Notes: generated from the letters alone by a model not told the origin. 64,000 bases of DNA from an uncultured delta proteobacterium (GCA_963850305.1 CAWKKR010000008.1:96001-160000); one strand, 5' to 3'; positions 1 to 64,000 are shown, counted from the first letter of the stretch. Numbers and translations: made by a program.

Positions 1-113
1 TGCGCCGCGATTGCGCTTGTCATCGGTGCCGCCGATGGACGTGCATGTAGGGGAAGCCAGGGTTCACAATCAACCGCTCTGCTTTGCCGATTGCCTTAGA
101 GTCCTCGCCGACC

Positions 114-1289
114 ATGGATCGCAAACCGAAGACACGTGCACCGACAAAGTCCGTAGCGCCGAGCGCTCAGGCGCGCACCGGCTCCGACGGGTTGCTCGAC
201 GATCTCACGTCGGCGCGCCGCGATCTGCTCGCAGGTCGACACGAGGCTTACCACCGGATCGTGGGGGTGCTGATGTCCCTCATTTCAGGACCCGACGGAG
301 ACAACGCGTTCCGCGAGAGCTTCGAGCGGATCTGGCGAACACGCTCGTTTCCGACCTTCTACGAGCGACCGCTCATGATCCTGGCCGCGCTCCGCGCGGA
401 TGCGCTGGAAGAAGGGGCGCGACATCCGCTGCACGCGGCGCTTGCCACCTCGACGCCCGATCCCGGCGTCGTGACGAAAGAGGCGGTGGCGGCGTCCCTT
501 GGGCGTGAGCGTCTGGGCGTGTGGTCGATCATGACGACGCGCCGCGTGCAGACGAACGACACGAGCCGAGCACTCGCATGGCTCTGGCCCGCGTTCCTCG
601 GAGGATGCGATGACAGACGGCGACCGCTCGCTCTCGTGGACGTGGGCGCCGGCGCGGGATTGAATCTGATCGCGGATGAGCTGCCACCCGTGTGGTCCGA
701 CGTCGCGACCGGCACGGCCATCCCGTGCGTGACGCGTGTGAACGCCGTGGCCCGGATCGGGTACGACCCTCGTCCGCTCAACGTGCTGAGCGAGGATGAC
801 GTCCTCTGGATGCGGGCGTGCGTCTGGCCGGGCGACACGGAACGTCTTGCTCGCTTCGAAGCAGGCGTGGAGGCGCTGCGCGCCGCGGCCAAGCGCCCTG
901 CGCCTCCCGTGCTCGAACGCCTGACGGCCTCGCTGGTTCCGGAACGGCTGGGAGCGCTCGCGAAGCAGGTGCCGGCCAAAACGCTCGTGTTAGTCTACCA
1001 GACACTGGTCCGCGGATACCTCGAACCCACCGAACGCGAGAACTACCAGAAGGGCATGCTGGAGTTTCTGTCACGCCGGGTCGCCGGAGGTGCCGTGTGG
1101 ATGGAGCTCGAACTCGACGACGCTCGACGGCACTTGCCGGCGGTTCTGATCGCAAATGTCCGTGTGGGCGACCGCGTGAAGTCGCTTCGCCTGGGACGGT
1201 CGAGTCAGCATCCGAAGGAGGTCGAAGTGGACGCGGCCAGCGTCGCGCAACTCGGCCGTCACCTCGAGCACCGAGCGGACCTCCAATAA
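114..1289 (+). CDS. DUF2332 family protein
   Basis: Motifs VQTNDTSR, LVDVGAGAGLNLIAD and WMRACVWPGDTERLARF match the DUF2332 pattern. ATG at 114 chosen over TTG at 84. Confidence 0.8.
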   Translation: MDRKPKTRAPTKSVAPSAQARTGSDGLLDDLTSARRDLLAGRHEAYHRIVGVLMSLISGPDGDNAFRESFERIWRTRSFPTFYERPLMILAALRADALEEGARHPLHAALATSTPDPGVVTKEAVAASLGRERLGVWSIMTTRRVQTNDTSRALAWLWPAFLGGCDDRRRPLALVDVGAGAGLNLIADELPPVWSDVATGTAIPCVTRVNAVARIGYDPRPLNVLSEDDVLWMRACVWPGDTERLARFEAGVEALRAAAKRPAPPVLERLTASLVPERLGALAKQVPAKTLVLVYQTLVRGYLEPTERENYQKGMLEFLSRRVAGGAVWMELELDDARRHLPAVLIANVRVGDRVKSLRLGRSSQHPKEVEVDAASVAQLGRHLEHRADLQ

Positions 1290-1357
1290 CCACTCACTTC
1301 CGGCGTCGTCGCGAGAGATACACACCGACATGGACGCCGGTTGGACCGGTTGCTTGC

Positions 1358-2404
1358 ATGCGCACTGCCACGCCCCGTGCACACGACCCCACGCCGGGAG
1401 CGGAGCGCCTCTCGACCCTGTCCCGCTGGGCGTCCCTGCCGAGCCTGCTCTTCGTGTCGGTGGTCGCGTGCACATCGCGGCGCCCTCCGGCCGCCTCTTC
1501 CGGCACGGTTCCCGCACGCGCCACGACGTCGGTCCGCGTGGGTTCTGGACTCTCCGCGCGGCCGTCCGTTGCGATCGATGGCGGCGCGCGAACCGATGCG
1601 GGGACTCACGCGCGAGAAGGGGCAAGCGTCGCGCCGGACGGCATGATTCGGGTCCCCGGCGGCACGTTCGTCATGGGGAGCGACGTGGGGGGACAGCAAG
1701 ACGAACACCCGGCGCATCGGGTGACCCTCGCCTCCTTCTTTCTGGATCGCACGGAGGTGACCAACGGCGCCTATGCGGCGTGTGTGAGTGCCGGAAAGTG
1801 CGGGGCACCGGATCCCGCGAGTGCACGGCGCAGCCACTTCGGTCCCGATAGTGCGTTTCGCGGCGCCGAACAGCCGGTGAGCTCGATTTCGTGGGGCGAC
1901 GCACGCGCGTACTGCGGGTTCGTCGGCAAACGGCTTCCCACCGAGGCCGAGTTCGAGCGCGCCGCGCGCGGTGACGACGAGCGAACGTACGCTTGGGGCA
2001 ATGAACCTCCATCCGCCGAGCGCGCCGTGTACGGCACCACTCGCACCTCGAACGTCGGCACGCATCCCGCGGGAGCGGGCCCTTACGGTCACCTCGATCT
2101 GGCCGGCAACGTGTGGGAGTGGCTCGAAGACTTTTACGACCCCGACGCGTATCGTCGCCCGGGCGCCGCGCACGGCATCCCCGGCACGTGCGACGAGATC
2201 CGCGCAGCCCAGGACGCGCTTCGAAGCTCCGGACGGCAGGGGTTCACCGGGTCCAACCCCATCCCGACCGAATGCGAGCACGTGCTCCGCGGCGGCGCGT
2301 TCAATTACGGCGGCCCGGGGCTCCGCGCGTCGAACCGCGTCCACCATCCCGGACGCTTCAAGCTCATCATGGCCGGAGTGCGCTGTGCGAAGGATGCGGA
2401 GTGA
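1358..2404 (+). CDS. Formylglycine-generating enzyme (SUMF1/FGE-sulfatase) family protein, probable lipoprotein
   Basis: MIRVPGGTFVMGS, DEHPAHRVTL, DRTEVTN, KRLPTEAEFERAARG, DLAGNVWEW, VLRGG, GVRCA. Hydrophobic stretch ending VVAC. Start uncertain. Confidence 0.85.
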   Translation: MRTATPRAHDPTPGAERLSTLSRWASLPSLLFVSVVACTSRRPPAASSGTVPARATTSVRVGSGLSARPSVAIDGGARTDAGTHAREGASVAPDGMIRVPGGTFVMGSDVGGQQDEHPAHRVTLASFFLDRTEVTNGAYAACVSAGKCGAPDPASARRSHFGPDSAFRGAEQPVSSISWGDARAYCGFVGKRLPTEAEFERAARGDDERTYAWGNEPPSAERAVYGTTRTSNVGTHPAGAGPYGHLDLAGNVWEWLEDFYDPDAYRRPGAAHGIPGTCDEIRAAQDALRSSGRQGFTGSNPIPTECEHVLRGGAFNYGGPGLRASNRVHHPGRFKLIMAGVRCAKDAE

Positions 2405-2428
2405 TGGGGTGGGTTTCAGGTCGGCGCG

Positions 2429-3448
2429 CTAATGAATCGGAGGATCCGGCAGCACCTGGCCGCAGCTGGTGAAGGACAGGTTCGTGTCCGCGTGAAAATG
2501 CGAGCCCGTCGGATGGCGTTCGGCGTTGAAGAGGTCGAGCGGGTATTCCGTGCCCACGGTCAAGCCGAGCGAATCCAGACTGACCGAGCCGCTGGCCGCC
2601 GGATGAGTTCCGCCGAGATCGACCGCGAGTTTCCCGGCGATGAAGACCCAGAGGTCGTCGTCGCCCTGGAAGGTGAAGGTCTCGCCACCCTTGTAGATGA
2701 ACTTCAGGTGTACCTCGGTCGTGAAGCCAAAGTTGTGCTGCTTGCCATCGTCACCCGTCGCGTTGTTCCCCCAGCCTGCGTTGTCGAGCGGAAAGTATTC
2801 GTCGCTCTGGAACGTGTAGACACCACCGTTGGGCACGAACTGAAGATAGACGAGGTAGGGTAGGTTCACACCAGGGACGTATCGGTACCACTGATCGAAG
2901 TTTTGCTGCGTGGTCAGGACGTTCCCGAGCGGACAGGCCAGGCTGAACGGCGCTCCGTCGCAGCAAATACCGGCGAAGACCGGCTTCAGGTCGGTGCCGA
3001 GCGCTGGTTCGACGAGTCCGGTCACGACGAGGAAGTTCAGGGACGTGCCGAAGTCCGGATGACCGGTGTTCCCATCGTCGCTCTGGTCTTTGAAGTCGCG
3101 CACGACGCCGGTCACGAGGGTGCAGTTCGAGCCGTCGTTCACGGGCACGGCAGCGCCGCCGTCTCCGGCCGTGATCGGCGCGCCGAGCGCATAACCGCCG
3201 TGTTCGGTGGCGACGAAGTTCGCCGGCAGCGGAGGACCGCCTTCGCCGCCCACGGGCTCCGCGCCCCCGACGCCCAGCGGCACGAAGACCTCGCCGCCGG
3301 TTCCGAGCAGTATCGAACTGCCGCCGGCGCCCACCTGTCCGCCGGCGCCGCTCGTGTCGGGTGGAGCGCTCGTGCCGGACGCACTGCAATGCAAGGTCAG
3401 GAGCGCGGCGACTGCGGGCACCAGGAACGCGCGGCGCTTCACGGTCAT
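2429..3448 (-). CDS. Fibro-slime (PA14) domain secreted protein/lipoprotein
   Basis: VRDF..HPDF, YFPLDN, HNFGFTTEVH, FQGDDDLWVFI, DLGGTH, FNAERH. N-terminal signal with Cys followed by a Gly-rich linker. Confidence 0.9.
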   Translation of the reverse strand: MTVKRRAFLVPAVAALLTLHCSASGTSAPPDTSGAGGQVGAGGSSILLGTGGEVFVPLGVGGAEPVGGEGGPPLPANFVATEHGGYALGAPITAGDGGAAVPVNDGSNCTLVTGVVRDFKDQSDDGNTGHPDFGTSLNFLVVTGLVEPALGTDLKPVFAGICCDGAPFSLACPLGNVLTTQQNFDQWYRYVPGVNLPYLVYLQFVPNGGVYTFQSDEYFPLDNAGWGNNATGDDGKQHNFGFTTEVHLKFIYKGGETFTFQGDDDLWVFIAGKLAVDLGGTHPAASGSVSLDSLGLTVGTEYPLDLFNAERHPTGSHFHADTNLSFTSCGQVLPDPPIH

Positions 3449-3515
3449 AGTTGCACCAGTGTCCACTCACTCGATGAAAGGCGCAAGCCGCGAGCGACGA
3501 GGAGCCAAGTTGCTG

Positions 3516-3541
3516 CCGTGTCCGAAAATGGCCAGACACGG
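3516..3541. promoter_or_regulatory. Inverted repeat CCGTGTC-N12-GACACGG, candidate operator upstream of alkA
   Basis: Perfect 7-bp arms about 26 nt upstream of the alkA start, in a divergent intergenic region. Confidence 0.35.
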
Positions 3542-3567
3542 AACCGCGACGACGCTAGTTAGACGGC

Positions 3568-5025
3568 GTGGAACTCGATGCTCAGGCTTGCTACCGGGCG
3601 CTCGTCGCGCACGACGCGCGCTTCGACGGGGCGTTCTTCGTCGGGGTGAAGACGACGGGCATCTATTGCAGGCCCGTGTGCCGGGCGCGCACGCCGCGAC
3701 AGGACCGCTGTGAGTTCTTCATGCGGGCAGCACTGGCGGAGCGCGCCGGCTTCCGCGCGTGCTTCCGCTGTCGGCCGGAGCGCGCGCCCGGGCACTCGAG
3801 CGTCGACGCGGTGTCGCGGCTAGTGGCCTCCGCGGCTCGGAAGATCGACGAAGGCGCGCTGAATCGCGGCAGCATCGAGGAGCTCGCGAGCGAACTCGGC
3901 GTCGGCGCGCGTCACCTCCGTCGCACGATGAGGGACGAGCTCGGCGTCGGGCCGATGGAGCTTGGGTTGTCCAGACGAATCGCGCTTGCCCGCGAGCTCT
4001 TGCTCGGCACGTCTTTGCCCGTCACCGAGGTCGCGTTCGCGAGCGGCTTCTCGAGCGTCCGGCGCTTCAACGACGCCTATCGTCGCAGCCAGGGGATGAC
4101 GCCCTCGGACGTCCGGCGGCCCGGGGGATCGGACCCCGCGGGCAACGTGCTCCGTGTCGTCCTCGACGTGAGACCACCGTTCGACGCCTCGCTGGCGTTC
4201 GCGTTTCTGCGCGCACGCGCCGTCCGGGGCAGCGAGGCCTTCTCGGGCGACACGTATTCGCGAGCCGTGTCGATGAACGGCGCGAGCGGCATCGTCACCG
4301 TCCGCGCCGCGAAAGGGCGGCACGCGATCGTCGTCGAGGTGTCGCCGTCGCTCGGACCGTCGCTGATGACGATCGCGGCGCGAACGCGATGTCTATTCGA
4401 CTCTGACGCCGATCCGACGTCGATCGGCGAACATCTGTCGCGAGATGGACTCCTCGCGAAGCGCGTGGCCGCTCGCCCGTCGCTGCGGGTGATGGGCGCC
4501 TTCGACCCGTTCGAGTGGACCGTCCGCGCGGTGCTCGGTCAGCAGATCAGCGTGCGCGGAGCCCTGACGATCGCCGGGCGGCTCGTCGCGAAGCTCGGTG
4601 CCCCGGTGAAGGCGGACGGCGTCCTCGACGCACCTGCGTTTGCGTGGCCGGACGCGAACCGCCTCGCCGGCGCGAGAGAAGAGACGATCGTGTCGCTCGG
4701 CGTGACCCGCGCCCGGGCCGCGACCGTGCTGCGCCTCGCTCGCGCGGTCGCCGGTGGAACGCTCGTGCTCGATCGCACTGCCGACCCCCGGACGACGCGC
4801 GAGGCGTTGCTGGCGCTTCCCGGCATCGGCCCATGGACGGCGCAATACATCGAGATGCGCGCGCTCGGCTGGCCCGATGCGTTCCCCGCAGGCGATCTCG
4901 GGCTGAGAAAGGCGCTCGGCGGCGTGTCGGTCGCCGAGTGCGAGGCGCGCTCGCTGCCTTGGCGCCCGTGGCGTGCCTATGCGGCGGCACATCTGTGGAT
5001 GGGACTCGCAGAGGAGAAGGGTTGA
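3568..5025 (+). CDS. alkA: AdaA-AlkA bifunctional protein (Ada Zn-binding + AraC HTH + DNA-3-methyladenine glycosylase II)
   Basis: GVKTTGIYCRPVC...ACFRCRPE, EVAFASGFSSVRRFN, VLGQQISV, HhH-GPD LPGIGPWTA...DAFPAGD, WRPWRAYAA. Confidence 0.95.
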   Translation: MELDAQACYRALVAHDARFDGAFFVGVKTTGIYCRPVCRARTPRQDRCEFFMRAALAERAGFRACFRCRPERAPGHSSVDAVSRLVASAARKIDEGALNRGSIEELASELGVGARHLRRTMRDELGVGPMELGLSRRIALARELLLGTSLPVTEVAFASGFSSVRRFNDAYRRSQGMTPSDVRRPGGSDPAGNVLRVVLDVRPPFDASLAFAFLRARAVRGSEAFSGDTYSRAVSMNGASGIVTVRAAKGRHAIVVEVSPSLGPSLMTIAARTRCLFDSDADPTSIGEHLSRDGLLAKRVAARPSLRVMGAFDPFEWTVRAVLGQQISVRGALTIAGRLVAKLGAPVKADGVLDAPAFAWPDANRLAGAREETIVSLGVTRARAATVLRLARAVAGGTLVLDRTADPRTTREALLALPGIGPWTAQYIEMRALGWPDAFPAGDLGLRKALGGVSVAECEARSLPWRPWRAYAAAHLWMGLAEEKG

Positions 5026-5028
5026 ATC

Positions 5029-5673
5029 ATGCATAAGCGACGGGAGTTCAGCGAAACGGCGCAGGCGGCCAACACCCCTACTCTCTCTTTCGCACGCATC
5101 GCGACGCGCGTCGGAAGGTTATTACTCGTCGGCGAGCGTGACGGTGCTCGCCTCACGCTTCGCGGGATTTACTTCGACGACGCGCCGCATGCAGCCCGGG
5201 CCGTTCCGGCGGGGGCGCGACAGGACGACGGCGCGTTCGCGGAGGTGCGCGTACAGCTCGACGCTTACTTCGAAGGCAGGCGCACGTCGTTCGACCTGGC
5301 TCTTGCGCCAGTCGGCACGGAGTTTCAGCTTAGCGTCTGGCGCGCGCTGACCGCTATTCCTTACGGAACGACGACGACATACGCCGCGATCGCGCGAAGC
5401 ATCGGCAGGCCGCGCGCCGTACGTGCCGTCGGCGCCGCAAACGCGAAGAACCCACTCTCGATCGTCGTGCCCTGCCATCGCGTGATCGGAAAGGACGGCA
5501 CGTTGACCGGGTACGCCGGAGGGCTCGAGGGCAAACGTCGCTTGCTCGAGCTCGAGTCCGCGGAGCGCCCGTCCGGAGACGAGCCCGTCGTCCGCGCTCC
5601 TCTCAGAACCACACGCGCAAGCTCGAGGCGGTCTCTAGCATCGGGCGGCCATAAGCAATCGCGTCATCCGTGA
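5029..5673 (+). CDS. ogt: Methylated-DNA--protein-cysteine methyltransferase
   Basis: GTEFQ..VW..L..IPYG, RAVGAAN..NP..IVVPCHRVIG active site; starts 3 nt after the alkA stop. Confidence 0.95.
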   Translation: MHKRREFSETAQAANTPTLSFARIATRVGRLLLVGERDGARLTLRGIYFDDAPHAARAVPAGARQDDGAFAEVRVQLDAYFEGRRTSFDLALAPVGTEFQLSVWRALTAIPYGTTTTYAAIARSIGRPRAVRAVGAANAKNPLSIVVPCHRVIGKDGTLTGYAGGLEGKRRLLELESAERPSGDEPVVRAPLRTTRASSRRSLASGGHKQSRHP

Positions 5674-6640
5674 AGTGCACGACGGGACGCGGGGCCAGCA
5701 CTACCGCGCGCTCCCCGAGAACGAGCGCCGCTCCGCGCGTGAGCCGGAGCTCGAGGTGGAGTCCCACTGCGGCCAGTGCGGTCCACGCCGCATCCGCGCG
5801 CCCGACGTAAGGCGGCGATGCGGCACCCCGGATGTCGAGATGGTGCGCGCCGAGCGCGGCCGAGGCTTCCAGCGACCACGCCGCGCGCGAGAGGATTCGT
5901 AACCCGAGTTCGGCAAAGAGCTGCTGGGTTCTCAGCGTCACCGAGCCGTCGTCGTGGCTGGCATGAGCGCCCGAAAGTGGGCCCTGAAATCCCAACCGGA
6001 GAGCGATGCGCTCCGTCGGATCGCATCCGAGCGCGAGCGCGGGCCCGTACTCGCTGCCCAGCCGGGACAGCGTGCTCTCCACGACGACGCCTGCGTCGAG
6101 GGACCACCACCGTCGCAGCGAGGGCTCCGTCGCCCAGACGCGAACGTGCTCCGGAGCGCGGTCGGGATTCGCGCCCACCACGTCGGGCGGCGGCGGCTCT
6201 CCGGGTCCGAATTCACGCAAGCTCGCGCGGAGCAGATCCACCGCGCGGACGGCCAGCACGGCCGAAGCCTCGGCGCGCTGCGACGTCGCTATGGTACGCA
6301 TGCTCGTCTTTCCCGTCACTCGATCGCTGATCCACACGTCGGCGCTCGCCAGCCCCTGGGAGCGAAGGAAGGAAACGGTGGCCACGGCTCGAACGCGTTC
6401 CGCGGCGTCCGCAAGATCGCGCGGAGATGGGGCATCCTGGTCGGCGTCGACGACGATCACTTCGAAGTCGTGAACCCTGAGTTCGCCTTTGAGCCGGCCG
6501 AAGGCCTGCAGGAGAGCCGCGTCTGCCGTCTTCGGGCGCAGAAGGACGATGCGCTGCGCGCTCGCGAGCGCGGACCAGAGGGTGACGATGAGCGCCAGAC
6601 CTGCGGCCAGAACCCGGCGATTCATGCTCGGAGAATTCAC
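5603..6640 (-). CDS. Hypothetical secreted protein, probable C-terminal beta-barrel (third gene of the ECF module)
   Basis: Signal peptide (ALASA|Q), amphipathic beta-strand-like C-terminus ending in WF; 4-nt overlap with the upstream FecR gene. Confidence 0.6.
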   Translation of the reverse strand: MNSPSMNRRVLAAGLALIVTLWSALASAQRIVLLRPKTADAALLQAFGRLKGELRVHDFEVIVVDADQDAPSPRDLADAAERVRAVATVSFLRSQGLASADVWISDRVTGKTSMRTIATSQRAEASAVLAVRAVDLLRASLREFGPGEPPPPDVVGANPDRAPEHVRVWATEPSLRRWWSLDAGVVVESTLSRLGSEYGPALALGCDPTERIALRLGFQGPLSGAHASHDDGSVTLRTQQLFAELGLRILSRAAWSLEASAALGAHHLDIRGAASPPYVGRADAAWTALAAVGLHLELRLTRGAALVLGERAVVLAPRPVVHFTDDAIAYGRPMLETASSLRVWF

Positions 6641-7905
6641 TGACCGTGCACGTTGGCCAGGATCCGGCGTGCCGTCGCGGCGGCGACACCCTCCGGAAAG
6701 CGGGTCAGGTAGACCTGGGCGGTCGAGCGTGCCTCGGTCCCGGCCCCCGTCTGCAGCTGCATGCGCATCTTGCCCGCCATCGCCTCGGCGGCGTACGCGC
6801 CACCCGGCGCTTCCTTCAGATAGCTTTCGTACCAGCTCAGCGCGGTCGTCGACTCGCTCCGCCCTTCGTCGAGGCGAGCCAGGAAGAACGCCGCCGTCGC
6901 CGCCTCGGCGGGCCCTCGCTTGCGCAATGCGTGCAAGCTCCGCTCCGCGAGCGCCGTGCGACCCGAATAGCGGGCAGCGTCGGCGAGGATGCGCACGTCA
7001 CCTGCCGGACATGAAGCCAGGCAGCGCTCGATCCCGAGCTCGTTCGCCTCGTGCACGATGCCGTCGAAGTCCGCGCGTTGCACCATCACGTTCCAGTCCG
7101 ACTCGGGGCGTGGCGCGCGCGCGCCGCTCGCTGGCGACGCGGTCCCATCTCCATCCTCGCTCGCGGCGGGTTCGACCGCGGGCGTGGTGCTCGCCGGCAC
7201 TGGCGCGGCTTCGTCGCGCGGCCCGTCGAGCGGAGTGAGCCGCCAGTTGTTTGCGCTCACGCCCGCTTCCAGCCGCTGGCCCGCGCGCATCGGAACGGGG
7301 GCATCGAGCGGACTCCCCACGACCTGCACCGAGCCTTCGTACAGCTCGACGGACAGGCGCTGGTGCACGGCATCCCAGTCTGCACTGAAGCGCGTTCCGG
7401 TGACGTGAATCTCGAAGGGGCCGGCATCGAGCGCCCACGCCGCCTTCTCGCGATGGATGACGTGGACAATCGTCTTCCCGTCGACCAGCGCCAGCCGTGA
7501 CCCCGTTGCCGACGACGTTTCGACGCGAAGATGCGCACCTGGTTCTACCTCGAACGTCGAGCCATCCGAGAAGTGCACGTCCCTCGGTCGGCTCGACCCG
7601 GCCCCTATCGTCGTACCGTCGGCACGCACCGTCCCGTCGACCGCGAACGTCAGTGGTCCCGCCTCGCGCCGATGCAACCCGAAGCCGACGAGGCCGAGCG
7701 TCACGACGGCAGCCAGCAACCAGCGACTCCACGGAGCCCCGCGGCGCTCCGGCGCACCAATCGTCTCCACGGTCCGGAGCAGCCAATCGCGTTCTCGATC
7801 GTCCGCCGGAGGAGCGTCGTGCTGGGCCGAGGGCTCGGTCCGGAACAGCTCGCCGAGAGCGCGCGCCGCGCCCTCCGACGAATGATAGTGCTCGCGCCGA
7901 TTCAT
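6637..7905 (-). CDS. FecR-domain anti-sigma factor with C-terminal TPR-like region
   Basis: One TM helix, FSDGSTFEV, AGPFEIHVTGTRF, VELYEGSVQV; helical C-terminus with YL..FPEG. Overlaps the sigma gene stop. Confidence 0.8.
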   Translation of the reverse strand: MNRREHYHSSEGAARALGELFRTEPSAQHDAPPADDRERDWLLRTVETIGAPERRGAPWSRWLLAAVVTLGLVGFGLHRREAGPLTFAVDGTVRADGTTIGAGSSRPRDVHFSDGSTFEVEPGAHLRVETSSATGSRLALVDGKTIVHVIHREKAAWALDAGPFEIHVTGTRFSADWDAVHQRLSVELYEGSVQVVGSPLDAPVPMRAGQRLEAGVSANNWRLTPLDGPRDEAAPVPASTTPAVEPAASEDGDGTASPASGARAPRPESDWNVMVQRADFDGIVHEANELGIERCLASCPAGDVRILADAARYSGRTALAERSLHALRKRGPAEAATAAFFLARLDEGRSESTTALSWYESYLKEAPGGAYAAEAMAGKMRMQLQTGAGTEARSTAQVYLTRFPEGVAAATARRILANVHGQ

Positions 7906-8528
7906 GCGCCCTCCAGCCACGGTCGCACGTACGCGCTCAGCGCCGGTTCCGCGCGGGCGAGCTCGAGCACCCGCGTGCGCCCCTCCGTGATGGCTCGTCG
8001 AGCCCTGGCGTCCGAAACCCCGAGCGCCATGGCGACTTCTTGCGGCGAAAGCTCCTCGGCATACCGGAGCACGAAGGCCATCCGCGGCAGCTCCCGGACG
8101 CGACCCAGGATCCGATGAAGAGCGCGAAGCGAGTCGCGCGAATCGACGGGCGAGTCCGTCGTCGGTGCCTCCGGCAACACGCCGGTGTCCGTGACGCGCA
8201 GCCAGCGAAAGCGGCGCTTGCGGGTCCGGAGCTCGAACGCGCAGAGGCGCGCGGCGATGCCCAGCAGGTAAGAGCGCAGCGCACGTGGGTTTTTCAGCCG
8301 TGACGCATTCCGATGGAAGGCCACGAAGACGTCCTGAACCAGATCATCCATTGCGGCGTCCGGGCCGAGGCTGCGCCGGACCATGCCTCGGACTTCCGTC
8401 GCGTAACGCGTCCAGACCACCGATAAAGCGTCGGAATCCCCTTCGGCAACGGCGTGCACGAGCTCCGCGTCGGTCAGCCGCGACCGCGGAAACTCGACGA
8501 CTCGCTCGGCCTGGCGTTGCGCAGACAT
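7902..8528 (-). CDS. ECF RNA polymerase sigma factor (sigma-70 family)
   Basis: DAELV..VAEGD, DDLVQDVF, LRSYL.GIA; region 4 FVLRYAEELSPQEVAMALG. Confidence 0.9.
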   Translation of the reverse strand: MSAQRQAERVVEFPRSRLTDAELVHAVAEGDSDALSVVWTRYATEVRGMVRRSLGPDAAMDDLVQDVFVAFHRNASRLKNPRALRSYLLGIAARLCAFELRTRKRRFRWLRVTDTGVLPEAPTTDSPVDSRDSLRALHRILGRVRELPRMAFVLRYAEELSPQEVAMALGVSDARARRAITEGRTRVLELARAEPALSAYVRPWLEGA

Positions 8529-8645
8529 CTCGACGATTAACTAAGTTGCCGCGAAGCCCTCCGGCCGCGCAAGAAAATGCGAACGCCCGCGGCGCGGAGC
8601 ATCTTCGTCGATCGAAGCGGTCCTGGACATGAGAAACTCACTCTC

Positions 8646-9383
8646 ATGACCCAGGTTGCGATTCAGACCAGGGACGGGAGCTGCAGGAGCTTCGTGTATC
8701 GCCCGGGCGGCAGCGGACCCTGGCCCGCGGTGCTCGTGTTCATGGACGGCCTCGGCATCCGTCCCGCGATGCTCGAAGTCGGAGAGCGCATCGCGGCGCA
8801 CGGGTACTTCGTACTGCTGCCGGATCTGTTCTATCGGGCCGGCCCGTACGAGCCAATGGATCCGCACAAGGTCTTCTCGGACCCGGACCAGCGCAAGGTT
8901 CTCATGGAGAAATTCTTCCCGAGCGCGACGCAGGCCAACATCATGGCCGACACGCGCGCGTTTCTCGATTACCTCGCCGCGCAGGGCGACGTGAAGCGCG
9001 GCGGCATCGGCACGACGGGGTACTGCATGGGTGGCTTGATGTCCCTGACGGCGGCGGGCACCTATCCCGAGCGCATCATCGCCGCGGCTTCGTACCACGG
9101 TGGCCGGCTCGCGACGGACGCGCCCGAGAGCCCTCACCTCCTCGCCCCCAAGATGCGCGCCCGCGTCTACGTCGCCGGCGCCAGCGAAGATCAGTCGTTC
9201 CCCGACGACATGAAGGCGCGACTGGAAGAGGCCCTGACCCAAGCCGGCGTCGATCACCAGATCGAGACTTATCCAGCCAAGCACGGCTGGGTGTTTCGAG
9301 ATACGCCGGTCTACGACGCGGCCGCGTCGGAACGTCACTTCCAGACGCTCTTCGCGCTGCTCGACGCCAAGCTCGAGGCGTAG
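8646..9383 (+). CDS. Dienelactone hydrolase family protein
   Basis: MDGLGIRP, LLPDLFYR, nucleophile motif GYCMGG, YHGG, HGW. Confidence 0.92.
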   Translation: MTQVAIQTRDGSCRSFVYRPGGSGPWPAVLVFMDGLGIRPAMLEVGERIAAHGYFVLLPDLFYRAGPYEPMDPHKVFSDPDQRKVLMEKFFPSATQANIMADTRAFLDYLAAQGDVKRGGIGTTGYCMGGLMSLTAAGTYPERIIAAASYHGGRLATDAPESPHLLAPKMRARVYVAGASEDQSFPDDMKARLEEALTQAGVDHQIETYPAKHGWVFRDTPVYDAAASERHFQTLFALLDAKLEA

Positions 9384-9410
9384 CCGGGCGACGCGCCTCG
9401 ACGGAGCCGC

Positions 9411-9839
9411 TCAGTGGAATGCGGCCACCGCGAAGCCCACGATGAAGAGCGAGAGCACGAGGAGCAAGGCGCCGACCTTGGGTAGCTGCTCCATCGCGGG
9501 ACCGCCCTGCTCGACCCTCACGCGCTTCGTCAGTGTTTGCTGATAGCCGAGGGCTCCACACAGCAGCACCACGAGGCCGAGCTTCGCGTGAAAGAAGCCC
9601 CCGCCCCAGACCAGGGTCGCGCCGAATCCGCGCATCGACATCATGCCGAGGCCCGAAGCGATCAGCAACACCAGGCCGACGCTCCCGTTATGACCGATGG
9701 ACATCACCCGCAGGTACGTCGTGGTGCGTTCCGCGGCCGGAACGGTGCGCAGCGCCGCGCCGAGCCTCATGAACGCAAACCCGGTACCCAGGCCGAGCGC
9801 GAGCCCGACGAAATGCAAGAAGAGGAGGGCCGAGAACAT
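9411..9839 (-). CDS. Small four-TM membrane protein of unknown function
   Basis: Four hydrophobic segments, LH near the N-terminus, FHAKL motif. Confidence 0.6.
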   Translation of the reverse strand: MFSALLFLHFVGLALGLGTGFAFMRLGAALRTVPAAERTTTYLRVMSIGHNGSVGLVLLIASGLGMMSMRGFGATLVWGGGFFHAKLGLVVLLCGALGYQQTLTKRVRVEQGGPAMEQLPKVGALLLVLSLFIVGFAVAAFH

Positions 9840-9977
9840 CGCGCGTGACTCTACACCAATCCGCGGCGAACGTACGCTTACGCTCGGGCCCGTGATGCGA
9901 GGCTCGCGCGAGCGCGAGCCGCATCGAGCAGCCAGGGCGCGCTCGAAAAAGACGAGGCACGCCAGGTTGACCGCCTG

Positions 9978-12137
9978 CTACTGCACCGTGAACGTCGCGT
10001 GATCGGGCAGGTCCGCGAGCGAGGACCCGACGTACGCCGTGTACGTGATGGGCTCGACCGTCCACGCACTCGTCGTCACGTCGTAATAAGCGAGATCGCT
10101 CGCGCGGAGCGGCAGCGACACGACCTGCGACGCGCCGGGCTCGAGGTGAACGCGCGCGAAGCCCTTCAAGTCGTGCGGCGAGCGCGGCACGGCCGAGCCC
10201 TGGTAGCTCACGAAGAGCTCGACCACATCGTCGCCGGCCATGCTCCCCGTGTTCGTGGCCGTGACGGTTGCGACGAGTGAATCCGTCGCGGACATCGACG
10301 CTTTGCTCAACGAAAGTGGGCCGAGCGTGTACGTCGTGTAGCTCAGGCCGAACCCGAACGGGAACTGCGGCGTCTCGCCGTTCAGCTCGACGTAGCGGTA
10401 GCCGTGGAAATACCCGTACGTCACCTCGCTCGACGTGTCGTCGAACGGCGGGAGCTGCGACGCCGACACGGGAAACGTCAGCGGCAGCCGCCCCGAGGGA
10501 TTCACGTTACCGAACAGGATGTCCGCGATCGCGTCGCCGCCCTCCTGCCCGGGGTACCAGGCCATCACGATCGCCGGCACGTTCGCTTGCCATGCCTGCA
10601 TGGTGATGGCGCTCCCGGCCTCCATCACGACGATGGTCTTCGGATTCAGGGCCGCGACGGCGTTGATCAACGCCTCGTGCGCGGCCGAGAGCGTCAGCGT
10701 CTTTCGGTCGCCCGGCGTGCCGGTGCCCGTCGTGTTCTCGCCTTCGTCCATGGCAGTGAGCCCGACCACGACGATGGCCGCGTCCGCACCCGCGACGGTG
10801 GCTTCATCTGCAGGGGCGAGCGTGTCTGCATCGATCTGCTCGAGCGTGACGCCTTTGCCGCGGTCGGTGAGCCCCTGGAACGGGGTCACCGCGTGACTCG
10901 GCACGACGTTGCTGCTGCCCTCGTCCCCCATCCGCGCGATCCCCGAAAACGTCCCGACGACGGCGAGCTTCTTCACCTTGGTCGGATCGAGCGGCAGCAC
11001 TCCGCCCTCGTTCTTCAGCAACGTGATCGACTTCTGCGCGACCTCGAGCGCGAGCGCGGCGTGCTCCGGCCCACCGACGACGCTCACGTCCGGCGGCGGC
11101 TGATCGATCTGCGCCGCGAGCACGAGCTGCCCGCGCACGAGCCGGGTGACCGCCGCGTCCACCGTGGCCTCGGTGATGGTCCCGGCGTCGGCGCCGTCGA
11201 GCGCGGCGTGGAGATTCGCGAGCGACAAGAAATTCGGCGTCGGCATCTCGAGATCCAGCCCCGCGTTCACGGACGGCGCGGTGCTGCGAACCGCCAGGAT
11301 CCAGTCCGATTCGACGAACCCACGGAACTTCCAGTCCCCGTCCAGGATATCCGACAGCAGATGCGCGTTCTGCGAGCAATACGAGCCATCGAGCGAATTG
11401 TAGGCGCTCATGACCGACCCCACGCCTGCGCCGACTGCCGCGCGAAACGGCGGCAGGAACACCTCGCGCAGCGTGCGCTCGTCCATCGTCACGTTGACCG
11501 TGAAGCGCGTGTCCTCGATGTCGTTCGCCGCGAAGTGCTTGGCGTTCGCGAAGACGTGGTGCTGCGCGCCCTCGATGAACGCGACGCCCATGCGCGCGAG
11601 ATGCGACGGATCTTCTCCGTACGTTTCCTGAGCTCGACCCCAGGCCGGGTGGTGCAGCAGATTGACGACAGGAGCGAGGATCACGTTCGCGCCCCACGCT
11701 CGCGCCTCCTGTCCGATCGCCTCGCCGACGCGCGTCTCCAGCTCTTCGTCGAAGGTCGCACCACGCGCCATCGCGACGGGAAACGCCGTCGCCTGCTCCG
11801 CCGCCCCTTGCACGAACTGCGTGGCCGTGAGTCCTCGCGCGCCGTCCGACATCGCGTAACCGGGAATACCGAGCCGCGGCACGCCGGGCGTGACCCACAG
11901 TCCGTTCACCATCCCCGTCCCGGCCATCATCGTGAACTTCTCGTCCAGAGTCATCTGCGAAACGAGGCTCGCGACCTTCGCCTCGAGCGCGAGCGTGTCG
12001 GGCCCCGAGTCCGACGCCGAAGCCGCGTCCGCGACGCCCGCGTCGGAAGTCGCTGGCGTCACCGACGGTTTGCTCTTCGAAGAACAGCCGGCTGCGAGAA
12101 GAACCGAGAGCAGGAGAGTGCGGCGCGACCGGGACAT
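9978..12137 (-). CDS. Glycoside hydrolase family 3 beta-glucosidase, lipoprotein
   Basis: Lipobox LAAGC; MTLDEK, GRAQETYGEDP, AKHFA, VMSAYN, ESDW (nucleophile), WYPGQEGG, PFGFGLSYT; Fn3-like tail. Confidence 0.95.
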   Translation of the reverse strand: MSRSRRTLLLSVLLAAGCSSKSKPSVTPATSDAGVADAASASDSGPDTLALEAKVASLVSQMTLDEKFTMMAGTGMVNGLWVTPGVPRLGIPGYAMSDGARGLTATQFVQGAAEQATAFPVAMARGATFDEELETRVGEAIGQEARAWGANVILAPVVNLLHHPAWGRAQETYGEDPSHLARMGVAFIEGAQHHVFANAKHFAANDIEDTRFTVNVTMDERTLREVFLPPFRAAVGAGVGSVMSAYNSLDGSYCSQNAHLLSDILDGDWKFRGFVESDWILAVRSTAPSVNAGLDLEMPTPNFLSLANLHAALDGADAGTITEATVDAAVTRLVRGQLVLAAQIDQPPPDVSVVGGPEHAALALEVAQKSITLLKNEGGVLPLDPTKVKKLAVVGTFSGIARMGDEGSSNVVPSHAVTPFQGLTDRGKGVTLEQIDADTLAPADEATVAGADAAIVVVGLTAMDEGENTTGTGTPGDRKTLTLSAAHEALINAVAALNPKTIVVMEAGSAITMQAWQANVPAIVMAWYPGQEGGDAIADILFGNVNPSGRLPLTFPVSASQLPPFDDTSSEVTYGYFHGYRYVELNGETPQFPFGFGLSYTTYTLGPLSLSKASMSATDSLVATVTATNTGSMAGDDVVELFVSYQGSAVPRSPHDLKGFARVHLEPGASQVVSLPLRASDLAYYDVTTSAWTVEPITYTAYVGSSLADLPDHATFTVQ

Positions 12138-12187
12138 GGAGCGCCCAGCGTAGACCGAAAACCACGGTGGCCGTCAGACCGGTGTGC

Positions 12188-13102
12188 TCATCGCTGAGGC
12201 GATGCGGCGACGCCCTCCGGTCGGCCATGGGACGCCCGGCGCAACTCGGTCGGGACGCCGGCAAGCATCACCTCGTGAAGACCGGTGGCGCGAAAGTCCG
12301 GCAAGAGACGTCCGAGCTTTTCGCCGCTGAGCGTGTGCGAGACGCTCCACAGGTAGCGCATCTCGCGCATCTCGCGCGCTAGTTCCCAGAACGGCGCCGT
12401 CAGGGTGATCGCCCACCAGGGGAAACGCGAGAGCTTGAGCGAGCGGCCCATCGCGTCGCTCAGGAATGAGCGCAGTTCGTTGACGGTGAAGCTGTGACCG
12501 GGGAAAGGGATGTCCTCGAACGACTCCAGCTGGTCGCGCATCTCTGCCAGCGCCACCGCAGCGCGCGCCCAGTCCGGCAAGTAGCAGTACGCCTGCATCG
12601 CGTCGGGATCGCCCGCGGTAGTGACCTTGCCTCCGTCGATCGCGCGTAGCAGCAGCATGCTCATCACGTCGCCGTTGCCGTTCGGGTCGATGAAGTTCCC
12701 GGCGCGCAGCACCAGGGTTCGCACGCCTGCATCGCGGTAGGCCTGCTCCATCTGCTCACGGATCCGACCTTTGCGGCTGCTGGGAGCGTGCGGCGTGTGC
12801 TCCGACCACTCGCCGCCCTGCGCGCCGAGGTTGTAGACGTTGCCTGGAATGATCACGGTGGCGCCGCTTGCCTTCGCCGCCTCGATCACCTGCCGGGTGA
12901 TCGCCGGAACCAGCCGTGCCCAGTCGTGGTAGGCCGGCGGATTCAGGCCATTGACGATCACGTCGACTCCCTGCGCCGCGGCGACCATGTCGTTGGACCT
13001 GCGGTCGTAACGGCGAACGTTCCAGCCGGCTCGCGTGAACGCCTCGGCTGCGTGGCTGCCGATCTTGCCCGAGCTCCCCAGAATCAGTGCTGTCCCGGTC
13101 AT
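12188..13102 (-). CDS. NAD-dependent epimerase/dehydratase family protein
   Basis: ILGSSGKIG Rossmann motif, PGNVYN, LRAGNF, YLPDWARA. Confidence 0.85.
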   Translation of the reverse strand: MTGTALILGSSGKIGSHAAEAFTRAGWNVRRYDRRSNDMVAAAQGVDVIVNGLNPPAYHDWARLVPAITRQVIEAAKASGATVIIPGNVYNLGAQGGEWSEHTPHAPSSRKGRIREQMEQAYRDAGVRTLVLRAGNFIDPNGNGDVMSMLLLRAIDGGKVTTAGDPDAMQAYCYLPDWARAAVALAEMRDQLESFEDIPFPGHSFTVNELRSFLSDAMGRSLKLSRFPWWAITLTAPFWELAREMREMRYLWSVSHTLSGEKLGRLLPDFRATGLHEVMLAGVPTELRRASHGRPEGVAASPQR

Positions 13103-13153
13103 GATGTTTTCTTTTCGTGAAGTGGACGAACGCAACATGCGCGCGTCCGCCGG

Positions 13154-13705
13154 CTAACGCTCGTCCTTCCCGAACAGCCCCATCTTGGCATTGTAGACCA
13201 TCTTCCCGTACTTCCGATCCGTCACGACGATCTGCGATTCGCTCGGCACCTCGATCACGACCTTGCTCGGGAGCCCGCCAGGCTTCGAGCCCTCGTCTCG
13301 GCCGCTCGTCTTCAGTGTGACGCTGTGATCCGAATCGTCCGTGAACTCGATCTGGATCTTGTGGAGCGGCACCATCTTCGCCCCCGTGCGGCGGAGCGTG
13401 TACCACCACCACTTGCCCTCGGGACCCCGGCGGAACGCCATCCCGTTCCACGCGACCGCGTCGCTCTCGTGACTCATGCACTTGGCCTTCTTCGCGAGAT
13501 CGTCCCCGGCCTTCTTCGAGCACTTCTTCTCGGCCGCGTCGTGCACGTCCGACGCCATGAACGACAGATCGAAGTAGACCCCGTCGCGCTCCAGCACCTC
13601 TTCCGCGGAGCGATCCGCGTGCGCGTTCGGAGCGCTCACGGCAAAGATGCTCGCCAACCCAACGCCTATCAGAGCTCGGACTAACCCCTGCATTCTCATC
13701 CGCAT
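13154..13705 (-). CDS. Hypothetical secreted protein
   Basis: Signal peptide ending AHA|D, Lys-rich mature part with two Cys. The ORF-track extension to 14131 only translates the repeat tract. Confidence 0.7.
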   Translation of the reverse strand: MRMRMQGLVRALIGVGLASIFAVSAPNAHADRSAEEVLERDGVYFDLSFMASDVHDAAEKKCSKKAGDDLAKKAKCMSHESDAVAWNGMAFRRGPEGKWWWYTLRRTGAKMVPLHKIQIEFTDDSDHSVTLKTSGRDEGSKPGGLPSKVVIEVPSESQIVVTDRKYGKMVYNAKMGLFGKDER

Positions 13706-13863
13706 AACACGCGCCCGCCGCGCATAGCCACGGATGCCCCAAAGACTCGCACGGCGATGGCAGTAAGACGAGATTTTGCCGTCCACGCAGGCGGCCAGCA
13801 GGCGGTCAGCAGGACGATCGTCGAGGGAGCCACCCCGACCACGGCCACGCTCACCCCTCACGC

Positions 13864-14193
13864 GACTCGAGCGATCCCGAGCTCGCCCACGCTCGATCCA
13901 GCTCGACTCGAGCGATCCCGAGCTCGCCCACGCTCGATCCAGCTCGACTCGAGCGATCCCGAGCTCGTCCAAGCTCGATCCGGCTCGCGTTGAGCCATCC
14001 AGAGCTTGGACGGGCGTCCCGCCGCTCCGATGAGCGGGCGCAACGCTCGAGCGAGCGTCGCACGACTCGATTCGAGCCGCGCCGAGCTCAATCGAGCCCC
14101 GATTTACCTCGATTCGAGCCGCGCCGAGCACAGGTTAGCCTGGTCTCACCTCGGTTCGAGCCGGCGGGAGCACAGACGAGCTTTTTTTTGCTC
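13864..14193. repeat. ~20-21-bp periodic tandem tract (about 16 units)
   Basis: Three copies of a 41-mer (GACTCGAGCGATCCCGAGCTCGCCCACGCTCGATCCAGCTC) at 13864/13905/13946. Three copies of a CTCGATTCGAGCCGCGCCGAGC-like unit at 14066/14108/14150 (42-bp spacing). Unit ends recur every 20-21 bp throughout. Confidence 0.9.
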
Positions 14194-14459
14194 GTGACGA
14201 GCCGCGCGACGCAGGCGTGAGCCATTGGACGCGCTCGACGAGCAAACCGAGCACACGGATGCGCTGCTCTGCGGCGCGAATGCGCGAAGCAATGCTCCGG
14301 CCAGCGAGTATCCAGCGGGATTCCTGCGCCGGCCCGAAATTCGGGAGGTGGGGCAGGAATTAGTTTCGTTGCCGGGTGTTTGAACATTTGAACCGAGCGC
14401 GGAACGACATCGCGAAGCGCTCACCCACAGGGGACAACCCCAGAAAAGAAAGCAAAGTC

Positions 14460-15317
14460 ATGTCAACGCACAAGCAAATCACGCATACCAAGCACAATTC
14501 TCGGCATAGAGAGTTGGCCTTGGCGGATCCCTCCGGCTTCGAGACTGCCTATGATCGTCGGTTGAAGGAGATCATGGCGGTGCCGGAGGAGGAGCTCCTT
14601 CCTCTCAACTTCGACGTGCACGTGGCCATCTCCATCGTGCTCGGCGCTCTTGGGAAGATCGAGCCCCTCATCCCGGCGGTGTCGAAGCTGCCGGGAATCA
14701 AGCATGCTCGCGTGACCGCGCTGGAGGATTATGCGCGGGCCGCGGGCGAAGCGAGCGTGCGGTTCGACGTTGCGACCGAGCCGCCCGCGGGCATCGTCGG
14801 TCTCAACGAGGCCGCAATCGCGCTTCGGGAGAAGTTCCGCGTGAGCGCGCAATCGCTCGTCAACGCGGAGCTCCTTCCCGAAGACAAGGTCGCGATGTTC
14901 CAGGGCCTCACCGGCTACCGGAACGTCGCGTACGAGCTTGCAGGATGGGCCAACGTTCTGCAGGAATATTGGTCGGCGATCCAGGGCAAGACGACGGTCA
15001 CCCTGGAGGACCTCGGACAGGCCAAGCTCGTCGCAGAGGAGCTCGTGCAGGCGGCGGGTGAACGCGATCAGCAACCCGCCGCGGTATCGAGCGCCGCACG
15101 GATCCGGCAGCAAGCAATGACGCTGCTCGCCGGTTCCTACGACGAGACGCGACGCGGGATCCTGTACCTCAGATGGGCGGAGGGCGACGCCGACACGATC
15201 GCGCCTTCGTTCTACATCCGGGGTCACAAGCAGGACGTCGCGCCGACACCGGAACCCGAGCCCGCCCCCGTACCGCCCACGCCGACGCCTGTCGCGCCGG
15301 CGGGCGTCACCCACTGA
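14460..15317 (+). CDS. Hypothetical, apparently all-alpha protein with Pro-rich tail
   Basis: Purine-rich stretch before ATG 14460, plausible codon usage, C-terminal block SYDETRRGILYLRWAEGDADTIAPSFY, PEPEPAP tail; followed by a terminator. Confidence 0.8.
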   Translation: MSTHKQITHTKHNSRHRELALADPSGFETAYDRRLKEIMAVPEEELLPLNFDVHVAISIVLGALGKIEPLIPAVSKLPGIKHARVTALEDYARAAGEASVRFDVATEPPAGIVGLNEAAIALREKFRVSAQSLVNAELLPEDKVAMFQGLTGYRNVAYELAGWANVLQEYWSAIQGKTTVTLEDLGQAKLVAEELVQAAGERDQQPAAVSSAARIRQQAMTLLAGSYDETRRGILYLRWAEGDADTIAPSFYIRGHKQDVAPTPEPEPAPVPPTPTPVAPAGVTH

Positions 15318-15381
15318 CAGGAAGGAGGCGAAATGCAAAGGAGGTCAGAGACCTGTCCTAATAGAATAAATATAGGAGAAA

Positions 15382-15420
15382 GAGGCGGCCCGTTTCGCGA
15401 CGGGTCGCCTCGAGTCTTTT
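15382..15420 (+). terminator. Intrinsic terminator, possibly bidirectional
   Basis: 12-bp stem GAGGCGGCCCGT/ACGGGTCGCCTC (one G-U pair) followed by GAGTCTTTT, between convergent genes. Confidence 0.75.
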
Positions 15421-15443
15421 GTGAGCAGACGGAATGCCAGAGG

Positions 15444-16199
15444 TCAATGCGCATTCCGCGCCGGCCGCTGCTCGAACACCAGGATGCAGGCGACGATGAA
15501 CGCCAACAGGGCCGCCGAGGCGGAGTAACGGCTCAACGCGAGCCCGCCCTCGGTCACGGGCTTGTCGAGGAAGTCTCCGACCACGGCTCCGAGCGGGCGC
15601 GTCAGGACGAACGCCGCCCAGAACAGGACCGTTCGCGAGATGCCGGTGAGATAAAAGGCGAGCGCGACGAGCGCGAGCAGGCTGCAGAACAGGAGCGCAC
15701 CGCCGGCATAACCGAGTCCGGCAGTGTCGGCGGTCCAGTCTCCGAGCGCGGTTCCGAGCGTCTGGGAGCACATGATCGTGAGCCAGTAGAAGACCTCGGC
15801 CTTCGGCGAACCGACGCTGGCGGAAACGGAACCGAGCGTTCGAAACCAGATCGCGAGCGACGCGATCAGGAGGCCGAGCAGCAATGCCGAACCGCCCGCG
15901 TAGCCGATCCCGAGCGAACGATCCGCGAAGTCCGCGAGCGTCGTCCCGACGGTCGTCGTCGCGATGATGGTGGTCCAGTAGAGGAGCGGGTGGAACCTCT
16001 TCGCAGCGATCTGCACTGCCACCGCAGCCGCGAAGAGCACGGCGAAGATGGCGGTTCCGACCAGATACCCGAGGTGCATCGACATGGAGACCGCGTCGCC
16101 CCCGGTCTCGCCGAGCGTCGTCGCGCCGATCTTGATGACCCAGAAGATCAGTGTCACCTCCGGTACTTTGCCAACCCTGTCGCCGGAGGACGCCGTCAT
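15444..16199 (-). CDS. COG4705/DUF347 family membrane protein
   Basis: KVPEVTLIFWVIKIGATTLGETGGD, TLGTALGD, FWAAFVLTRPLGA. Confidence 0.9.
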   Translation of the reverse strand: MTASSGDRVGKVPEVTLIFWVIKIGATTLGETGGDAVSMSMHLGYLVGTAIFAVLFAAAVAVQIAAKRFHPLLYWTTIIATTTVGTTLADFADRSLGIGYAGGSALLLGLLIASLAIWFRTLGSVSASVGSPKAEVFYWLTIMCSQTLGTALGDWTADTAGLGYAGGALLFCSLLALVALAFYLTGISRTVLFWAAFVLTRPLGAVVGDFLDKPVTEGGLALSRYSASAALLAFIVACILVFEQRPARNAH

Positions 16200-16335
16200 G
16201 GTCGTGCTGAATATGGCCTATCCCGCACGCCGCTTCGATCCCGACGCCGGGAAAGTGCCTGAGACGCAGGAAGTCCAGAGGTTCGCCCCGTGAGTCTCGT
16301 TACGGATGCCGAAATCACCGCTATTCTCCTCCGGC

Positions 16336-17331
16336 ATGAAGATCGTCGTTCTCGACGGATTCGCGGCGGCTCAAGGGAGGTTGAGCTATGACGCGCTCGC
16401 TCTGCACGGCGAGGTCGTCGTGTATCCGCGAACGGCGCCCGCGGAACTCCTGACCCGCGCCGCGAATGCGGACGTGCTTCTCACGAACAAGGTACTGCTC
16501 GACGCGGGAACCCTCGCGCGACTTCCGGCGCTGAAGTACGTCGGCATCGTTGCGACGGGAACGAACGCGGTCGACCTCGCGGCGTGCGCGGAGCGCGGGA
16601 TCGCCGTCACGAACGTCCCTGGATACTCGACGGATTCCGTCGCCGAGCTCGTGTTCGCGCTCCTGTTTCATTTCACCCGCGGCGTCGCGGCGCACGACGC
16701 GCGGGTGAAGGACGGCGCGTGGTCCGCATCTCCGGATTTCATGTTCTGCGTGCGTCCACTGCACGAGCTCGCGGGAAAGACGATCGCGATCGTCGGCACC
16801 GGTGCGATCGGTCGAGCGGTGACGAAGATCGCCGAGGCGCTTCGAATGCGCGTCATTGCGGCAAGAGTTCCGGGGTCTCCGTCTCCGGAGCGGACGCCAC
16901 TCGACGTCGCGCTGCCTCTCGCGGACTTCGTGACGCTTCACTGCCCGCTCACGAAGATGACCGAGAAGCTCGTGAACGACGCCTTTCTCGGCAAGATGAA
17001 GCGCGAGGGGATTCTCGTGAATACCGGGCGCGGCGGTCTCGTCGACGAGGCGGCGCTCGCACGCGCGCTCACCGATGGCACGATCGGCGGCGCGGCGCTC
17101 GACGTCCTCGAACGAGAGCCGCCGCTCGCGGGCAATCTGCTCCTCGATCCGGACGCGCCCTTCGCGGCGCGGCTCGTCGTGACGCCGCACATCGGTTGGG
17201 CGACCGAAGAAGCACGCTCACGCTTGATCGCTGCGGTCGCGGACAATCTGTCCGCGTTCCTGCGCGGTGAAGACCAGAACCGCGTCGAACGAGCGACTCC
17301 TCAGAAGGTTTCCACGCCGCCGGTCATTTAA
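16336..17331 (+). CDS. hprA: D-2-hydroxyacid dehydrogenase, glycerate dehydrogenase/hydroxypyruvate reductase-like
   Basis: MKIVVLDG, TNKV, NVPGYST, GTGAIG, LHCPLT, NTGRGGLVDE, TPHIGWA. Confidence 0.85.
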   Translation: MKIVVLDGFAAAQGRLSYDALALHGEVVVYPRTAPAELLTRAANADVLLTNKVLLDAGTLARLPALKYVGIVATGTNAVDLAACAERGIAVTNVPGYSTDSVAELVFALLFHFTRGVAAHDARVKDGAWSASPDFMFCVRPLHELAGKTIAIVGTGAIGRAVTKIAEALRMRVIAARVPGSPSPERTPLDVALPLADFVTLHCPLTKMTEKLVNDAFLGKMKREGILVNTGRGGLVDEAALARALTDGTIGGAALDVLEREPPLAGNLLLDPDAPFAARLVVTPHIGWATEEARSRLIAAVADNLSAFLRGEDQNRVERATPQKVSTPPVI

Positions 17332-17426
17332 GGTCGAGCGGGAAATATGGCCCATTCAGGTAAGGACGTCACGGCTATGACGCGCGACCGGGCCGACGGC
17401 GCGTCGGTCGTCTGGTGAACTCCGTC

Positions 17427-18539
17427 TCACGGGCGCTCGCGCCAGGCGCTCGCCAGCCGCGTCACGTTCTCCGCCAGTTTCTCGAGTAGCGACGCGGCGC
17501 GCTCCATCGCGGCCGTCGCGGTGATGGGTGCGTCGCACAGGGAGAAGCAAGCCGTGAGCCCCTGTGCGAAGACGCTCTCCGCGCCGTCGCCCACGGCGCC
17601 CGCGAGCGCGACGACGGGAACGCCATGCTCGCGACACCGACGGGCGATGCCACCGGCGACTTTTCCGCGGGCAGACGAGGCGTCGAGCCGGCCCTCGCCG
17701 GTTAGCACGAGATCGCAGCCCAGTAGTGCTTCGTCGAACCGGACGGCGTCGAGTACGTAGTCGATGCCGCTCGCGAGGCGCGCACCCGCAAAGACGCGGA
17801 GCCCGTATCCGAGTCCACCGGCCGCGCCATCGCCCGCGCACGTGCCCGGATCTCCGACGACGTTCGTAAGATGCGTCAGCGCGGCGTCGAGCTCGCGGAC
17901 TTGGTCCTCGGTCGCTCCCTTTTGGGGGCCGTACACGCGAGTAGCTCCGTCGGCCCCCGTCAGCGGATTGGTCACGTCGTGGAGCACGATGACGTCCTTC
18001 AGCCGAGGATCGCGGTGCGTGACGTCGATGCGACGTAACCCGAGCAGGTCGCCGCCCGCCGCGGGGCTCGGGATACCGTCGAATGCGACGCCGAGGGCCT
18101 GCGCCATGCCGACGCCGCCGTCATTCGTGGCGCTGCCGCCGAGACCCACGACGACGCGCGTCGCTCCCGCGTCCAGCGCCGACCGGATGAGCTGACCGAC
18201 GCCGAACGTCGTGGCGCGTACCGGCGAGCGCGACGACTCCGGTGCGAGCGTGAGACCCGCTGCTTCCGCGCTTTCCACGACGGCGGTCGTGCCGTCTCCG
18301 AGCATGGCCCAGCGCGCGTTCACGGTGGCGCCGAGCGGACCGGTGACGCGGACCGAGTGCGTGCGGCCACCACTGGCCGCGACGAGCACGTCCGCGATGC
18401 CCTCACCGCCGTCGCTGAGGGGGCGCGCGATCACTTCCGCGCCGGGACACGCGCGCACCGCGCCGCGGCGCATCGCCTCCGCGGCGTCGAAGGACGTCAG
18501 GGAGCCCTTGAACTTATCCGGCGCAATGAGGATGCGCAT
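17427..18539 (-). CDS. glxK: Glycerate kinase (GlxK/GarK family)
   Basis: IAPDKFKGSL, DGGEG, GLGGSATNDGG, YGPQKGA, GAAGGLG, TGEGRLD. Confidence 0.93.
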   Translation of the reverse strand: MRILIAPDKFKGSLTSFDAAEAMRRGAVRACPGAEVIARPLSDGGEGIADVLVAASGGRTHSVRVTGPLGATVNARWAMLGDGTTAVVESAEAAGLTLAPESSRSPVRATTFGVGQLIRSALDAGATRVVVGLGGSATNDGGVGMAQALGVAFDGIPSPAAGGDLLGLRRIDVTHRDPRLKDVIVLHDVTNPLTGADGATRVYGPQKGATEDQVRELDAALTHLTNVVGDPGTCAGDGAAGGLGYGLRVFAGARLASGIDYVLDAVRFDEALLGCDLVLTGEGRLDASSARGKVAGGIARRCREHGVPVVALAGAVGDGAESVFAQGLTACFSLCDAPITATAAMERAASLLEKLAENVTRLASAWRERP

Positions 18540-18547
18540 CGCGCGGC

Positions 18548-20152
18548 TCAGTGGGCGGGGGCGCCGCCGCCGCCTCCGTCGCGCGGGGAGCGTGCGAGGA
18601 AGACGAGCGGCACCATGAACATCGTGGCGATCGCAAACGCACGAAGGACGTCCAGGTACGCGAGCGTCATGGATTGTCGCAACATCTGGCCATACAGCAT
18701 GGCCTCGGCACGCTTCAGGGCGTCCGGCAGGGAGGAGCCCGCGTGAGCGAAGGCCGTAGAGATGTGTGCGAGCGCGGCCGTGAACGCCGAGTCGTATTGA
18801 CTCGCATGGGCGGCAAGGGCCGTTTGATGGGCCTGAGCGCGCCGCGAGACCATGGTCGTGACGAAGGCGATGCCGAAATCCCCTCCCATGTTGCGCGAGA
18901 GGTTCACGATGCCGGAGACCGAGTTGTTCTTCTCCGGCGGCACGCCCGCGTACACGACCTGGTTGATGGGGACGAACAGGAAAGCGAGGCCCGCCGACTG
19001 GTACACGCGAACGAGTACGGCGGTCCGAAAGTCCATCTGCAGATAGAGATGTCCTGCCATGTAAAACATGGACATCGACAGGATCGTGAAACCAAGTCCG
19101 ATGAGATACCGCGCGTCGACCCTGGACACGAGCCGTCCGACGAACGGCAGGAGCAGGATCACGGCAAAGCCGCCAGGCGAGAGCGCCAAGCCCGCCTGCT
19201 CCGCCGTGTAGCCCATCAGCACCTGCATGTACTGAGGGAGAAGGACGGTCGAGCCGTACAGGGTGAGGCCGAGCGTGAACATCATCACGTTCGACATGAC
19301 GAAGCTCCGGTTCCCGAAGAGCCGGACGTCCACGACGGGCCGCGGATGGCGGAGTTCCCACACGATGAATGCCGTCAGGCTGGTGAGGGCGATGGCGAGG
19401 GCGACCACGATGAACGAGGAAGAGAACCAGTCGTCTTCCTGTCCTTTGTCGAGCACGAGCTCGAGCGCGCCGAGCCCGAGCGCAATCAGGAAGAGGCCGG
19501 TGAAATCCACGCTGCCCGCGCGCTTCTTCGCTTCGACCAGATGCGGCGGATCGGTCACCATGCGCGACGAGAGGGCCAGGGACACCATCGCGACGGGCAC
19601 GTTGATGAAGAAGACCCAGCGCCAGGAGAAGTGGTCCGTGATGAAGCCGCCGAGCGTCGGTCCGATGGCGGGCGCGAGCACGACGGCCATGCCGTAAACG
19701 GCGAACGCCATGCCGCGCTTCGCGGGCGGAAACGTGTCCGCGAGGATCGCTTGCTCGCTCGGTCCGAGCCCGCCGCCCCCGAGGCCCTGGACGACCCGGA
19801 AGAAGATGAGCCACCCGAGTGACGGCGCGATACCGCACAAGAACGAGCTCAGCCCGAAGAGGGCGACGCAGCTCATGTAAAACCGCTTCCGTCCCACCTT
19901 CGTCGCGAACCAGCCGCTGACCGGCAGGATGATCGCGTTCGAGACCAGGTACGATGTGAGGATCCAGGTGCTCTCGTCCTGAGTGACCGACAGGTCCCCG
20001 GCGATGTGGGGCAACGAGACGTTCGCGATGCTCGTGTCCAGCACCTCCATGAACGTGGCGAGCGTTACGACGAGGGCGATGGCCCAGGGGTTCTTCCCGC
20101 CCGTCCAGCCCGTCTGGAAATAGGCGGGCCGCGCCGGCGCTTGCGAGCTCAC
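18548..20152 (-). CDS. emrB: DHA2 family MFS efflux permease (EmrB-like)
   Basis: LATFMEVLDTSIANVSLP, WILTSYL, LAPAIGPTLGG, WRWVFFINVP. GTG at 20152 overlaps the emrA TGA. Confidence 0.9.
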   Translation of the reverse strand: MSSQAPARPAYFQTGWTGGKNPWAIALVVTLATFMEVLDTSIANVSLPHIAGDLSVTQDESTWILTSYLVSNAIILPVSGWFATKVGRKRFYMSCVALFGLSSFLCGIAPSLGWLIFFRVVQGLGGGGLGPSEQAILADTFPPAKRGMAFAVYGMAVVLAPAIGPTLGGFITDHFSWRWVFFINVPVAMVSLALSSRMVTDPPHLVEAKKRAGSVDFTGLFLIALGLGALELVLDKGQEDDWFSSSFIVVALAIALTSLTAFIVWELRHPRPVVDVRLFGNRSFVMSNVMMFTLGLTLYGSTVLLPQYMQVLMGYTAEQAGLALSPGGFAVILLLPFVGRLVSRVDARYLIGLGFTILSMSMFYMAGHLYLQMDFRTAVLVRVYQSAGLAFLFVPINQVVYAGVPPEKNNSVSGIVNLSRNMGGDFGIAFVTTMVSRRAQAHQTALAAHASQYDSAFTAALAHISTAFAHAGSSLPDALKRAEAMLYGQMLRQSMTLAYLDVLRAFAIATMFMVPLVFLARSPRDGGGGGAPAH

Positions 20153-21421
20153 CGAACCGTCACCCGCGGCTCGACGCTCATGCCGGGGCGAATCGAGATC
20201 GAGCCCGTGCTGGCCCCCGTCGAAGACGATGCGAACGGGGAAGCGCTGCACGACTTTGACGTAGTTCCCCGTCGCGTTCTCCGGCGGGAAGACGCTCAGG
20301 CGCGCCCCGGTCGCGCCGCCGATGGACTCGACCTTTCCGCGAAGATCCAGGTCGAGCGCATCCACGTGGACGGTCGCGAGCTGGCCGGGCCGGATGTTCT
20401 CGAGCTGCGTCTCGCGAAAGTTGGCGGTGGCCCAGAGGTGATGCGTGTCGACCAGCGCGAACAGGAGCTGACCGGGCGAGACGTGATCCCCGATGGCCAC
20501 GGATTTCTTGCCGACGATGCCGTCGAGCGGCGCGACGATGCGCGTGTAGGACAGGTTGAGCTCTGCTTCATGGAGCTGGGCCTGCGCGAGCTCGAGGGTC
20601 GCCTGGCGTCCGAGCACCGAGGCTCGCTCGGTGTCGACTTCCTTCGGCGCGTTGGAGCGGAGCTCGACGAGCCGGGTCTGCGCTGAGCTCAGCTTCGCCT
20701 GGGCTTCCCCGAGATGCTCGCGCGCCACCGTGAGCGTTTCTTCGAGCACACGGACGCCCGCCGCGGACGCCGCTGCCGCGTTGTTCGCGCGGTCGAACTC
20801 GGCCTGGGCGATCGAGCCGCTCCGCAGTAGCTCCTGCGCCCGTTCCTTCTCGAGCTCGGCTTCTCGATCTCCGGCGCGCGCCTGCTCGAGCTGGGCTTCG
20901 AGCTGAGGGATCTGCTGTTTGGCCGCCGCAAGGCCCGCCACCGCGGAAGAGACGTCCGAGGTCTGCCCGCTGACCTGCGCGGTGTTCGACGTCTCCGTGA
21001 TGACGACGCGCGGGCTCTGCGCGTCCAGCGAGGCTTGCGCCTGATCGACCTGGGCCTTCGCCTCGGCGACCATCACCTCGGGCTCGGCCTTGTCGAGCTC
21101 GGCGAGCAACTCCCCTGCCTTGACGGTCTGGTTTTCCTGCACGTAGACCGCCGTGACGACCCCCGTAACGCGCGCGCCGACGTTGCTGATGTTCCCATCT
21201 ATCTCGGCATCGTCCGTGTCCTCGAAATGGCGCGCCTGGAGCCAGTACACCAGTGCCCCGAGCCCGAGGACGAGCGCCACGACGAGCGCGACGGACTTCA
21301 CCCGACTCTTCTTCGGCGCTCCGGCGGCTCCAGGGGCAGTCGGCGATGCCGGTGCTGCCGGTTCGCTTTGCGCGGGCGCGCCGCCGTCAGGAGCGGTTCT
21401 CTCTCTAGTAGTGGTAGCCAT
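20149..21421 (-). CDS. emrA: HlyD/EmrA membrane-fusion protein, with one apparent 1-nt insertion near 20195
   Basis: TDDA, LSYTRIVAPLDG, ANFRETQL, PPENATGNYVKVVQR. The canonical tail IRPGMSVEPRVTVR* lies in the adjacent frame; span is 1273 nt (3n+1). Confidence 0.88.
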
Positions 21422-21558
21422 TCACTTCCGGCGTGAGACGTGCTGTCACCGCGCCACCTCGCCATGGGGCTTCCCGATGCCGGTCGCAAGGTCGAAAATG
21501 CGACGACCACGCGGGTTCGAGCATCGAAGATAGCGGCGTTCCTGGCGAGCTCGAAAAC

Positions 21559-23304
21559 TCAGGGCGGCGACAGGGTCGCGCCCCGCTCCGTTGCGAGAGC
21601 CTCGAAGCGGGCGCTGGCCTCCGCGTAGGCGACCGGTCGCCCCTGGGCCCGACCGACGACGGCGGCGAGGTATTGAGCACGCATCGAATAAGGAGCTTCC
21701 GTAGCGTAGCGTATCACATCCGCCTCGAGCTCCGCAGCTCTCGGATCGGTAGAAAGATGGGCGACGCGAGCCGCGTCGTCGGTCCCGCGGAGGACATGAT
21801 AAGCGTGTCGCTCGATGTAAGCGCGCGTGCGCTCCTCCCGGTGGACGAGGATCAGCGCGCGGTCGTCCATGTAGACGAGAGCCCAGTCGGGATTGCGGAC
21901 GACCCAGGGCATCTTCGTACAAGCGAGCTGCGAGCACTCGAGCACCACCGTCGTGAACCCGAAGCGCGCCTTCTCGGCGCGAAACGCGTCCGGGTCGCGT
22001 CCAGCGCGCACGGTTTCTTCGAAGTGAGCCGACGAGTACGCCGTGTCGTTTCTTCCGTCGATGATGACCTTCTGCGCGGGCCCGAGCGCATAGAGGAGAT
22101 AGCCCCCGAAGTTGAAGCTGTTCCAGATCCGTCCGGGGGCGGGGAACCTCGCGAGGAAGCGGCTTGCCTGGATCGGCAATCGCCACCACATCCATCCGAG
22201 ACCCACCGCGGAGGGCGGCAGTTGCGCGTACTGGCTTGCGATGACGGCGACCGCGGCGACGCTTGCCGCGACGCGAGCAACCGCGGGCCGCACGCGTCCT
22301 CCGGCGCGCGTGGTCACCCACGGGGTCACTGCGCCGAGCGACTCGGCCACGACGACGGCGAGCGCCGCGGCCGCGAACGGCACGAGCCGCACCGAGTGCA
22401 CGGCGAGACCCACGGCCGCGAACGCCACGCATTCGAACGTGCCCAGACGTCGACGCAGGAGCGCACCGGCCATGGCCGCGATGACGAGCGCACCGAACGG
22501 CGGATCGACGACGAAGGGAAAGCGCGGCTCCATGGAGGCCCACTCGGGAAACTCCGCACGGAACGTGGCCCGCGTGGTGACATCGAAGACCGACGTGAGT
22601 GCGTGGAGCCCCGCGGGGTTCATGCACACGCCGACGAGCGAAACCAAGACGGCCCACGCGAGCGCGCGCGACCGCGATGGGTCCTGTCGCGACGCGCCGA
22701 TGCACGCGGCCGCGATGACCCCGACGCCGAGCAGGCCGGCGCGATGGCAATTTCCCCAGACGGCGAAGAGAACGAACCACGTCACGAGCGACGTGCGTCG
22801 ACCGCGAGCTTCGCGGCGAAGGAGCCAGAGCACGAGCGCGAAACCGAGAAATGAAAACAGATCCGCCTTCGGACCGAGCCGGAATCGGACTGCCGCGCCC
22901 CATAGCCCGAGGACGAGCGTCGAAACGACGTGCATCGTCGAAGGCGAGACCTCCCCGACGGCGGCACGGACGCTCTCCCGACATGCGAACAGGATGACGA
23001 CGCCGACGGACAGCGTCAGCACGGCGGTCACCAGTTCGAGCCCGTACGGACCCCCGAGGCGGTCGCCCGCGAAGAACGCGAGCCCTGGGAGCCAGTCCGA
23101 ATAAATCCAGTGACCCGTGGAGGCGTAGGAGAACGGATCGGTCGAGGGCAGCGCGCGGTGCTCCCAGATCCACCTGCCGCCGCGGATGTGCCAGAACACG
23201 TCCGGGTCGAGGATCTTTTGGAAAGTCGACAGCACGATCGCGATGAGGACGAACGCCTCGGCGACGTACGCGCGCGCCCGGGAGAGCGAGGATCCGACGG
23301 TCAT
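21559..23304 (-). CDS. Polytopic membrane protein, GT-C-like putative glycosyltransferase
   Basis: TM1 followed by DPDVFWH...DPFS, many TM helices, WGNCH, EW, soluble C-domain FNFGGYL...IDGRND. Confidence 0.6.
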   Translation of the reverse strand: MTVGSSLSRARAYVAEAFVLIAIVLSTFQKILDPDVFWHIRGGRWIWEHRALPSTDPFSYASTGHWIYSDWLPGLAFFAGDRLGGPYGLELVTAVLTLSVGVVILFACRESVRAAVGEVSPSTMHVVSTLVLGLWGAAVRFRLGPKADLFSFLGFALVLWLLRREARGRRTSLVTWFVLFAVWGNCHRAGLLGVGVIAAACIGASRQDPSRSRALAWAVLVSLVGVCMNPAGLHALTSVFDVTTRATFRAEFPEWASMEPRFPFVVDPPFGALVIAAMAGALLRRRLGTFECVAFAAVGLAVHSVRLVPFAAAALAVVVAESLGAVTPWVTTRAGGRVRPAVARVAASVAAVAVIASQYAQLPPSAVGLGWMWWRLPIQASRFLARFPAPGRIWNSFNFGGYLLYALGPAQKVIIDGRNDTAYSSAHFEETVRAGRDPDAFRAEKARFGFTTVVLECSQLACTKMPWVVRNPDWALVYMDDRALILVHREERTRAYIERHAYHVLRGTDDAARVAHLSTDPRAAELEADVIRYATEAPYSMRAQYLAAVVGRAQGRPVAYAEASARFEALATERGATLSPP

Positions 23305-25286
23305 CGCTCCCGGATCCGACGCGAAGGACCGATCGGGCCCGTCAATGACGGCGGCAAGGGCTCACCCTGCCCTGCCGGCGCCGTGTCGAACGAGTAAACG
23401 CGCGCGAGCAGCAGGTGCCCGAGCTCCGAGCGGCTCGCGTCCGTGAGTCTCAAAGAAGCGACCCTTCCCGCATACTGTCGCACATCCCAGCTCTGTTCGA
23501 ACATGACGTCACTCGCGACGCCGCGCGTGCGAATCGCGACGGCTCCGTCGATGACGACCTCGATCGACAGCGAGTCGCTCGCGCCGCCACCAACCCACAT
23601 CCCCAGGTGTTCGCGACTGATCGGGAAAGCGGGCGATAGAGCCACGCCGACGGCTGCGTCCCCCCGAGGCGGCGCGGCGCTCGTCAGATATCTCTCACCC
23701 GGCGCTCCCCTGACCGCGAACGCATTCCCTCGAAGTCTCCACCCGACGAGGCCGGACTCGAAATCGAGCAGAACGCGCACGTTGCGTTTTGCGAGCACCT
23801 TCTTGCGCCGGAGCAGCTCCGACGGCTCGGAGGCGTAGCCGACCAGCGTGTGCACGCCGGTCCCCAGGAGCCGGTCCCCGCGAAACGCCTGATAGATCCA
23901 TCCGCGCACCGGCGCGCACTCCGAGCCGCTCAGGATCACCCACTCCGCCGAGCTCCGCGCAAGAAACGAGGGCAGATCCAGCCCGGGCATCTCGGCGATC
24001 AGTGCGTCTTGATATCCCTGGTCGTGAAACTGCTCGTCCACCTTGCCGGCCTCGATGGGGAGGAAGGGGTGGTTCGGGACCAGCACGCCGCCCGGCAGCG
24101 CGCGCACCTGGTCGATCAGCGCCCGAGCGTCTCGCCAGAGTTCGGGAGACGGAATGACGCTGGAGCTCGAATAGCGTCGCGACGCGAGCAGCACCGCGAG
24201 CGCGATGAGAGCACCCACTTCCGCGACCGCGCGGCGCGCGACGCCGCGGACCTCCGCGAGCGCTTCAGCGCCGAGCCGGAGCGCCACTGGAGGACCGAGG
24301 ATGGCCAGAGGCGAAAGGTCCGACCCCGATCCTGCGACCTTGGCGTACGGAAGGAGCGACGCCGGGATCGCGGCGCCGAACATGCCAAGCCAGAGAGCGC
24401 TCTCCGACGAGAGGCGGCGGCGAGCCGCAAGCCACGCGCCGAGACCGAGCGCAAGAGGAGCCAGCGGCGACGCGGCGCAGACGGCATGCACGTCCCAGAG
24501 GCGCGCCCACCGCACGGGTTGCCAGGCCAGGTTGCGGAGCGTCCATTCCGCAAACCATCCGTGCGTCGCGACTTGCGCAACGGCAAGCGCCGAGACGGCC
24601 AGGATGCCCATCGCGGTGGCGAGGACCGCGCCGTTTCGAAAGTGCCGGCGGGCGGCGAACACGACGAGCCAGAGGGCGAAGAAGAAATTCGTTTGCCGCG
24701 TGAACACGGCCGCGACGGCCAGGAGCGAGACCACGAGCGCGTTCACGACAGTCGGCGCGCGCGAGGCCACGCAAGCTGCCGCGACGACGAAGAACAGAGC
24801 CAGCGAATCGTTCCGCACGAGATCCCACCGTGTCTCCACGAACGGAAAGCTCGAAGCGACGACACCCGCCGAGAGCAGCGCCGGGATGAACCGCGAGAGT
24901 CCTCCGTGAACGCGGGGCGCCGGACCGACGGGTTCCACTGCGACCGCCGACGAGAGCACGGTCGCGCCGAGAAACGACGCGATGGAGAGCGCTCTGCCCG
25001 TCGCATATCCGAGCCCGAAGATGCGTCCCAGCGCCGCCAGGGCGAGCATGTGACCCGGGGGATACGGATATGGCGCAAATCCTGCGCTCGGTGCTCCGTA
25101 TATGGAGAGGTGATGGAGTAAGCGGTACGCGTGGTAGAGCGAGCCGCCCTCCATCCATTCGATGTCCATCGGGTAAGCGACACGACCGAGGAACCCGCGT
25201 CCGAGGGTCCACAACTGAGCGATGGCCAGCGCCAGCGAGAGTAGGCAGACGAGCCGGACCACGGATCGGGATTTCAGGATGGTCAA
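23301..25286 (-). CDS. GT-C (ArnT/PMT-like) membrane glycosyltransferase with C-terminal beta-sandwich
   Basis: YPMDIEWMEG after TM1, YPYPPG, RNDSL, TRQT; C-domain DFE..W...GNAF...GD..VG...SP.F...VGGG...WDV..YAG. Confidence 0.65.
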   Translation of the reverse strand: MTILKSRSVVRLVCLLSLALAIAQLWTLGRGFLGRVAYPMDIEWMEGGSLYHAYRLLHHLSIYGAPSAGFAPYPYPPGHMLALAALGRIFGLGYATGRALSIASFLGATVLSSAVAVEPVGPAPRVHGGLSRFIPALLSAGVVASSFPFVETRWDLVRNDSLALFFVVAAACVASRAPTVVNALVVSLLAVAAVFTRQTNFFFALWLVVFAARRHFRNGAVLATAMGILAVSALAVAQVATHGWFAEWTLRNLAWQPVRWARLWDVHAVCAASPLAPLALGLGAWLAARRRLSSESALWLGMFGAAIPASLLPYAKVAGSGSDLSPLAILGPPVALRLGAEALAEVRGVARRAVAEVGALIALAVLLASRRYSSSSVIPSPELWRDARALIDQVRALPGGVLVPNHPFLPIEAGKVDEQFHDQGYQDALIAEMPGLDLPSFLARSSAEWVILSGSECAPVRGWIYQAFRGDRLLGTGVHTLVGYASEPSELLRRKKVLAKRNVRVLLDFESGLVGWRLRGNAFAVRGAPGERYLTSAAPPRGDAAVGVALSPAFPISREHLGMWVGGGASDSLSIEVVIDGAVAIRTRGVASDVMFEQSWDVRQYAGRVASLRLTDASRSELGHLLLARVYSFDTAPAGQGEPLPPSLTGPIGPSRRIRER

Positions 25287-25593
25287 AATGGAGAGCGCAA
25301 TATCCCGCCGCTTCCGCTAAAGGTCACGCACTTGGCCACTCGCTGTAACTCGGGTGTTTCCGAACCGCGGTTGACTCACGTCGCGCTTTTTGGTCATCGA
25401 AACGTAAAAAAATTTCGCGTGAGTGTCGATAGTGTTGAAGCTCCGCCCCGAAAGCGACGAATACGTCACACACGCTCGTGTTCGAAGATGCTCACAGCTT
25501 TCGTCTTTCTGGGATGACTCGCGGGATGCGATCGTCCGCGGACTGAGGTAAGCGGGTCCGGCGTTTCAAGAAACCTGACGGTCTGGACTTCCC

Positions 25594-26073
25594 ATGAGAC
25601 TCACTCTCGAAGGCGCGGCGCACGTCCTTTTACCCCGGGTCACGGCCGGCCGCGCGCTCGCCCATTCGGAATGGCTGACGCTCGTTCAGGTGGCGGAAAT
25701 ATTGTCGACCGGCGCGCCGCACGACGTGCGACCGGAGCAGGTCGCCGACAATGTGGAGGCGTTCCTGGCCGCGGGACGGTCTCGCCGCGCCTGGCGGGTC
25801 CGCGTCCTCCTCACGCTCATCGAATTTGCGCCAATGGCGACGGAGAGGCGCCGCTTCGGTGACCTGTCTCCGGAGGAGCGCCGAGTGCTGATCGAACGGA
25901 AATGGATCGGGGGGCGCGGTATCTGGCGAGTCTGTTCCAAGGTGAAAAATCTGGTCGTCCTGGGCGCGTACGGCGACCGCCGAGCGGCGGCGAAGACGGG
26001 CTACGTGCCTGTTCCCTTGCGCCCGCGGTTTCGGAATATGCGCCGGCCAGACCCGGAGAGCGACGTCGCGTGA
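25594..26073 (+). CDS. Hypothetical protein, probable small partner of the GMC oxidoreductase
   Basis: RRFGDLSPEERR..L..W, LGAYGD...GY; GTGA overlap with the GMC gene. Confidence 0.6.
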   Translation: MRLTLEGAAHVLLPRVTAGRALAHSEWLTLVQVAEILSTGAPHDVRPEQVADNVEAFLAAGRSRRAWRVRVLLTLIEFAPMATERRRFGDLSPEERRVLIERKWIGGRGIWRVCSKVKNLVVLGAYGDRRAAAKTGYVPVPLRPRFRNMRRPDPESDVA

Positions 26074-27506
26074 AGACCGAAAGCGTCGACGTTTGCATCA
26101 TCGGCTCCGGCGCCGGCGGCTCGGTCATCGCGCACGCCGCGGCGAAACGTGGCCTACGCACGCTCGTCCTCGAGCGCGGGCCGTACCTCCGCGCTGCCGA
26201 CATGACCTCGTCCGAGATCGAGATGCTGCCGCGCCTCTACAAGGACGGTGGCATGCAGCTCACCACGTCCCTGGATTTTTTCATTCTTCAAGGCTCCTGC
26301 GTCGGGGGCTCGACGGTCGTCTCGAACATGGTGCTGATGCGCGCCCCGGACGAGGTATTCGGTCGGTGGCGGAGCTTCGGCGCCGAAGGCAATCGCGATG
26401 CGTTCCACGACGCCTACGATCTGATGGAACGGACGCTCGACGCGCGCCCCGCGGACGCGAAGAGTTCATCGCGGAGCACGGAGCTGTTCGAGGAGGGAGC
26501 CCGCGCGATCGGGCTCTCGCCGAAGAAGATGCTGAAGGCGCTCGGAGCCTGCCACGGATGCGGCAACTGCAACATCGGCTGCACCTTCGACACGAAGCGG
26601 AGCGCCCTCACCACGTTCATTCGGTGGGCCGAAGACGAAGGCGCTCGGGTCCTCGCGGACACGAGCGTGGAGCGGATCCGAACCCGTCGAGGGCGCGTGG
26701 ATTACGTCGAGGCGACCACCGGACCACGTCGTGAACCGCTCCGCGTCTACGCGAGGCAAGTCGTCGTCGCTGCGGGCGCGATCGGTTCGAGCGCACTCCT
26801 GCTCGCGAGCGGCGTCCGCAAAAACGTCGGCACGCGGGTGTCCTTCAACCTGGGCGCGATGGTCGTCGCGGAGTTCGACGAGGCGTTCGACGCCTACGAC
26901 GCCGATCAGATGACGACGTACCTGAAAGGCGAAGATCATCTAATCGAGGCGACCCACAATCCCCTCGCGAGCGCGGCCCTCACCACGCCGGGGTGGCTCG
27001 AGACGCACGGGGCGCTCATGAAGCGCGCGCGCCATCTCGCGTACGCCGGCGCGATGGCGCCGTCCGAAGCCACGGGCCGCGTGGTGATGAGTCCGTGGTT
27101 CGGACACGAGGAGACGCGCTTCTCTGCCAGCGCTGGCGACATGGAGAAGCTGCGTGAGGGTCTCAGAACGATCGTACGCGTATTCTTCGGCGCGGGCGCG
27201 CGCAGAGTCCTGCTCCCGACGGAAGTGTTCACCGAACTGCGGTCCGTGGACGACTTGCCGCTCCTCGACGAGCGAATCCGGACCATGCGCGACATCCAGA
27301 GCGGCTCCTCGCATCCACAGGGCGGCAATCCCATGTCGGACGACCCGGATGTCGGGGTGGTCGACTCCGGGTTCGCTTCGCACGAAATCGATGGCTTATC
27401 CGTCTGCGACGCGAGCGTCTTTCCGGACTGCATCGGCGTGAACCCGATGAACACGGTGTTCGCTCTGGCGCACATGGGCGCCGCACGAATTCTGGCGAGC
27501 GCGTAG
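26070..27506 (+). CDS. GMC family FAD oxidoreductase
   Basis: DVCIIGSGAGG, VLERG, GSCVGGSTVV, CHGCGNCNIGC, AAGAIGS, SHPQG, DASVFP...VNP. Confidence 0.9.
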   Translation: MKTESVDVCIIGSGAGGSVIAHAAAKRGLRTLVLERGPYLRAADMTSSEIEMLPRLYKDGGMQLTTSLDFFILQGSCVGGSTVVSNMVLMRAPDEVFGRWRSFGAEGNRDAFHDAYDLMERTLDARPADAKSSSRSTELFEEGARAIGLSPKKMLKALGACHGCGNCNIGCTFDTKRSALTTFIRWAEDEGARVLADTSVERIRTRRGRVDYVEATTGPRREPLRVYARQVVVAAGAIGSSALLLASGVRKNVGTRVSFNLGAMVVAEFDEAFDAYDADQMTTYLKGEDHLIEATHNPLASAALTTPGWLETHGALMKRARHLAYAGAMAPSEATGRVVMSPWFGHEETRFSASAGDMEKLREGLRTIVRVFFGAGARRVLLPTEVFTELRSVDDLPLLDERIRTMRDIQSGSSHPQGGNPMSDDPDVGVVDSGFASHEIDGLSVCDASVFPDCIGVNPMNTVFALAHMGAARILASA

Positions 27507-27510
27507 CTGC

Positions 27511-29137
27511 ATGACGCTGGCTCCCGTCGTCCTTGCATTTCCCTCGGCGGTAGCCGAGCGTCCTGCGCGACGCATTCAGTCGCCGTATCCGTCGGCCGTG
27601 GGCCGCGTGATGCTCCGTGCGGCGCGGGCACGAGTGAGATCGTGGGACCGTGCGCTCGGCAGGATCGAGGAGGAACAGGAACGGGCACTCCGCGACATCG
27701 TCGGTCGAGGGGCAGCGACGGTGTTCGGGCGGCGCTTCGACCTCCGCGGAGCCAGGGATCACGCGGCTTTCGTCCGCCGGATCCCGGTCGGCAACTACGA
27801 CACGTTCTCGCCGTTCATCGATCGCATGCGGCAGGGGCGAGAAGAACCTGCTCGTTCCCGAGTTCGTTCGTTACTTCGGCAACTCGTCGGGCAGCTCCAA
27901 CCAGGGCAAGCCGAAGTTCTTGCCGATCACCGAACGTCAGATCGCGCATCAGCGCCACGCGGGAGCGGACATGCTGATGCGCTATCTCGCGCACGCGAAC
28001 GATGCCGAATTCTCGTCCGGGTTCACGCTCGGCCTCTTCCCGCCGACAGCGATGAAGCCCCGAGGGCCCCGTGCTCGTGACGTCGAATCCCGCGCTGATG
28101 GTGACCCGAGATGCCGGCGTTCGCTCGCCCCGCGTATCTTCCCGACGACGACATCAAGCCGGATGTCGAACTACGAAGAGAAGCTCGCGGCGATCGCCGA
28201 GCGCTACCTCGACCACGACGTGCGCGCGCTCGCCGGCACGACCTGCTGGTTCGCCGTCCTGTTCGAGAAGGTGCTCGACGCCGCTCGCGCGAGCGGACGG
28301 CGCGCAAGCCACGTCGCGCGAGATCTGGCCGAACCTGAGGGTCCTCCTCGGCGGCGGCGTGTCGGCAGAGCCGTACCTGCCGGTCATCCGCGAGACTGAT
28401 CGGGCGTGACGATCTCACGCTGGTCGACACCTACAACGCGACCGAGGGCGGCATCTACGCCACGAGCGACTTCTCGGGCGAGCGCGGGATGCTGGTGCTT
28501 CCGCACCGCGGGACGTTCTTCGAGTTCGTGCCGCTCGAAGAGCGCGGCAACCCGGCGCCTCGCGCGCGTGCCCCTGTGGGCAGTCGAAGCGCAACCGCCT
28601 CTACGCGATCGTCGTGCACGACCGTCTCGGGGCTCTACGCGTACAAGCTCGGCGACATCGTCCGCTTCCCGCAGCGTGAAGCCGCTCCGCATCGAGTTCG
28701 TCGGGCCGGCTCTCGGGTTGCCTGTCGGTGACGCAGGAGCTGACGACCCACGTCGAGATCGAGCGCGCCGTCGCGCACGCGCGTCCGCGAGACAGGCTGC
28801 CCGACCGTCGACTTCGGCGCCGCGCGCCGACGTCGGCGTCGACGGCGAGGCCAGGTCTCGCTACATGCTCTTCGTCGAGTTCGACGAGGGCGGCGCGCCT
28901 TCGAACCTCGACGCCTTCGCCGCTGCGTTCGACGAGGGCATGTGCACGCAGAACCGCGTCTACCGCGAGCACCGCGCAGGCGACGTCGCCATCCTGGCGC
29001 CGCGCGTGGTCGCGCTCGCGCCGGCGGCGCACGGCGGTTCCTCGAAGACGTCACGCGCGGCAACGTGCAGGGGAAGTTCCCGCGCATCATCGACGACCGC
29101 GCCGAAGACGCGCTCCTTGCGTTTCGTGCGGGCCTGA
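27511..29137 (+). CDS. GH3 (auxin-responsive) family acyl-acid amido synthetase, multiple frameshifts
   Basis: Fragments across frames: NSSGSSNQGKPKFLPIT, EIWPNL..LLGGGV..EPY, DTYNATEGGIYA, FFEFVP, TTVSGLYAYKLGDIVRF, QGKFPRI. Confidence 0.85.
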
Positions 29138-29156
29138 TTCGAAGAAGGAAGTCGAC

Positions 29157-30457
29157 ATGAAGCAAACTCGGAGTCGTCATCGTCGGAGTCAACGGAGCGG
29201 TCGCGTCGACGCTCATCGCCGGCGTCGAGCTGATGGAGCGCGGGCTCGTCGCCGCGCATCGGCATGGTCACCGAGAGGACCGGCACGCGCGCATCGCCGA
29301 GTCGATCACCGAGCTCCTCGACTTCGCCCCGCTCGAGAGACCTGGTCTTCGGCGGGCTGGGACCTGCAGTTCGCGAACGTGTACGAGGGCGCGCTGCACC
29401 ACAAGGTGCTCCCCCGAGCACGTGCTCGCGTCCGTGCCGGCGACAAGCTCGAGGCGATCACGCCGTGGCCGGCGCGTCTTCTCTCGTGCGTACGCGAGAA
29501 GTCACCGGTCGACAAGAACGTGGTCCGCGCCGAGCGCCATCCGCGAGGAGATCGCCATCCTCGAGCGCAACATCGAGGACTTCAAGAAGGCGAACAACCT
29601 CGACCGCGTGGTGATGGTGAACCTCGCGTCGACCGAGCGCTTCCTCGACGAGCAGCCCGTGCACGCGCAGCCTGCGCGCGTTCGAGGCAGGGCTCGACGC
29701 GCAACGACCCGGCCATCACGCCGGCGATGCGTTACTTCTACGCCGCCAACAAGCTCGGCATCCCGTACTGCAACTTCACGCCGAGCCTGACGAACGTCCC
29801 GGCGCTCGCCGAGCCAGGCCGAGAAGACGCGGCAACCCGTTCGCGGGCATGGACGGCAAGACGGGCCAGACGCTGCTCAAGACGGCGCTGGCGCTCGATG
29901 TTCCGCGTCGCGCCGCCTGCACATCGAGGGCTGGTACTCGACGAACTTCCTCGGCAACAACGACGGGCTCGTGCTCGACGCACCCGGCTCGAACAAGACC
30001 AAGGTGCTGTCGAAGGCGTGCGGTCCTCGACTCGATCGTCGGCTACCACGTGCGAGAACCACCAGGTTCACATCCACTACTACAAGCCCCGCGGCGACTC
30101 GAAAGAGGCCTGGGACAACATCGACATCGTCGGCTTTGCCGGCGTGCCGATGCAGATCAAGGTCAACTTCCTCTGCCAGGACTCGGCGCTCGCGGCGCCG
30201 CTCGTCCTCGATCTCGTGCGGCTCCTCGACGTGGCCAAGCGCGCCGGCGAGAGCGGCATCCAGCGCCAGCTCTCGATCTTCTTCAAGTCGCCGTACGCGG
30301 CGCCGAAGGCGAGACGCCCGTGCACGATCTCTTCAAGCAGGAGAAGCTGCTCCTCGACTGGGCGAAGGCACAGCGCGCGAAGGCAGCGTCCGAACGGTCA
30401 CAGGCCGGCGCCGGAGATCGTCGGTGTCGGCAGGCGAACGCCGAGCGCACGCCGTGG
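29157..30457 (+). CDS. ino1: Inositol-3-phosphate synthase (myo-inositol-1-phosphate synthase), multiple frameshifts
   Basis: Purine-rich RBS; LGVVIVGVNGAVASTL, NLASTE, NFTPS, DGKTGQTLLKT, WYSTNFLGNNDG, YYKPRGDSKEAWD, DSALAAPLVLDL, FFKSP. Confidence 0.92.
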
Positions 30458-31833
30458 ACGCCGATCGCGCTCTTCGGCGGCACGCCGATCTCTCGAACGC
30501 GGCGCGCATCGAGGTCTGGCCGATCGTCGAGCGACGAGGAGCGGCGCGCCGTCGATCGCGTGCTCGATCGCGGCATCCTGTCGGGCGCGTACGCGCCGGA
30601 GGCGACGGCGCTCGAGCGAGGAGTTCGCGCAGTTCGTCGGCGCGCAGCACTGCCCTGCTGACGCACTGCGGGACCAGCGCGCTCCATGCTCGCGCTCGCG
30701 GCGGCGGGCGTCCGCGCGGGCGACGAGGTCATCGTCCCCGCGTACAGCTTCGTGGCGACGCCGCTCGCGGCGCTGCAGGCGGGCGCCATCCCGGTGTTCG
30801 CCGACGTGGACGCCGCAGACCGGCTGCCTCGATCCCGCGTCGGCCAGCCGCGGCGATGACGTCGCGGACGCGCGCGATCATGCCCGTGCACATCCACGGC
30901 GCGGCGGCGGACATGCGCGCCCTCCTCGACGCTCGCGCGCCGAGCGCGGCCTCGCGCCTCGTCGAGGACGCCGCGCAGGCGCACGGCGCGACGTTCGACG
31001 GGCAAGCCGGTCGGCGCGCTCGGCGCCGCCGGCGGCTTCTCGCTGCAATCGAGCAAGAACCTCGTCGCCGGCGAGGGCGGCGTCTTCGTCACGAACGACG
31101 ACGCGCTCGCCGAAGACGGCCAACGCCGTGCGCAACTTCGGCCAGGACGTCGCGCTCGCCGATGCGGCGCGCTACGACACGGAGCGGCCCCTCGACGGCG
31201 ACACGCGGCGCTCGAGTCGCAGCGCCTCGGCTCGATGTACCGCGGCAACGAGATGATGGCCGCCTTCGCGCGCGCGCAGCTCGCCCGGCTGCCGGACGCA
31301 CCGCGCGCTGCCAGAGCGAACGCCGAGCGGCTCTCGCACGCTGCTTCGCGAGCTCCCGGGCGTGTACGTCGCCCGCGGGCCCGTACCAGGGCCGCACCTC
31401 GGTGCATCACAAGTTCCGCGTGCACCTCGATCCGGTCGAAGGCGGGAGTCGACCTGCCGCCCGCGCCTGCGCGACGCGACTCATCGCGGCGCTGCGCGCC
31501 GAGGGGCTCGAGGTCGTGCTCTGGCAGTCGTCGCCCCTGCCCGCGCAGACCATCTTCCAGAAGCGCGACGTCTCCGGTGGGCTTCCCGCGAGCGCTCGGA
31601 CGCGGGAACTGACCTGGCCACGAACTACGACCCGGCGTCGCTACCCGCGCACGCGGGCGCTGCTCGACGGCTCGCTCGTTGCTTTTCTCCCAGTCGTGCC
31701 CGCTCATCGCGCAGCGCGAAGAGGTGGTCGATCGCTACGCCGAGGCCTTCGCGCGCGTCTGGGAGGGTCGCGTGCGCTGGAGGGCTACGCCCGCAACATG
31801 CTTCACCTGGAGCGACACCGGAGTGGTCCATGA
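30454..31833 (+). CDS. DegT/DnrJ/EryC1/StrS PLP aminotransferase, BtrR/StsC/RifK-like subgroup, multiple frameshifts
   Basis: [73 protein letters not shown]. Confidence 0.88.
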
Positions 31834-32807
31834 ACCTGGAAGCGACCGCCCATCCGCGGTCACGGTCCCGTGTCGCTCGCCTTGCACGAATCTTCGCCGC
31901 TCACCTCCGGCTTTGCTCTCGCGGCCTGGCTGGTGCACGGCGTCGGCGCCGCGCGCGTACTCGAAATCCTCCACGCGGCCTGGCACGAGCTGCCGCTGGT
32001 CGTCTGGCGCTGGAGACGGCCTTCGCGAGCTGCGACGCGCTCGCGCTCTGGGTCCTGCTCGGTCGCCCGGCGAGCCCTATTGGCGCTCTCGATTTGGATT
32101 CGTGCAACGGCCATCGCGTACGCGATCGAGCATTCTCTTGCCTGCCGGCAAGCTCGCGGGCGAGGCCGCGCGCGCCGCCGTGCTGTCCGGCCCCGCCGGC
32201 GCGCGAAACGCGGTCCTGGCGTGCTCGCGTCTCCAGGTCTGCGGACTGCTGGCGAACGCCGTCGTCAGCGTGGCGTGCATCGGTGTCGTCGGGAACCTGG
32301 GGCGCGGCGTGCTCCGCCTCGCGCTCGTCGGCAACGCCGTCGCCTGCTGTCTGCTTGCTGCCGTCGTGTCGGGACTCCTGCGCAGCAAATGGCTTGCCTC
32401 GCGCTTCGGCGGCCGGTTCTCGGCTCGGGAGAGCCCCACGCTGTTCAGTCGCTCGAGACTCCTTGGAGCGGGGGTCGTCTGCAGCTCTCGGGCGGGCAGC
32501 GCAGACGGCCGAATACGGCGTCATCCTGCTCGCCGTCGGCGGCGTGCTGACACCCGTTTCCGCCCTCGTCGTGCAGGGGATTCATCTCGTCGGCGCCGCG
32601 ATCGGGGACTTCATCCCGGGGCAGCTGGGTGCCGTGGAGGGCGCGTACCGCGCGTTCGCGAGTACTCTCGGCTTCGGTGCGGATCCGGCACGTGCGCTGT
32701 CGATCGCGCTCGTCGCGCGCATCGCGCAGATCGGTCTCGCCACGCTCTGTCTATCGGCCTACGCCCTGTCTCTCTACCCCCGCTCGCACGCCGCGGAGGT
32801 TCCGTGA
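31830..32807 (+). CDS. Lysylphosphatidylglycerol-synthase TM/flippase-like (UPF0104) membrane protein, frameshifted
   Basis: ATGA overlap with the aminotransferase stop; LPAGKLAGEAARA, FIPGQLGAVEGAY, ALVARIAQ. Confidence 0.7.
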   Translation: MNLEATAHPRSRSRVARLARIFAAHLRLCSRGLAGARRRRRARTRNPPRGLARAAAGRLALETAFASCDALALWVLLGRPASPIGALDLDSCNGHRVRDRAFSCLPASSRARPRAPPCCPAPPARETRSWRARVSRSADCWRTPSSAWRASVSSGTWGAACSASRSSATPSPAVCLLPSCRDSCAANGLPRASAAGSRLGRAPRCSVARDSLERGSSAALGRAAQTAEYGVILLAVGGVLTPVSALVVQGIHLVGAAIGDFIPGQLGAVEGAYRAFASTLGFGADPARALSIALVARIAQIGLATLCLSAYALSLYPRSHAAEVP

Positions 32808-33598
32808 AGCGGAGCCAGCATCGCGACGAAGCTCCCGTGAAGCGCCGCGCCCGACGTCGCGAGCACGTCCCGCGCGGCGAGCGTGGCCTGCCCTCCGTCA
32901 CTCTTCGATACGACGCCCCCCGCCTCGCGAACGAGGAGGGTTCCTGCAGCGACGTCCCACGGAGCAAGGCCACGCTCGAAAAACGCGTCGAACCGTCCGG
33001 CGGCGACATAGGCGAGATCCAGCGCGGCCGCTCCGAGTCGACGGATGCCGGCGACCTCGGGCATGATCCGGGCGAGCGCGGCCAGATAGCTCGCATGACC
33101 CTCGCCTCCACGATGGGGCACCCCCGTGCCGACGACGGCGCGGGAGAGCGCCTCTTCCGTGCGCACCGAGAGCCGCTCGGAGCCGAGCCAGGCGCCCCGT
33201 CCCAGCTCTGCATGAAACAGTTCGCCCTTTGCCGGATCGAAGACCGCTCCCGCGACCACCTCGCCATCGACCTCGAGCGCGATGGACACGGCGAAGTGCG
33301 GGATGCCGCGCAGAAAGTTGGTCGTGCCATCCAGGGGATCCACGATGAGCCTCGGAGCACCGGGAACACCGACTCGAAGCGCACCCTCCTCGAGGACGAG
33401 GTCGTATCCGGGAAATGCATCCCGAAGACGAGAGCTCACGATCTCTTGCGAGCGGAGATCGGCGCTCGTCACGAAATCGCTCGGGCCTTTTTCGGTGATG
33501 GAGACGTGCTCACGGTGCGCGAAGTCGCGCATGAGCGACTCCCCTCCCTCGCGGGCCGCTTGCAAGATCGCCTGGAGCCTTGTCGTGGGGACACCCAT
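32774..33598 (-). CDS. suhB: Inositol monophosphatase
   Basis: DFVTSAD, EE, IVDPLDGTTNF, RRLGAAALDLAYVAAG, PWDVAAG. Confidence 0.93.
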   Translation of the reverse strand: MGVPTTRLQAILQAAREGGESLMRDFAHREHVSITEKGPSDFVTSADLRSQEIVSSRLRDAFPGYDLVLEEGALRVGVPGAPRLIVDPLDGTTNFLRGIPHFAVSIALEVDGEVVAGAVFDPAKGELFHAELGRGAWLGSERLSVRTEEALSRAVVGTGVPHRGGEGHASYLAALARIMPEVAGIRRLGAAALDLAYVAAGRFDAFFERGLAPWDVAAGTLLVREAGGVVSKSDGGQATLAARDVLATSGAALHGSFVAMLAPLHGTSAACERG

Positions 33599-33675
33599 CT
33601 TTCTCCTTCTAGCACGGGGTTCTCGATGTCCTGGACCGATTGCCGCATGCGGTCGTTCCCGTCCATCAGCGTCCG

Positions 33676-36165
33676 ATGAACGTCACCTCGAGTCCGACGC
33701 CCATGGCGGGCATCTTCGTTCGGTTCGTGGTGCGCCACGGGCGGGCGATTCTGGATCGCCGCCATCGTTCTCGGCGCCTTCGCGACGTATCGCACCGTAA
33801 ACCTCTACGCGCATCTCCGGAGCGAGCTGGAGGAGCTGCTGCCCCGCGATGCACCGAGCGTGGTCGCCTTGAACGAGATGCGGAAGCGCAGCCCTGGCCT
33901 CGAGTTCCTCGGCGTCGTGGTCGAGACGGCCGACGCGCGGAGCTCCCGAATGCCGAGCGCTTCCTCGACGATCTCGCCGCGCGAATCCGCAAGTATCCAC
34001 CGGAGCTGGTGCGCGACGTTCGCACTAACCGCACGGCCGAGAAGGAGTTCGTCGAGCGGCATGCGCCGCTATACGTGGACCTCGACGACCTCGAGACCAT
34101 TCGCGAGCGCGTCGAGGCGCGGCGCGACTACGAGGTCTCGAAAGCCGCCGACCTGCTGCTGGACGAAAACGAGCCGCCTCCCGACGTCGACATGTCGGAC
34201 ATTCGAAAGAAATACGACGACCGGACGGAAGGAGAGCAGGGCGGACACTTCACCAGCCGAACCCTCGAAGCGACGATGCTCGCTGTCGAGACCGGAAGCT
34301 TCACGACCGGAGCCGACAAGGACCGCATCCTCCTGAACCGCGTGAAGTCCGACGTGGCACGGCTCGATCCGAGTCGCTACGGCAAGGGGCTGCGAGTCGG
34401 CTACGCCTCCGACGTCGCGATCAACGTCGAGGAACTCGACGCGCTCGAGGAAGATCTCTCGAAGTCTTCCGTCCTGGTCGTCGTTGCCGTGATGGCCGCC
34501 ATCGTCGTCTATTTCAGCTGGTGGAAGAGCATTCCGGTGCTCATTCCGCCGCTGCTCCTCGCGACCGTGTACGCGTTCGCGATCGCGTCGCTTCCACCGA
34601 TGCGCATCACGGAGCTCAACTCGAACACCGCCTTTCTCGGATCCATCATCGTCGGCAACGGCATCAACGTCGGCCTGGTGCTGCTCGCGCGGTATCGCGA
34701 GGAACGCGATGCGGGCAAAGCCGTCGAGGACGCGCTCATCATCGCCGTCTGGGGTGCGCGCGTCGGAACGCTCGCGGCCGCCGCCGCGGCTGGCGTGTCG
34801 TATGCGTCGCTCCTGGTCACGGAATTCCGCGGCTTCCGCCAGTTCGGTTACATCGGCGGCGTCGGCATGTTCGCGTCCTGGGGCACGGCGTTCGTGCTCG
34901 TTCCGCCGCTCCTCGCGTGGCTCGATCGAGACGGGCGCCCGCGCGAACGAACCGCGCGGGCGAAGGCCGTCATGCGCGGGCTCACGTGGCTGATTCGACG
35001 GGGCGCGCCGGTCATCGTCGCCGCGGCCGCGGCGCTGACGGCGCTGGCGGCCTACGAAGCGTCGAAGCTCGACGCTTCGCACCTCGAGTACGACTTCAGC
35101 AAACTGCGACGAGCCGACACGTGGAAGAACGGCGAGGGCTACTGGGGCCGGAAGATGGACGCTCTGCTCGGTCACTTCCTCACGCCCACGGTCATTCTGA
35201 GCGATTCACGCGCGCAGGCGCGGGCCATCGAGACAAAGGTCCGCGCCTCGGTCGATCACGGAGCATTGCATTCGACGGTGGCCCGCGTCGTCGGCGCGGA
35301 CGACGTCCTGCCGCCGGATCAGCCGGCGAAGATCCGGGAAGCCGCGCGGATCCGCGAAAGCGCTGACCCCGAGGATTCGAGCTCTCATACCGCCCAGGGA
35401 CCGGAACGATGTCGATCGCTTTCTCGGAGCCCGCTGATCTTGCTGCCGATCACGGTCGCGGATCTCCCGCATTCGTTCACCGAGGGACTCGTCGAACGCG
35501 ACGGGACCATCGGGCGCACGGTGCTCGTCTACCCGCGCCCCTCCAACGCGCTGTGGAAGGCGGACTCGATTCATCGTTTCGTGAGCACTCTGCGCGACAT
35601 CGCCGCGACGGACGTCGGAGACGGTTCGCGCCCTGCTCGCGTAGCGGGTTCGATCCCTCTTTCGAGCGACATCCTCGCGTCGATCGGGCGCGACGCGCCG
35701 ATCGCGAGTACCGTGTCGTTTCTCGGCGTGGTGGCGGTGGTCCTGATGCTGGTGGGCGTGCGCAAGGTTTCACTCTACGTCCTCGGATCGCTGCTGGTGG
35801 GCGTACTCTGGCTGGTCGGCGCCACGGTATTCTTCGGCATCAAGATCAATTTCGCGAACTTCATCGCGTTCCCCATCACCTTCGGGATCGGAGTCGACTA
35901 CTCAGTCAACGTCATGACGCGCTTCGTGCAAGATGGCTCGCGCGACGTCACCGGTGCGGTGCGCTCCACCGGCGGCGCGGTGGCACTCTGCTCGCTCACG
36001 ACGATCATCGGCTACTCGTCGTTGCTCCTGGCCAAGAACCGTGCGCTCTTCCTGTTCGGGCTCGTGGCGGTCATCGGGGAAATTGCCTGCCTGACCGTCG
36101 CCGTCGTCGCACTGCCGGCGCTATTGACCCTCCTGCGTGGGAGAGCCGACACTCTCGATCGGTGA
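33676..36165 (+). CDS. MMPL/RND family lipid transporter, local frameshifts
   Basis: Two TM bundles with IIVGNGINVG and ITFGIGVDYS, SLTTIIGY; large periplasmic loops. Indels near 33750, 33945 and 35360-35435. Confidence 0.9.
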   Translation: MNVTSSPTPMAGIFVRFVVRHGRAILDRRHRSRRLRDVSHRKPLRASPERAGGAAAPRCTERGRLERDAEAQPWPRVPRRRGRDGRRAELPNAERFLDDLAARIRKYPPELVRDVRTNRTAEKEFVERHAPLYVDLDDLETIRERVEARRDYEVSKAADLLLDENEPPPDVDMSDIRKKYDDRTEGEQGGHFTSRTLEATMLAVETGSFTTGADKDRILLNRVKSDVARLDPSRYGKGLRVGYASDVAINVEELDALEEDLSKSSVLVVVAVMAAIVVYFSWWKSIPVLIPPLLLATVYAFAIASLPPMRITELNSNTAFLGSIIVGNGINVGLVLLARYREERDAGKAVEDALIIAVWGARVGTLAAAAAAGVSYASLLVTEFRGFRQFGYIGGVGMFASWGTAFVLVPPLLAWLDRDGRPRERTARAKAVMRGLTWLIRRGAPVIVAAAAALTALAAYEASKLDASHLEYDFSKLRRADTWKNGEGYWGRKMDALLGHFLTPTVILSDSRAQARAIETKVRASVDHGALHSTVARVVGADDVLPPDQPAKIREAARIRESADPEDSSSHTAQGPERCRSLSRSPLILLPITVADLPHSFTEGLVERDGTIGRTVLVYPRPSNALWKADSIHRFVSTLRDIAATDVGDGSRPARVAGSIPLSSDILASIGRDAPIASTVSFLGVVAVVLMLVGVRKVSLYVLGSLLVGVLWLVGATVFFGIKINFANFIAFPITFGIGVDYSVNVMTRFVQDGSRDVTGAVRSTGGAVALCSLTTIIGYSSLLLAKNRALFLFGLVAVIGEIACLTVAVVALPALLTLLRGRADTLDR

Positions 36166-36333
36166 CCGGTCGGGCGAGCCCGAGTGCGCCGCAACCGGCC
36201 CGACTTCCAATCCAGGTTGGGGCGAATTCCGCCCTGGCTCAACTCGCGCCGGTTCGGCCTTCGGCCCAGGCCATGGTCGGTCGAACCTCGCCCACGAGTC
36301 TTTGAATCGAATCGCGTGCTAGCGTAACAGATC

Positions 36334-37044
36334 GTGAGGCAACTCTTCGTCGTCCGGTGGACGAGTCTCGCGTCCGGACTCCTGTTACTCGGGGCGTGCG
36401 GCGGAACTGGGAGCGAAAGCCTGTTCAGCAGCAGCAGGGCCTCGACTGGTGGGGGTGGAGCCCTTCCCGGCGCGGGCGGCGGCGGGACGGTTGCTGGCGG
36501 CGGGAGCGTCAGCGGCAACGCGGGTGGCGTGTCCGGCGCTGGTGGCGTGTTCGGCGCTGGCGGGCTCGCGACGGGCAGCGGAGGGGCATCCAATGGCGGT
36601 TCGGCGCCGTCCACCGGCGGCTACGGCACCGGGGGCGGAGCATCTCCCGAAGCGGGAGCGCCGCCGCCGGACGCCGGGCAAACCGGCCCTGAACCGACTC
36701 CCGGAGTCGTCGCCTGTCCCGGCATCAGTTCTGGCGAGTGCACGATCGGTAGCGGGTTCGTGCTTTACGAGTGCTGCCCGGCAGCGTCTTACTACCAGGC
36801 GGACTGCTATCCGCGGACCGGCGGCGGCTGTTACAGCGGAACCGCGGCAGTCCAGTGCGACGACTCGGCAGACTGCACCACTGGCGACATCTGCTGCGGC
36901 ACGGTGACGAACGACCTCATGGGCTCCTCGTGTGCCACGCTTTGCACCGCTGGCACCGTCCAGATTTGCCGCTCCAACGCTGAATGCGGCGGACGTTCGT
37001 GCCTGCCTCTGTCGAGTTCGTCGGCGTACAACTCGTGTCAGTGA
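36334..37044 (+). CDS. Gly-rich, Cys-rich lipoprotein
   Basis: Lipobox LGAC, Gly linker, C-terminal disulfide-rich domain (CDDSADC...CC). Confidence 0.75.
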   Translation: MRQLFVVRWTSLASGLLLLGACGGTGSESLFSSSRASTGGGGALPGAGGGGTVAGGGSVSGNAGGVSGAGGVFGAGGLATGSGGASNGGSAPSTGGYGTGGGASPEAGAPPPDAGQTGPEPTPGVVACPGISSGECTIGSGFVLYECCPAASYYQADCYPRTGGGCYSGTAAVQCDDSADCTTGDICCGTVTNDLMGSSCATLCTAGTVQICRSNAECGGRSCLPLSSSSAYNSCQ

Positions 37045-37234
37045 CGTGAAGCGCGTCCGGCGCTCACGTCTGCCCACGCAACCTGCTTGTCGCGGCTCCA
37101 CGATGTCGTCGCGCGCAGTCCGAACTCCACGGGGCCGATGTTCGTCGTGGTGTTCCAAGGGAAGGTGCCTGCCCTCTTGCGCGGCACCCGGGCGACGCCG
37201 GAGAATCCGGGCTAGTCTAATGGGGAGCAACGCC

Positions 37235-37816
37235 ATGAACAGACCGAGACCGCGCTTGCGCCGACGCTGGGCGCTATTGCCCGCGGTGCTCGCGCTCGCC
37301 GCAGGCAGCAGCGCCAGCCACCTCGCCTGGGCCAGCGCCACCACGTTCGGTCCTCACGACATCCAGACGCTGTTCTATATAGCAAAAAGCAACGGACCGG
37401 ACCGGGTCGACTACGGCATGCGCCTCGACGAGAACTGCGGCCCGGCGAAAAGGGATGCGGTGTTTCCGTATTGGCGAGAGTTCGACCATGGCCAGTCCGC
37501 TCGAGTTCATTCGCTCGGCTTCATGGCATCGATGGCGTACGGCGTCTCGGAGCAGCAGATGGTTCATCGACGACCGGACGGGAGCGATTATCAGATCCGG
37601 CTCAAACAAGTCGATCGCCCGATCTGGGTCACGACGTGGAAGAACTCCGACGGCAGCTGCACGGCGCTCGCTCGGTCGCCCATCTCGGGCGTGCGTTACG
37701 CCGAACTCCTGTCGATCTACGTCCAGCTCTCGGGGCCGATATCGGTGTCGTACGTCGACGTGAAGGGCAAAAACCTCGACACCGGGAAAGCCCTCGTCGA
37801 ACGAATCCAGCATTAG
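37235..37816 (+). CDS. DUF4833-like secreted protein
   Basis: Signal peptide; LFYIAKSN..RVDY, PYW, AYGV, YVDVKG...ERI. Confidence 0.7.
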   Translation: MNRPRPRLRRRWALLPAVLALAAGSSASHLAWASATTFGPHDIQTLFYIAKSNGPDRVDYGMRLDENCGPAKRDAVFPYWREFDHGQSARVHSLGFMASMAYGVSEQQMVHRRPDGSDYQIRLKQVDRPIWVTTWKNSDGSCTALARSPISGVRYAELLSIYVQLSGPISVSYVDVKGKNLDTGKALVERIQH

Positions 37817-37880
37817 CTTCGAACTTCGACGACGTCCCTGAGCTTCGCGACGGTGTCGCCTCACTCGTCGAGACGCCGAT

Positions 37881-38192
37881 TCAGGGACGCGTCAGAACGT
37901 CCGCCACCGCGAAGGACAGCATGAGGACCACGAATAGCAGGCCGGAGAGGATGGCGAGCCGGCTACTCGGCGGCTCTTCGACGAGGCCCATGAAAAAGAG
38001 ACCGACCAGGCTCGCCTTGATGATCGCGATGAGGATCGCCGCCGGCATCTCGAGCGCGCCCAGGTGACGGTACGATAGTGCGAAGCTGAGCGAGGTCAGG
38101 ACGACGAGCGCGACGAACGTCAACGTATACGTGCGCGCCGTCAGCCGGGACGAACGCTCTTCGGCGCCCCGCGCAGCGCCCGAAGCGGTCAC
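37881..38192 (-). CDS. Cytochrome c oxidase subunit IV
   Basis: Three TM helices, IAIIKASLVGLFFM; last gene of the operon. Confidence 0.85.
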   Translation of the reverse strand: MTASGAARGAEERSSRLTARTYTLTFVALVVLTSLSFALSYRHLGALEMPAAILIAIIKASLVGLFFMGLVEEPPSSRLAILSGLLFVVLMLSFAVADVLTRP

Positions 38193-38824
38193 GAGCCCCT
38201 CGCGAGGTAATAGAGGGGCCAGAGGAAGATCCAGACGCAGTCGACGAGGTGCCAGTAGAGCGCCGCGATCTCGAGCCCGTGAAAGCTCATCCGCCGGCGG
38301 CGCGTCTGAACCGCGACGTAGACGAGGACTCCCATCCCGACCATGACGTGGATGGCGTGCAAACCAGTCATGCCGAAATACAGGGTGAAGAAGACGGCAC
38401 TGCCGGCGGGAGCATCGGCAAAATACGCGCCGTGTCCGCCGGGGAAGATGCCCTCGGAAAAGTGCGCGACGTACTCGTGGGACTTGATGAGCAAGAAGCC
38501 GAGCCCGATGACGGCGCCCGCCTCGAAGAGCTGCGCCGCCGTACGCGCGTGACCCCGCCGGAATCGGTCGACGCCCAGCGCGACGAGGAAGCTGCTGAAG
38601 ATCAGCAGGAGGGTATTGGTCGTACCGAGCACGGCGTCGTTCCTGGCGACGCCCAGCGCGAACGCGTGCGGCCACTTCGCCCGATAACAGGCGTAGAGCG
38701 TGAACAGTCCGCCGAAGAGCAACACCTCGCTCGCGAGGAAGATCCACATTCCGAATCGCGCGGCATCCGCCTGGCGATCCATCGACTCGAAGTGGGCCTC
38801 TCGTCGCGTACCGCCCTCAGCCAT
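38189..38824 (-). CDS. coxC: Cytochrome c oxidase subunit III
   Basis: GMWIFLASE, NT..LI.SS, MTGLHAIHV, YWHLVD..W. Confidence 0.95.
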   Translation of the reverse strand: MAEGGTRREAHFESMDRQADAARFGMWIFLASEVLLFGGLFTLYACYRAKWPHAFALGVARNDAVLGTTNTLLLIFSSFLVALGVDRFRRGHARTAAQLFEAGAVIGLGFLLIKSHEYVAHFSEGIFPGGHGAYFADAPAGSAVFFTLYFGMTGLHAIHVMVGMGVLVYVAVQTRRRRMSFHGLEIAALYWHLVDCVWIFLWPLYYLARGS

Positions 38825-40463
38825 GTTCGACCTCCGACTCGCCCGGCAAGAGCGCCGGCAGCGCCCGCGCCCGTTCGCGCTCGAGCGTCTCGGCGGTGTA
38901 GTCGTACGGGCCTCGCTCGAATACGGGGGGGACCTCGTAATTGTGCGCCGGGGGCGGGCTCGGGGTGCGCCACTCGAAGCCGGCGGAGCCCCACGGGTTC
39001 CTCGACGCGCGCTCGCCGTAACGCAGCGCCCATCCGAGGTATCCGAGCGTGAGCAGCAACCCGCTGGCCAGCATGTACGCGCCGCAAGTGGACACGATGT
39101 GGAGCGGCTGAAAGGCAGCGGGGTAGTTGTGATACCGACGTGGCATCCCCTCGTTGCCGAGCAAGAATTGCGGCACGAACGTCACCAGGAACCCGAAGAA
39201 CACGACGAGCGCCGAGAGGAGGCCGAGCCGCTCCGGATACATGCGGCCCGTCACCTTCGGGAACCAGTAATGAATGGCCGCCAGGTACGCGGTGATGGTG
39301 CCGCCGACCATGATGAAGTGGAAGTGAGCCACCACGAAGTACGTGTCCTGCCAGTGCAGATCGAGACTCGTCGTCGCGACGGCCACACCGGTCATCCCGC
39401 CGAAGACGAACAGGAAGAGAAACGCGAAGACGTAGAGCAGCGGCGTCTTCAAAGAGATGGACCCGCGGTAGAGAGTGCCCGTCCACGTGAACACCTTGAT
39501 CGCCGAAAAAATGGCGACGAACATCGACATCAAGCCGAACGCGCCTGCATCGAACATCGAGATCCCCGCAGTGAACAGGTGGTGCCCCCAGCTGAGGAAG
39601 CCGACGAGCGCGATCCCGACCGTCGACCACACAATCGCCTCGTAAGACAGCGGGTTCTTTCGTGAGAACGTCGAGACGCACTCGCTGATGACGCCCATCG
39701 CCGGGAGGACCATGATGTACACGGCAGGGTGCGAATAAAACCAGAAGAGATGCTGATAGAGGACGGGATCGCCGCCGCGCGTGGGATCGAACACGCCCCA
39801 GTCGAACCAGTGATCCACCCCTATGATGAGCAGCGTCATCGCGAGAACCGGTGTCGCGAGAACCTGAATGAGGCTCGTGCCGTAAATCGTCCACACGAAG
39901 AGCGGCATCTTCATCCAGCGGAGCCCCTCCGCCCGCATCTTGTGGACCGTGACGATGAAATTCAGGCCCGTGAGGATCGTCGACCAGCCGATGATGAAAA
40001 CGCCGAGAAGTACGGGGAGAATCGCCGTGGCGTCCTTCACGCTGTATGGAACGTAAAAGGTCCAACCCGTGTCCGTCGCGCCCGCGATGAGCCCGACGAC
40101 GGTGACGATGGCCCCCACCACGTAGATGTAGACGCTCGCGAGGTTCAAACGTGGGAACGCGACGTCCCGGGCGCCGATCATGAGGGGCAACATGAAATTG
40201 CCGAATGCGCTCGGGATCGACGGGATCATGAAGAGCCACACCATGATCACGCCGTGCAGCGTGAAGAGGCGGTTATAGGTCATCGAGGTCATGAAGAGCG
40301 CCCTCGGCGTCAAGAGCTCGGTGCGCATCGCGAGCGCGAAGACGCCACCGACAGCGAGCGCCGCCGCGTTCAACACGAAGAACATCACGCCGATGCGCTT
40401 GTGATCGCGGGTGTTGAGCCACGAAGAGACCGAGCGGTCGACGGTGAGATAACTCCCGCTCAT
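38817..40463 (-). CDS. coxA: Cytochrome c oxidase subunit I, A2 type
   Basis: DHKRIG, FTLHG, FWFYSHPAVY (YS motif), WGHH, VAHFH. Confidence 0.97.
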   Translation of the reverse strand: MSGSYLTVDRSVSSWLNTRDHKRIGVMFFVLNAAALAVGGVFALAMRTELLTPRALFMTSMTYNRLFTLHGVIMVWLFMIPSIPSAFGNFMLPLMIGARDVAFPRLNLASVYIYVVGAIVTVVGLIAGATDTGWTFYVPYSVKDATAILPVLLGVFIIGWSTILTGLNFIVTVHKMRAEGLRWMKMPLFVWTIYGTSLIQVLATPVLAMTLLIIGVDHWFDWGVFDPTRGGDPVLYQHLFWFYSHPAVYIMVLPAMGVISECVSTFSRKNPLSYEAIVWSTVGIALVGFLSWGHHLFTAGISMFDAGAFGLMSMFVAIFSAIKVFTWTGTLYRGSISLKTPLLYVFAFLFLFVFGGMTGVAVATTSLDLHWQDTYFVVAHFHFIMVGGTITAYLAAIHYWFPKVTGRMYPERLGLLSALVVFFGFLVTFVPQFLLGNEGMPRRYHNYPAAFQPLHIVSTCGAYMLASGLLLTLGYLGWALRYGERASRNPWGSAGFEWRTPSPPPAHNYEVPPVFERGPYDYTAETLERERARALPALLPGESEVEHG

Positions 40464-41566
40464 GGTCCCCGTTCCCTCGTCTCGTTCGACGGTGGAAGAA
40501 TGCCCGGCCCCGCCCCTCGGACCGGAACGACTCGGGGGAGCAACACTTCCGGCGAGGTGACGTCGAATCGAAGGGATTTGATGAACTCGACGATGGCGGC
40601 AACCTCTGGCTCCGGAAGCACGCCTTGATACACGGGCATCACCGGCGCGTACCCGGCGACGACGTCGGCAAGCGGATCCATCATGCTCCGCGTGAGGTAA
40701 TCCTCGTCCGCTCGAACGACATGGCCGCCCGTCAGCGGAACGAGGCTCTCGTAGAGGCCCTGCCACGTCGGACCGATGTGCTTCTGGCCGTCGATGGTGT
40801 GGCAAGAAAAGCACCCGTACCGCGACGCGGCGGCCCTGCCGTCATCGGACATGCTCGTGAGCCCCTGCGCGCCGACGACGCCACCCGCGAGCTCCGGCTG
40901 AGCGCCTGCGTGCGACACCGCGGGCACATCCTGCCCGGCGAGAAACCGCTCGTAGTCGGGCGCGTCGAGGACGACGATCGATGCCCACATGCGCGAATGA
41001 TCGAGCCCGCAATACTCCGCGCAGTAGACAGGGTACGTCCCCGAGCGGTCGGCGTTGAACCAGAACGACGTGTAACGCCCGGGGACCACGTCTTGCTTCA
41101 GCCGGAAAGCCGGCACGTAAAAGCTGTGCACGACGTCGCGCGACGTCAGCAGCAGGCGGACGGTCTTGCCGCGCGGAACGACGAGCACGTCCGCCGAGCG
41201 CTCGCCGTCCGGCCGAGAAAACTTCCACATCCACTGCTTCGCGGTCACGTACACCTCCATGCTGCGCCGGGGCGGCGTCTCCAGCGCGACGTATTGCCGG
41301 AACCCGATGACCCACCAGAGGATGAACAGCGACAGCAAGCCGAAACCGACGCCGAGCTCGACCCCTCTCGGAATCGAAACGTTCGGGGTCGGCTCTTCGA
41401 GACCCCGCGCGCGGTAGCGAACGATGAACGAGAGCGCAACCGTCGCGACGGCGAAGACGCCGACGAACGTGACCGAGATGACGAAGAAGTGAAGTCGATC
41501 GACGTCGCGGGCCGCGTGGGTCGCCTCGACCGGTAAAAACAGCAGCCGCCGGAAGAGCTCTTGCAT
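40460..41566 (-). CDS. coxB: Cytochrome c oxidase subunit II with fused cytochrome c (caa3 type)
   Basis: KQWMW, DVVHSF, CuA motif CAEYCGLDHSRM, C-terminal CFSCH. Confidence 0.96.
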   Translation of the reverse strand: MQELFRRLLFLPVEATHAARDVDRLHFFVISVTFVGVFAVATVALSFIVRYRARGLEEPTPNVSIPRGVELGVGFGLLSLFILWWVIGFRQYVALETPPRRSMEVYVTAKQWMWKFSRPDGERSADVLVVPRGKTVRLLLTSRDVVHSFYVPAFRLKQDVVPGRYTSFWFNADRSGTYPVYCAEYCGLDHSRMWASIVVLDAPDYERFLAGQDVPAVSHAGAQPELAGGVVGAQGLTSMSDDGRAAASRYGCFSCHTIDGQKHIGPTWQGLYESLVPLTGGHVVRADEDYLTRSMMDPLADVVAGYAPVMPVYQGVLPEPEVAAIVEFIKSLRFDVTSPEVLLPRVVPVRGAGPGILPPSNETRERGP

Positions 41567-41994
41567 CAGCGCCTCGTTCCTGGAGGAACGCCGGCGTCGC
41601 CCACCGTCGCTGGATCGGGAGCTTCGAGCTTGCCGTCCTGCGCGTCCCTCACCAGCCAGGCCATCGCCTGCCCGATCGGGATCGTCGCCACGCCGTGCTT
41701 TCGATCGACCCAGCCGTACCGGTCGAGGGCCGCGAGCGCACGGGCGTTGCGCGCTTCGCCGCGCGGTGCGCCGCGGATCGACGTCTGTTCGATCCCGGCG
41801 ATGGCCGGCGCCGCGGGATACCCGGGGACGTACTCCCTTCCGAGCTCGCGGCGTTCGGTCCGGAGCATCAGCACGACGGCGAGCACGCAACCGAGCGTCA
41901 CGATGACGGCTCCGATGATGACCTCGAGCACCAGACGCCCATGAAGGCCCTCGGGTTCCTGCCGGACCGGTTCCGCGGGCTCGTCGTGACTCAT
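41566..41994 (-). CDS. Single-TM protein at the ActG position
   Basis: One TM helix, YGWVDRK.G...IPI..AM; lies between actF and coxB. Confidence 0.65.
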   Translation of the reverse strand: MSHDEPAEPVRQEPEGLHGRLVLEVIIGAVIVTLGCVLAVVLMLRTERRELGREYVPGYPAAPAIAGIEQTSIRGAPRGEARNARALAALDRYGWVDRKHGVATIPIGQAMAWLVRDAQDGKLEAPDPATVGDAGVPPGTRR

Positions 41995-43154
41995 GTCGCC
42001 TCGTATCGGAGACATTCTTCGAGAGTGGGATCCTGGACGGGATACGCGGCATGACCGCGCGCGCGGAACGCGCCGAACGCAACGAGCGCCCCGACGACCG
42101 CGGCGAGCGAGCAGCCATCCAGGACGCTCACGCGGAAGTGCCGGGGCTCGAATGCTGGAAGAACCAGGTAATAGACGTCGACCATGTGGATGGCGACTAT
42201 CCACGCGCTCATCGCGAAAAATGGAGCGGCGCGCCGCTTGAGGTCTCGCTGGAGCAAGAAGAAGAATGGGAACCCCCAATGCAATACGAGGAGCACGACC
42301 CCGACCCACTCCCAGCCGCCGCGCCAGCGATTGACGTACCAGCTCACCTCGGAGGGCAGGTCCGCGACCCATTGGAGAAAGAGCTGTATCCAAGCGATGT
42401 ACGTCCAGAAGACGATCATCGCGAGCTGGAGCCGGCCTACTGCATGATAGTGCTCCACGGAAACACCGGCCGGTAGCGCGCCGCGGCGCTTATCCACCAC
42501 CAGCATCACTCCGAGCAAACCGAGCGCCGCCACGAATCCGCCCGCGAAGATGTAGACGCCGTAGACGTTCGAAGACCACGTGGGCTCGAGGCTCATCCAC
42601 CAGTCGACCGACGTGAGCGTGACGACGAGAGAGAGGAACGACAGCCCTCCGGCTCCGAGCGCCACCATCCGGCGACGGAGCCCGTCCGCCGCCGCCGCAT
42701 CGCGATCTTGCCGGAGGGACCAGCGGCGAAGCAGCTCGGAAATGGAGATGAAGATCGCGAAGTAGACCGCCGCTCGAGCCACGAAGAACGGCTCGTTGAG
42801 CCATTGCGTCTTTCGCGACAGGAGTTCACGGTCGACCGCACCGAGCGTCGTTATCCGCATCCATGGGTACAGCCACTTCATCGACGCGAGGACGGGCAGG
42901 AAGAGCACCGCCAAGAGCGGCATGACTCCGACGACATGCTCGGTGGACCGGCGCAGCGCGACGAACCATCTGGCGTCGGATGCGTGCCCGATCATCAGCA
43001 CGAAGAGCGAACCGATGACGATTGTGAACGCATAGGTGTACGAAAACAGGTAAGCGAAGCTCGCGCGTTCGGGGTTGCTCACGAAGCCGAGCCCCGTCGG
43101 AACCCCGCCGACCACGGCGGCTAGCAGCCCGAAGAGAATGAGTCGCCGGGTCAT
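41991..43154 (-). CDS. actF: Alternative complex III subunit F
   Basis: About 10 TM helices, LYPW, WLNEPFFVAR, DWWMSLEPTW.S, FWTY. Confidence 0.88.
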   Translation of the reverse strand: MTRRLILFGLLAAVVGGVPTGLGFVSNPERASFAYLFSYTYAFTIVIGSLFVLMIGHASDARWFVALRRSTEHVVGVMPLLAVLFLPVLASMKWLYPWMRITTLGAVDRELLSRKTQWLNEPFFVARAAVYFAIFISISELLRRWSLRQDRDAAAADGLRRRMVALGAGGLSFLSLVVTLTSVDWWMSLEPTWSSNVYGVYIFAGGFVAALGLLGVMLVVDKRRGALPAGVSVEHYHAVGRLQLAMIVFWTYIAWIQLFLQWVADLPSEVSWYVNRWRGGWEWVGVVLLVLHWGFPFFFLLQRDLKRRAAPFFAMSAWIVAIHMVDVYYLVLPAFEPRHFRVSVLDGCSLAAVVGALVAFGAFRARGHAAYPVQDPTLEECLRYEAT

Positions 43155-43768
43155 GGTGCGTTCCTCGCGAGCTCGCCCTGGATGTCCCGAGGCAGACGCG
43201 CGACGATGGCGTGCCGGCTTCGCTGGAGCGCCCGCACGTACGCCACGACGGCCCAGCGATCGCGCAAGTCGAAATGCGTCCCGTATTGCGGCATGAAGCC
43301 ATAGCCGTCGCGGATGACCTCGTAAATCCGACCATCCGGCAGCTCCCGGATGCGACGTTCCTCGAGTGACGGCGGCCTCCGTCCCATGAACCCCGCGACG
43401 ACGCTGTCTCCATCCCCCTCGACCCCGTGACAGGCCGCGCACACGATCTCGAACTGTTCACGCCCGCGCTCGACTAGGGACTCGGTGACGACCAGCGGAA
43501 ACGCCGCGACGTAGGCCCCGTCCAGCACGCCATCCTCGACCGCTCCGTCAACTGGAACGGTCGAATACGCAACGGTGCCCGGGACGGCTGGGCGCATCGC
43601 CATACCGTCGGCGAAGAACGGACTCGGTGCATACGGGTCGTACCGCGGCTGCACTTGCATCCGGTTCCAGCTGAAATCGAGCTTCCGGAACACGTTTCGC
43701 GAGCGGCACCCCGCGACGAGCGCGGGGGCGAGCGCCACCATGGCGGCCATTGCGCGCGGTCGAATCAC
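43151..43768 (-). CDS. actE: Alternative complex III subunit E (monoheme cytochrome c lipoprotein)
   Basis: Lipobox VAGC, MQVQPRY, CAACHG, GFMP.Y, DRWAVVAYVRALQ. Confidence 0.9.
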   Translation of the reverse strand: MIRPRAMAAMVALAPALVAGCRSRNVFRKLDFSWNRMQVQPRYDPYAPSPFFADGMAMRPAVPGTVAYSTVPVDGAVEDGVLDGAYVAAFPLVVTESLVERGREQFEIVCAACHGVEGDGDSVVAGFMGRRPPSLEERRIRELPDGRIYEVIRDGYGFMPQYGTHFDLRDRWAVVAYVRALQRSRHAIVARLPRDIQGELARNAP

Positions 43769-44281
43769 GGCGACCCTCCTTCCAGGTCGACCACGACGCT
43801 CCGAAGAGCCCCGAGGCGCCCCAACTCCACCTCGAGCTCGCCCAGGTCCCCGGGTCGCGCCGCCGCGTCCACCACGACGAAGAACCGGTCCACCGACGCG
43901 CGCTCGAACCCCTCCACCTCGAACGACGGATGCCATAGCCTCGGAAGGCGGCAGAACCGCAGCACGCCGAAGAACGCCGCGCCCGCCGCGAACAGGACCG
44001 TCGTCTCGAACGTGATGCCGACGTAAGCGGGAACGGCGTTCGTCGGGTGCCCGCCGACGTCGAGCGGAAAGTCCACGTTCTGTGTCCACCACAGGATCAG
44101 ATAAGCGACGCCCGCGCCGATGAGCCCGAAGAGGAGAACCCATTTCGGCAACGGAGATTTGGGCAGGGCGAGCGCCTCTTCGATGTTCCTGGCCGCGTAC
44201 GGCATGTACGCATCGAGGTTCGAATACCCTCGCGCCCTGAGCGCCGTGATCGCCCGGGCGCAGACGTCGGAAGAGTCGAAC

Positions 44282-44304
<23 letters not shown>
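43765..44304 (-). CDS. actD: Alternative complex III subunit D (DUF3341)
   Basis: [39 protein letters not shown]. Confidence 0.9.
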
Positions 44305-45669
<1,365 letters not shown>

Positions 45670-45673
<4 letters not shown>

Positions 45674-48627
45674 GTCTCGAGCTCCGGGTTCGGGTTCGAG
45701 ATGCGCGCGAGGTAACGGGTTCGCGGCCGCGTGCCGACGTCGTCGAGGACGGCGTACGTTCGCACGTCCGCGTGGAGCCGCGAAACCTCCGAGCGCAGGT
45801 CCGCGACGTTACCGAACACGATGGCTTGCGTGGGGCAGGTTTGCTGGCACGCGGTGCGGACATCGCCGTCGCGGAGAGGTCTCTTTTCGAGCTCCGCGTC
45901 GATCTGCGCGCGGCGGATCCGCTGCACGCAGTACGTGCACTTCTCCATCACGCCGCGACCCCGGACGGTGACGTCCGGGTTCTTCCCCATGCGCTCCGTC
46001 TCCGGAACGTCCTGGTTATAGCTGAAGAAGTTGAACCGGCGGACCTTGTACGGACAATTGTTCGAACAGAACCGCGTGCCGACGCACCGGTTGTAGATCA
46101 TCTCGTTGAGTCCATCCGGACTGTGGACCGTGGCGTTGACGGGACAGACGTACTCGCACGGCGCCTTCTCGCAGTGCTGGCAGAGCATCGGCTGGAGGTC
46201 GACCACGGGCGCGCCGGGCTCCCCCCCGTAATAACGGTCGAGCCGGATCCAGTACATCTCGCGAAACAGCGCGACGTTCTCCTTGCCGACGACCGGGATG
46301 TTGTTCTCGACGGCGCAGGCGACAATGCAAGCACTGCATCCGGTGCAGGCATTGAGGTCGATCGACATGCCCCATTGCGGGCTCCCGTGCAGGCGGTTCG
46401 GTAAGATCGAAAGGGGGTTTCGATTGAACTCGCCGGCAAACCCGGGATCGGCCGTGAGCGCGGCCAGCGTCCTTCTGAGGGCAATCGGCCGGTCATGCTG
46501 ATTGGCCTCGGTTTGCGTGGTGACGATCGGAACGCGCGATCCCGTCTTCGCGATCTGCACGCCGGCGGTGAACCACGGTGAATCGACGGACCGCAGCGGA
46601 GCAGCGTCGGTTCCGACGCCGCGCCCCACGCTGCCGCCCGCGCGACGCCCGTGCCCGAGCAACACCGTGACCGCGCCGTCTGCGTGCCCTGGCTGCACGA
46701 ACGCGGGCAATTCGATCTTCCCTCCGGCGGCGCGGAGCGCGACGACGTCTCCGTTCGTCACCCCGAGTCTTTGCGCCATCACCCCCGAGAGCAGCGCCGC
46801 ATTGCCCCACACGATCTTGGTGATGGGTTCGGCAAGCTCTTGAAGCCAGGCGACGTTGGCTCCATCGCCGTCGCCGATGCGCGGATCCAGCGCGAAGTCG
46901 ACCTCGACCCCCGGCGCGCTCGGCGGGGGATTCGCGACGGCAGAGGCCACGTGCTTCCAGTCGACGGCCGGCGCCGACGCGGGCGACACCGTGTCGGGCA
47001 GAAGCCCGCGCCGGAGCGCGGCGTCGAGTGTCGTTTCCGACCTCCGTCTTGCCAGCTCGGCGTCGAAGCGGTCCCGGAGCAGGTGTCGCCCGTTTCGCTC
47101 GAAGTCCCCGAGAAGTGCGGCGAGCACTTCTGCGACGCTCTTTCCGTCGTAAAGGGGGGAAATGAGCGGTTGCGCGAACGTGACCGTGCCGTCGTATCCG
47201 CGCCCGTCGCCAAAGCGTTCCAGCGGATGCGCGGCGGGCAAGAACCACGTCGAGTGCCGGGCCGTCTCGTCCTCGTAGAGCGACAGGACCACGCGCTCTC
47301 GGATCTTCTGGAGCCGCGACGAAAAGTGCGCGGCTCCCGGGAGCGTGTACGCGGGGTTCGGTCCGAGCACGAAGAGCGTGTCCACCTTTCCCGCGTCGAT
47401 GGCGGCGAGGAGCGTCGATGGCCGATAGGAGCTCGAGCCCGCGTCCGGCATCGGCGGACGCGTGAACGAGACGATCGTGCCCGCCGAGCCCAGAGCCTCG
47501 TTCAAGGCGTGACCCAGGACGTGGACGGCCGGCGGCTGGCGAGCTCCGACGACCACGACGCACTCGCCGCGATGCGCGGCGAGGTCCCGCGCCGCGGCTT
47601 CGACCCAGGCCCGGCGCGGGTGCGCGCCGAGGAAGTGTCCGAGGTTCTCGTCCACTCCGCTTGCCGCGGGGACGGGCGACAGCGTGAGCACTGCCGAGAG
47701 GAGCGCCGCAGCCAGCGCGAACACTTCGCTCGCCGCGACGGCGAGCCGGTGCTCGGCCGCGGCACCGGTCACGGTGAGGTGCGACTCGACCACGTATAGG
47801 CGATTCGACGAGCCTCCCGGCTTCACCGCGCGGCGCGCCCGCATGAACCGTCGTGCCCAGGAAAGACTCATCGGTTCGTCGATCAAAAAGTCGGCATCGA
47901 GCGCGACCACCACCTTCGCGCGATCGAACCGATATTGCGGGTCCATCGCCGCTCCGAACGCGGCCTGCGCGCCTTCCCACCTCGATTCGACACCCGACGT
48001 CGAGTGGTAGAAAATCGAGAGCGCCGGGTAGCGTTGCCGGAGCCGCTCGACGAGGGACGCCTCGACGGCCGAGGAAGAGGGCTTCAGCAACAGCGCGAGC
48101 CCTTTCCCGCCGCTCGCGATCCAGGGCGCATTCGACGACGGTCCGAACGCGGCCGCGAATTCTTCGAACGACCTCGGCTCACCGCGCTGGTGGATCGCCT
48201 TGGCTCGCTCCGGGTCGTAGAGGGAAAGGATGGCCGACTGCTCGTGTATCCCCGCAGCGCCGAGGCTCGCAGGGTGTTCGGGGTGCCCTTCGATCTTCGT
48301 CGGTCGCCCCTCGTGACTCTCCGCGAGTATTCCGACGGCGTAGCCCTGCCGCTCCGAACTCGTTGCAAAGTAGCGAGCGACGCCGGGGACGACCTCCGGG
48401 GGACGATGAACGTACGAGAGGAGCTCCTGGCGCGGCGGCTTCGAGCAGGCATCGACGCCGAGCGACGACACGCTCGCGCCCAGCCACCACACGAACCGTC
48501 TACGCGAGAGCGCCGACGCCGGCACGAGCTCCGACGCCCCCGAACCGCGCTCGAGCGGGAGAGGCTCTTCGGCCTCGGCGAATGGTGCGTTGGGCGGCGG
48601 CCGAGCGGACATCGGATACTCCTTCAC
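45670..48627 (-). CDS. actB: Alternative complex III subunit B (molybdopterin-oxidoreductase-like + Fe-S domain)
   Basis: Tat-like [64 protein letters not shown]. Confidence 0.93.
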
Positions 48628-49319
48628 CGGTGGCATCCCGTGCAGTTCACGGGAGGGTCGATGGAAAGCTGCTTTCGCAAACGCGCGCCGAGCACCTCCT
48701 GCGGCTCCGCGGGCACGTACCCCATGACGGTCACGAGCTCGGGGGGCCTGAGCTTCGCTTCCGGGTGGCGATGGCAATCGAGGCAAAAGCTCATCTGGAG
48801 ACTCTCCGCTTGATAGACGTTCGCCATCTCGTCGACGCGACCGTGACACGTCTCGCAACCCACCCCCTTGGCGACGTGAATGGCGTGGTTGAAGAAGACG
48901 AAGTCGGGCAGCAAGTTCACCTGCTCCCATCGGATCGGCCGGTGCTCGAACCAGCTCCGTCGAACGGGCTCGAGCATCGGGCTCTTCGTCCAGACCTGCG
49001 CGTGACAGCCTATGCAGAGCTCCGTTTCCGGCAAGCCCGCGTGCGGTGATCGCGCAACGTCGTAATGACAATAGCGGCAGGAAATCCCGTCGTCCCGGAC
49101 GTGGTGTCGATGGTCGAAGGAGACGGGCTGATCGATCTCCTCGCCTTGATTGGTGTGAAGAGGGCTCCTGACCCAGCCCATGAGGAAGCAGGGGGCGCCG
49201 ACGATGAAAGCCAGCACCGTCCACAAACCGGCGCGCGTTGCGGAATTTGCCCACCGCGGGAACGGCGCGCGACCCTGTGGTGCGTTCGGGGGATTCTCCA
49301 CGACGTCAAGCGTCTCCAA
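48624..49319 (-). CDS. actA: Alternative complex III subunit A (pentaheme cytochrome c)
   Basis: One TM helix plus five CxxCH motifs (CRYCH, CIGCH, CETCH, CLDCH, CTGCH). Confidence 0.93.
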   Translation of the reverse strand: METLDVVENPPNAPQGRAPFPRWANSATRAGLWTVLAFIVGAPCFLMGWVRSPLHTNQGEEIDQPVSFDHRHHVRDDGISCRYCHYDVARSPHAGLPETELCIGCHAQVWTKSPMLEPVRRSWFEHRPIRWEQVNLLPDFVFFNHAIHVAKGVGCETCHGRVDEMANVYQAESLQMSFCLDCHRHPEAKLRPPELVTVMGYVPAEPQEVLGARLRKQLSIDPPVNCTGCHR

Positions 49320-49631
49320 CGTCGGCGAGGCACGGCCATTTCACCGCCGCCCTCGTCAATTCGACAATTCCCGTGGACAGGTCACACAGCGGGCGAGCGC
49401 ATCGGACGGTCGCCCCGCGTGGGAGAGATCGCTAAGGCCACATCGTCACGCGTCAACGCCTCGACACCGGAACCGAGGGCCGATCTTGCCGACGGCTCGG
49501 GCGCGCAAAACGACGGCGCGCGATCGCGCGATTCTTGCCCGCGAGCAGACCGGGTGAACGGAACCTTGTGGCCGATTGCAGCCGAGCGTATGGACCGTTC
49601 ACACTCTCATCGATAACGCCGGAGGCAGGAC

Positions 49632-50165
49632 ATGACCGACGACAACGACGCGAGCTGCGTCGCGACTTTCGACCGTCACGAAGATGCGGAGTCCGCGATC
49701 CGAGAGCTCCAGAAGAGCGGCTTCGACATGAAGAAGCTCTCGATCGTGGGGCGTGACTACCACACGGAAGAACATGCGGTCGGCTTCTACAACGCCGGCG
49801 ATCGCGTGAGGTACTGGGGAAAGCAGGGAGCCTTCTGGGGCTCCGTGTTCGGCATTCTCTTCGCTCCCGCATTCTTCTTCATCCCCGGCCTCGGCCCGGT
49901 CCTCACCGGCGGCATTCTGGGCTCGATCCTGATGGGAACGCTCGAGGGAGCCGCCGTCGGTGCGGCTGTCGGCGGCGGAGGCGGCGTCCTCGCGGCGGCA
50001 TTCGCCAGCATGGGCATCCCGAAGGACAGCGTCCTCCGGTACGAGGCGAGCCTCAAGGCGAACAAGTTCCTCCTCATCGCTCACGGAACGGCGAAGGACG
50101 TCGAGCAGGCCAGGGCCTCGCTCGCGAACGCCAGGGCGAGCGAGATCGATGTGCACCTGCCCTGA
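49632..50165 (+). CDS. General stress protein (YflT/DUF1269-like membrane protein)
   Basis: GGAGG RBS; GFDMKKLSIVGRDYHTEEH..GFYN, Gly-rich TM region, GIPKDS..YE. Confidence 0.8.
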   Translation: MTDDNDASCVATFDRHEDAESAIRELQKSGFDMKKLSIVGRDYHTEEHAVGFYNAGDRVRYWGKQGAFWGSVFGILFAPAFFFIPGLGPVLTGGILGSILMGTLEGAAVGAAVGGGGGVLAAAFASMGIPKDSVLRYEASLKANKFLLIAHGTAKDVEQARASLANARASEIDVHLP

Positions 50166-50284
50166 GCGAAGCTACGAGGCGATCCTCCGTAGCTCGGCGA
50201 GGGCCTGAATGAGTTGATCGAATTCACTGAAAACGCGGAGCACGCGGCAACCGGCCACCCAGACCGGAAGCAACCTCCCACGAC

Positions 50285-50300
50285 TGGCAGGTCGATTGCA
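50285..50300 (+). promoter_or_regulatory. Sigma-54 (-24/-12) promoter candidate
   Basis: TGGCAGGTCGATTGCA fits TGGCACG-N4-TTGC(A/T) with exact GG-GC spacing, 46 nt upstream of ATG 50347. Confidence 0.6.
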
Positions 50301-50346
50301 GTCCACTTCCTGAGGCGAATCGAACGAATCGAAAGGACGCGACGAT

Positions 50347-50532
50347 ATGCCCCGGAAACACGACCTCGAAGACAAGCCTGCCTCGTACGAAGACGATCAG
50401 TCCCCCTACCACTGGCCCCGCGGCGTCATCGTCGGCTCGCGAGCAGGCCAACATGCGGCTCAGGCGCTCGCAGTGGTGCTCTTCATCGCGATGGTCGTCG
50501 TGTTCATCGTCATGGTGACGCATCATCCGTGA
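50347..50532 (+). CDS. Small single-TM hypothetical protein
   Basis: AAAGGA RBS; 61 aa with a C-terminal hydrophobic helix. Confidence 0.6.
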   Translation: MPRKHDLEDKPASYEDDQSPYHWPRGVIVGSRAGQHAAQALAVVLFIAMVVVFIVMVTHHP

Positions 50533-50562
50533 GCGGTACGGCGGTTGCTTACTCCCAACACC

Positions 50563-51237
50563 ATGAGCCAGGAGCGCGACCCGGCCGAGCCCCCGCACGA
50601 ACCGCCGATACTCAAGTTTTTCGCCGGCGTGGGGCTCGGCATGGCGGCACTCTTGCTCGCCGGCTCCGTCGCCCTCGTCGCGTTTGCCCAGGTACTCCCT
50701 GCCGTCTTCGTGTTCTTCCTCGCGCTCGGTCTCGGTGCATTCAGTCTCGCCGGATTCTACGGATCGACGGGTGAGTCCGACGACCAGCGCGAACGCCCCC
50801 AGGTCGTCGAAGAGAGCGCGTCGGGCGGAGAAGAATCCCCGGAAGACCGGAGCGACACTGGAGAAGAGCGGAGCGACGCTGGAAAAGTGCTCTGGCTCCT
50901 GAGCTTTCCCCTCGCGGCAATGTTCATTTACGCGGGTCTGCAACAGCTCGGGGGAGCGGAGTTCATCGTGCGCCGTTACGAAGCCTGGGGGTATCCGTGG
51001 GAGCTCCGCTGGGCCGTCGGGATCGTCGATCTGATCGGTGGCGTCTGGCTCGTCATTCCTCGGCTGGCACGGTTCGGCGCGCTCCTTTTGACTCCGATCG
51101 CGCTCGGCGCCGTCTATACATTTCTCGCTCGCGGACAGCCGATCCTGGTGCTCGTGCCCCTCGCAGCGCTGGGCCTGCTCGCGTTCGTAGCCTGGAAAGG
51201 GAGCCGCGAGGGCCCGCATCTTCATGCCCAGCACTGA
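50563..51237 (+). CDS. DoxX-like membrane protein with N-terminal extension
   Basis: C-terminal MFIYAG....WGYP..LRWAVG.VDL.GG..L..P, GAVYT; several TM helices. Confidence 0.7.
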   Translation: MSQERDPAEPPHEPPILKFFAGVGLGMAALLLAGSVALVAFAQVLPAVFVFFLALGLGAFSLAGFYGSTGESDDQRERPQVVEESASGGEESPEDRSDTGEERSDAGKVLWLLSFPLAAMFIYAGLQQLGGAEFIVRRYEAWGYPWELRWAVGIVDLIGGVWLVIPRLARFGALLLTPIALGAVYTFLARGQPILVLVPLAALGLLAFVAWKGSREGPHLHAQH

Positions 51238-51413
51238 CGCGGGGATCGAGATCCGTTCCCGTCCGTACCGTCGCGCCTCAGCGGCGTCGAAATTGCCTCG
51301 CATGGCGCGTCCGTCGCTTCCAGCCATGGTGTCATGCCGGGCCATGGCGGACGCGGAAGGGCAGGCCGCGCTCGGGTACCGGCCTGTTACGCGTGGCTTG
51401 CGCGATACCTTGG

Positions 51414-51633
51414 CGCGGATCGCACTCGACACATCGCGGACGTCGGTGCTCTGGCCGAGGACGGCAGCACTCCGGGCGAGGACGACCGTGGTCGAAGCAC
51501 GGACATGCGCGTCCTCGACGAGATCGACGCTGATCACGCCGCGGATGCGTCCGTCCTCGCCGCGGACGCGTCCATCCTGAGCGAGACTATCGCCGTCCTC
51601 GCCGCGGACGCGTCCGTCCTCGCCGCGGACGCG
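51414..51633. repeat. 21-bp tandem array, left part
   Basis: Units start every 21 nt from 51414, degenerate at first and converging on CGCGGACGCGTCCGTCCTCGC; cut by the IS. Confidence 0.9.
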
Positions 51634-51635
51634 GG

Positions 51636-53186
51636 TGCAAACCGGGTGCTCTGGTGACACTTTAGACCGGGTCCCTGGGTGACACTTTTTGGGTGACGGG
51701 TCTGCCTGACGGCGGGCTGACGGCTAATTGCCGCCATGCCGTGGAAGGAAGCCCGGATCGTGGACGAGCGAGTTCGATTCATCGCGGCTGTCGCGGAGGA
51801 CCCGAGGGGAAACTTCACCCGCCTGTGCGCCAGCTTCGGCATCAGCCGGGCGAAGGGCTACAAATGGCTGGAGCGGTACGAGCGGCTAGGCCCGGCGGGG
51901 CTCGAGGACCAAAGGTCGGTCGCGAAGAGCTGCCCGCACCGCACGCCGGATGACGTGGTCGACCGGATCATCACGCTGCGGAAGCGGTTTCCATTCGACG
52001 GTCCCAAGAAGCTGCGCGTCCGGCTCCGAGACATCGATGGTGCTGACTTCGCTCTCCCCGCAGCGAGCACGATCGGTGAGATTCTGGATCGCTACGGGCT
52101 CGTGCGTCCGCGCCGCTCGCGGCTTCGTGTTCCGCCGAGCACGGAGCCCTTGGCCCACGCCGAGCTGCCCAACGACGTCTGGTGCACGGACTTCAAGGGG
52201 CACTTCGCTTGCGGCGATGGCACCCGCTGCCACCCGTTGACCATCACCGACGCGATGAGCCGGTACCTCGTCAAATGCGAGGGGCTACCCGGTGAGAAAG
52301 AAGGACCGGTGCGTGAGCAGTTCGAGCTCGCGTTCCGCGAGTTCGGAGTGCCCCGTCGCATTCGCTCGGACAACGGGTCGCCGTTCGCCAGCAAGGCTTT
52401 AGGCGGACTTTCCCGCCTCAGCATGTGGTGGATTCAGCTCGGCATCGTGCCCGAGCGCATCGAGCCAGGGCAACCGCAACAGAATGGTCGTCACGAGCGC
52501 ATGCACAAGACGCTCAAGGAGCAGACCGCCAATCCACCGGCTGCAACGCCGATTGATCAGCAACGCGCCTTCGATCGCTTTCGCGCCGACTACAACGACC
52601 ATCGTCCGCACGAAGCGCTCGGCCTCACGCCGCCTGCGCGACACTACGAGCCGTCGCTGCGTCCCATGCCGGAGCGTTTGCGAGCTCCCGCTTACGGCGA
52701 CGATTTCGACGTGCGGCGAGTTAACACAAGCGGGGTTCTGAAGTTCAAGGGCAAGCAGCTGACCGTCAGCACACTCTTCACCGATCAGCCGCTCGGTCTT
52801 CAGCGGGTCGACGAGGAAGAGTGGGACCTTCACTACGGCCCGGTGCTCCTCGGTCATGTTCTCCTGCGCAACGGCGAGCTGCGACTCGAGCGGCCGTAGC
52901 CCAGAGCTCAGCCGCCCCCCTCCATCTACCGCGTCCGTCTCTCGCTCCCGGACTGCGCTTCCGTCGCCTCCGGCTCCGTCAGCCCGAACCCGGATTGCGC
53001 CCGGATAGCGTCTTCGCTCGCTGAGGCTTTGTCTCTTCGCGATCGGTCCGTGTCGTTGCGCTTCCCGGTCTGTGTCTTAGAGGCACCCGGTTTACGTCCC
53101 CACAGCACCGAATCTGTGATTGAACAGAGCCGGACCTGTAACCAAGGGTCCCGGTCTATTCCGTCACCCAGGCACCCGGTCGCTCA
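51636..53186 (+). mobile_element. IS481-family insertion sequence (about 1.55 kb)
   Basis: About 50-bp imperfect TIRs (TGCAAACCGGGTGCTCTGGTGACACTTTAGACCGGGTCCC vs reverse complement TGAGCGACCGGGTGCCTGGGTGACGGAATAGACCGGGACCC). CGCG on both flanks is a probable TSD; left end uncertain by 1-2 nt. Confidence 0.88.
51736..52899 (+). CDS. IS481-family DDE transposase
   Basis: MPWKE, HTH GISR.KGYKW..RY, WCTDFKG, IRSDNGSPF, PQQNGRHERMHKTLK, YNDHRPHEAL; intact frame. Confidence 0.95.
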   Translation: MPWKEARIVDERVRFIAAVAEDPRGNFTRLCASFGISRAKGYKWLERYERLGPAGLEDQRSVAKSCPHRTPDDVVDRIITLRKRFPFDGPKKLRVRLRDIDGADFALPAASTIGEILDRYGLVRPRRSRLRVPPSTEPLAHAELPNDVWCTDFKGHFACGDGTRCHPLTITDAMSRYLVKCEGLPGEKEGPVREQFELAFREFGVPRRIRSDNGSPFASKALGGLSRLSMWWIQLGIVPERIEPGQPQQNGRHERMHKTLKEQTANPPAATPIDQQRAFDRFRADYNDHRPHEALGLTPPARHYEPSLRPMPERLRAPAYGDDFDVRRVNTSGVLKFKGKQLTVSTLFTDQPLGLQRVDEEEWDLHYGPVLLGHVLLRNGELRLERP

Positions 53187-53474
53187 CGCGTCCGTCCTCG
53201 CCGCGGACGCGTCCGTCCTGAGCGAGACTATCGCCGTCCTCGCCGCGGACGCGTCCATCCTCGCCGCGGACGCGTCCGTCCTCGCCGCGGACGCGTCCGT
53301 CCTCGCCGCGGACGCGTCCATCCTGAGCGAGACTATCGCCGTCCTCGCCGCGGACGCGTCCGTCCTCGCCGCGGACGCGTCCGTCCTCGCCGCGGACGCG
53401 TCCGTCCTCGCCGCGGACGCGTCCATCCTCGACGAGATCATGGTCGTGAGCGGCGAAATGCCCGTCATCCTCGA
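53187..53474. repeat. 21-bp tandem array, right part
   Basis: 13 units starting 53202 through 53454; variant CGAGACTATCGCCGTCCTCGC at 53223 and 53328. Confidence 0.92.
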
Positions 53475-53648
53475 GTCCGTGTCGCCTGGGGACACTCGCC
53501 GTGGTCGTCATCTATACGTTTTTCCTGAAGACCCCCGCGGTCCGTCAATCGCATGGACGGCGCGAGCTAGCTTGAGGCGTTGGCGAGAGCGCTGGCACCT
53601 GCCGGGATCCATTGACGCCGCGACGCCGCCGGGTCACTGAGCGAAGCC

Positions 53649-53969
53649 GTGGGCTTCCTCGAGGTGCGGGCACGACGCTGGCTGGCGGTCATCGCGGCGG
53701 CGGTGCTCGTCGCGGCGTGCGGCTCTTCCGACACCCACAAAAAGGTGCACCCGCTCCTGCCCGACAGTGGCATCCGTATCGGCGACGGTGGCGTATTCCC
53801 CGACGCTTCCACGGCGCGATTCGGATCGTCGGGCTCCTCGGGTGGAACCGTCATGAGAGGCGGCGGTTACATCCTCTTCGGCGAGACCGGAGAAGTTCCC
53901 GGCACGAGCGGACTCAGCACCAACCCCCATTACAAGATGGTCGGCGGACTCCTGGGGCGAACCAACTGA
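53649..53969 (+). CDS. Small hypothetical lipoprotein upstream of the collagen gene
   Basis: Lipobox VAAC; stop 8 nt before the collagen ATG. Confidence 0.6.
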
Positions 53970-53977
53970 GAGCAACG

Positions 53978-55756
53978 ATGGCCAAGCGACGAACCCTCCA
54001 TCTCACGCTTCTAACCGCACTCCCGCTGTTGCTCGGAGCGCTCAACGCAACGGCGTCGCCCGCGCCCCCGTACTTGACGCACCAGGGGCGGCTCTTCACG
54101 TCGACCGGCACCCCGGTGAACGGCACGGTGAAGTTCGTCTTCAGCATCTACGCGAACCCGGGCGGCGCGGATGGCGGCACCGACGACCTGCTGTGGCAAG
54201 AGACGCACAATCTCACCCTCGACGACGGGTATTTCTCGACCGTCCTCGGCCAGACGACGCCCATCCCGGACACGCTCTTCGACGGTTCGGTTCGATACCT
54301 CGGCATCTCGATCGAAGACGAGCCGGAGCTGTCGCCGCGTGAGGAACTCGCGAGCGTACCGTACGCACTGAACGCCGCGAACGCGACCGGCGACATCACG
54401 CCGCACACCGTGACCATTGGCGGCCAGGTCGTCATCGACGACAAGGGAAACTGGGTTGGTCCTCAGTCAGGATTGGTTGGGCCCCAGGGACCCGCGGGCG
54501 GTGCGGGGACGGCAGGCGCGCAGGGAGCCACAGGGGCACAAGGCCCCCAGGGCGCGCAGGGGATCGGTACGCAGGGGCCCCAAGGCCCACAGGGGATCGG
54601 TACGCAAGGGCCCCAAGGCCCACAGGGGATCGGCGCGCAAGGGCCCCAAGGCCCACAGGGCGTCGGTACGCAGGGGCCCCAGGGCGTCCTCGGCGCCGCG
54701 GGATCGCAGGGCGCAACGGGATCGCAGGGCGCAACGGGATCGCAGGGCGCGACGGGATCGCAGGGCGCAACGGGATCGCAGGGCGCGACGGGATCGCAGG
54801 GCGCGACGGGATCGCAGGGCGCAACGGGCTTGGCCGGCGCACAAGGGCCACAGGGCCTCACCGGGGCGCAAGGGCCGCAGGGCTTGGCCGGGACGCAAGG
54901 GCCGCAGGGCCTCTCGGGCGCTCAAGGGCTACAGGGCCTGGCCGGCGTGCAAGGGCCGCAAGGGCTAACGGGCACGCCGGGCGCACAGGGTTCTCCGGGA
55001 ACTCCAGGCTCCACGGGCGCGCAAGGAGCGGCGGGCGCGCAGGGACCGACGGGCGCGCAAGGAGCAGCGGGCACGCCGGGGGCGCAAGGTTCCGCCGGCG
55101 CCAAGGGGGCGCAAGGAGCAGCGGGCGCGCAGGGGCTTGCTGGTGCACAAGGGCCGCAAGGCGCGGTGGGGGTGCAAGGGCCTCAAGGGAACAACGGCGC
55201 CCAGGGCTCGATGGGTCCACAAGGCAGCGTTGGATCGCAAGGCGCCAAGGGCGCGCAAGGCGCGCAAGGTTCTGCGGGCGCGCAGGGCGCACAAGGCGTT
55301 GGCGTCCAGGGTCCGCAGGGGACGCAAGGCACGAAGGGCGCTCAAGGTGCCCAAGGAGCAGCGGGAACCCTCGCTCAGTACGTGAACGAGTCTGCCACTC
55401 AGATCGGCGTCCAATCCGACACCACGACCCCAGTCGCATTGGCCTCGGTCACGCAGACCCTCAAAGTCGGTGAGGTCGTGGACATCACCGGCATCGCCGA
55501 AGTCGCTGGCCAATACGAGGGTTCGGCGTCCGGTTACGTGAGTATTTGCTGGACGGACCCGAGCAACAACGCGCACTCGTCGATGCCGTTTTATTTCTAC
55601 GACGAATATTCGCAAGACTCGAATATCGTGCCCGCGAGCTACTCCTTCACGGTCGCGACGGCTGGATCGTATACGATTTCGGTCTGCGGCTCGACCCAGC
55701 TCTATGATCAGTTCGTCGCCAACGCGAGCTCCGTCAAGGTGATCGTCGGAGACTAG
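53978..55756 (+). CDS. Secreted collagen-like protein (N-terminal domain, about 100 Gly-X-Y triplets, C-terminal beta-rich domain)
   Basis: Signal peptide; THQGRL...FSIY...[25 protein letters not shown] triplets at about 54470-55372. Confidence 0.92.
54701..54826 (+). repeat. 18-bp coding tandem repeat x7 (GSQGAT)
   Basis: GGATCGCAGGGCGCRACG repeated seven times inside the collagen gene. Confidence 0.9.
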
Positions 55757-56690
55757 AGGGCTCCGCCACGGGCGGCGGCGGGGGAGCCGGATTCGGAACC
55801 GGCGCGACGGCAAACCGGGCTTCGAGGCTCGCGATCCGCGGGTCGTCGGGTGCGAGTCTCTTCAGCTCCGCGAGCTGATGAGCCGCCTCTTCGCGGAAGC
55901 CGGAGGAGAGAGTGAGGATGACGAGATTGTAGCGAGCATCCAGATGGCGAGGGTTCTCGCGTAGCACGGAGAGGTAGCCTTCTCGCGCCGGCCCGTAGTG
56001 ACCGAGACGCTGGTCGCACAGGGCAATGTCATAGAGCGCCGCGACGTCGGCGGGCTCCGTTTCGAGGATGCGCGTGAACGCGTCTCGAGCGACTTGGATT
56101 TCGCCCCGGTCGAGCGCGAGAAGGCCGACCAGGAGATGCGCGGGACCCCCGCGCCCCGCAGCCACGGCGGCGCTCGCCAGTCTCGAGGCGGCTCGGGCAT
56201 CGTGGCGCGCCCAGGCAAGGTGCGCGATGGCGTACGCAGCGTAGGGGTCGGACGGCTTGATTCGCAGGACGGCGCGTGCCTTCGACTCGGCTCCGGGGTC
56301 GCCCGCGCGGGCGTCAATCTCCGCTTCTTGCCCGGCGAGCGTTTCGGCGCAGTTGACCGCCGCCGACGGAAGCAGTCGCCGAGCGTCATCGACGAGCGAG
56401 GCGTCGAGTGCTTCGCGAATCGCGACCTTCGCGCAGCTGCACTGCTCCGATACGACGCCGTGGCACCACTCGCGCACGCGACCGACAGACGTCGCGCGCT
56501 TCTGGCCGACCAGCTTCGCGACGAGCATCCGAAGCTCCGCCGGGTCGGCCGGCGGAGGGACCTTCGGAGTTGCACTGCGCAGCAGGAGAAAGACGACGGC
56601 CGCGCCGACCAGCGCGCCGAGACCGACGAGAGCCACGACGACCGTACGCCGGGGGCGGGATGACGAGGCTGCAACGGGGGGCGAGGTCAC
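55734..56690 (-). CDS. Membrane-anchored tetratricopeptide-repeat protein
   Basis: N-terminal TM helix; TPR-like AHLLVG, ALYDIA, ARYNL; start uncertain. Confidence 0.75.
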
Positions 56691-56786
56691 GTCGGTGGAG
56701 CGTACAGCGGATAGGCGCTGGAATTCAGCCGGTCCGTGACGGAATGCGAGCGATTCTGGGATACCCTCGTCATCGAGGTCTCTTCC

Positions 56787-58037
56787 TTGAAAGCGAGCGT
56801 CTTCACCCCCACGCATCGCCCGGATTACCTGGTCGCGGTCTACCGGGCGCTCGCGCGCCAGTCCCTTCGCGACTTCGAGTGGGTTCTCGTCCCGAACGGA
56901 CCGAGTGCGGCGTTGCCGGAGGAGATCCTTCGCGACCGGCGGGTGAAAGTCGCGGTGGCCCCGGCGACCCTGGACGGCAAGATCGGCGCTCTCAAGCGCT
57001 TCGCATGCTCCGCTTGCTCGGGCGACGTTCTCGTCGAGCTCGATCATGACGATCTGCTCACCGAGCGCGCCCTCGAACGGGTCGTGGACGGGGTGCGCGA
57101 CGGCGCGGGCTTCGTGTACTCGGATTTCGCCAACTTCCTGCCCGATGGTAGCTGTCAGACCTACGACCCGCGCTTCGGATGGACCCAGCGCGAAGAGGCG
57201 ATCGACGGCCGAACCTACAGCGTGATGGAAGCCTTCGAGTGCAACGCTCGGTCGCTCTATGAGATCTTCTTCAGTCCGAACCACGTGCGGGCCTGGACCC
57301 GCGACGCGTACGCGCAAGCCGGCGGTCACGACGCGACGCTCGAGGTCTGCGACGACCACGATCTCGTCTGTCGCACGTACCTGACGGGGACGGCGATGCG
57401 TCGCATCCCGGAATGTCTCTATCTGTATCGCCTTCAGGAGGGCGACCGAAACTCCTACCTGGAACGCAACGCGCTCATCCAGGCGACCCAGCTGGAGGTC
57501 GGCAATCGACACTTCTATCGGCTCGCCGACGAGTGGTGCCGGCGAGAAGGGCTTCCGCGCTGGGACCTCGGGGGCCGTCTCGGCTGCCCCGAGGGGTATC
57601 GCTCCATCGATCTGGCCGACGCGGATCTCATTCACGACGTCACGAAGGGGCTGCCGTTCGAGGATTCGTCGGTCGGCATCATCCGCGCGTACGATCTGCT
57701 GGAACACATTCCGCCGCCGCACGTCGTGCCATTGATGAACGAGATCCACCGCGTCCTCGCGCCCGGCGGCTGGTTGCTCTCGCGCACCCCATCGACCGAC
57801 GGGCGCGGCGCGTTTCAGGATCCGACGCACGTGAGTTTCTGGAACCAGAACTCGTTCTGGTACTACACGAAGAAGGAACTCGCCGTGTACGTTCCGGCGG
57901 TGAAATGCCGGTTCCAGGGAACGAGGGTCTGGACGGAGTTTCCTTCCGACTGGCACCGGGCAAACCAGATCCCGTACGTCTATGCCGATCTGTGTGCACT
58001 CAAAGGGCAGCGGCAACCAGGCCTTCAGGAGATCTGA
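56787..58037 (+). CDS. Glycosyltransferase family 2 fused to a class I SAM-methyltransferase-like domain
   Basis: SVFTPTH, FEWVLV, ELDHDDLL (DxD), VYSD, GGHD...CDDHDL; then LPFEDSSV..IRAYDLLEHI, EIHRVLAPGG, QDPTH. Confidence 0.88.
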   Translation: MKASVFTPTHRPDYLVAVYRALARQSLRDFEWVLVPNGPSAALPEEILRDRRVKVAVAPATLDGKIGALKRFACSACSGDVLVELDHDDLLTERALERVVDGVRDGAGFVYSDFANFLPDGSCQTYDPRFGWTQREEAIDGRTYSVMEAFECNARSLYEIFFSPNHVRAWTRDAYAQAGGHDATLEVCDDHDLVCRTYLTGTAMRRIPECLYLYRLQEGDRNSYLERNALIQATQLEVGNRHFYRLADEWCRREGLPRWDLGGRLGCPEGYRSIDLADADLIHDVTKGLPFEDSSVGIIRAYDLLEHIPPPHVVPLMNEIHRVLAPGGWLLSRTPSTDGRGAFQDPTHVSFWNQNSFWYYTKKELAVYVPAVKCRFQGTRVWTEFPSDWHRANQIPYVYADLCALKGQRQPGLQEI

Positions 58038-58107
58038 TGCCGCCCGGCGAAGATCGACGGGAGCATCGCCCGGTGCCCATTCCTCGGGGGCGGCGACGAG
58101 GGCTCGC

Positions 58108-59146
58108 ATGACGGCGGACGAAGTCCTGGCGGGGTTCGGGGGGTCGCCCGACTTTCACGTGCACCAGGTGGACCTCGTGGCCGAGACCGCCCTGGTCGTC
58201 GCACACGACGCGGAGACGTACCGGACAGCAAGCTTTCTGGACGGTCGCGCACTCGTCCCGGGCACGCACGCCGTCTGGATTCCGTTGTCGCTTCTCGCAA
58301 GGGCGGCCAGCGCGGTTCGCTCGCGCCCCTTACACTTCGTCTGGCACACGGGGCACGTCGGTTCCACGTTGCTCAGCCGGCTATTGGGAGAAGTGAACGG
58401 CGTCCTTTCTCTCCGCGAGCCGCTCCCGCTCCGCGGACTCGCGGACGCGGCCGACGCGCTCGGGGGCGTACACTCTCTGCTCGAATCCATCGCGCTTCGA
58501 GAGCCTCCTCGCGACGCTGTGTAACTCGTGGGCGCGCGGTTACACCGACACGCGCTGCGTGGTCGTCAAGGCAACGAGCACGGCCGCGCGGATCGCCTCG
58601 CGCCTCTTGCAGCAGTTGCACGCGGCCCGATCCGTATACCTCAACGTTCGTCTCGAGCCCTATCTCGCGACTTCCCTCTCGCGAAGACCCCTCGATCTCC
58701 GGAGCCATGGCCCCGAGCGCATCCGCCGGCTGCAATCGAGGCTCACGATACCCCTCGAGCCCCTCTGGTCCATGTCCGTCGGGGAACTCGCGGCCCTTTC
58801 CTGGCTGACCGAGACGTTGACCGAGCGTGACGTGACGAGAGCGTTCGGCCAGCGAGTCCTTGCGATTGATTTCGAGGCGATGCTCGCAGACGTTCACGGC
58901 ACGATGGCAACGGTGCTCGATCACCTCGCACTGTCCCCCGACGAGGACTACCTTTCCCGCGTCGAGAGCAGCCACGTGCTCACGCGACACTCGAAGTCTA
59001 CCGACATGCCTTATTCGAAAGCCGTGCGGGACACGATTCTCGACGACTCCCGGGCGCGGAATCGAGACGAGATTCGCAAGGGAACGACCTGGCTCGACTG
59101 CCTTGCGCGGCTGGAGCCCTCGGTCGCCGACGTGCTGCGCACGTGA
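58108..59146 (+). CDS. Sulfotransferase-like (P-loop) protein, frameshift near 58490-58520
   Basis: SFLDGR, WHTGHVGSTLLSRLL, LREP.PLR, then VVKATS...HSK in another frame. Confidence 0.6.
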
Positions 59147-59288
59147 CGGTCGGGCCTCGCCGGGCGCACGAGCGCACGCCATCGATGAGCCCGACGACCC
59201 GCTACTTCCGTGGGCTCGGATGCAATCGCGAAACGTGGGCGCACGCGTGTTATCGTTCTGCCCCTCTCGAGCTACCACACGGTGGAAC

Positions 59289-59960
59289 ATGCGACTTCTC
59301 GTTGCTGATGTCATCGGCGCCCCGGTGCGCACCGCGCTTCTCGAGGCCGTTCGCGGCGCCGAATTCGTCGATGGGCGCATCTCCGCTCACGGAGCTGCGC
59401 GGGACGCCAAGAACGCGCTCCAGCTCCCGCGAGGATCCGCAGTCGGAGAAACTGCGGGCGAGAATCTACAGCGTGCGCTCTTCGCGTCGACTGACTTCGT
59501 CGGCGCAGTTCAGCCGCTGCGCATGGTGAAGCCCCAGCTGATGCGCTACGACGCCGGGATGGCCTATGGCCCGCATTACGACGCGCCCGTGTTCATGGAC
59601 TGGCCCCGAGTCCGTGCCGACGTCGCCGTCACGGTCTTTCTGAACGAGCCCGACGAGTACGATGGTGGTGCCCTCGTCATCGAGACGAACGAGGGACGGG
59701 TGTCCTGTCGCGGCGCGGCAGGTTCGGCACTCGTATACTCGGGCGGCCAGCGCCACTCCGTGGAGCCCGTCACGCGCGGGACGCGATTCGTCGCGGTCAC
59801 CTGGGTCCAGAGCCTGGTGCGGAACGCCGAACAGCGGGCCCTGCTTCATCGCCTCGTCCGCACGATGGCCGGCCTCGAACGGCGCGGCGCCGCGCCTGAG
59901 GAGCTCGAATCCCTGCGAGAGGTACACGCGCAGCTCCTTCGGGGCTGGGCGGAGACGTGA
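59289..59960 (+). CDS. PKHD-type Fe(II)/2-oxoglutarate hydroxylase (YbiX/PiuC-like)
   Basis: FVDGR.SA...AKN, YG.HYDA, RADV..TVFLNEPDEYDGG.L, H.VEPVTRG.R...VTWVQSLVR, LLRGWAE. Confidence 0.9.
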   Translation: MRLLVADVIGAPVRTALLEAVRGAEFVDGRISAHGAARDAKNALQLPRGSAVGETAGENLQRALFASTDFVGAVQPLRMVKPQLMRYDAGMAYGPHYDAPVFMDWPRVRADVAVTVFLNEPDEYDGGALVIETNEGRVSCRGAAGSALVYSGGQRHSVEPVTRGTRFVAVTWVQSLVRNAEQRALLHRLVRTMAGLERRGAAPEELESLREVHAQLLRGWAET

Positions 59961-59976
59961 GCTCGACCAACGCCCG

Positions 59977-60765
59977 ATGTTCATCCTGACGGGCTCGAAG
60001 CAATCCGGAACCGCGCTCTGGATGCAGATCTTGATCGCGGCAGGGTATCCTCCGTTCGGTGAAGACGTGGCGCTGGAATCGGCGCAACGACCGTCCGACG
60101 CGAACGCCGACAGACGGTTCGAAGCGTCGTTGCGTCACGGGATCAACTTCACGACGAACCCGAGCCCCACGACGGGCCAGTATGTCTTTCCGGAGCAGCT
60201 CGCGCGACACGTCGCGGAGATTTTTCCATTCGGCGTGGCACGCACGGAGCGCGCGTATGTCGGCAAGGTCGTGGCGACCCTCCGCCCGCTCCGCGAGTAC
60301 GTGCACGCCATGCGTCGATTGCACGCGCTCGAGGACGTGACGCGCGAAGCACCGGAGCCAGCGCGGCTGGATCCTTCGCTCGAGTGGTGGGCGGAGAACT
60401 ATGCGCTCGTCCGAGACGCATCGATTCGCCGGTATCCCATCCGCTTCGAGACCGTCGATCGGCTGCTCCGGGACCCCGAGCAGGTCATCTCCGACGTCGT
60501 GGGCTGGCTCGGCGCGGGAGACGCGGTGCGCGCCGCAAACGTCGTGAAGCCCGAACGCCCCACCTTCGACGTCGCGAACGACGTCTCGCTCCCGGCGGAC
60601 CTCGTCGTGCTCTGCGACGAACTCTACGCCGCGCTCGGTCGGAACCACGCGGTCACGGGCTCACTCCTGGCTGAACTGAACGCGGCGCAAGGGGCGCTCC
60701 TGCCGGTGCTCCGTGCCGAGGACGCGCGCCTGATGCGGGCGCGTGCGAGCGCCAGAGCAGGCTGA
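59977..60765 (+). CDS. Sulfotransferase-like protein
   Basis: N-terminal ILTGSKQSGTALWMQIL resembling a PAPS loop; LRP; DRLLRDPEQVI..V..WLG. Confidence 0.65.
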   Translation: MFILTGSKQSGTALWMQILIAAGYPPFGEDVALESAQRPSDANADRRFEASLRHGINFTTNPSPTTGQYVFPEQLARHVAEIFPFGVARTERAYVGKVVATLRPLREYVHAMRRLHALEDVTREAPEPARLDPSLEWWAENYALVRDASIRRYPIRFETVDRLLRDPEQVISDVVGWLGAGDAVRAANVVKPERPTFDVANDVSLPADLVVLCDELYAALGRNHAVTGSLLAELNAAQGALLPVLRAEDARLMRARASARAG

Positions 60766-60852
60766 GATCACTCGGATTTCTCCCGCGACCGCGGATCGCA
60801 CGGGCGCCTCGCGCGGTTCCGGATAGAATCATGGGAACCTTAGGGAGATCCC

Positions 60853-61498
60853 ATGCGTCACTTGGCAATCTGCGGCGTGCTGTGCCTCCTCGCGGGCTGC
60901 GGCGGACAGACAGGCATCGACGACGGCCTCGACGGACTTCACGGCGGCGGCAGCGGCGGGTCGGAACTGACGGCCGCTGGCGGCTCCGGCACGGGCGCCG
61001 GAACATCCGCGAGGGGGCGGCGGCAGTGCAGACCGCGGCACCGGCGGCACGGTCGCGGGTGACGAGTGCACGAGCAACGATCAGTGCGCGACGCCCGCCC
61101 TCTGTAAGGTCTGTTCTGGAGGCGGTTCATCCTGCGCGCAAGGAGAATGCGTGAACGGCACTTGCAGCACCTACTTCCCGCCCTGCGGCGTGCCCGCGAG
61201 TGGCGGCGCGTCCGGCGCGGGCGGTGATCCGGGCGCCGGCGGTGCCGCGACGGGCGGCGCGACGAGCAGCAGTCCATGCACTGTGAATTCGGATTGTCCC
61301 GACCACGAGATCTGCGGCTTCCCAACCGCGGATGCCTGCGCGGCGAAAGGGAGCTGCTTCCCCGCGCCCGGGGTCGAATGCAACGCAATCGTCCTCGGCT
61401 GCGCGTGCGATGGCGGCATGGTCAACCTGGCGTGCAACGGCTTGCCCGGCGGCTACGCGCCCAAGCCCGTGTTGCATTCCGGGGCGTGCACGAACTGA
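60853..61498 (+). CDS. Gly-rich/Cys-rich lipoprotein, frameshifted near 61015-61070
   Basis: GGGAG RBS, lipobox LAGC; Cys-rich modules continue in the 61151..61498 frame. Confidence 0.65.
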
Positions 61499-61635
61499 CG
61501 GCATCGAGCCGTCCGTGCTCCGGAGGCGAGTGCTCATCGGAGTCGTCGAGCGCCCCGCTTTCCTAGTACACCGGCGGCTCTATCTCGTCCCTGATCTCGC
61601 GCTTGAAGGCGAGATCCGTGACGAAGTGCGTCGGG

Positions 61636-63207
61636 TCAACTTTCGCCGGGCTGTCCGCCCAGCGGACCGTCGCCAGGGCCGTCGGGGATCTGGTCGTCGG
61701 GGAGCAAGGAGACGATGCGAAACAAGTCGGCGCGCCGATCGAGGCGCGGCGTGACGGAACCCGTCGAACGGGCGCTGTGAAGCGTGTTCAGGTCCACGTC
61801 GCAGATGAGCACGGTCTCCTCGTTCGAATCGGCTTCGGCGGCGATGCCGTCGCGCGCGAACGCGAAGTCGGAGGGCGTGAGCACTGCCGCCTGTCCATAG
61901 TTGATGTCGAGGTTCCCGACGTCGGGCAGATTGCCGACGTTACCGGCGAGCGCGACGTACACCTGGTTTTCGACGGCGCGAGCCTGAGCGCAGTACCGCA
62001 CTCGCAAATACCCCTGGCGGTTGTCCGTGCAGAACGGGACGAAGATGATCTCCGCGCCGTGATCGGCGAGGTAACGCGCCGCCTCCGGGAACTCGATGTC
62101 ATAACAAATCAAGACACCGATCCGACCCTTCGGGGTGTCGATCGGCCGGAGCGAGTGGCCTCCGGAAATCCCCCACGAGTTGCGCTCGCTCGGCGTGATG
62201 TGAAGCTTCGGCTGTCCGACGATCTCCCCCGTGGGTAAGCAGACGAAGGTCATGTTGTAGAGCAGCTTGCCGTTCGCGACGGGATGGCTGCCCGCGATGA
62301 GAGTGAGCCCGTGGCGAACCGCGAGCTCGCGCATCAATCCGGAGAACCGCGACTCGTAGCCCGCAAGCCGACGAATGCCTTCGAGCGTCGAAAGAACGGG
62401 CTCCTGCGACAGGAGCTGCGCCGACACGAACTCGGGCAAGAGCACGAAGTCGGCCTTGTAATCCGCGGCGACGCCGACGAAGTACGTCACCTGACGCGCG
62501 AACTCCTCGAAGCTTGCCACGCGGCGCATCTGATATTGCACGCACGCGACCCGCACCTTGCGATCGCTCTCCGCCGGGCGCCGATATTCCGGGTTCAGCC
62601 ACTCGATGAGGGACGCGTGATTGTTGCTCGTCGGATCCTGGATGTAATGGGGCATCACGCCCCGCAGCGTGAACTCCTCGCGGAGCTGAAAGCTCAGGAC
62701 CTGGTCCGTGAGCTTGCCCGCGGCGACGCGCTCCGCGTACTCCTCCGGGGACATCCGCGCGGCATGCTCGCGATAGTTCAGGAGCCGCCCACCGGCGAGG
62801 ATGCGCCGCTTGTTGAGCCGCTTGCAGAGGCGCCTCCGCGCTTCGTAGAGCGCCGCGCCGACGCCGCGCCCGCGGTAGTCCGGGTCCACGTAAACGTCGG
62901 CTCCGTAGAGGGTATCGGCCTCGGGATCGTGATTGGTGAAATAGCCGCTGTCGGTGATCCCCGCCCACGTATGATGCCGCAGAGGATTCGGCCCCAGATC
63001 GACGATGAGCGTCGCGACCGCGCCGACGATCGCCTCGTCGAGCTCCGCCACGAGCTGGCCCTGCGGGAACACCAGCTGGTGGCTCTTCAGATGGCGCTCG
63101 CCCCAGACGACATCTTCGTTCGCCATGACGGGATACGCATCCCGGTTCATTCGAACGAGCCGCGGAACGTCGGCCCGAGTCGCTTCACGAACGCTGATGT
63201 CGCCCAT
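61636..63207 (-). CDS. Bifunctional GNAT acetyltransferase / carbon-nitrogen hydrolase (nitrilase family)
   Basis: VFPQGQ, LYGADVYVDPDYRGRGVG; catalytic E-K-C in LLPEF, QPKLHITP, ICYDIEFPE. Confidence 0.93.
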   Translation of the reverse strand: MGDISVREATRADVPRLVRMNRDAYPVMANEDVVWGERHLKSHQLVFPQGQLVAELDEAIVGAVATLIVDLGPNPLRHHTWAGITDSGYFTNHDPEADTLYGADVYVDPDYRGRGVGAALYEARRRLCKRLNKRRILAGGRLLNYREHAARMSPEEYAERVAAGKLTDQVLSFQLREEFTLRGVMPHYIQDPTSNNHASLIEWLNPEYRRPAESDRKVRVACVQYQMRRVASFEEFARQVTYFVGVAADYKADFVLLPEFVSAQLLSQEPVLSTLEGIRRLAGYESRFSGLMRELAVRHGLTLIAGSHPVANGKLLYNMTFVCLPTGEIVGQPKLHITPSERNSWGISGGHSLRPIDTPKGRIGVLICYDIEFPEAARYLADHGAEIIFVPFCTDNRQGYLRVRYCAQARAVENQVYVALAGNVGNLPDVGNLDINYGQAAVLTPSDFAFARDGIAAEADSNEETVLICDVDLNTLHSARSTGSVTPRLDRRADLFRIVSLLPDDQIPDGPGDGPLGGQPGES

Positions 63208-63314
63208 GCGCGCTACCGTAGCGCACGGCGCCTGTGCGAACGAGCACGCCGCCCGTCGCGGGGAGAAGAAAGTCGTGAGGGCGCGCCTTTACGACACGCC
63301 CTCACGAAGGAAAC

Positions 63315-64000
63315 TCACGGGACGCCCGCGTCGCCAGCCAGACCCTGGATCAAACACTGATTCGCGGCCGGCACGCACGCGGATGCCTGACCACCGCCGT
63401 TGACACAGCTGACGAGCTGCTGGAAGCACGCCGCACCCGGCGCGGATGGAACCTGCGGCAAGGTCGGTGTCGTACCCGGTGTGGGCGGCAGGCCGCTCGG
63501 CAGCGGTGGCAGACCGGTCGGAAGCGGAGGCAATCCGCTCGGGAGACCACTCGGCAGCGGTGGCAATCCGCTTGGCAGTGACGGCATGCCGCTCGGCAGT
63601 CCGCTGGGCAGTGACGGCAGTCCGCTCGGCAAGCCGCTCGGCAACGGAGGCAGGCCGCTCGGCAGTCCGTTGGGTAGCGGGGGCAAGCCGCTCGGCAGTG
63701 AGGGGAGCGCCGGCAAGCCACTCGGTAGAGCCGGCAGGCCGCTGGGCAGGCCGCTGGGCAGTGACGGCAGTCCGCTCGGCAAGCCGCTCGGCAGCGGAGG
63801 CAGGCCGCTCGGCAACGGGAATGGCAACATCGGAAGACCCGAGGGCATCGGGGGCAGCCCCGTCGGAAGCGGCGGAAGACCCGAGGGCAAGCCGCTCGGC
63901 AGCGCGGGCAAGCCGCTCGGCAGCGGAGGCAAGCCACTCGGTAAGCCACTCGGCAGTGACGGCAAACCGCTCGGCAAACCGCTCGGCAGTGACGGCAAGC
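63315..64000 (-). CDS. Partial Pro/Ser/Gly/Leu repeat protein with a small C-terminal 4-Cys domain
   Basis: LPSG and LPPLPSG tandem units; CFQQLVSC...AC...NQC; 5' end lies beyond the window. Confidence 0.7.
   Translation of the reverse strand, partial: LPSLPSGLPSGLPSLPSGLPSGLPPLPSGLPALPSGLPSGLPPLPTGLPPMPSGLPMLPFPLPSGLPPLPSGLPSGLPSLPSGLPSGLPALPSGLPALPSLPSGLPPLPNGLPSGLPPLPSGLPSGLPSLPSGLPSGMPSLPSGLPPLPSGLPSGLPPLPTGLPPLPSGLPPTPGTTPTLPQVPSAPGAACFQQLVSCVNGGGQASACVPAANQCLIQGLAGDAGVP

Follow-up and report, generated by a model that had tools for sequence, protein, structure and literature searches.

A conserved and apparently modular gene cluster of uncultured Myxococcota, predicted to make an N-acyl aminocyclitol envelope lipid

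The window analysed here is a stretch of 64,000 nucleotides from an uncultured delta proteobacterium (CAWKKR010000008.1:96001-160000). Pfam matches and clean homologues placed on the pieces by tblastn located all eight genes of the original prediction in the order claimed (Table 1), and the clustering itself is a confirmed observation. The claimed tight packing held in part: the partner and GMC genes share a GTGA (26070-26073), the DegT and LPG genes share an ATGA (31830-31833), and the GMC/GH3 and GH3/Ino1 gaps are 4 and 19 nt, but frameshifts make the Ino1/DegT junction unreadable. The IMPase and MMPL genes both adjoin the run as described, but the IMPase gene, which overlaps the 3' end of the LPG gene, runs on the opposite strand and diverges from MMPL, so neither belongs to the transcript of the run. 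Two more IMPase paralogues lie elsewhere in the genome. The Pfam match of LPG_synthase_TM in the window (19 bits) is below the cut-off, and that of an intact relative is above it. A CDP-alcohol phosphotransferase is absent from the cluster as predicted; the motif of this enzyme had zero matches in 23001-38000 and seven elsewhere in the genome.

Table 1. Genes of the cluster in the window. Frameshifts and identities refer to a frameshift-aware alignment against one intact relative, locus L122.
Gene	Position	Strand	Basis of the call	Frameshifts	Identity to L122
GMC partner subunit, 159 aa	25594..26073	+	ORF intact; no Pfam match		
GMC oxidoreductase, W-type split form, putative alcohol oxidase	26070..27506	+	PF00732 and PF05199	0	59%
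GH3 acyl-amide synthetase	27511..29137	+	Pfam GH3 and GH3_C pieces	~14	65%
Cluster-type myo-inositol-phosphate synthase (Ino1)	29157..30454 (3' end approximate)	+	PF07994/PF01658	~17	82%
Fic25-like DegT aminotransferase	30453..31833 (start approximate)	+	PF01041	~19	68%
LPG_synthase_TM (UPF0104/HpnL-like) membrane protein, putative flippase	31830..32807	+	weak PF03706	~6	45%
Inositol monophosphatase (IMPase)	32774..33598	-	PF00459, 203 bits		
MMPL/HpnN-like lipid exporter	33676..36165 (start approximate)	+	PF03176	~5	62%

About 56 frameshifts fall in 27.5-32.8 kb, and about 61 over five genes (GH3, Ino1, DegT, LPG and MMPL). Because they are chiefly single extra bases, with zero in-frame stops and high identity to the relative, they most likely represent long-read consensus errors rather than decay. 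Their number might suggest a decaying pseudo-operon, or genes that are unrelated neighbours, but the same features and a gene order kept over 67 loci make this very improbable; even if the window copy decays, the pathway in relatives is unaffected.

The co-occurrence proposed for relatives was found. GH3, Ino1, DegT and LPG genes are colinear in 67 of 75 loci, and thus their clustering is not due to chance. These 75 loci, in which 4.5 kb or more follow GH3, were obtained from 92 relative loci (28 duplicates removed) by dropping 17 that were too short or without GH3. LPG_synthase_TM is present in 71 of them, MMPL in 49 (missing from 26) and IMPase in 44 (missing from 31). Recurring neighbours over the 92 loci are LPG_synthase_TM (74), MMPL (50), Omp85-like (24) and MlaD (21), and Ino1 and DegT both occur in 35/41 additional metagenome loci that extend 3 kb downstream. 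The carriers are many uncultured myxobacteria (Myxococcota), among which our FastTree phylogeny was taken as a sketch only. GH3 was found in all 31 genomes of family f21; the cluster is patchy within the window's own family, and GH3 was not found in the three same-genus genomes searched. A full-text literature search, mostly of journals open without subscription, gave no paper on the cluster or on an inosamine-amide lipid.

The conserved colinear core supports a dedicated pathway from glucose 6-phosphate to an aminocyclitol. The cluster Ino1 would cyclise glucose 6-phosphate, the Fic25-like aminotransferase would convert a keto-inositol (or its phosphate) to aminodeoxy-inositol, and the IMPase would take off the phosphate, so that the amine is probably an aminocyclitol. 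Genes for an Ino1, a phosphatase and a DegT-family aminotransferase, as in the hygromycin A and streptidine routes, are all found here, and the StrI/StsC logic of streptidine synthesis is likewise a route to inosamine. The cluster Ino1, with catalytic motifs of ordinary appearance, forms a separate group, as judged from its C-terminal piece (73-96% identity in 49 other genomes versus at most 68% for the rest). As predicted, it is set apart from the CDP-inositol route: the other Ino1 of the genome instead adjoins nucleotidyltransferases, and genes of a phosphatidylinositol or inositol-phosphoceramide route (CDP-alcohol phosphotransferase, cytidylyltransferase or PAP2-type) flank that other Ino1 type. 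The best solved relative of the DegT protein is 8GYH (E 4e-114). Its motif FSLQSSK is that of Fic25 and the deoxy-inosose aminotransferases and differs from the FSFYPTK type, and against the NDP-sugar aminotransferase equivalogs (ArnB, WecE, PseC and DesI) it reached at best 206 bits versus a cut-off of 375.

The source of the ketone is less clear, because IolG (TIGR04380) scored above the cut-off in 0/80 genomes, 45 of them with the cluster. IolG was therefore rejected as the ketone source, with the proviso that this profile search could miss a divergent enzyme such as Hyg17; no NAD-dependent inositol dehydrogenase recurred over the 92 loci either. The usual reaction intermediate of Ino1 is myo-2-inosose 1-phosphate. 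We prefer a route in which the aminotransferase takes this intermediate directly from Ino1, at roughly even chances; otherwise an unrecognised dehydrogenase acting elsewhere may supply the ketone.

In some relatives the amine-making genes are swapped, and therefore the GH3-lipid system looks modular in its amine supply. In the metagenome loci L245 and L268, a GH3-LPG unit is combined with a ValA-like cyclase (4P53, E 2e-95), an inositol 2-dehydrogenase above the cut-off (430 vs 355) and an RbmB/BtrR-type aminotransferase (5W70, E 3e-111) in place of Ino1-DegT; the scores of L269 resemble those of L268. The GH3s of L245 and L268 are 57% identical and their amine modules 67-77%. This swap brings in an unrelated, convergent route, which favours an aminocyclitol as the amine. 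In L181, L182 and L189, a GAD/CSAD-like decarboxylase lies downstream of GH3-LPG-MMPL; the genomes concerned, which are MAGs of unstated completeness, gave no Ino1 (0/4) and no cluster DegT (best 234 bits). Each kind of swap is known from one to three loci.

By family chemistry, GH3 would adenylate an acid and then form an amide. Family, motifs and fold support the predicted role as an amide ligase: SSGS..K, YNATEG and GLY.Y.LGD are near-invariant in 18 relatives and present in the window pieces, and the model of a relative's GH3 takes the plant GH3 fold (TM ~0.68). The score against the NCBIfam OlsH profile was 228 bits, with a cut-off of 620.

On the other hand, the original assignment of GMC as the inositol-to-inosose oxidase was not upheld. 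GMC is present in only 26/92 loci, and its orthologs are kept where Ino1 and DegT are not found; GMC thus tracks GH3 and not the inositol genes, leaving the inosose step unsupported. A fused GMC of at least 789 bits occurs in 42/45 cluster genomes versus 0/35 others (best 701), and within the window's own family in 15/15 versus 0/22. An aldehyde dehydrogenase (ALDH) of at least 748 bits occurs in 39/45, plus four partial matches, versus 0/35. These counts overstate independence, because the thresholds were placed afterwards at score gaps, the profile seeds came from three (GMC) and six (ALDH) of the 45 genomes, and a single family accounts for 23 of the 45. The split W-type GMC is 58-71% identical to nine cluster-linked orthologs, and orthologs of the partner lie directly upstream of it in 9/92 loci. 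It replaces the fused GMC and ALDH in 10/10 genomes, being mutually exclusive with them: neither was found in the window genome or in the nine other W-type genomes (best 382 and 507 bits; MAGs, completeness unstated). Three cluster genomes are without the fused GMC (the window genome, G100 and G154), and the three decarboxylase genomes retain it (908-918 bits).

Most likely, GMC supplies the acid partner from an alcohol: the GMC oxidase with ALDH, or the split GMC alone, would oxidise a lipid's primary alcohol group to the carboxylic acid. The rival reading, in which GMC forms inosose from myo-inositol and GH3 takes an ordinary free fatty acid, appears improbable. In its favour, translational coupling ties the window GMC to the run, the search gave no other dehydrogenase, and the W-type has so far been seen only beside Ino1-DegT clusters. 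Moreover, the GMC model places sugar dehydrogenases at the top, but it is weak (pLDDT 61, fold matches at most 19% identical) and the search names no substrate. Against it, oxidation of a secondary alcohol needs no aldehyde dehydrogenase, yet the fused GMC is paired with one and persists where Ino1 and DegT are not found, and the W-type stands in for GMC and ALDH together. ALDH and a third GMC type also adjoin GH3 paralogues that have no inositol genes. No close solved relative of the W-type GMC was found; long-chain alcohol oxidase is the automatic name of one Atlas neighbour, and the family resemblance to such oxidases is otherwise one that we presume.

Around the fused GMC, 20 loci gave no common substrate clue except ALDH, with a desaturase in two. 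In L183, a Ugd and GT4 pair occupies the place of GMC, which hints at a uronic-acid glycolipid.

The LPG-synthase-like protein would flip the product or a precursor, and the MMPL would pass it outward; the conserved neighbourhood supports this part of the prediction. The MMPL resembles HpnN and BstA and the LPG protein resembles HpnL. Moreover, a triterpene cyclase occurs in 29/31 f21 genomes, GH3 paralogues are adjoined by P450, GMC and ALDH genes, and the CSAD-like variant would yield taurine-type conjugates. Together these could suggest a sterol or hopanoid side-chain acid and a product like a bile-acid conjugate, which we consider highly unlikely. The MMPL of a relative scored only 199 bits for HpnN (cut-off 752) and 113 for BstA (cut-off 1400). 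The window genome gave no cyclase other than one 28-bit partial match in a 1736-aa frame, and the cyclase was found in 0/5 and 0/4 genomes of g49 and g39, both cluster-bearing genera; as a general rule such a partner was therefore rejected. Replacement of lipid A was likewise unsupported: lpxC occurs in 13/45 cluster genomes, the window's included, and in 20/35 others. It was found in 0/23 f21 genomes.

We consider it likely that the cluster encodes a modular pathway in which an amino-inositol is amide-linked to a lipid acid and exported, giving an N-acyl aminocyclitol envelope lipid. Our evidence is the identity of the genes, their conservation and co-occurrence, and the swaps of modules, from which we infer the reactions and the product. 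Against the model, no compound or activity is known for the cluster, no recognised dehydrogenase accounts for the ketone, the Ino1 motifs are ordinary, and part of the loci have no MMPL or IMPase. The product may instead be a small secreted aminocyclitol amide, such as a signal, surfactant or antibiotic (cf. hygromycin A, nabscessins), since such amides occur as secondary metabolites (PMC10949010, PMC11364655) and the cluster is patchy in the window's family, with no GH3 in the three same-genus genomes searched. We think this unlikely, considering the presence of GH3 throughout f21 and the lipid-handling nature of the recurring neighbours (LPG_synthase_TM, MMPL, Omp85-like, MlaD), and PKS, NRPS and resistance genes were not recurrent among the annotated neighbour clusters.

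A more specific version of the lipid model, which we put forward tentatively, is that GMC/ALDH turns the alcohol in the head group of a preformed lipid (C6 of a glycolipid, or CH2OH of glycerol or ceramide) into an acid and GH3 adds an interchangeable amine, which may be inosamine, taurine/GABA or a C7N cyclitol of the valiolamine type. In the most frequent module, Ino1 would hand its normally hidden ketone intermediate to the aminotransferase, free of any dehydrogenase. If true, the product would be a phosphorus-free class of envelope lipid that is family-wide in f21.

Aminocyclitols are familiar chiefly as components of antibiotics. Here, one apparently serves many Myxococcota as a conserved head group of a lipid, and the cluster would be the second characterised role of bacterial GH3 enzymes after OlsH. 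It raises the enzymological question of whether the ketone intermediate can be released by Ino1. A ligase that forms amides with cyclitols and changes its amine from one close relative to another would be useful as a biocatalyst, and the lipid as a biomarker for the group. The cluster also supplies candidates for the as yet unassigned ligase genes of taurine-amide lipids such as cerilipin (PMC12971839).

Among known systems, hopanoid HpnL/HpnN (TIGR03476, TIGR03480) likewise pair an LPG_synthase_TM-like protein with an MMPL to serve a lipid, but the cluster proteins score far under those cut-offs and no cyclase was found in the window genome. Taurine-amide lipids also carry a lipid carboxyl amidated with a small polar amine: glucuronosyl-diacylglycerol taurineamide is reported from Hyphomonas (cited in PMC3368421), and cerilipin, according to its report, involves an ATP-dependent amine transfer with the responsible gene unknown (PMC12971839). 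These come from other phyla and, as described there, have no link to GH3; they are precedents only for the decarboxylase and Ugd/GT4 variants. Fic25/SerTA (8GYH, 8Y96; PMC11726168) are the nearest solved relatives of the DegT protein over the full length and act on non-nucleotide polyol ketones. The Fic25 substrate is described as a carrier-bound open-chain ketol and no cyclitol, which counts against a cyclitol role of the DegT. Fic25 and SerTA act on a conjugate of an amino-group carrier protein, and no such carrier system is recurrent among the annotated neighbours. The hygromycin A branch Hyg18/Hyg25/Hyg17/Hyg8 (PMC10949010) similarly uses Ino1, a phosphatase and a PLP aminotransferase to give an amide-bound inosamine. 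It differs in its Hyg17/IolG-type dehydrogenase, which was not found here; the ligase of the cluster is a GH3, and the cluster is flanked by lipid transport genes and is family-wide in Myxococcota, not part of an antibiotic cluster. The closest system is the OlsH/OlsI ornithine-lipid pathway of Singulisphaera acidiphila (PMC12493201; NF052613), where OlsH is a bacterial GH3 that ligates fatty acids to an amine and shares amide formation from a lipid acid and the three nucleotide motifs. Its use of amino acids and the sub-cut-off score of our GH3 count against the aminocyclitol-amide model, and no OlsI-like alpha/beta-hydrolase or acyltransferase recurred among the annotated neighbour clusters, several of which are without a Pfam match. 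In contrast to the OlsH system, the amine is probably a cyclitol and is made by the cluster itself, which also includes an arm dedicated to alcohol oxidation, an MMPL and a flippase-like protein.

All eight genes of the original prediction (GMC partner, GMC oxidoreductase, GH3-family ligase, Ino1, DegT aminotransferase, LPG-synthase-like membrane protein, hereafter LPG, IMPase and MMPL) were found in the window by ORF reading, Pfam and homologue mapping with tblastn. Intact ORFs encode the GMC partner, GMC and IMPase. The others carry frameshifts against one intact relative (14 in GH3, 17 in Ino1, 19 in DegT, 6 in LPG, 5 in MMPL); in-frame stops are absent, identity to that relative is 45-82%, and we read these frameshifts as probable long-read error. 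The close packing described for the run, with ATGA/GTGA overlaps or gaps under 20 nt, is evident along it (in order, a GTGA overlap, gaps of 4 nt and 19 nt, a junction obscured by frameshifts and an ATGA overlap), and the IMPase gene is antisense to the run, divergent from MMPL.

The GH3 piece matched 60 of 251 genomes of the order (E 1e-5), a count in which a few weak matches represent other GH3 types; by group, these were 31/31 in family f21, 18/69 in the window's family and 0/3 in its genus. A distinct Ino1 group occurs in 49 other genomes with 73-96% identity over the query. We fetched 120 loci and dropped 28 duplicates; among the 92 kept, many of them truncated, GH3 was present in 91, Ino1 in 86, DegT in 78, LPG in 74, IMPase in 51 and MMPL in 50, with GMC (26), Omp85-like (24), MlaD (21) and ALDH (12) as less frequent neighbours. 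The order GH3, Ino1, DegT, LPG was colinear in 67 of the 75 loci having 4.5 kb downstream. A phylum-wide sample gave 13/351 positives, and two families beyond the order also have the cluster. The GH3 group has narrow limits, with two representatives scoring over 800 bits and the next one 597 bits. A literature full-text search found no published description of the cluster. The pathway is real and conserved and apparently undescribed, and the best reading of the product is that it is probably an aminocyclitol-amide envelope lipid. As to the neighbours, the Omp85-family outer-membrane protein adjoins the cluster in Polyangiaceae-type loci, and MlaD/MCE occupies its place in family f21. One copy (L209, G160:C55) has kept ALDH, LPG, IMPase, MMPL and GMC without most of GH3, Ino1 and DegT, by natural deletion or misassembly.

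With regard to the amine, the closest relative of the window's aminotransferase is Fic25 (E 4e-114), followed by SerTA and then deoxy-scyllo-inosose aminotransferases, as the structure entries are identified in PMC11726168. All share an F-S-x-Q-x-x-K motif, and the cluster aminotransferase scores below the NDP-sugar aminotransferase equivalog cut-offs. Two metagenome loci (L245 and L268) lack Ino1 and carry the GH3-LPG unit with a ValA-like cyclase (4P53, which we take to be ValA), a LuxS-like protein, an inositol 2-dehydrogenase, an SDR and an RbmB-type aminotransferase. Between the two loci, identity is 57% for the GH3s and 67-77% for the modules, which suggests that the module joined two GH3 lineages separately. 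This convergence of an unrelated cyclitol module on GH3-LPG is the strongest evidence for a cyclitol amine, and the two clusters are candidate C7N-aminocyclitol amide pathways. Moreover, L181, L182 and L189 have a GAD/CSAD-like decarboxylase downstream of GH3-LPG-MMPL, and a search of these three genomes found neither Ino1 nor the cluster DegT; this variant is a candidate for a taurine, GABA or beta-alanine amide lipid. Since the ValA-like module and the decarboxylase replace Ino1-DegT, GH3-LPG-MMPL is the part that stays constant, and the amine supply can be exchanged.

No dehydrogenase recurs across the loci, and IolG exceeded its cut-off in 0 of 45 cluster genomes. The Ino1 reaction passes through myo-2-inosose 1-phosphate as an intermediate; the aminotransferase may take this ketone from Ino1, after which IMPase would act, closing the ketone gap. 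The Ino1 motifs are ordinary-looking. The cluster had been proposed to stand apart from the CDP or inositol-phosphoceramide route, and this held, because the second Ino1 of the genome sits with nucleotidyltransferases (in G204, with a PAP2 protein). In L215, on contig C1 of the window's genome, and in L219, this other Ino1 gene diverges from two neighbours, one for a nucleotidyltransferase and one for a nucleotidyltransferase-class I/II aminotransferase fusion; the arrangement is conserved in a same-genus genome and is possibly sphingolipid-related.

Positions of variant modules and neighbouring features in the window and in related loci
Feature	Position	Remark
Alternative amine module with GH3-LPG	L245:11518-16607; L268:9584-15491	ValA-like cyclase, LuxS-like, IolG-like dehydrogenase(s), SDR, RbmB-type aminotransferase
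Eukaryote-like GAD/CSAD decarboxylase	L181:15128-16669; L182:15497-16735; L189:15122-16597	follows GH3-LPG-MMPL
UDP-glucose dehydrogenase + GT4 glycosyltransferase	L183:7712-15032	tightly upstream of GH3-LPG-MMPL; single locus
Omp85-family protein (example)	L123:8322-9752	
Other Ino1 neighbourhood	L215:5274-9646	
HlyD-type + MFS efflux genes	window 18548-21421 (-)	one open frame; fusion or sequencing error
Two large membrane proteins	window 21559-25286 (-)	no Pfam match; divergent from cluster; the 661-aa one resembles GT-C glycosyltransferases (GT87/PMT_2) of Myxococcota
Alternative complex III / cytochrome c oxidase-like run	window 38189-45673 (-)	NrfD-like, cytochrome c, COX subunits (ORF list); ordinary-looking

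The window's split GMC (W-type) has 9 orthologs, each with a partner gene and each directly upstream of GH3; a search of the remaining 250 genomes of the order sample found none, the top score there being 398 bits. A fused GMC with 26-28% identity to that of the window is present at about 17 further loci, often adjoined by ALDH. With thresholds set post hoc at score gaps, some genomes seeding the profiles and kin not independent, a genome-wide search found the fused GMC (at least 789 bits) in 42/45 cluster genomes versus 0/35 non-cluster ones (15/15 versus 0/22 within the window's family) and ALDH (at least 748 bits) in 39/45, plus 4 partial, versus 0/35. Orthologs of both are absent from all 9 W-type genomes and from the window's genome. 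The three decarboxylase genomes retain the fused GMC, and the one searched for ALDH has a 730-bit match. A third GMC type adjoins GH3 paralogues without inositol genes in family f21 (L202, L203, L205 and L206, a second paralogue), with ALDH in 3/4, P450 in 2/4 and no amine module seen. This third GMC is choline-dehydrogenase-like, and an unannotated protein of 230-250 aa is also found there. Because the fused GMC is kept in the decarboxylase genomes and the third type lies beside these paralogues, GMC tracks the ligase rather than the inositol genes. The oxidation of inositol to inosose first assigned to GMC is now improbable, since GMC co-occurs with GH3 also where Ino1 and the cluster DegT were not found. 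On the simplest reading, GMC and ALDH would convert an alcohol via the aldehyde to the acid, and the W-type GMC alone would carry out both oxidations.

A plain fatty acid would need no dedicated oxidase, and no acyltransferase for a second tail recurred among the neighbour clusters annotated. Tentatively, the acid may come from an oxidised head-group alcohol on a ready-made lipid, as hinted at by L183, where Ugd and GT4 lie immediately before GH3-LPG-MMPL; in that genome the fused GMC, Ino1 and DegT were not found. A long-chain or omega-hydroxy alcohol, hinted at by the P450 beside the GH3 paralogues, is a slightly less probable source, and other acids take the rest. A triterpenoid acid is unlikely in general, because the window's genome and two carrier genera lack the cyclase. 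The LPG_synthase_TM protein and MMPL resemble HpnL and HpnN with scores far under cut-off, and they would flip the product and then transport it outward. A general replacement of lipid A is not supported, because lpxC is found in the window's genome, though in none of the 23 f21 genomes searched, all with the GH3 cluster.

The reassignment of GMC, the amine-module swaps and the missing dehydrogenase are new. OlsH, whose substrates are free fatty acids (PMC12493201), is alike in the mode of ligation, but the cluster falls outside OlsH membership. Similarly, the hygromycin A branch (PMC10949010) is alike in amine supply, but the cluster is not a member of it.
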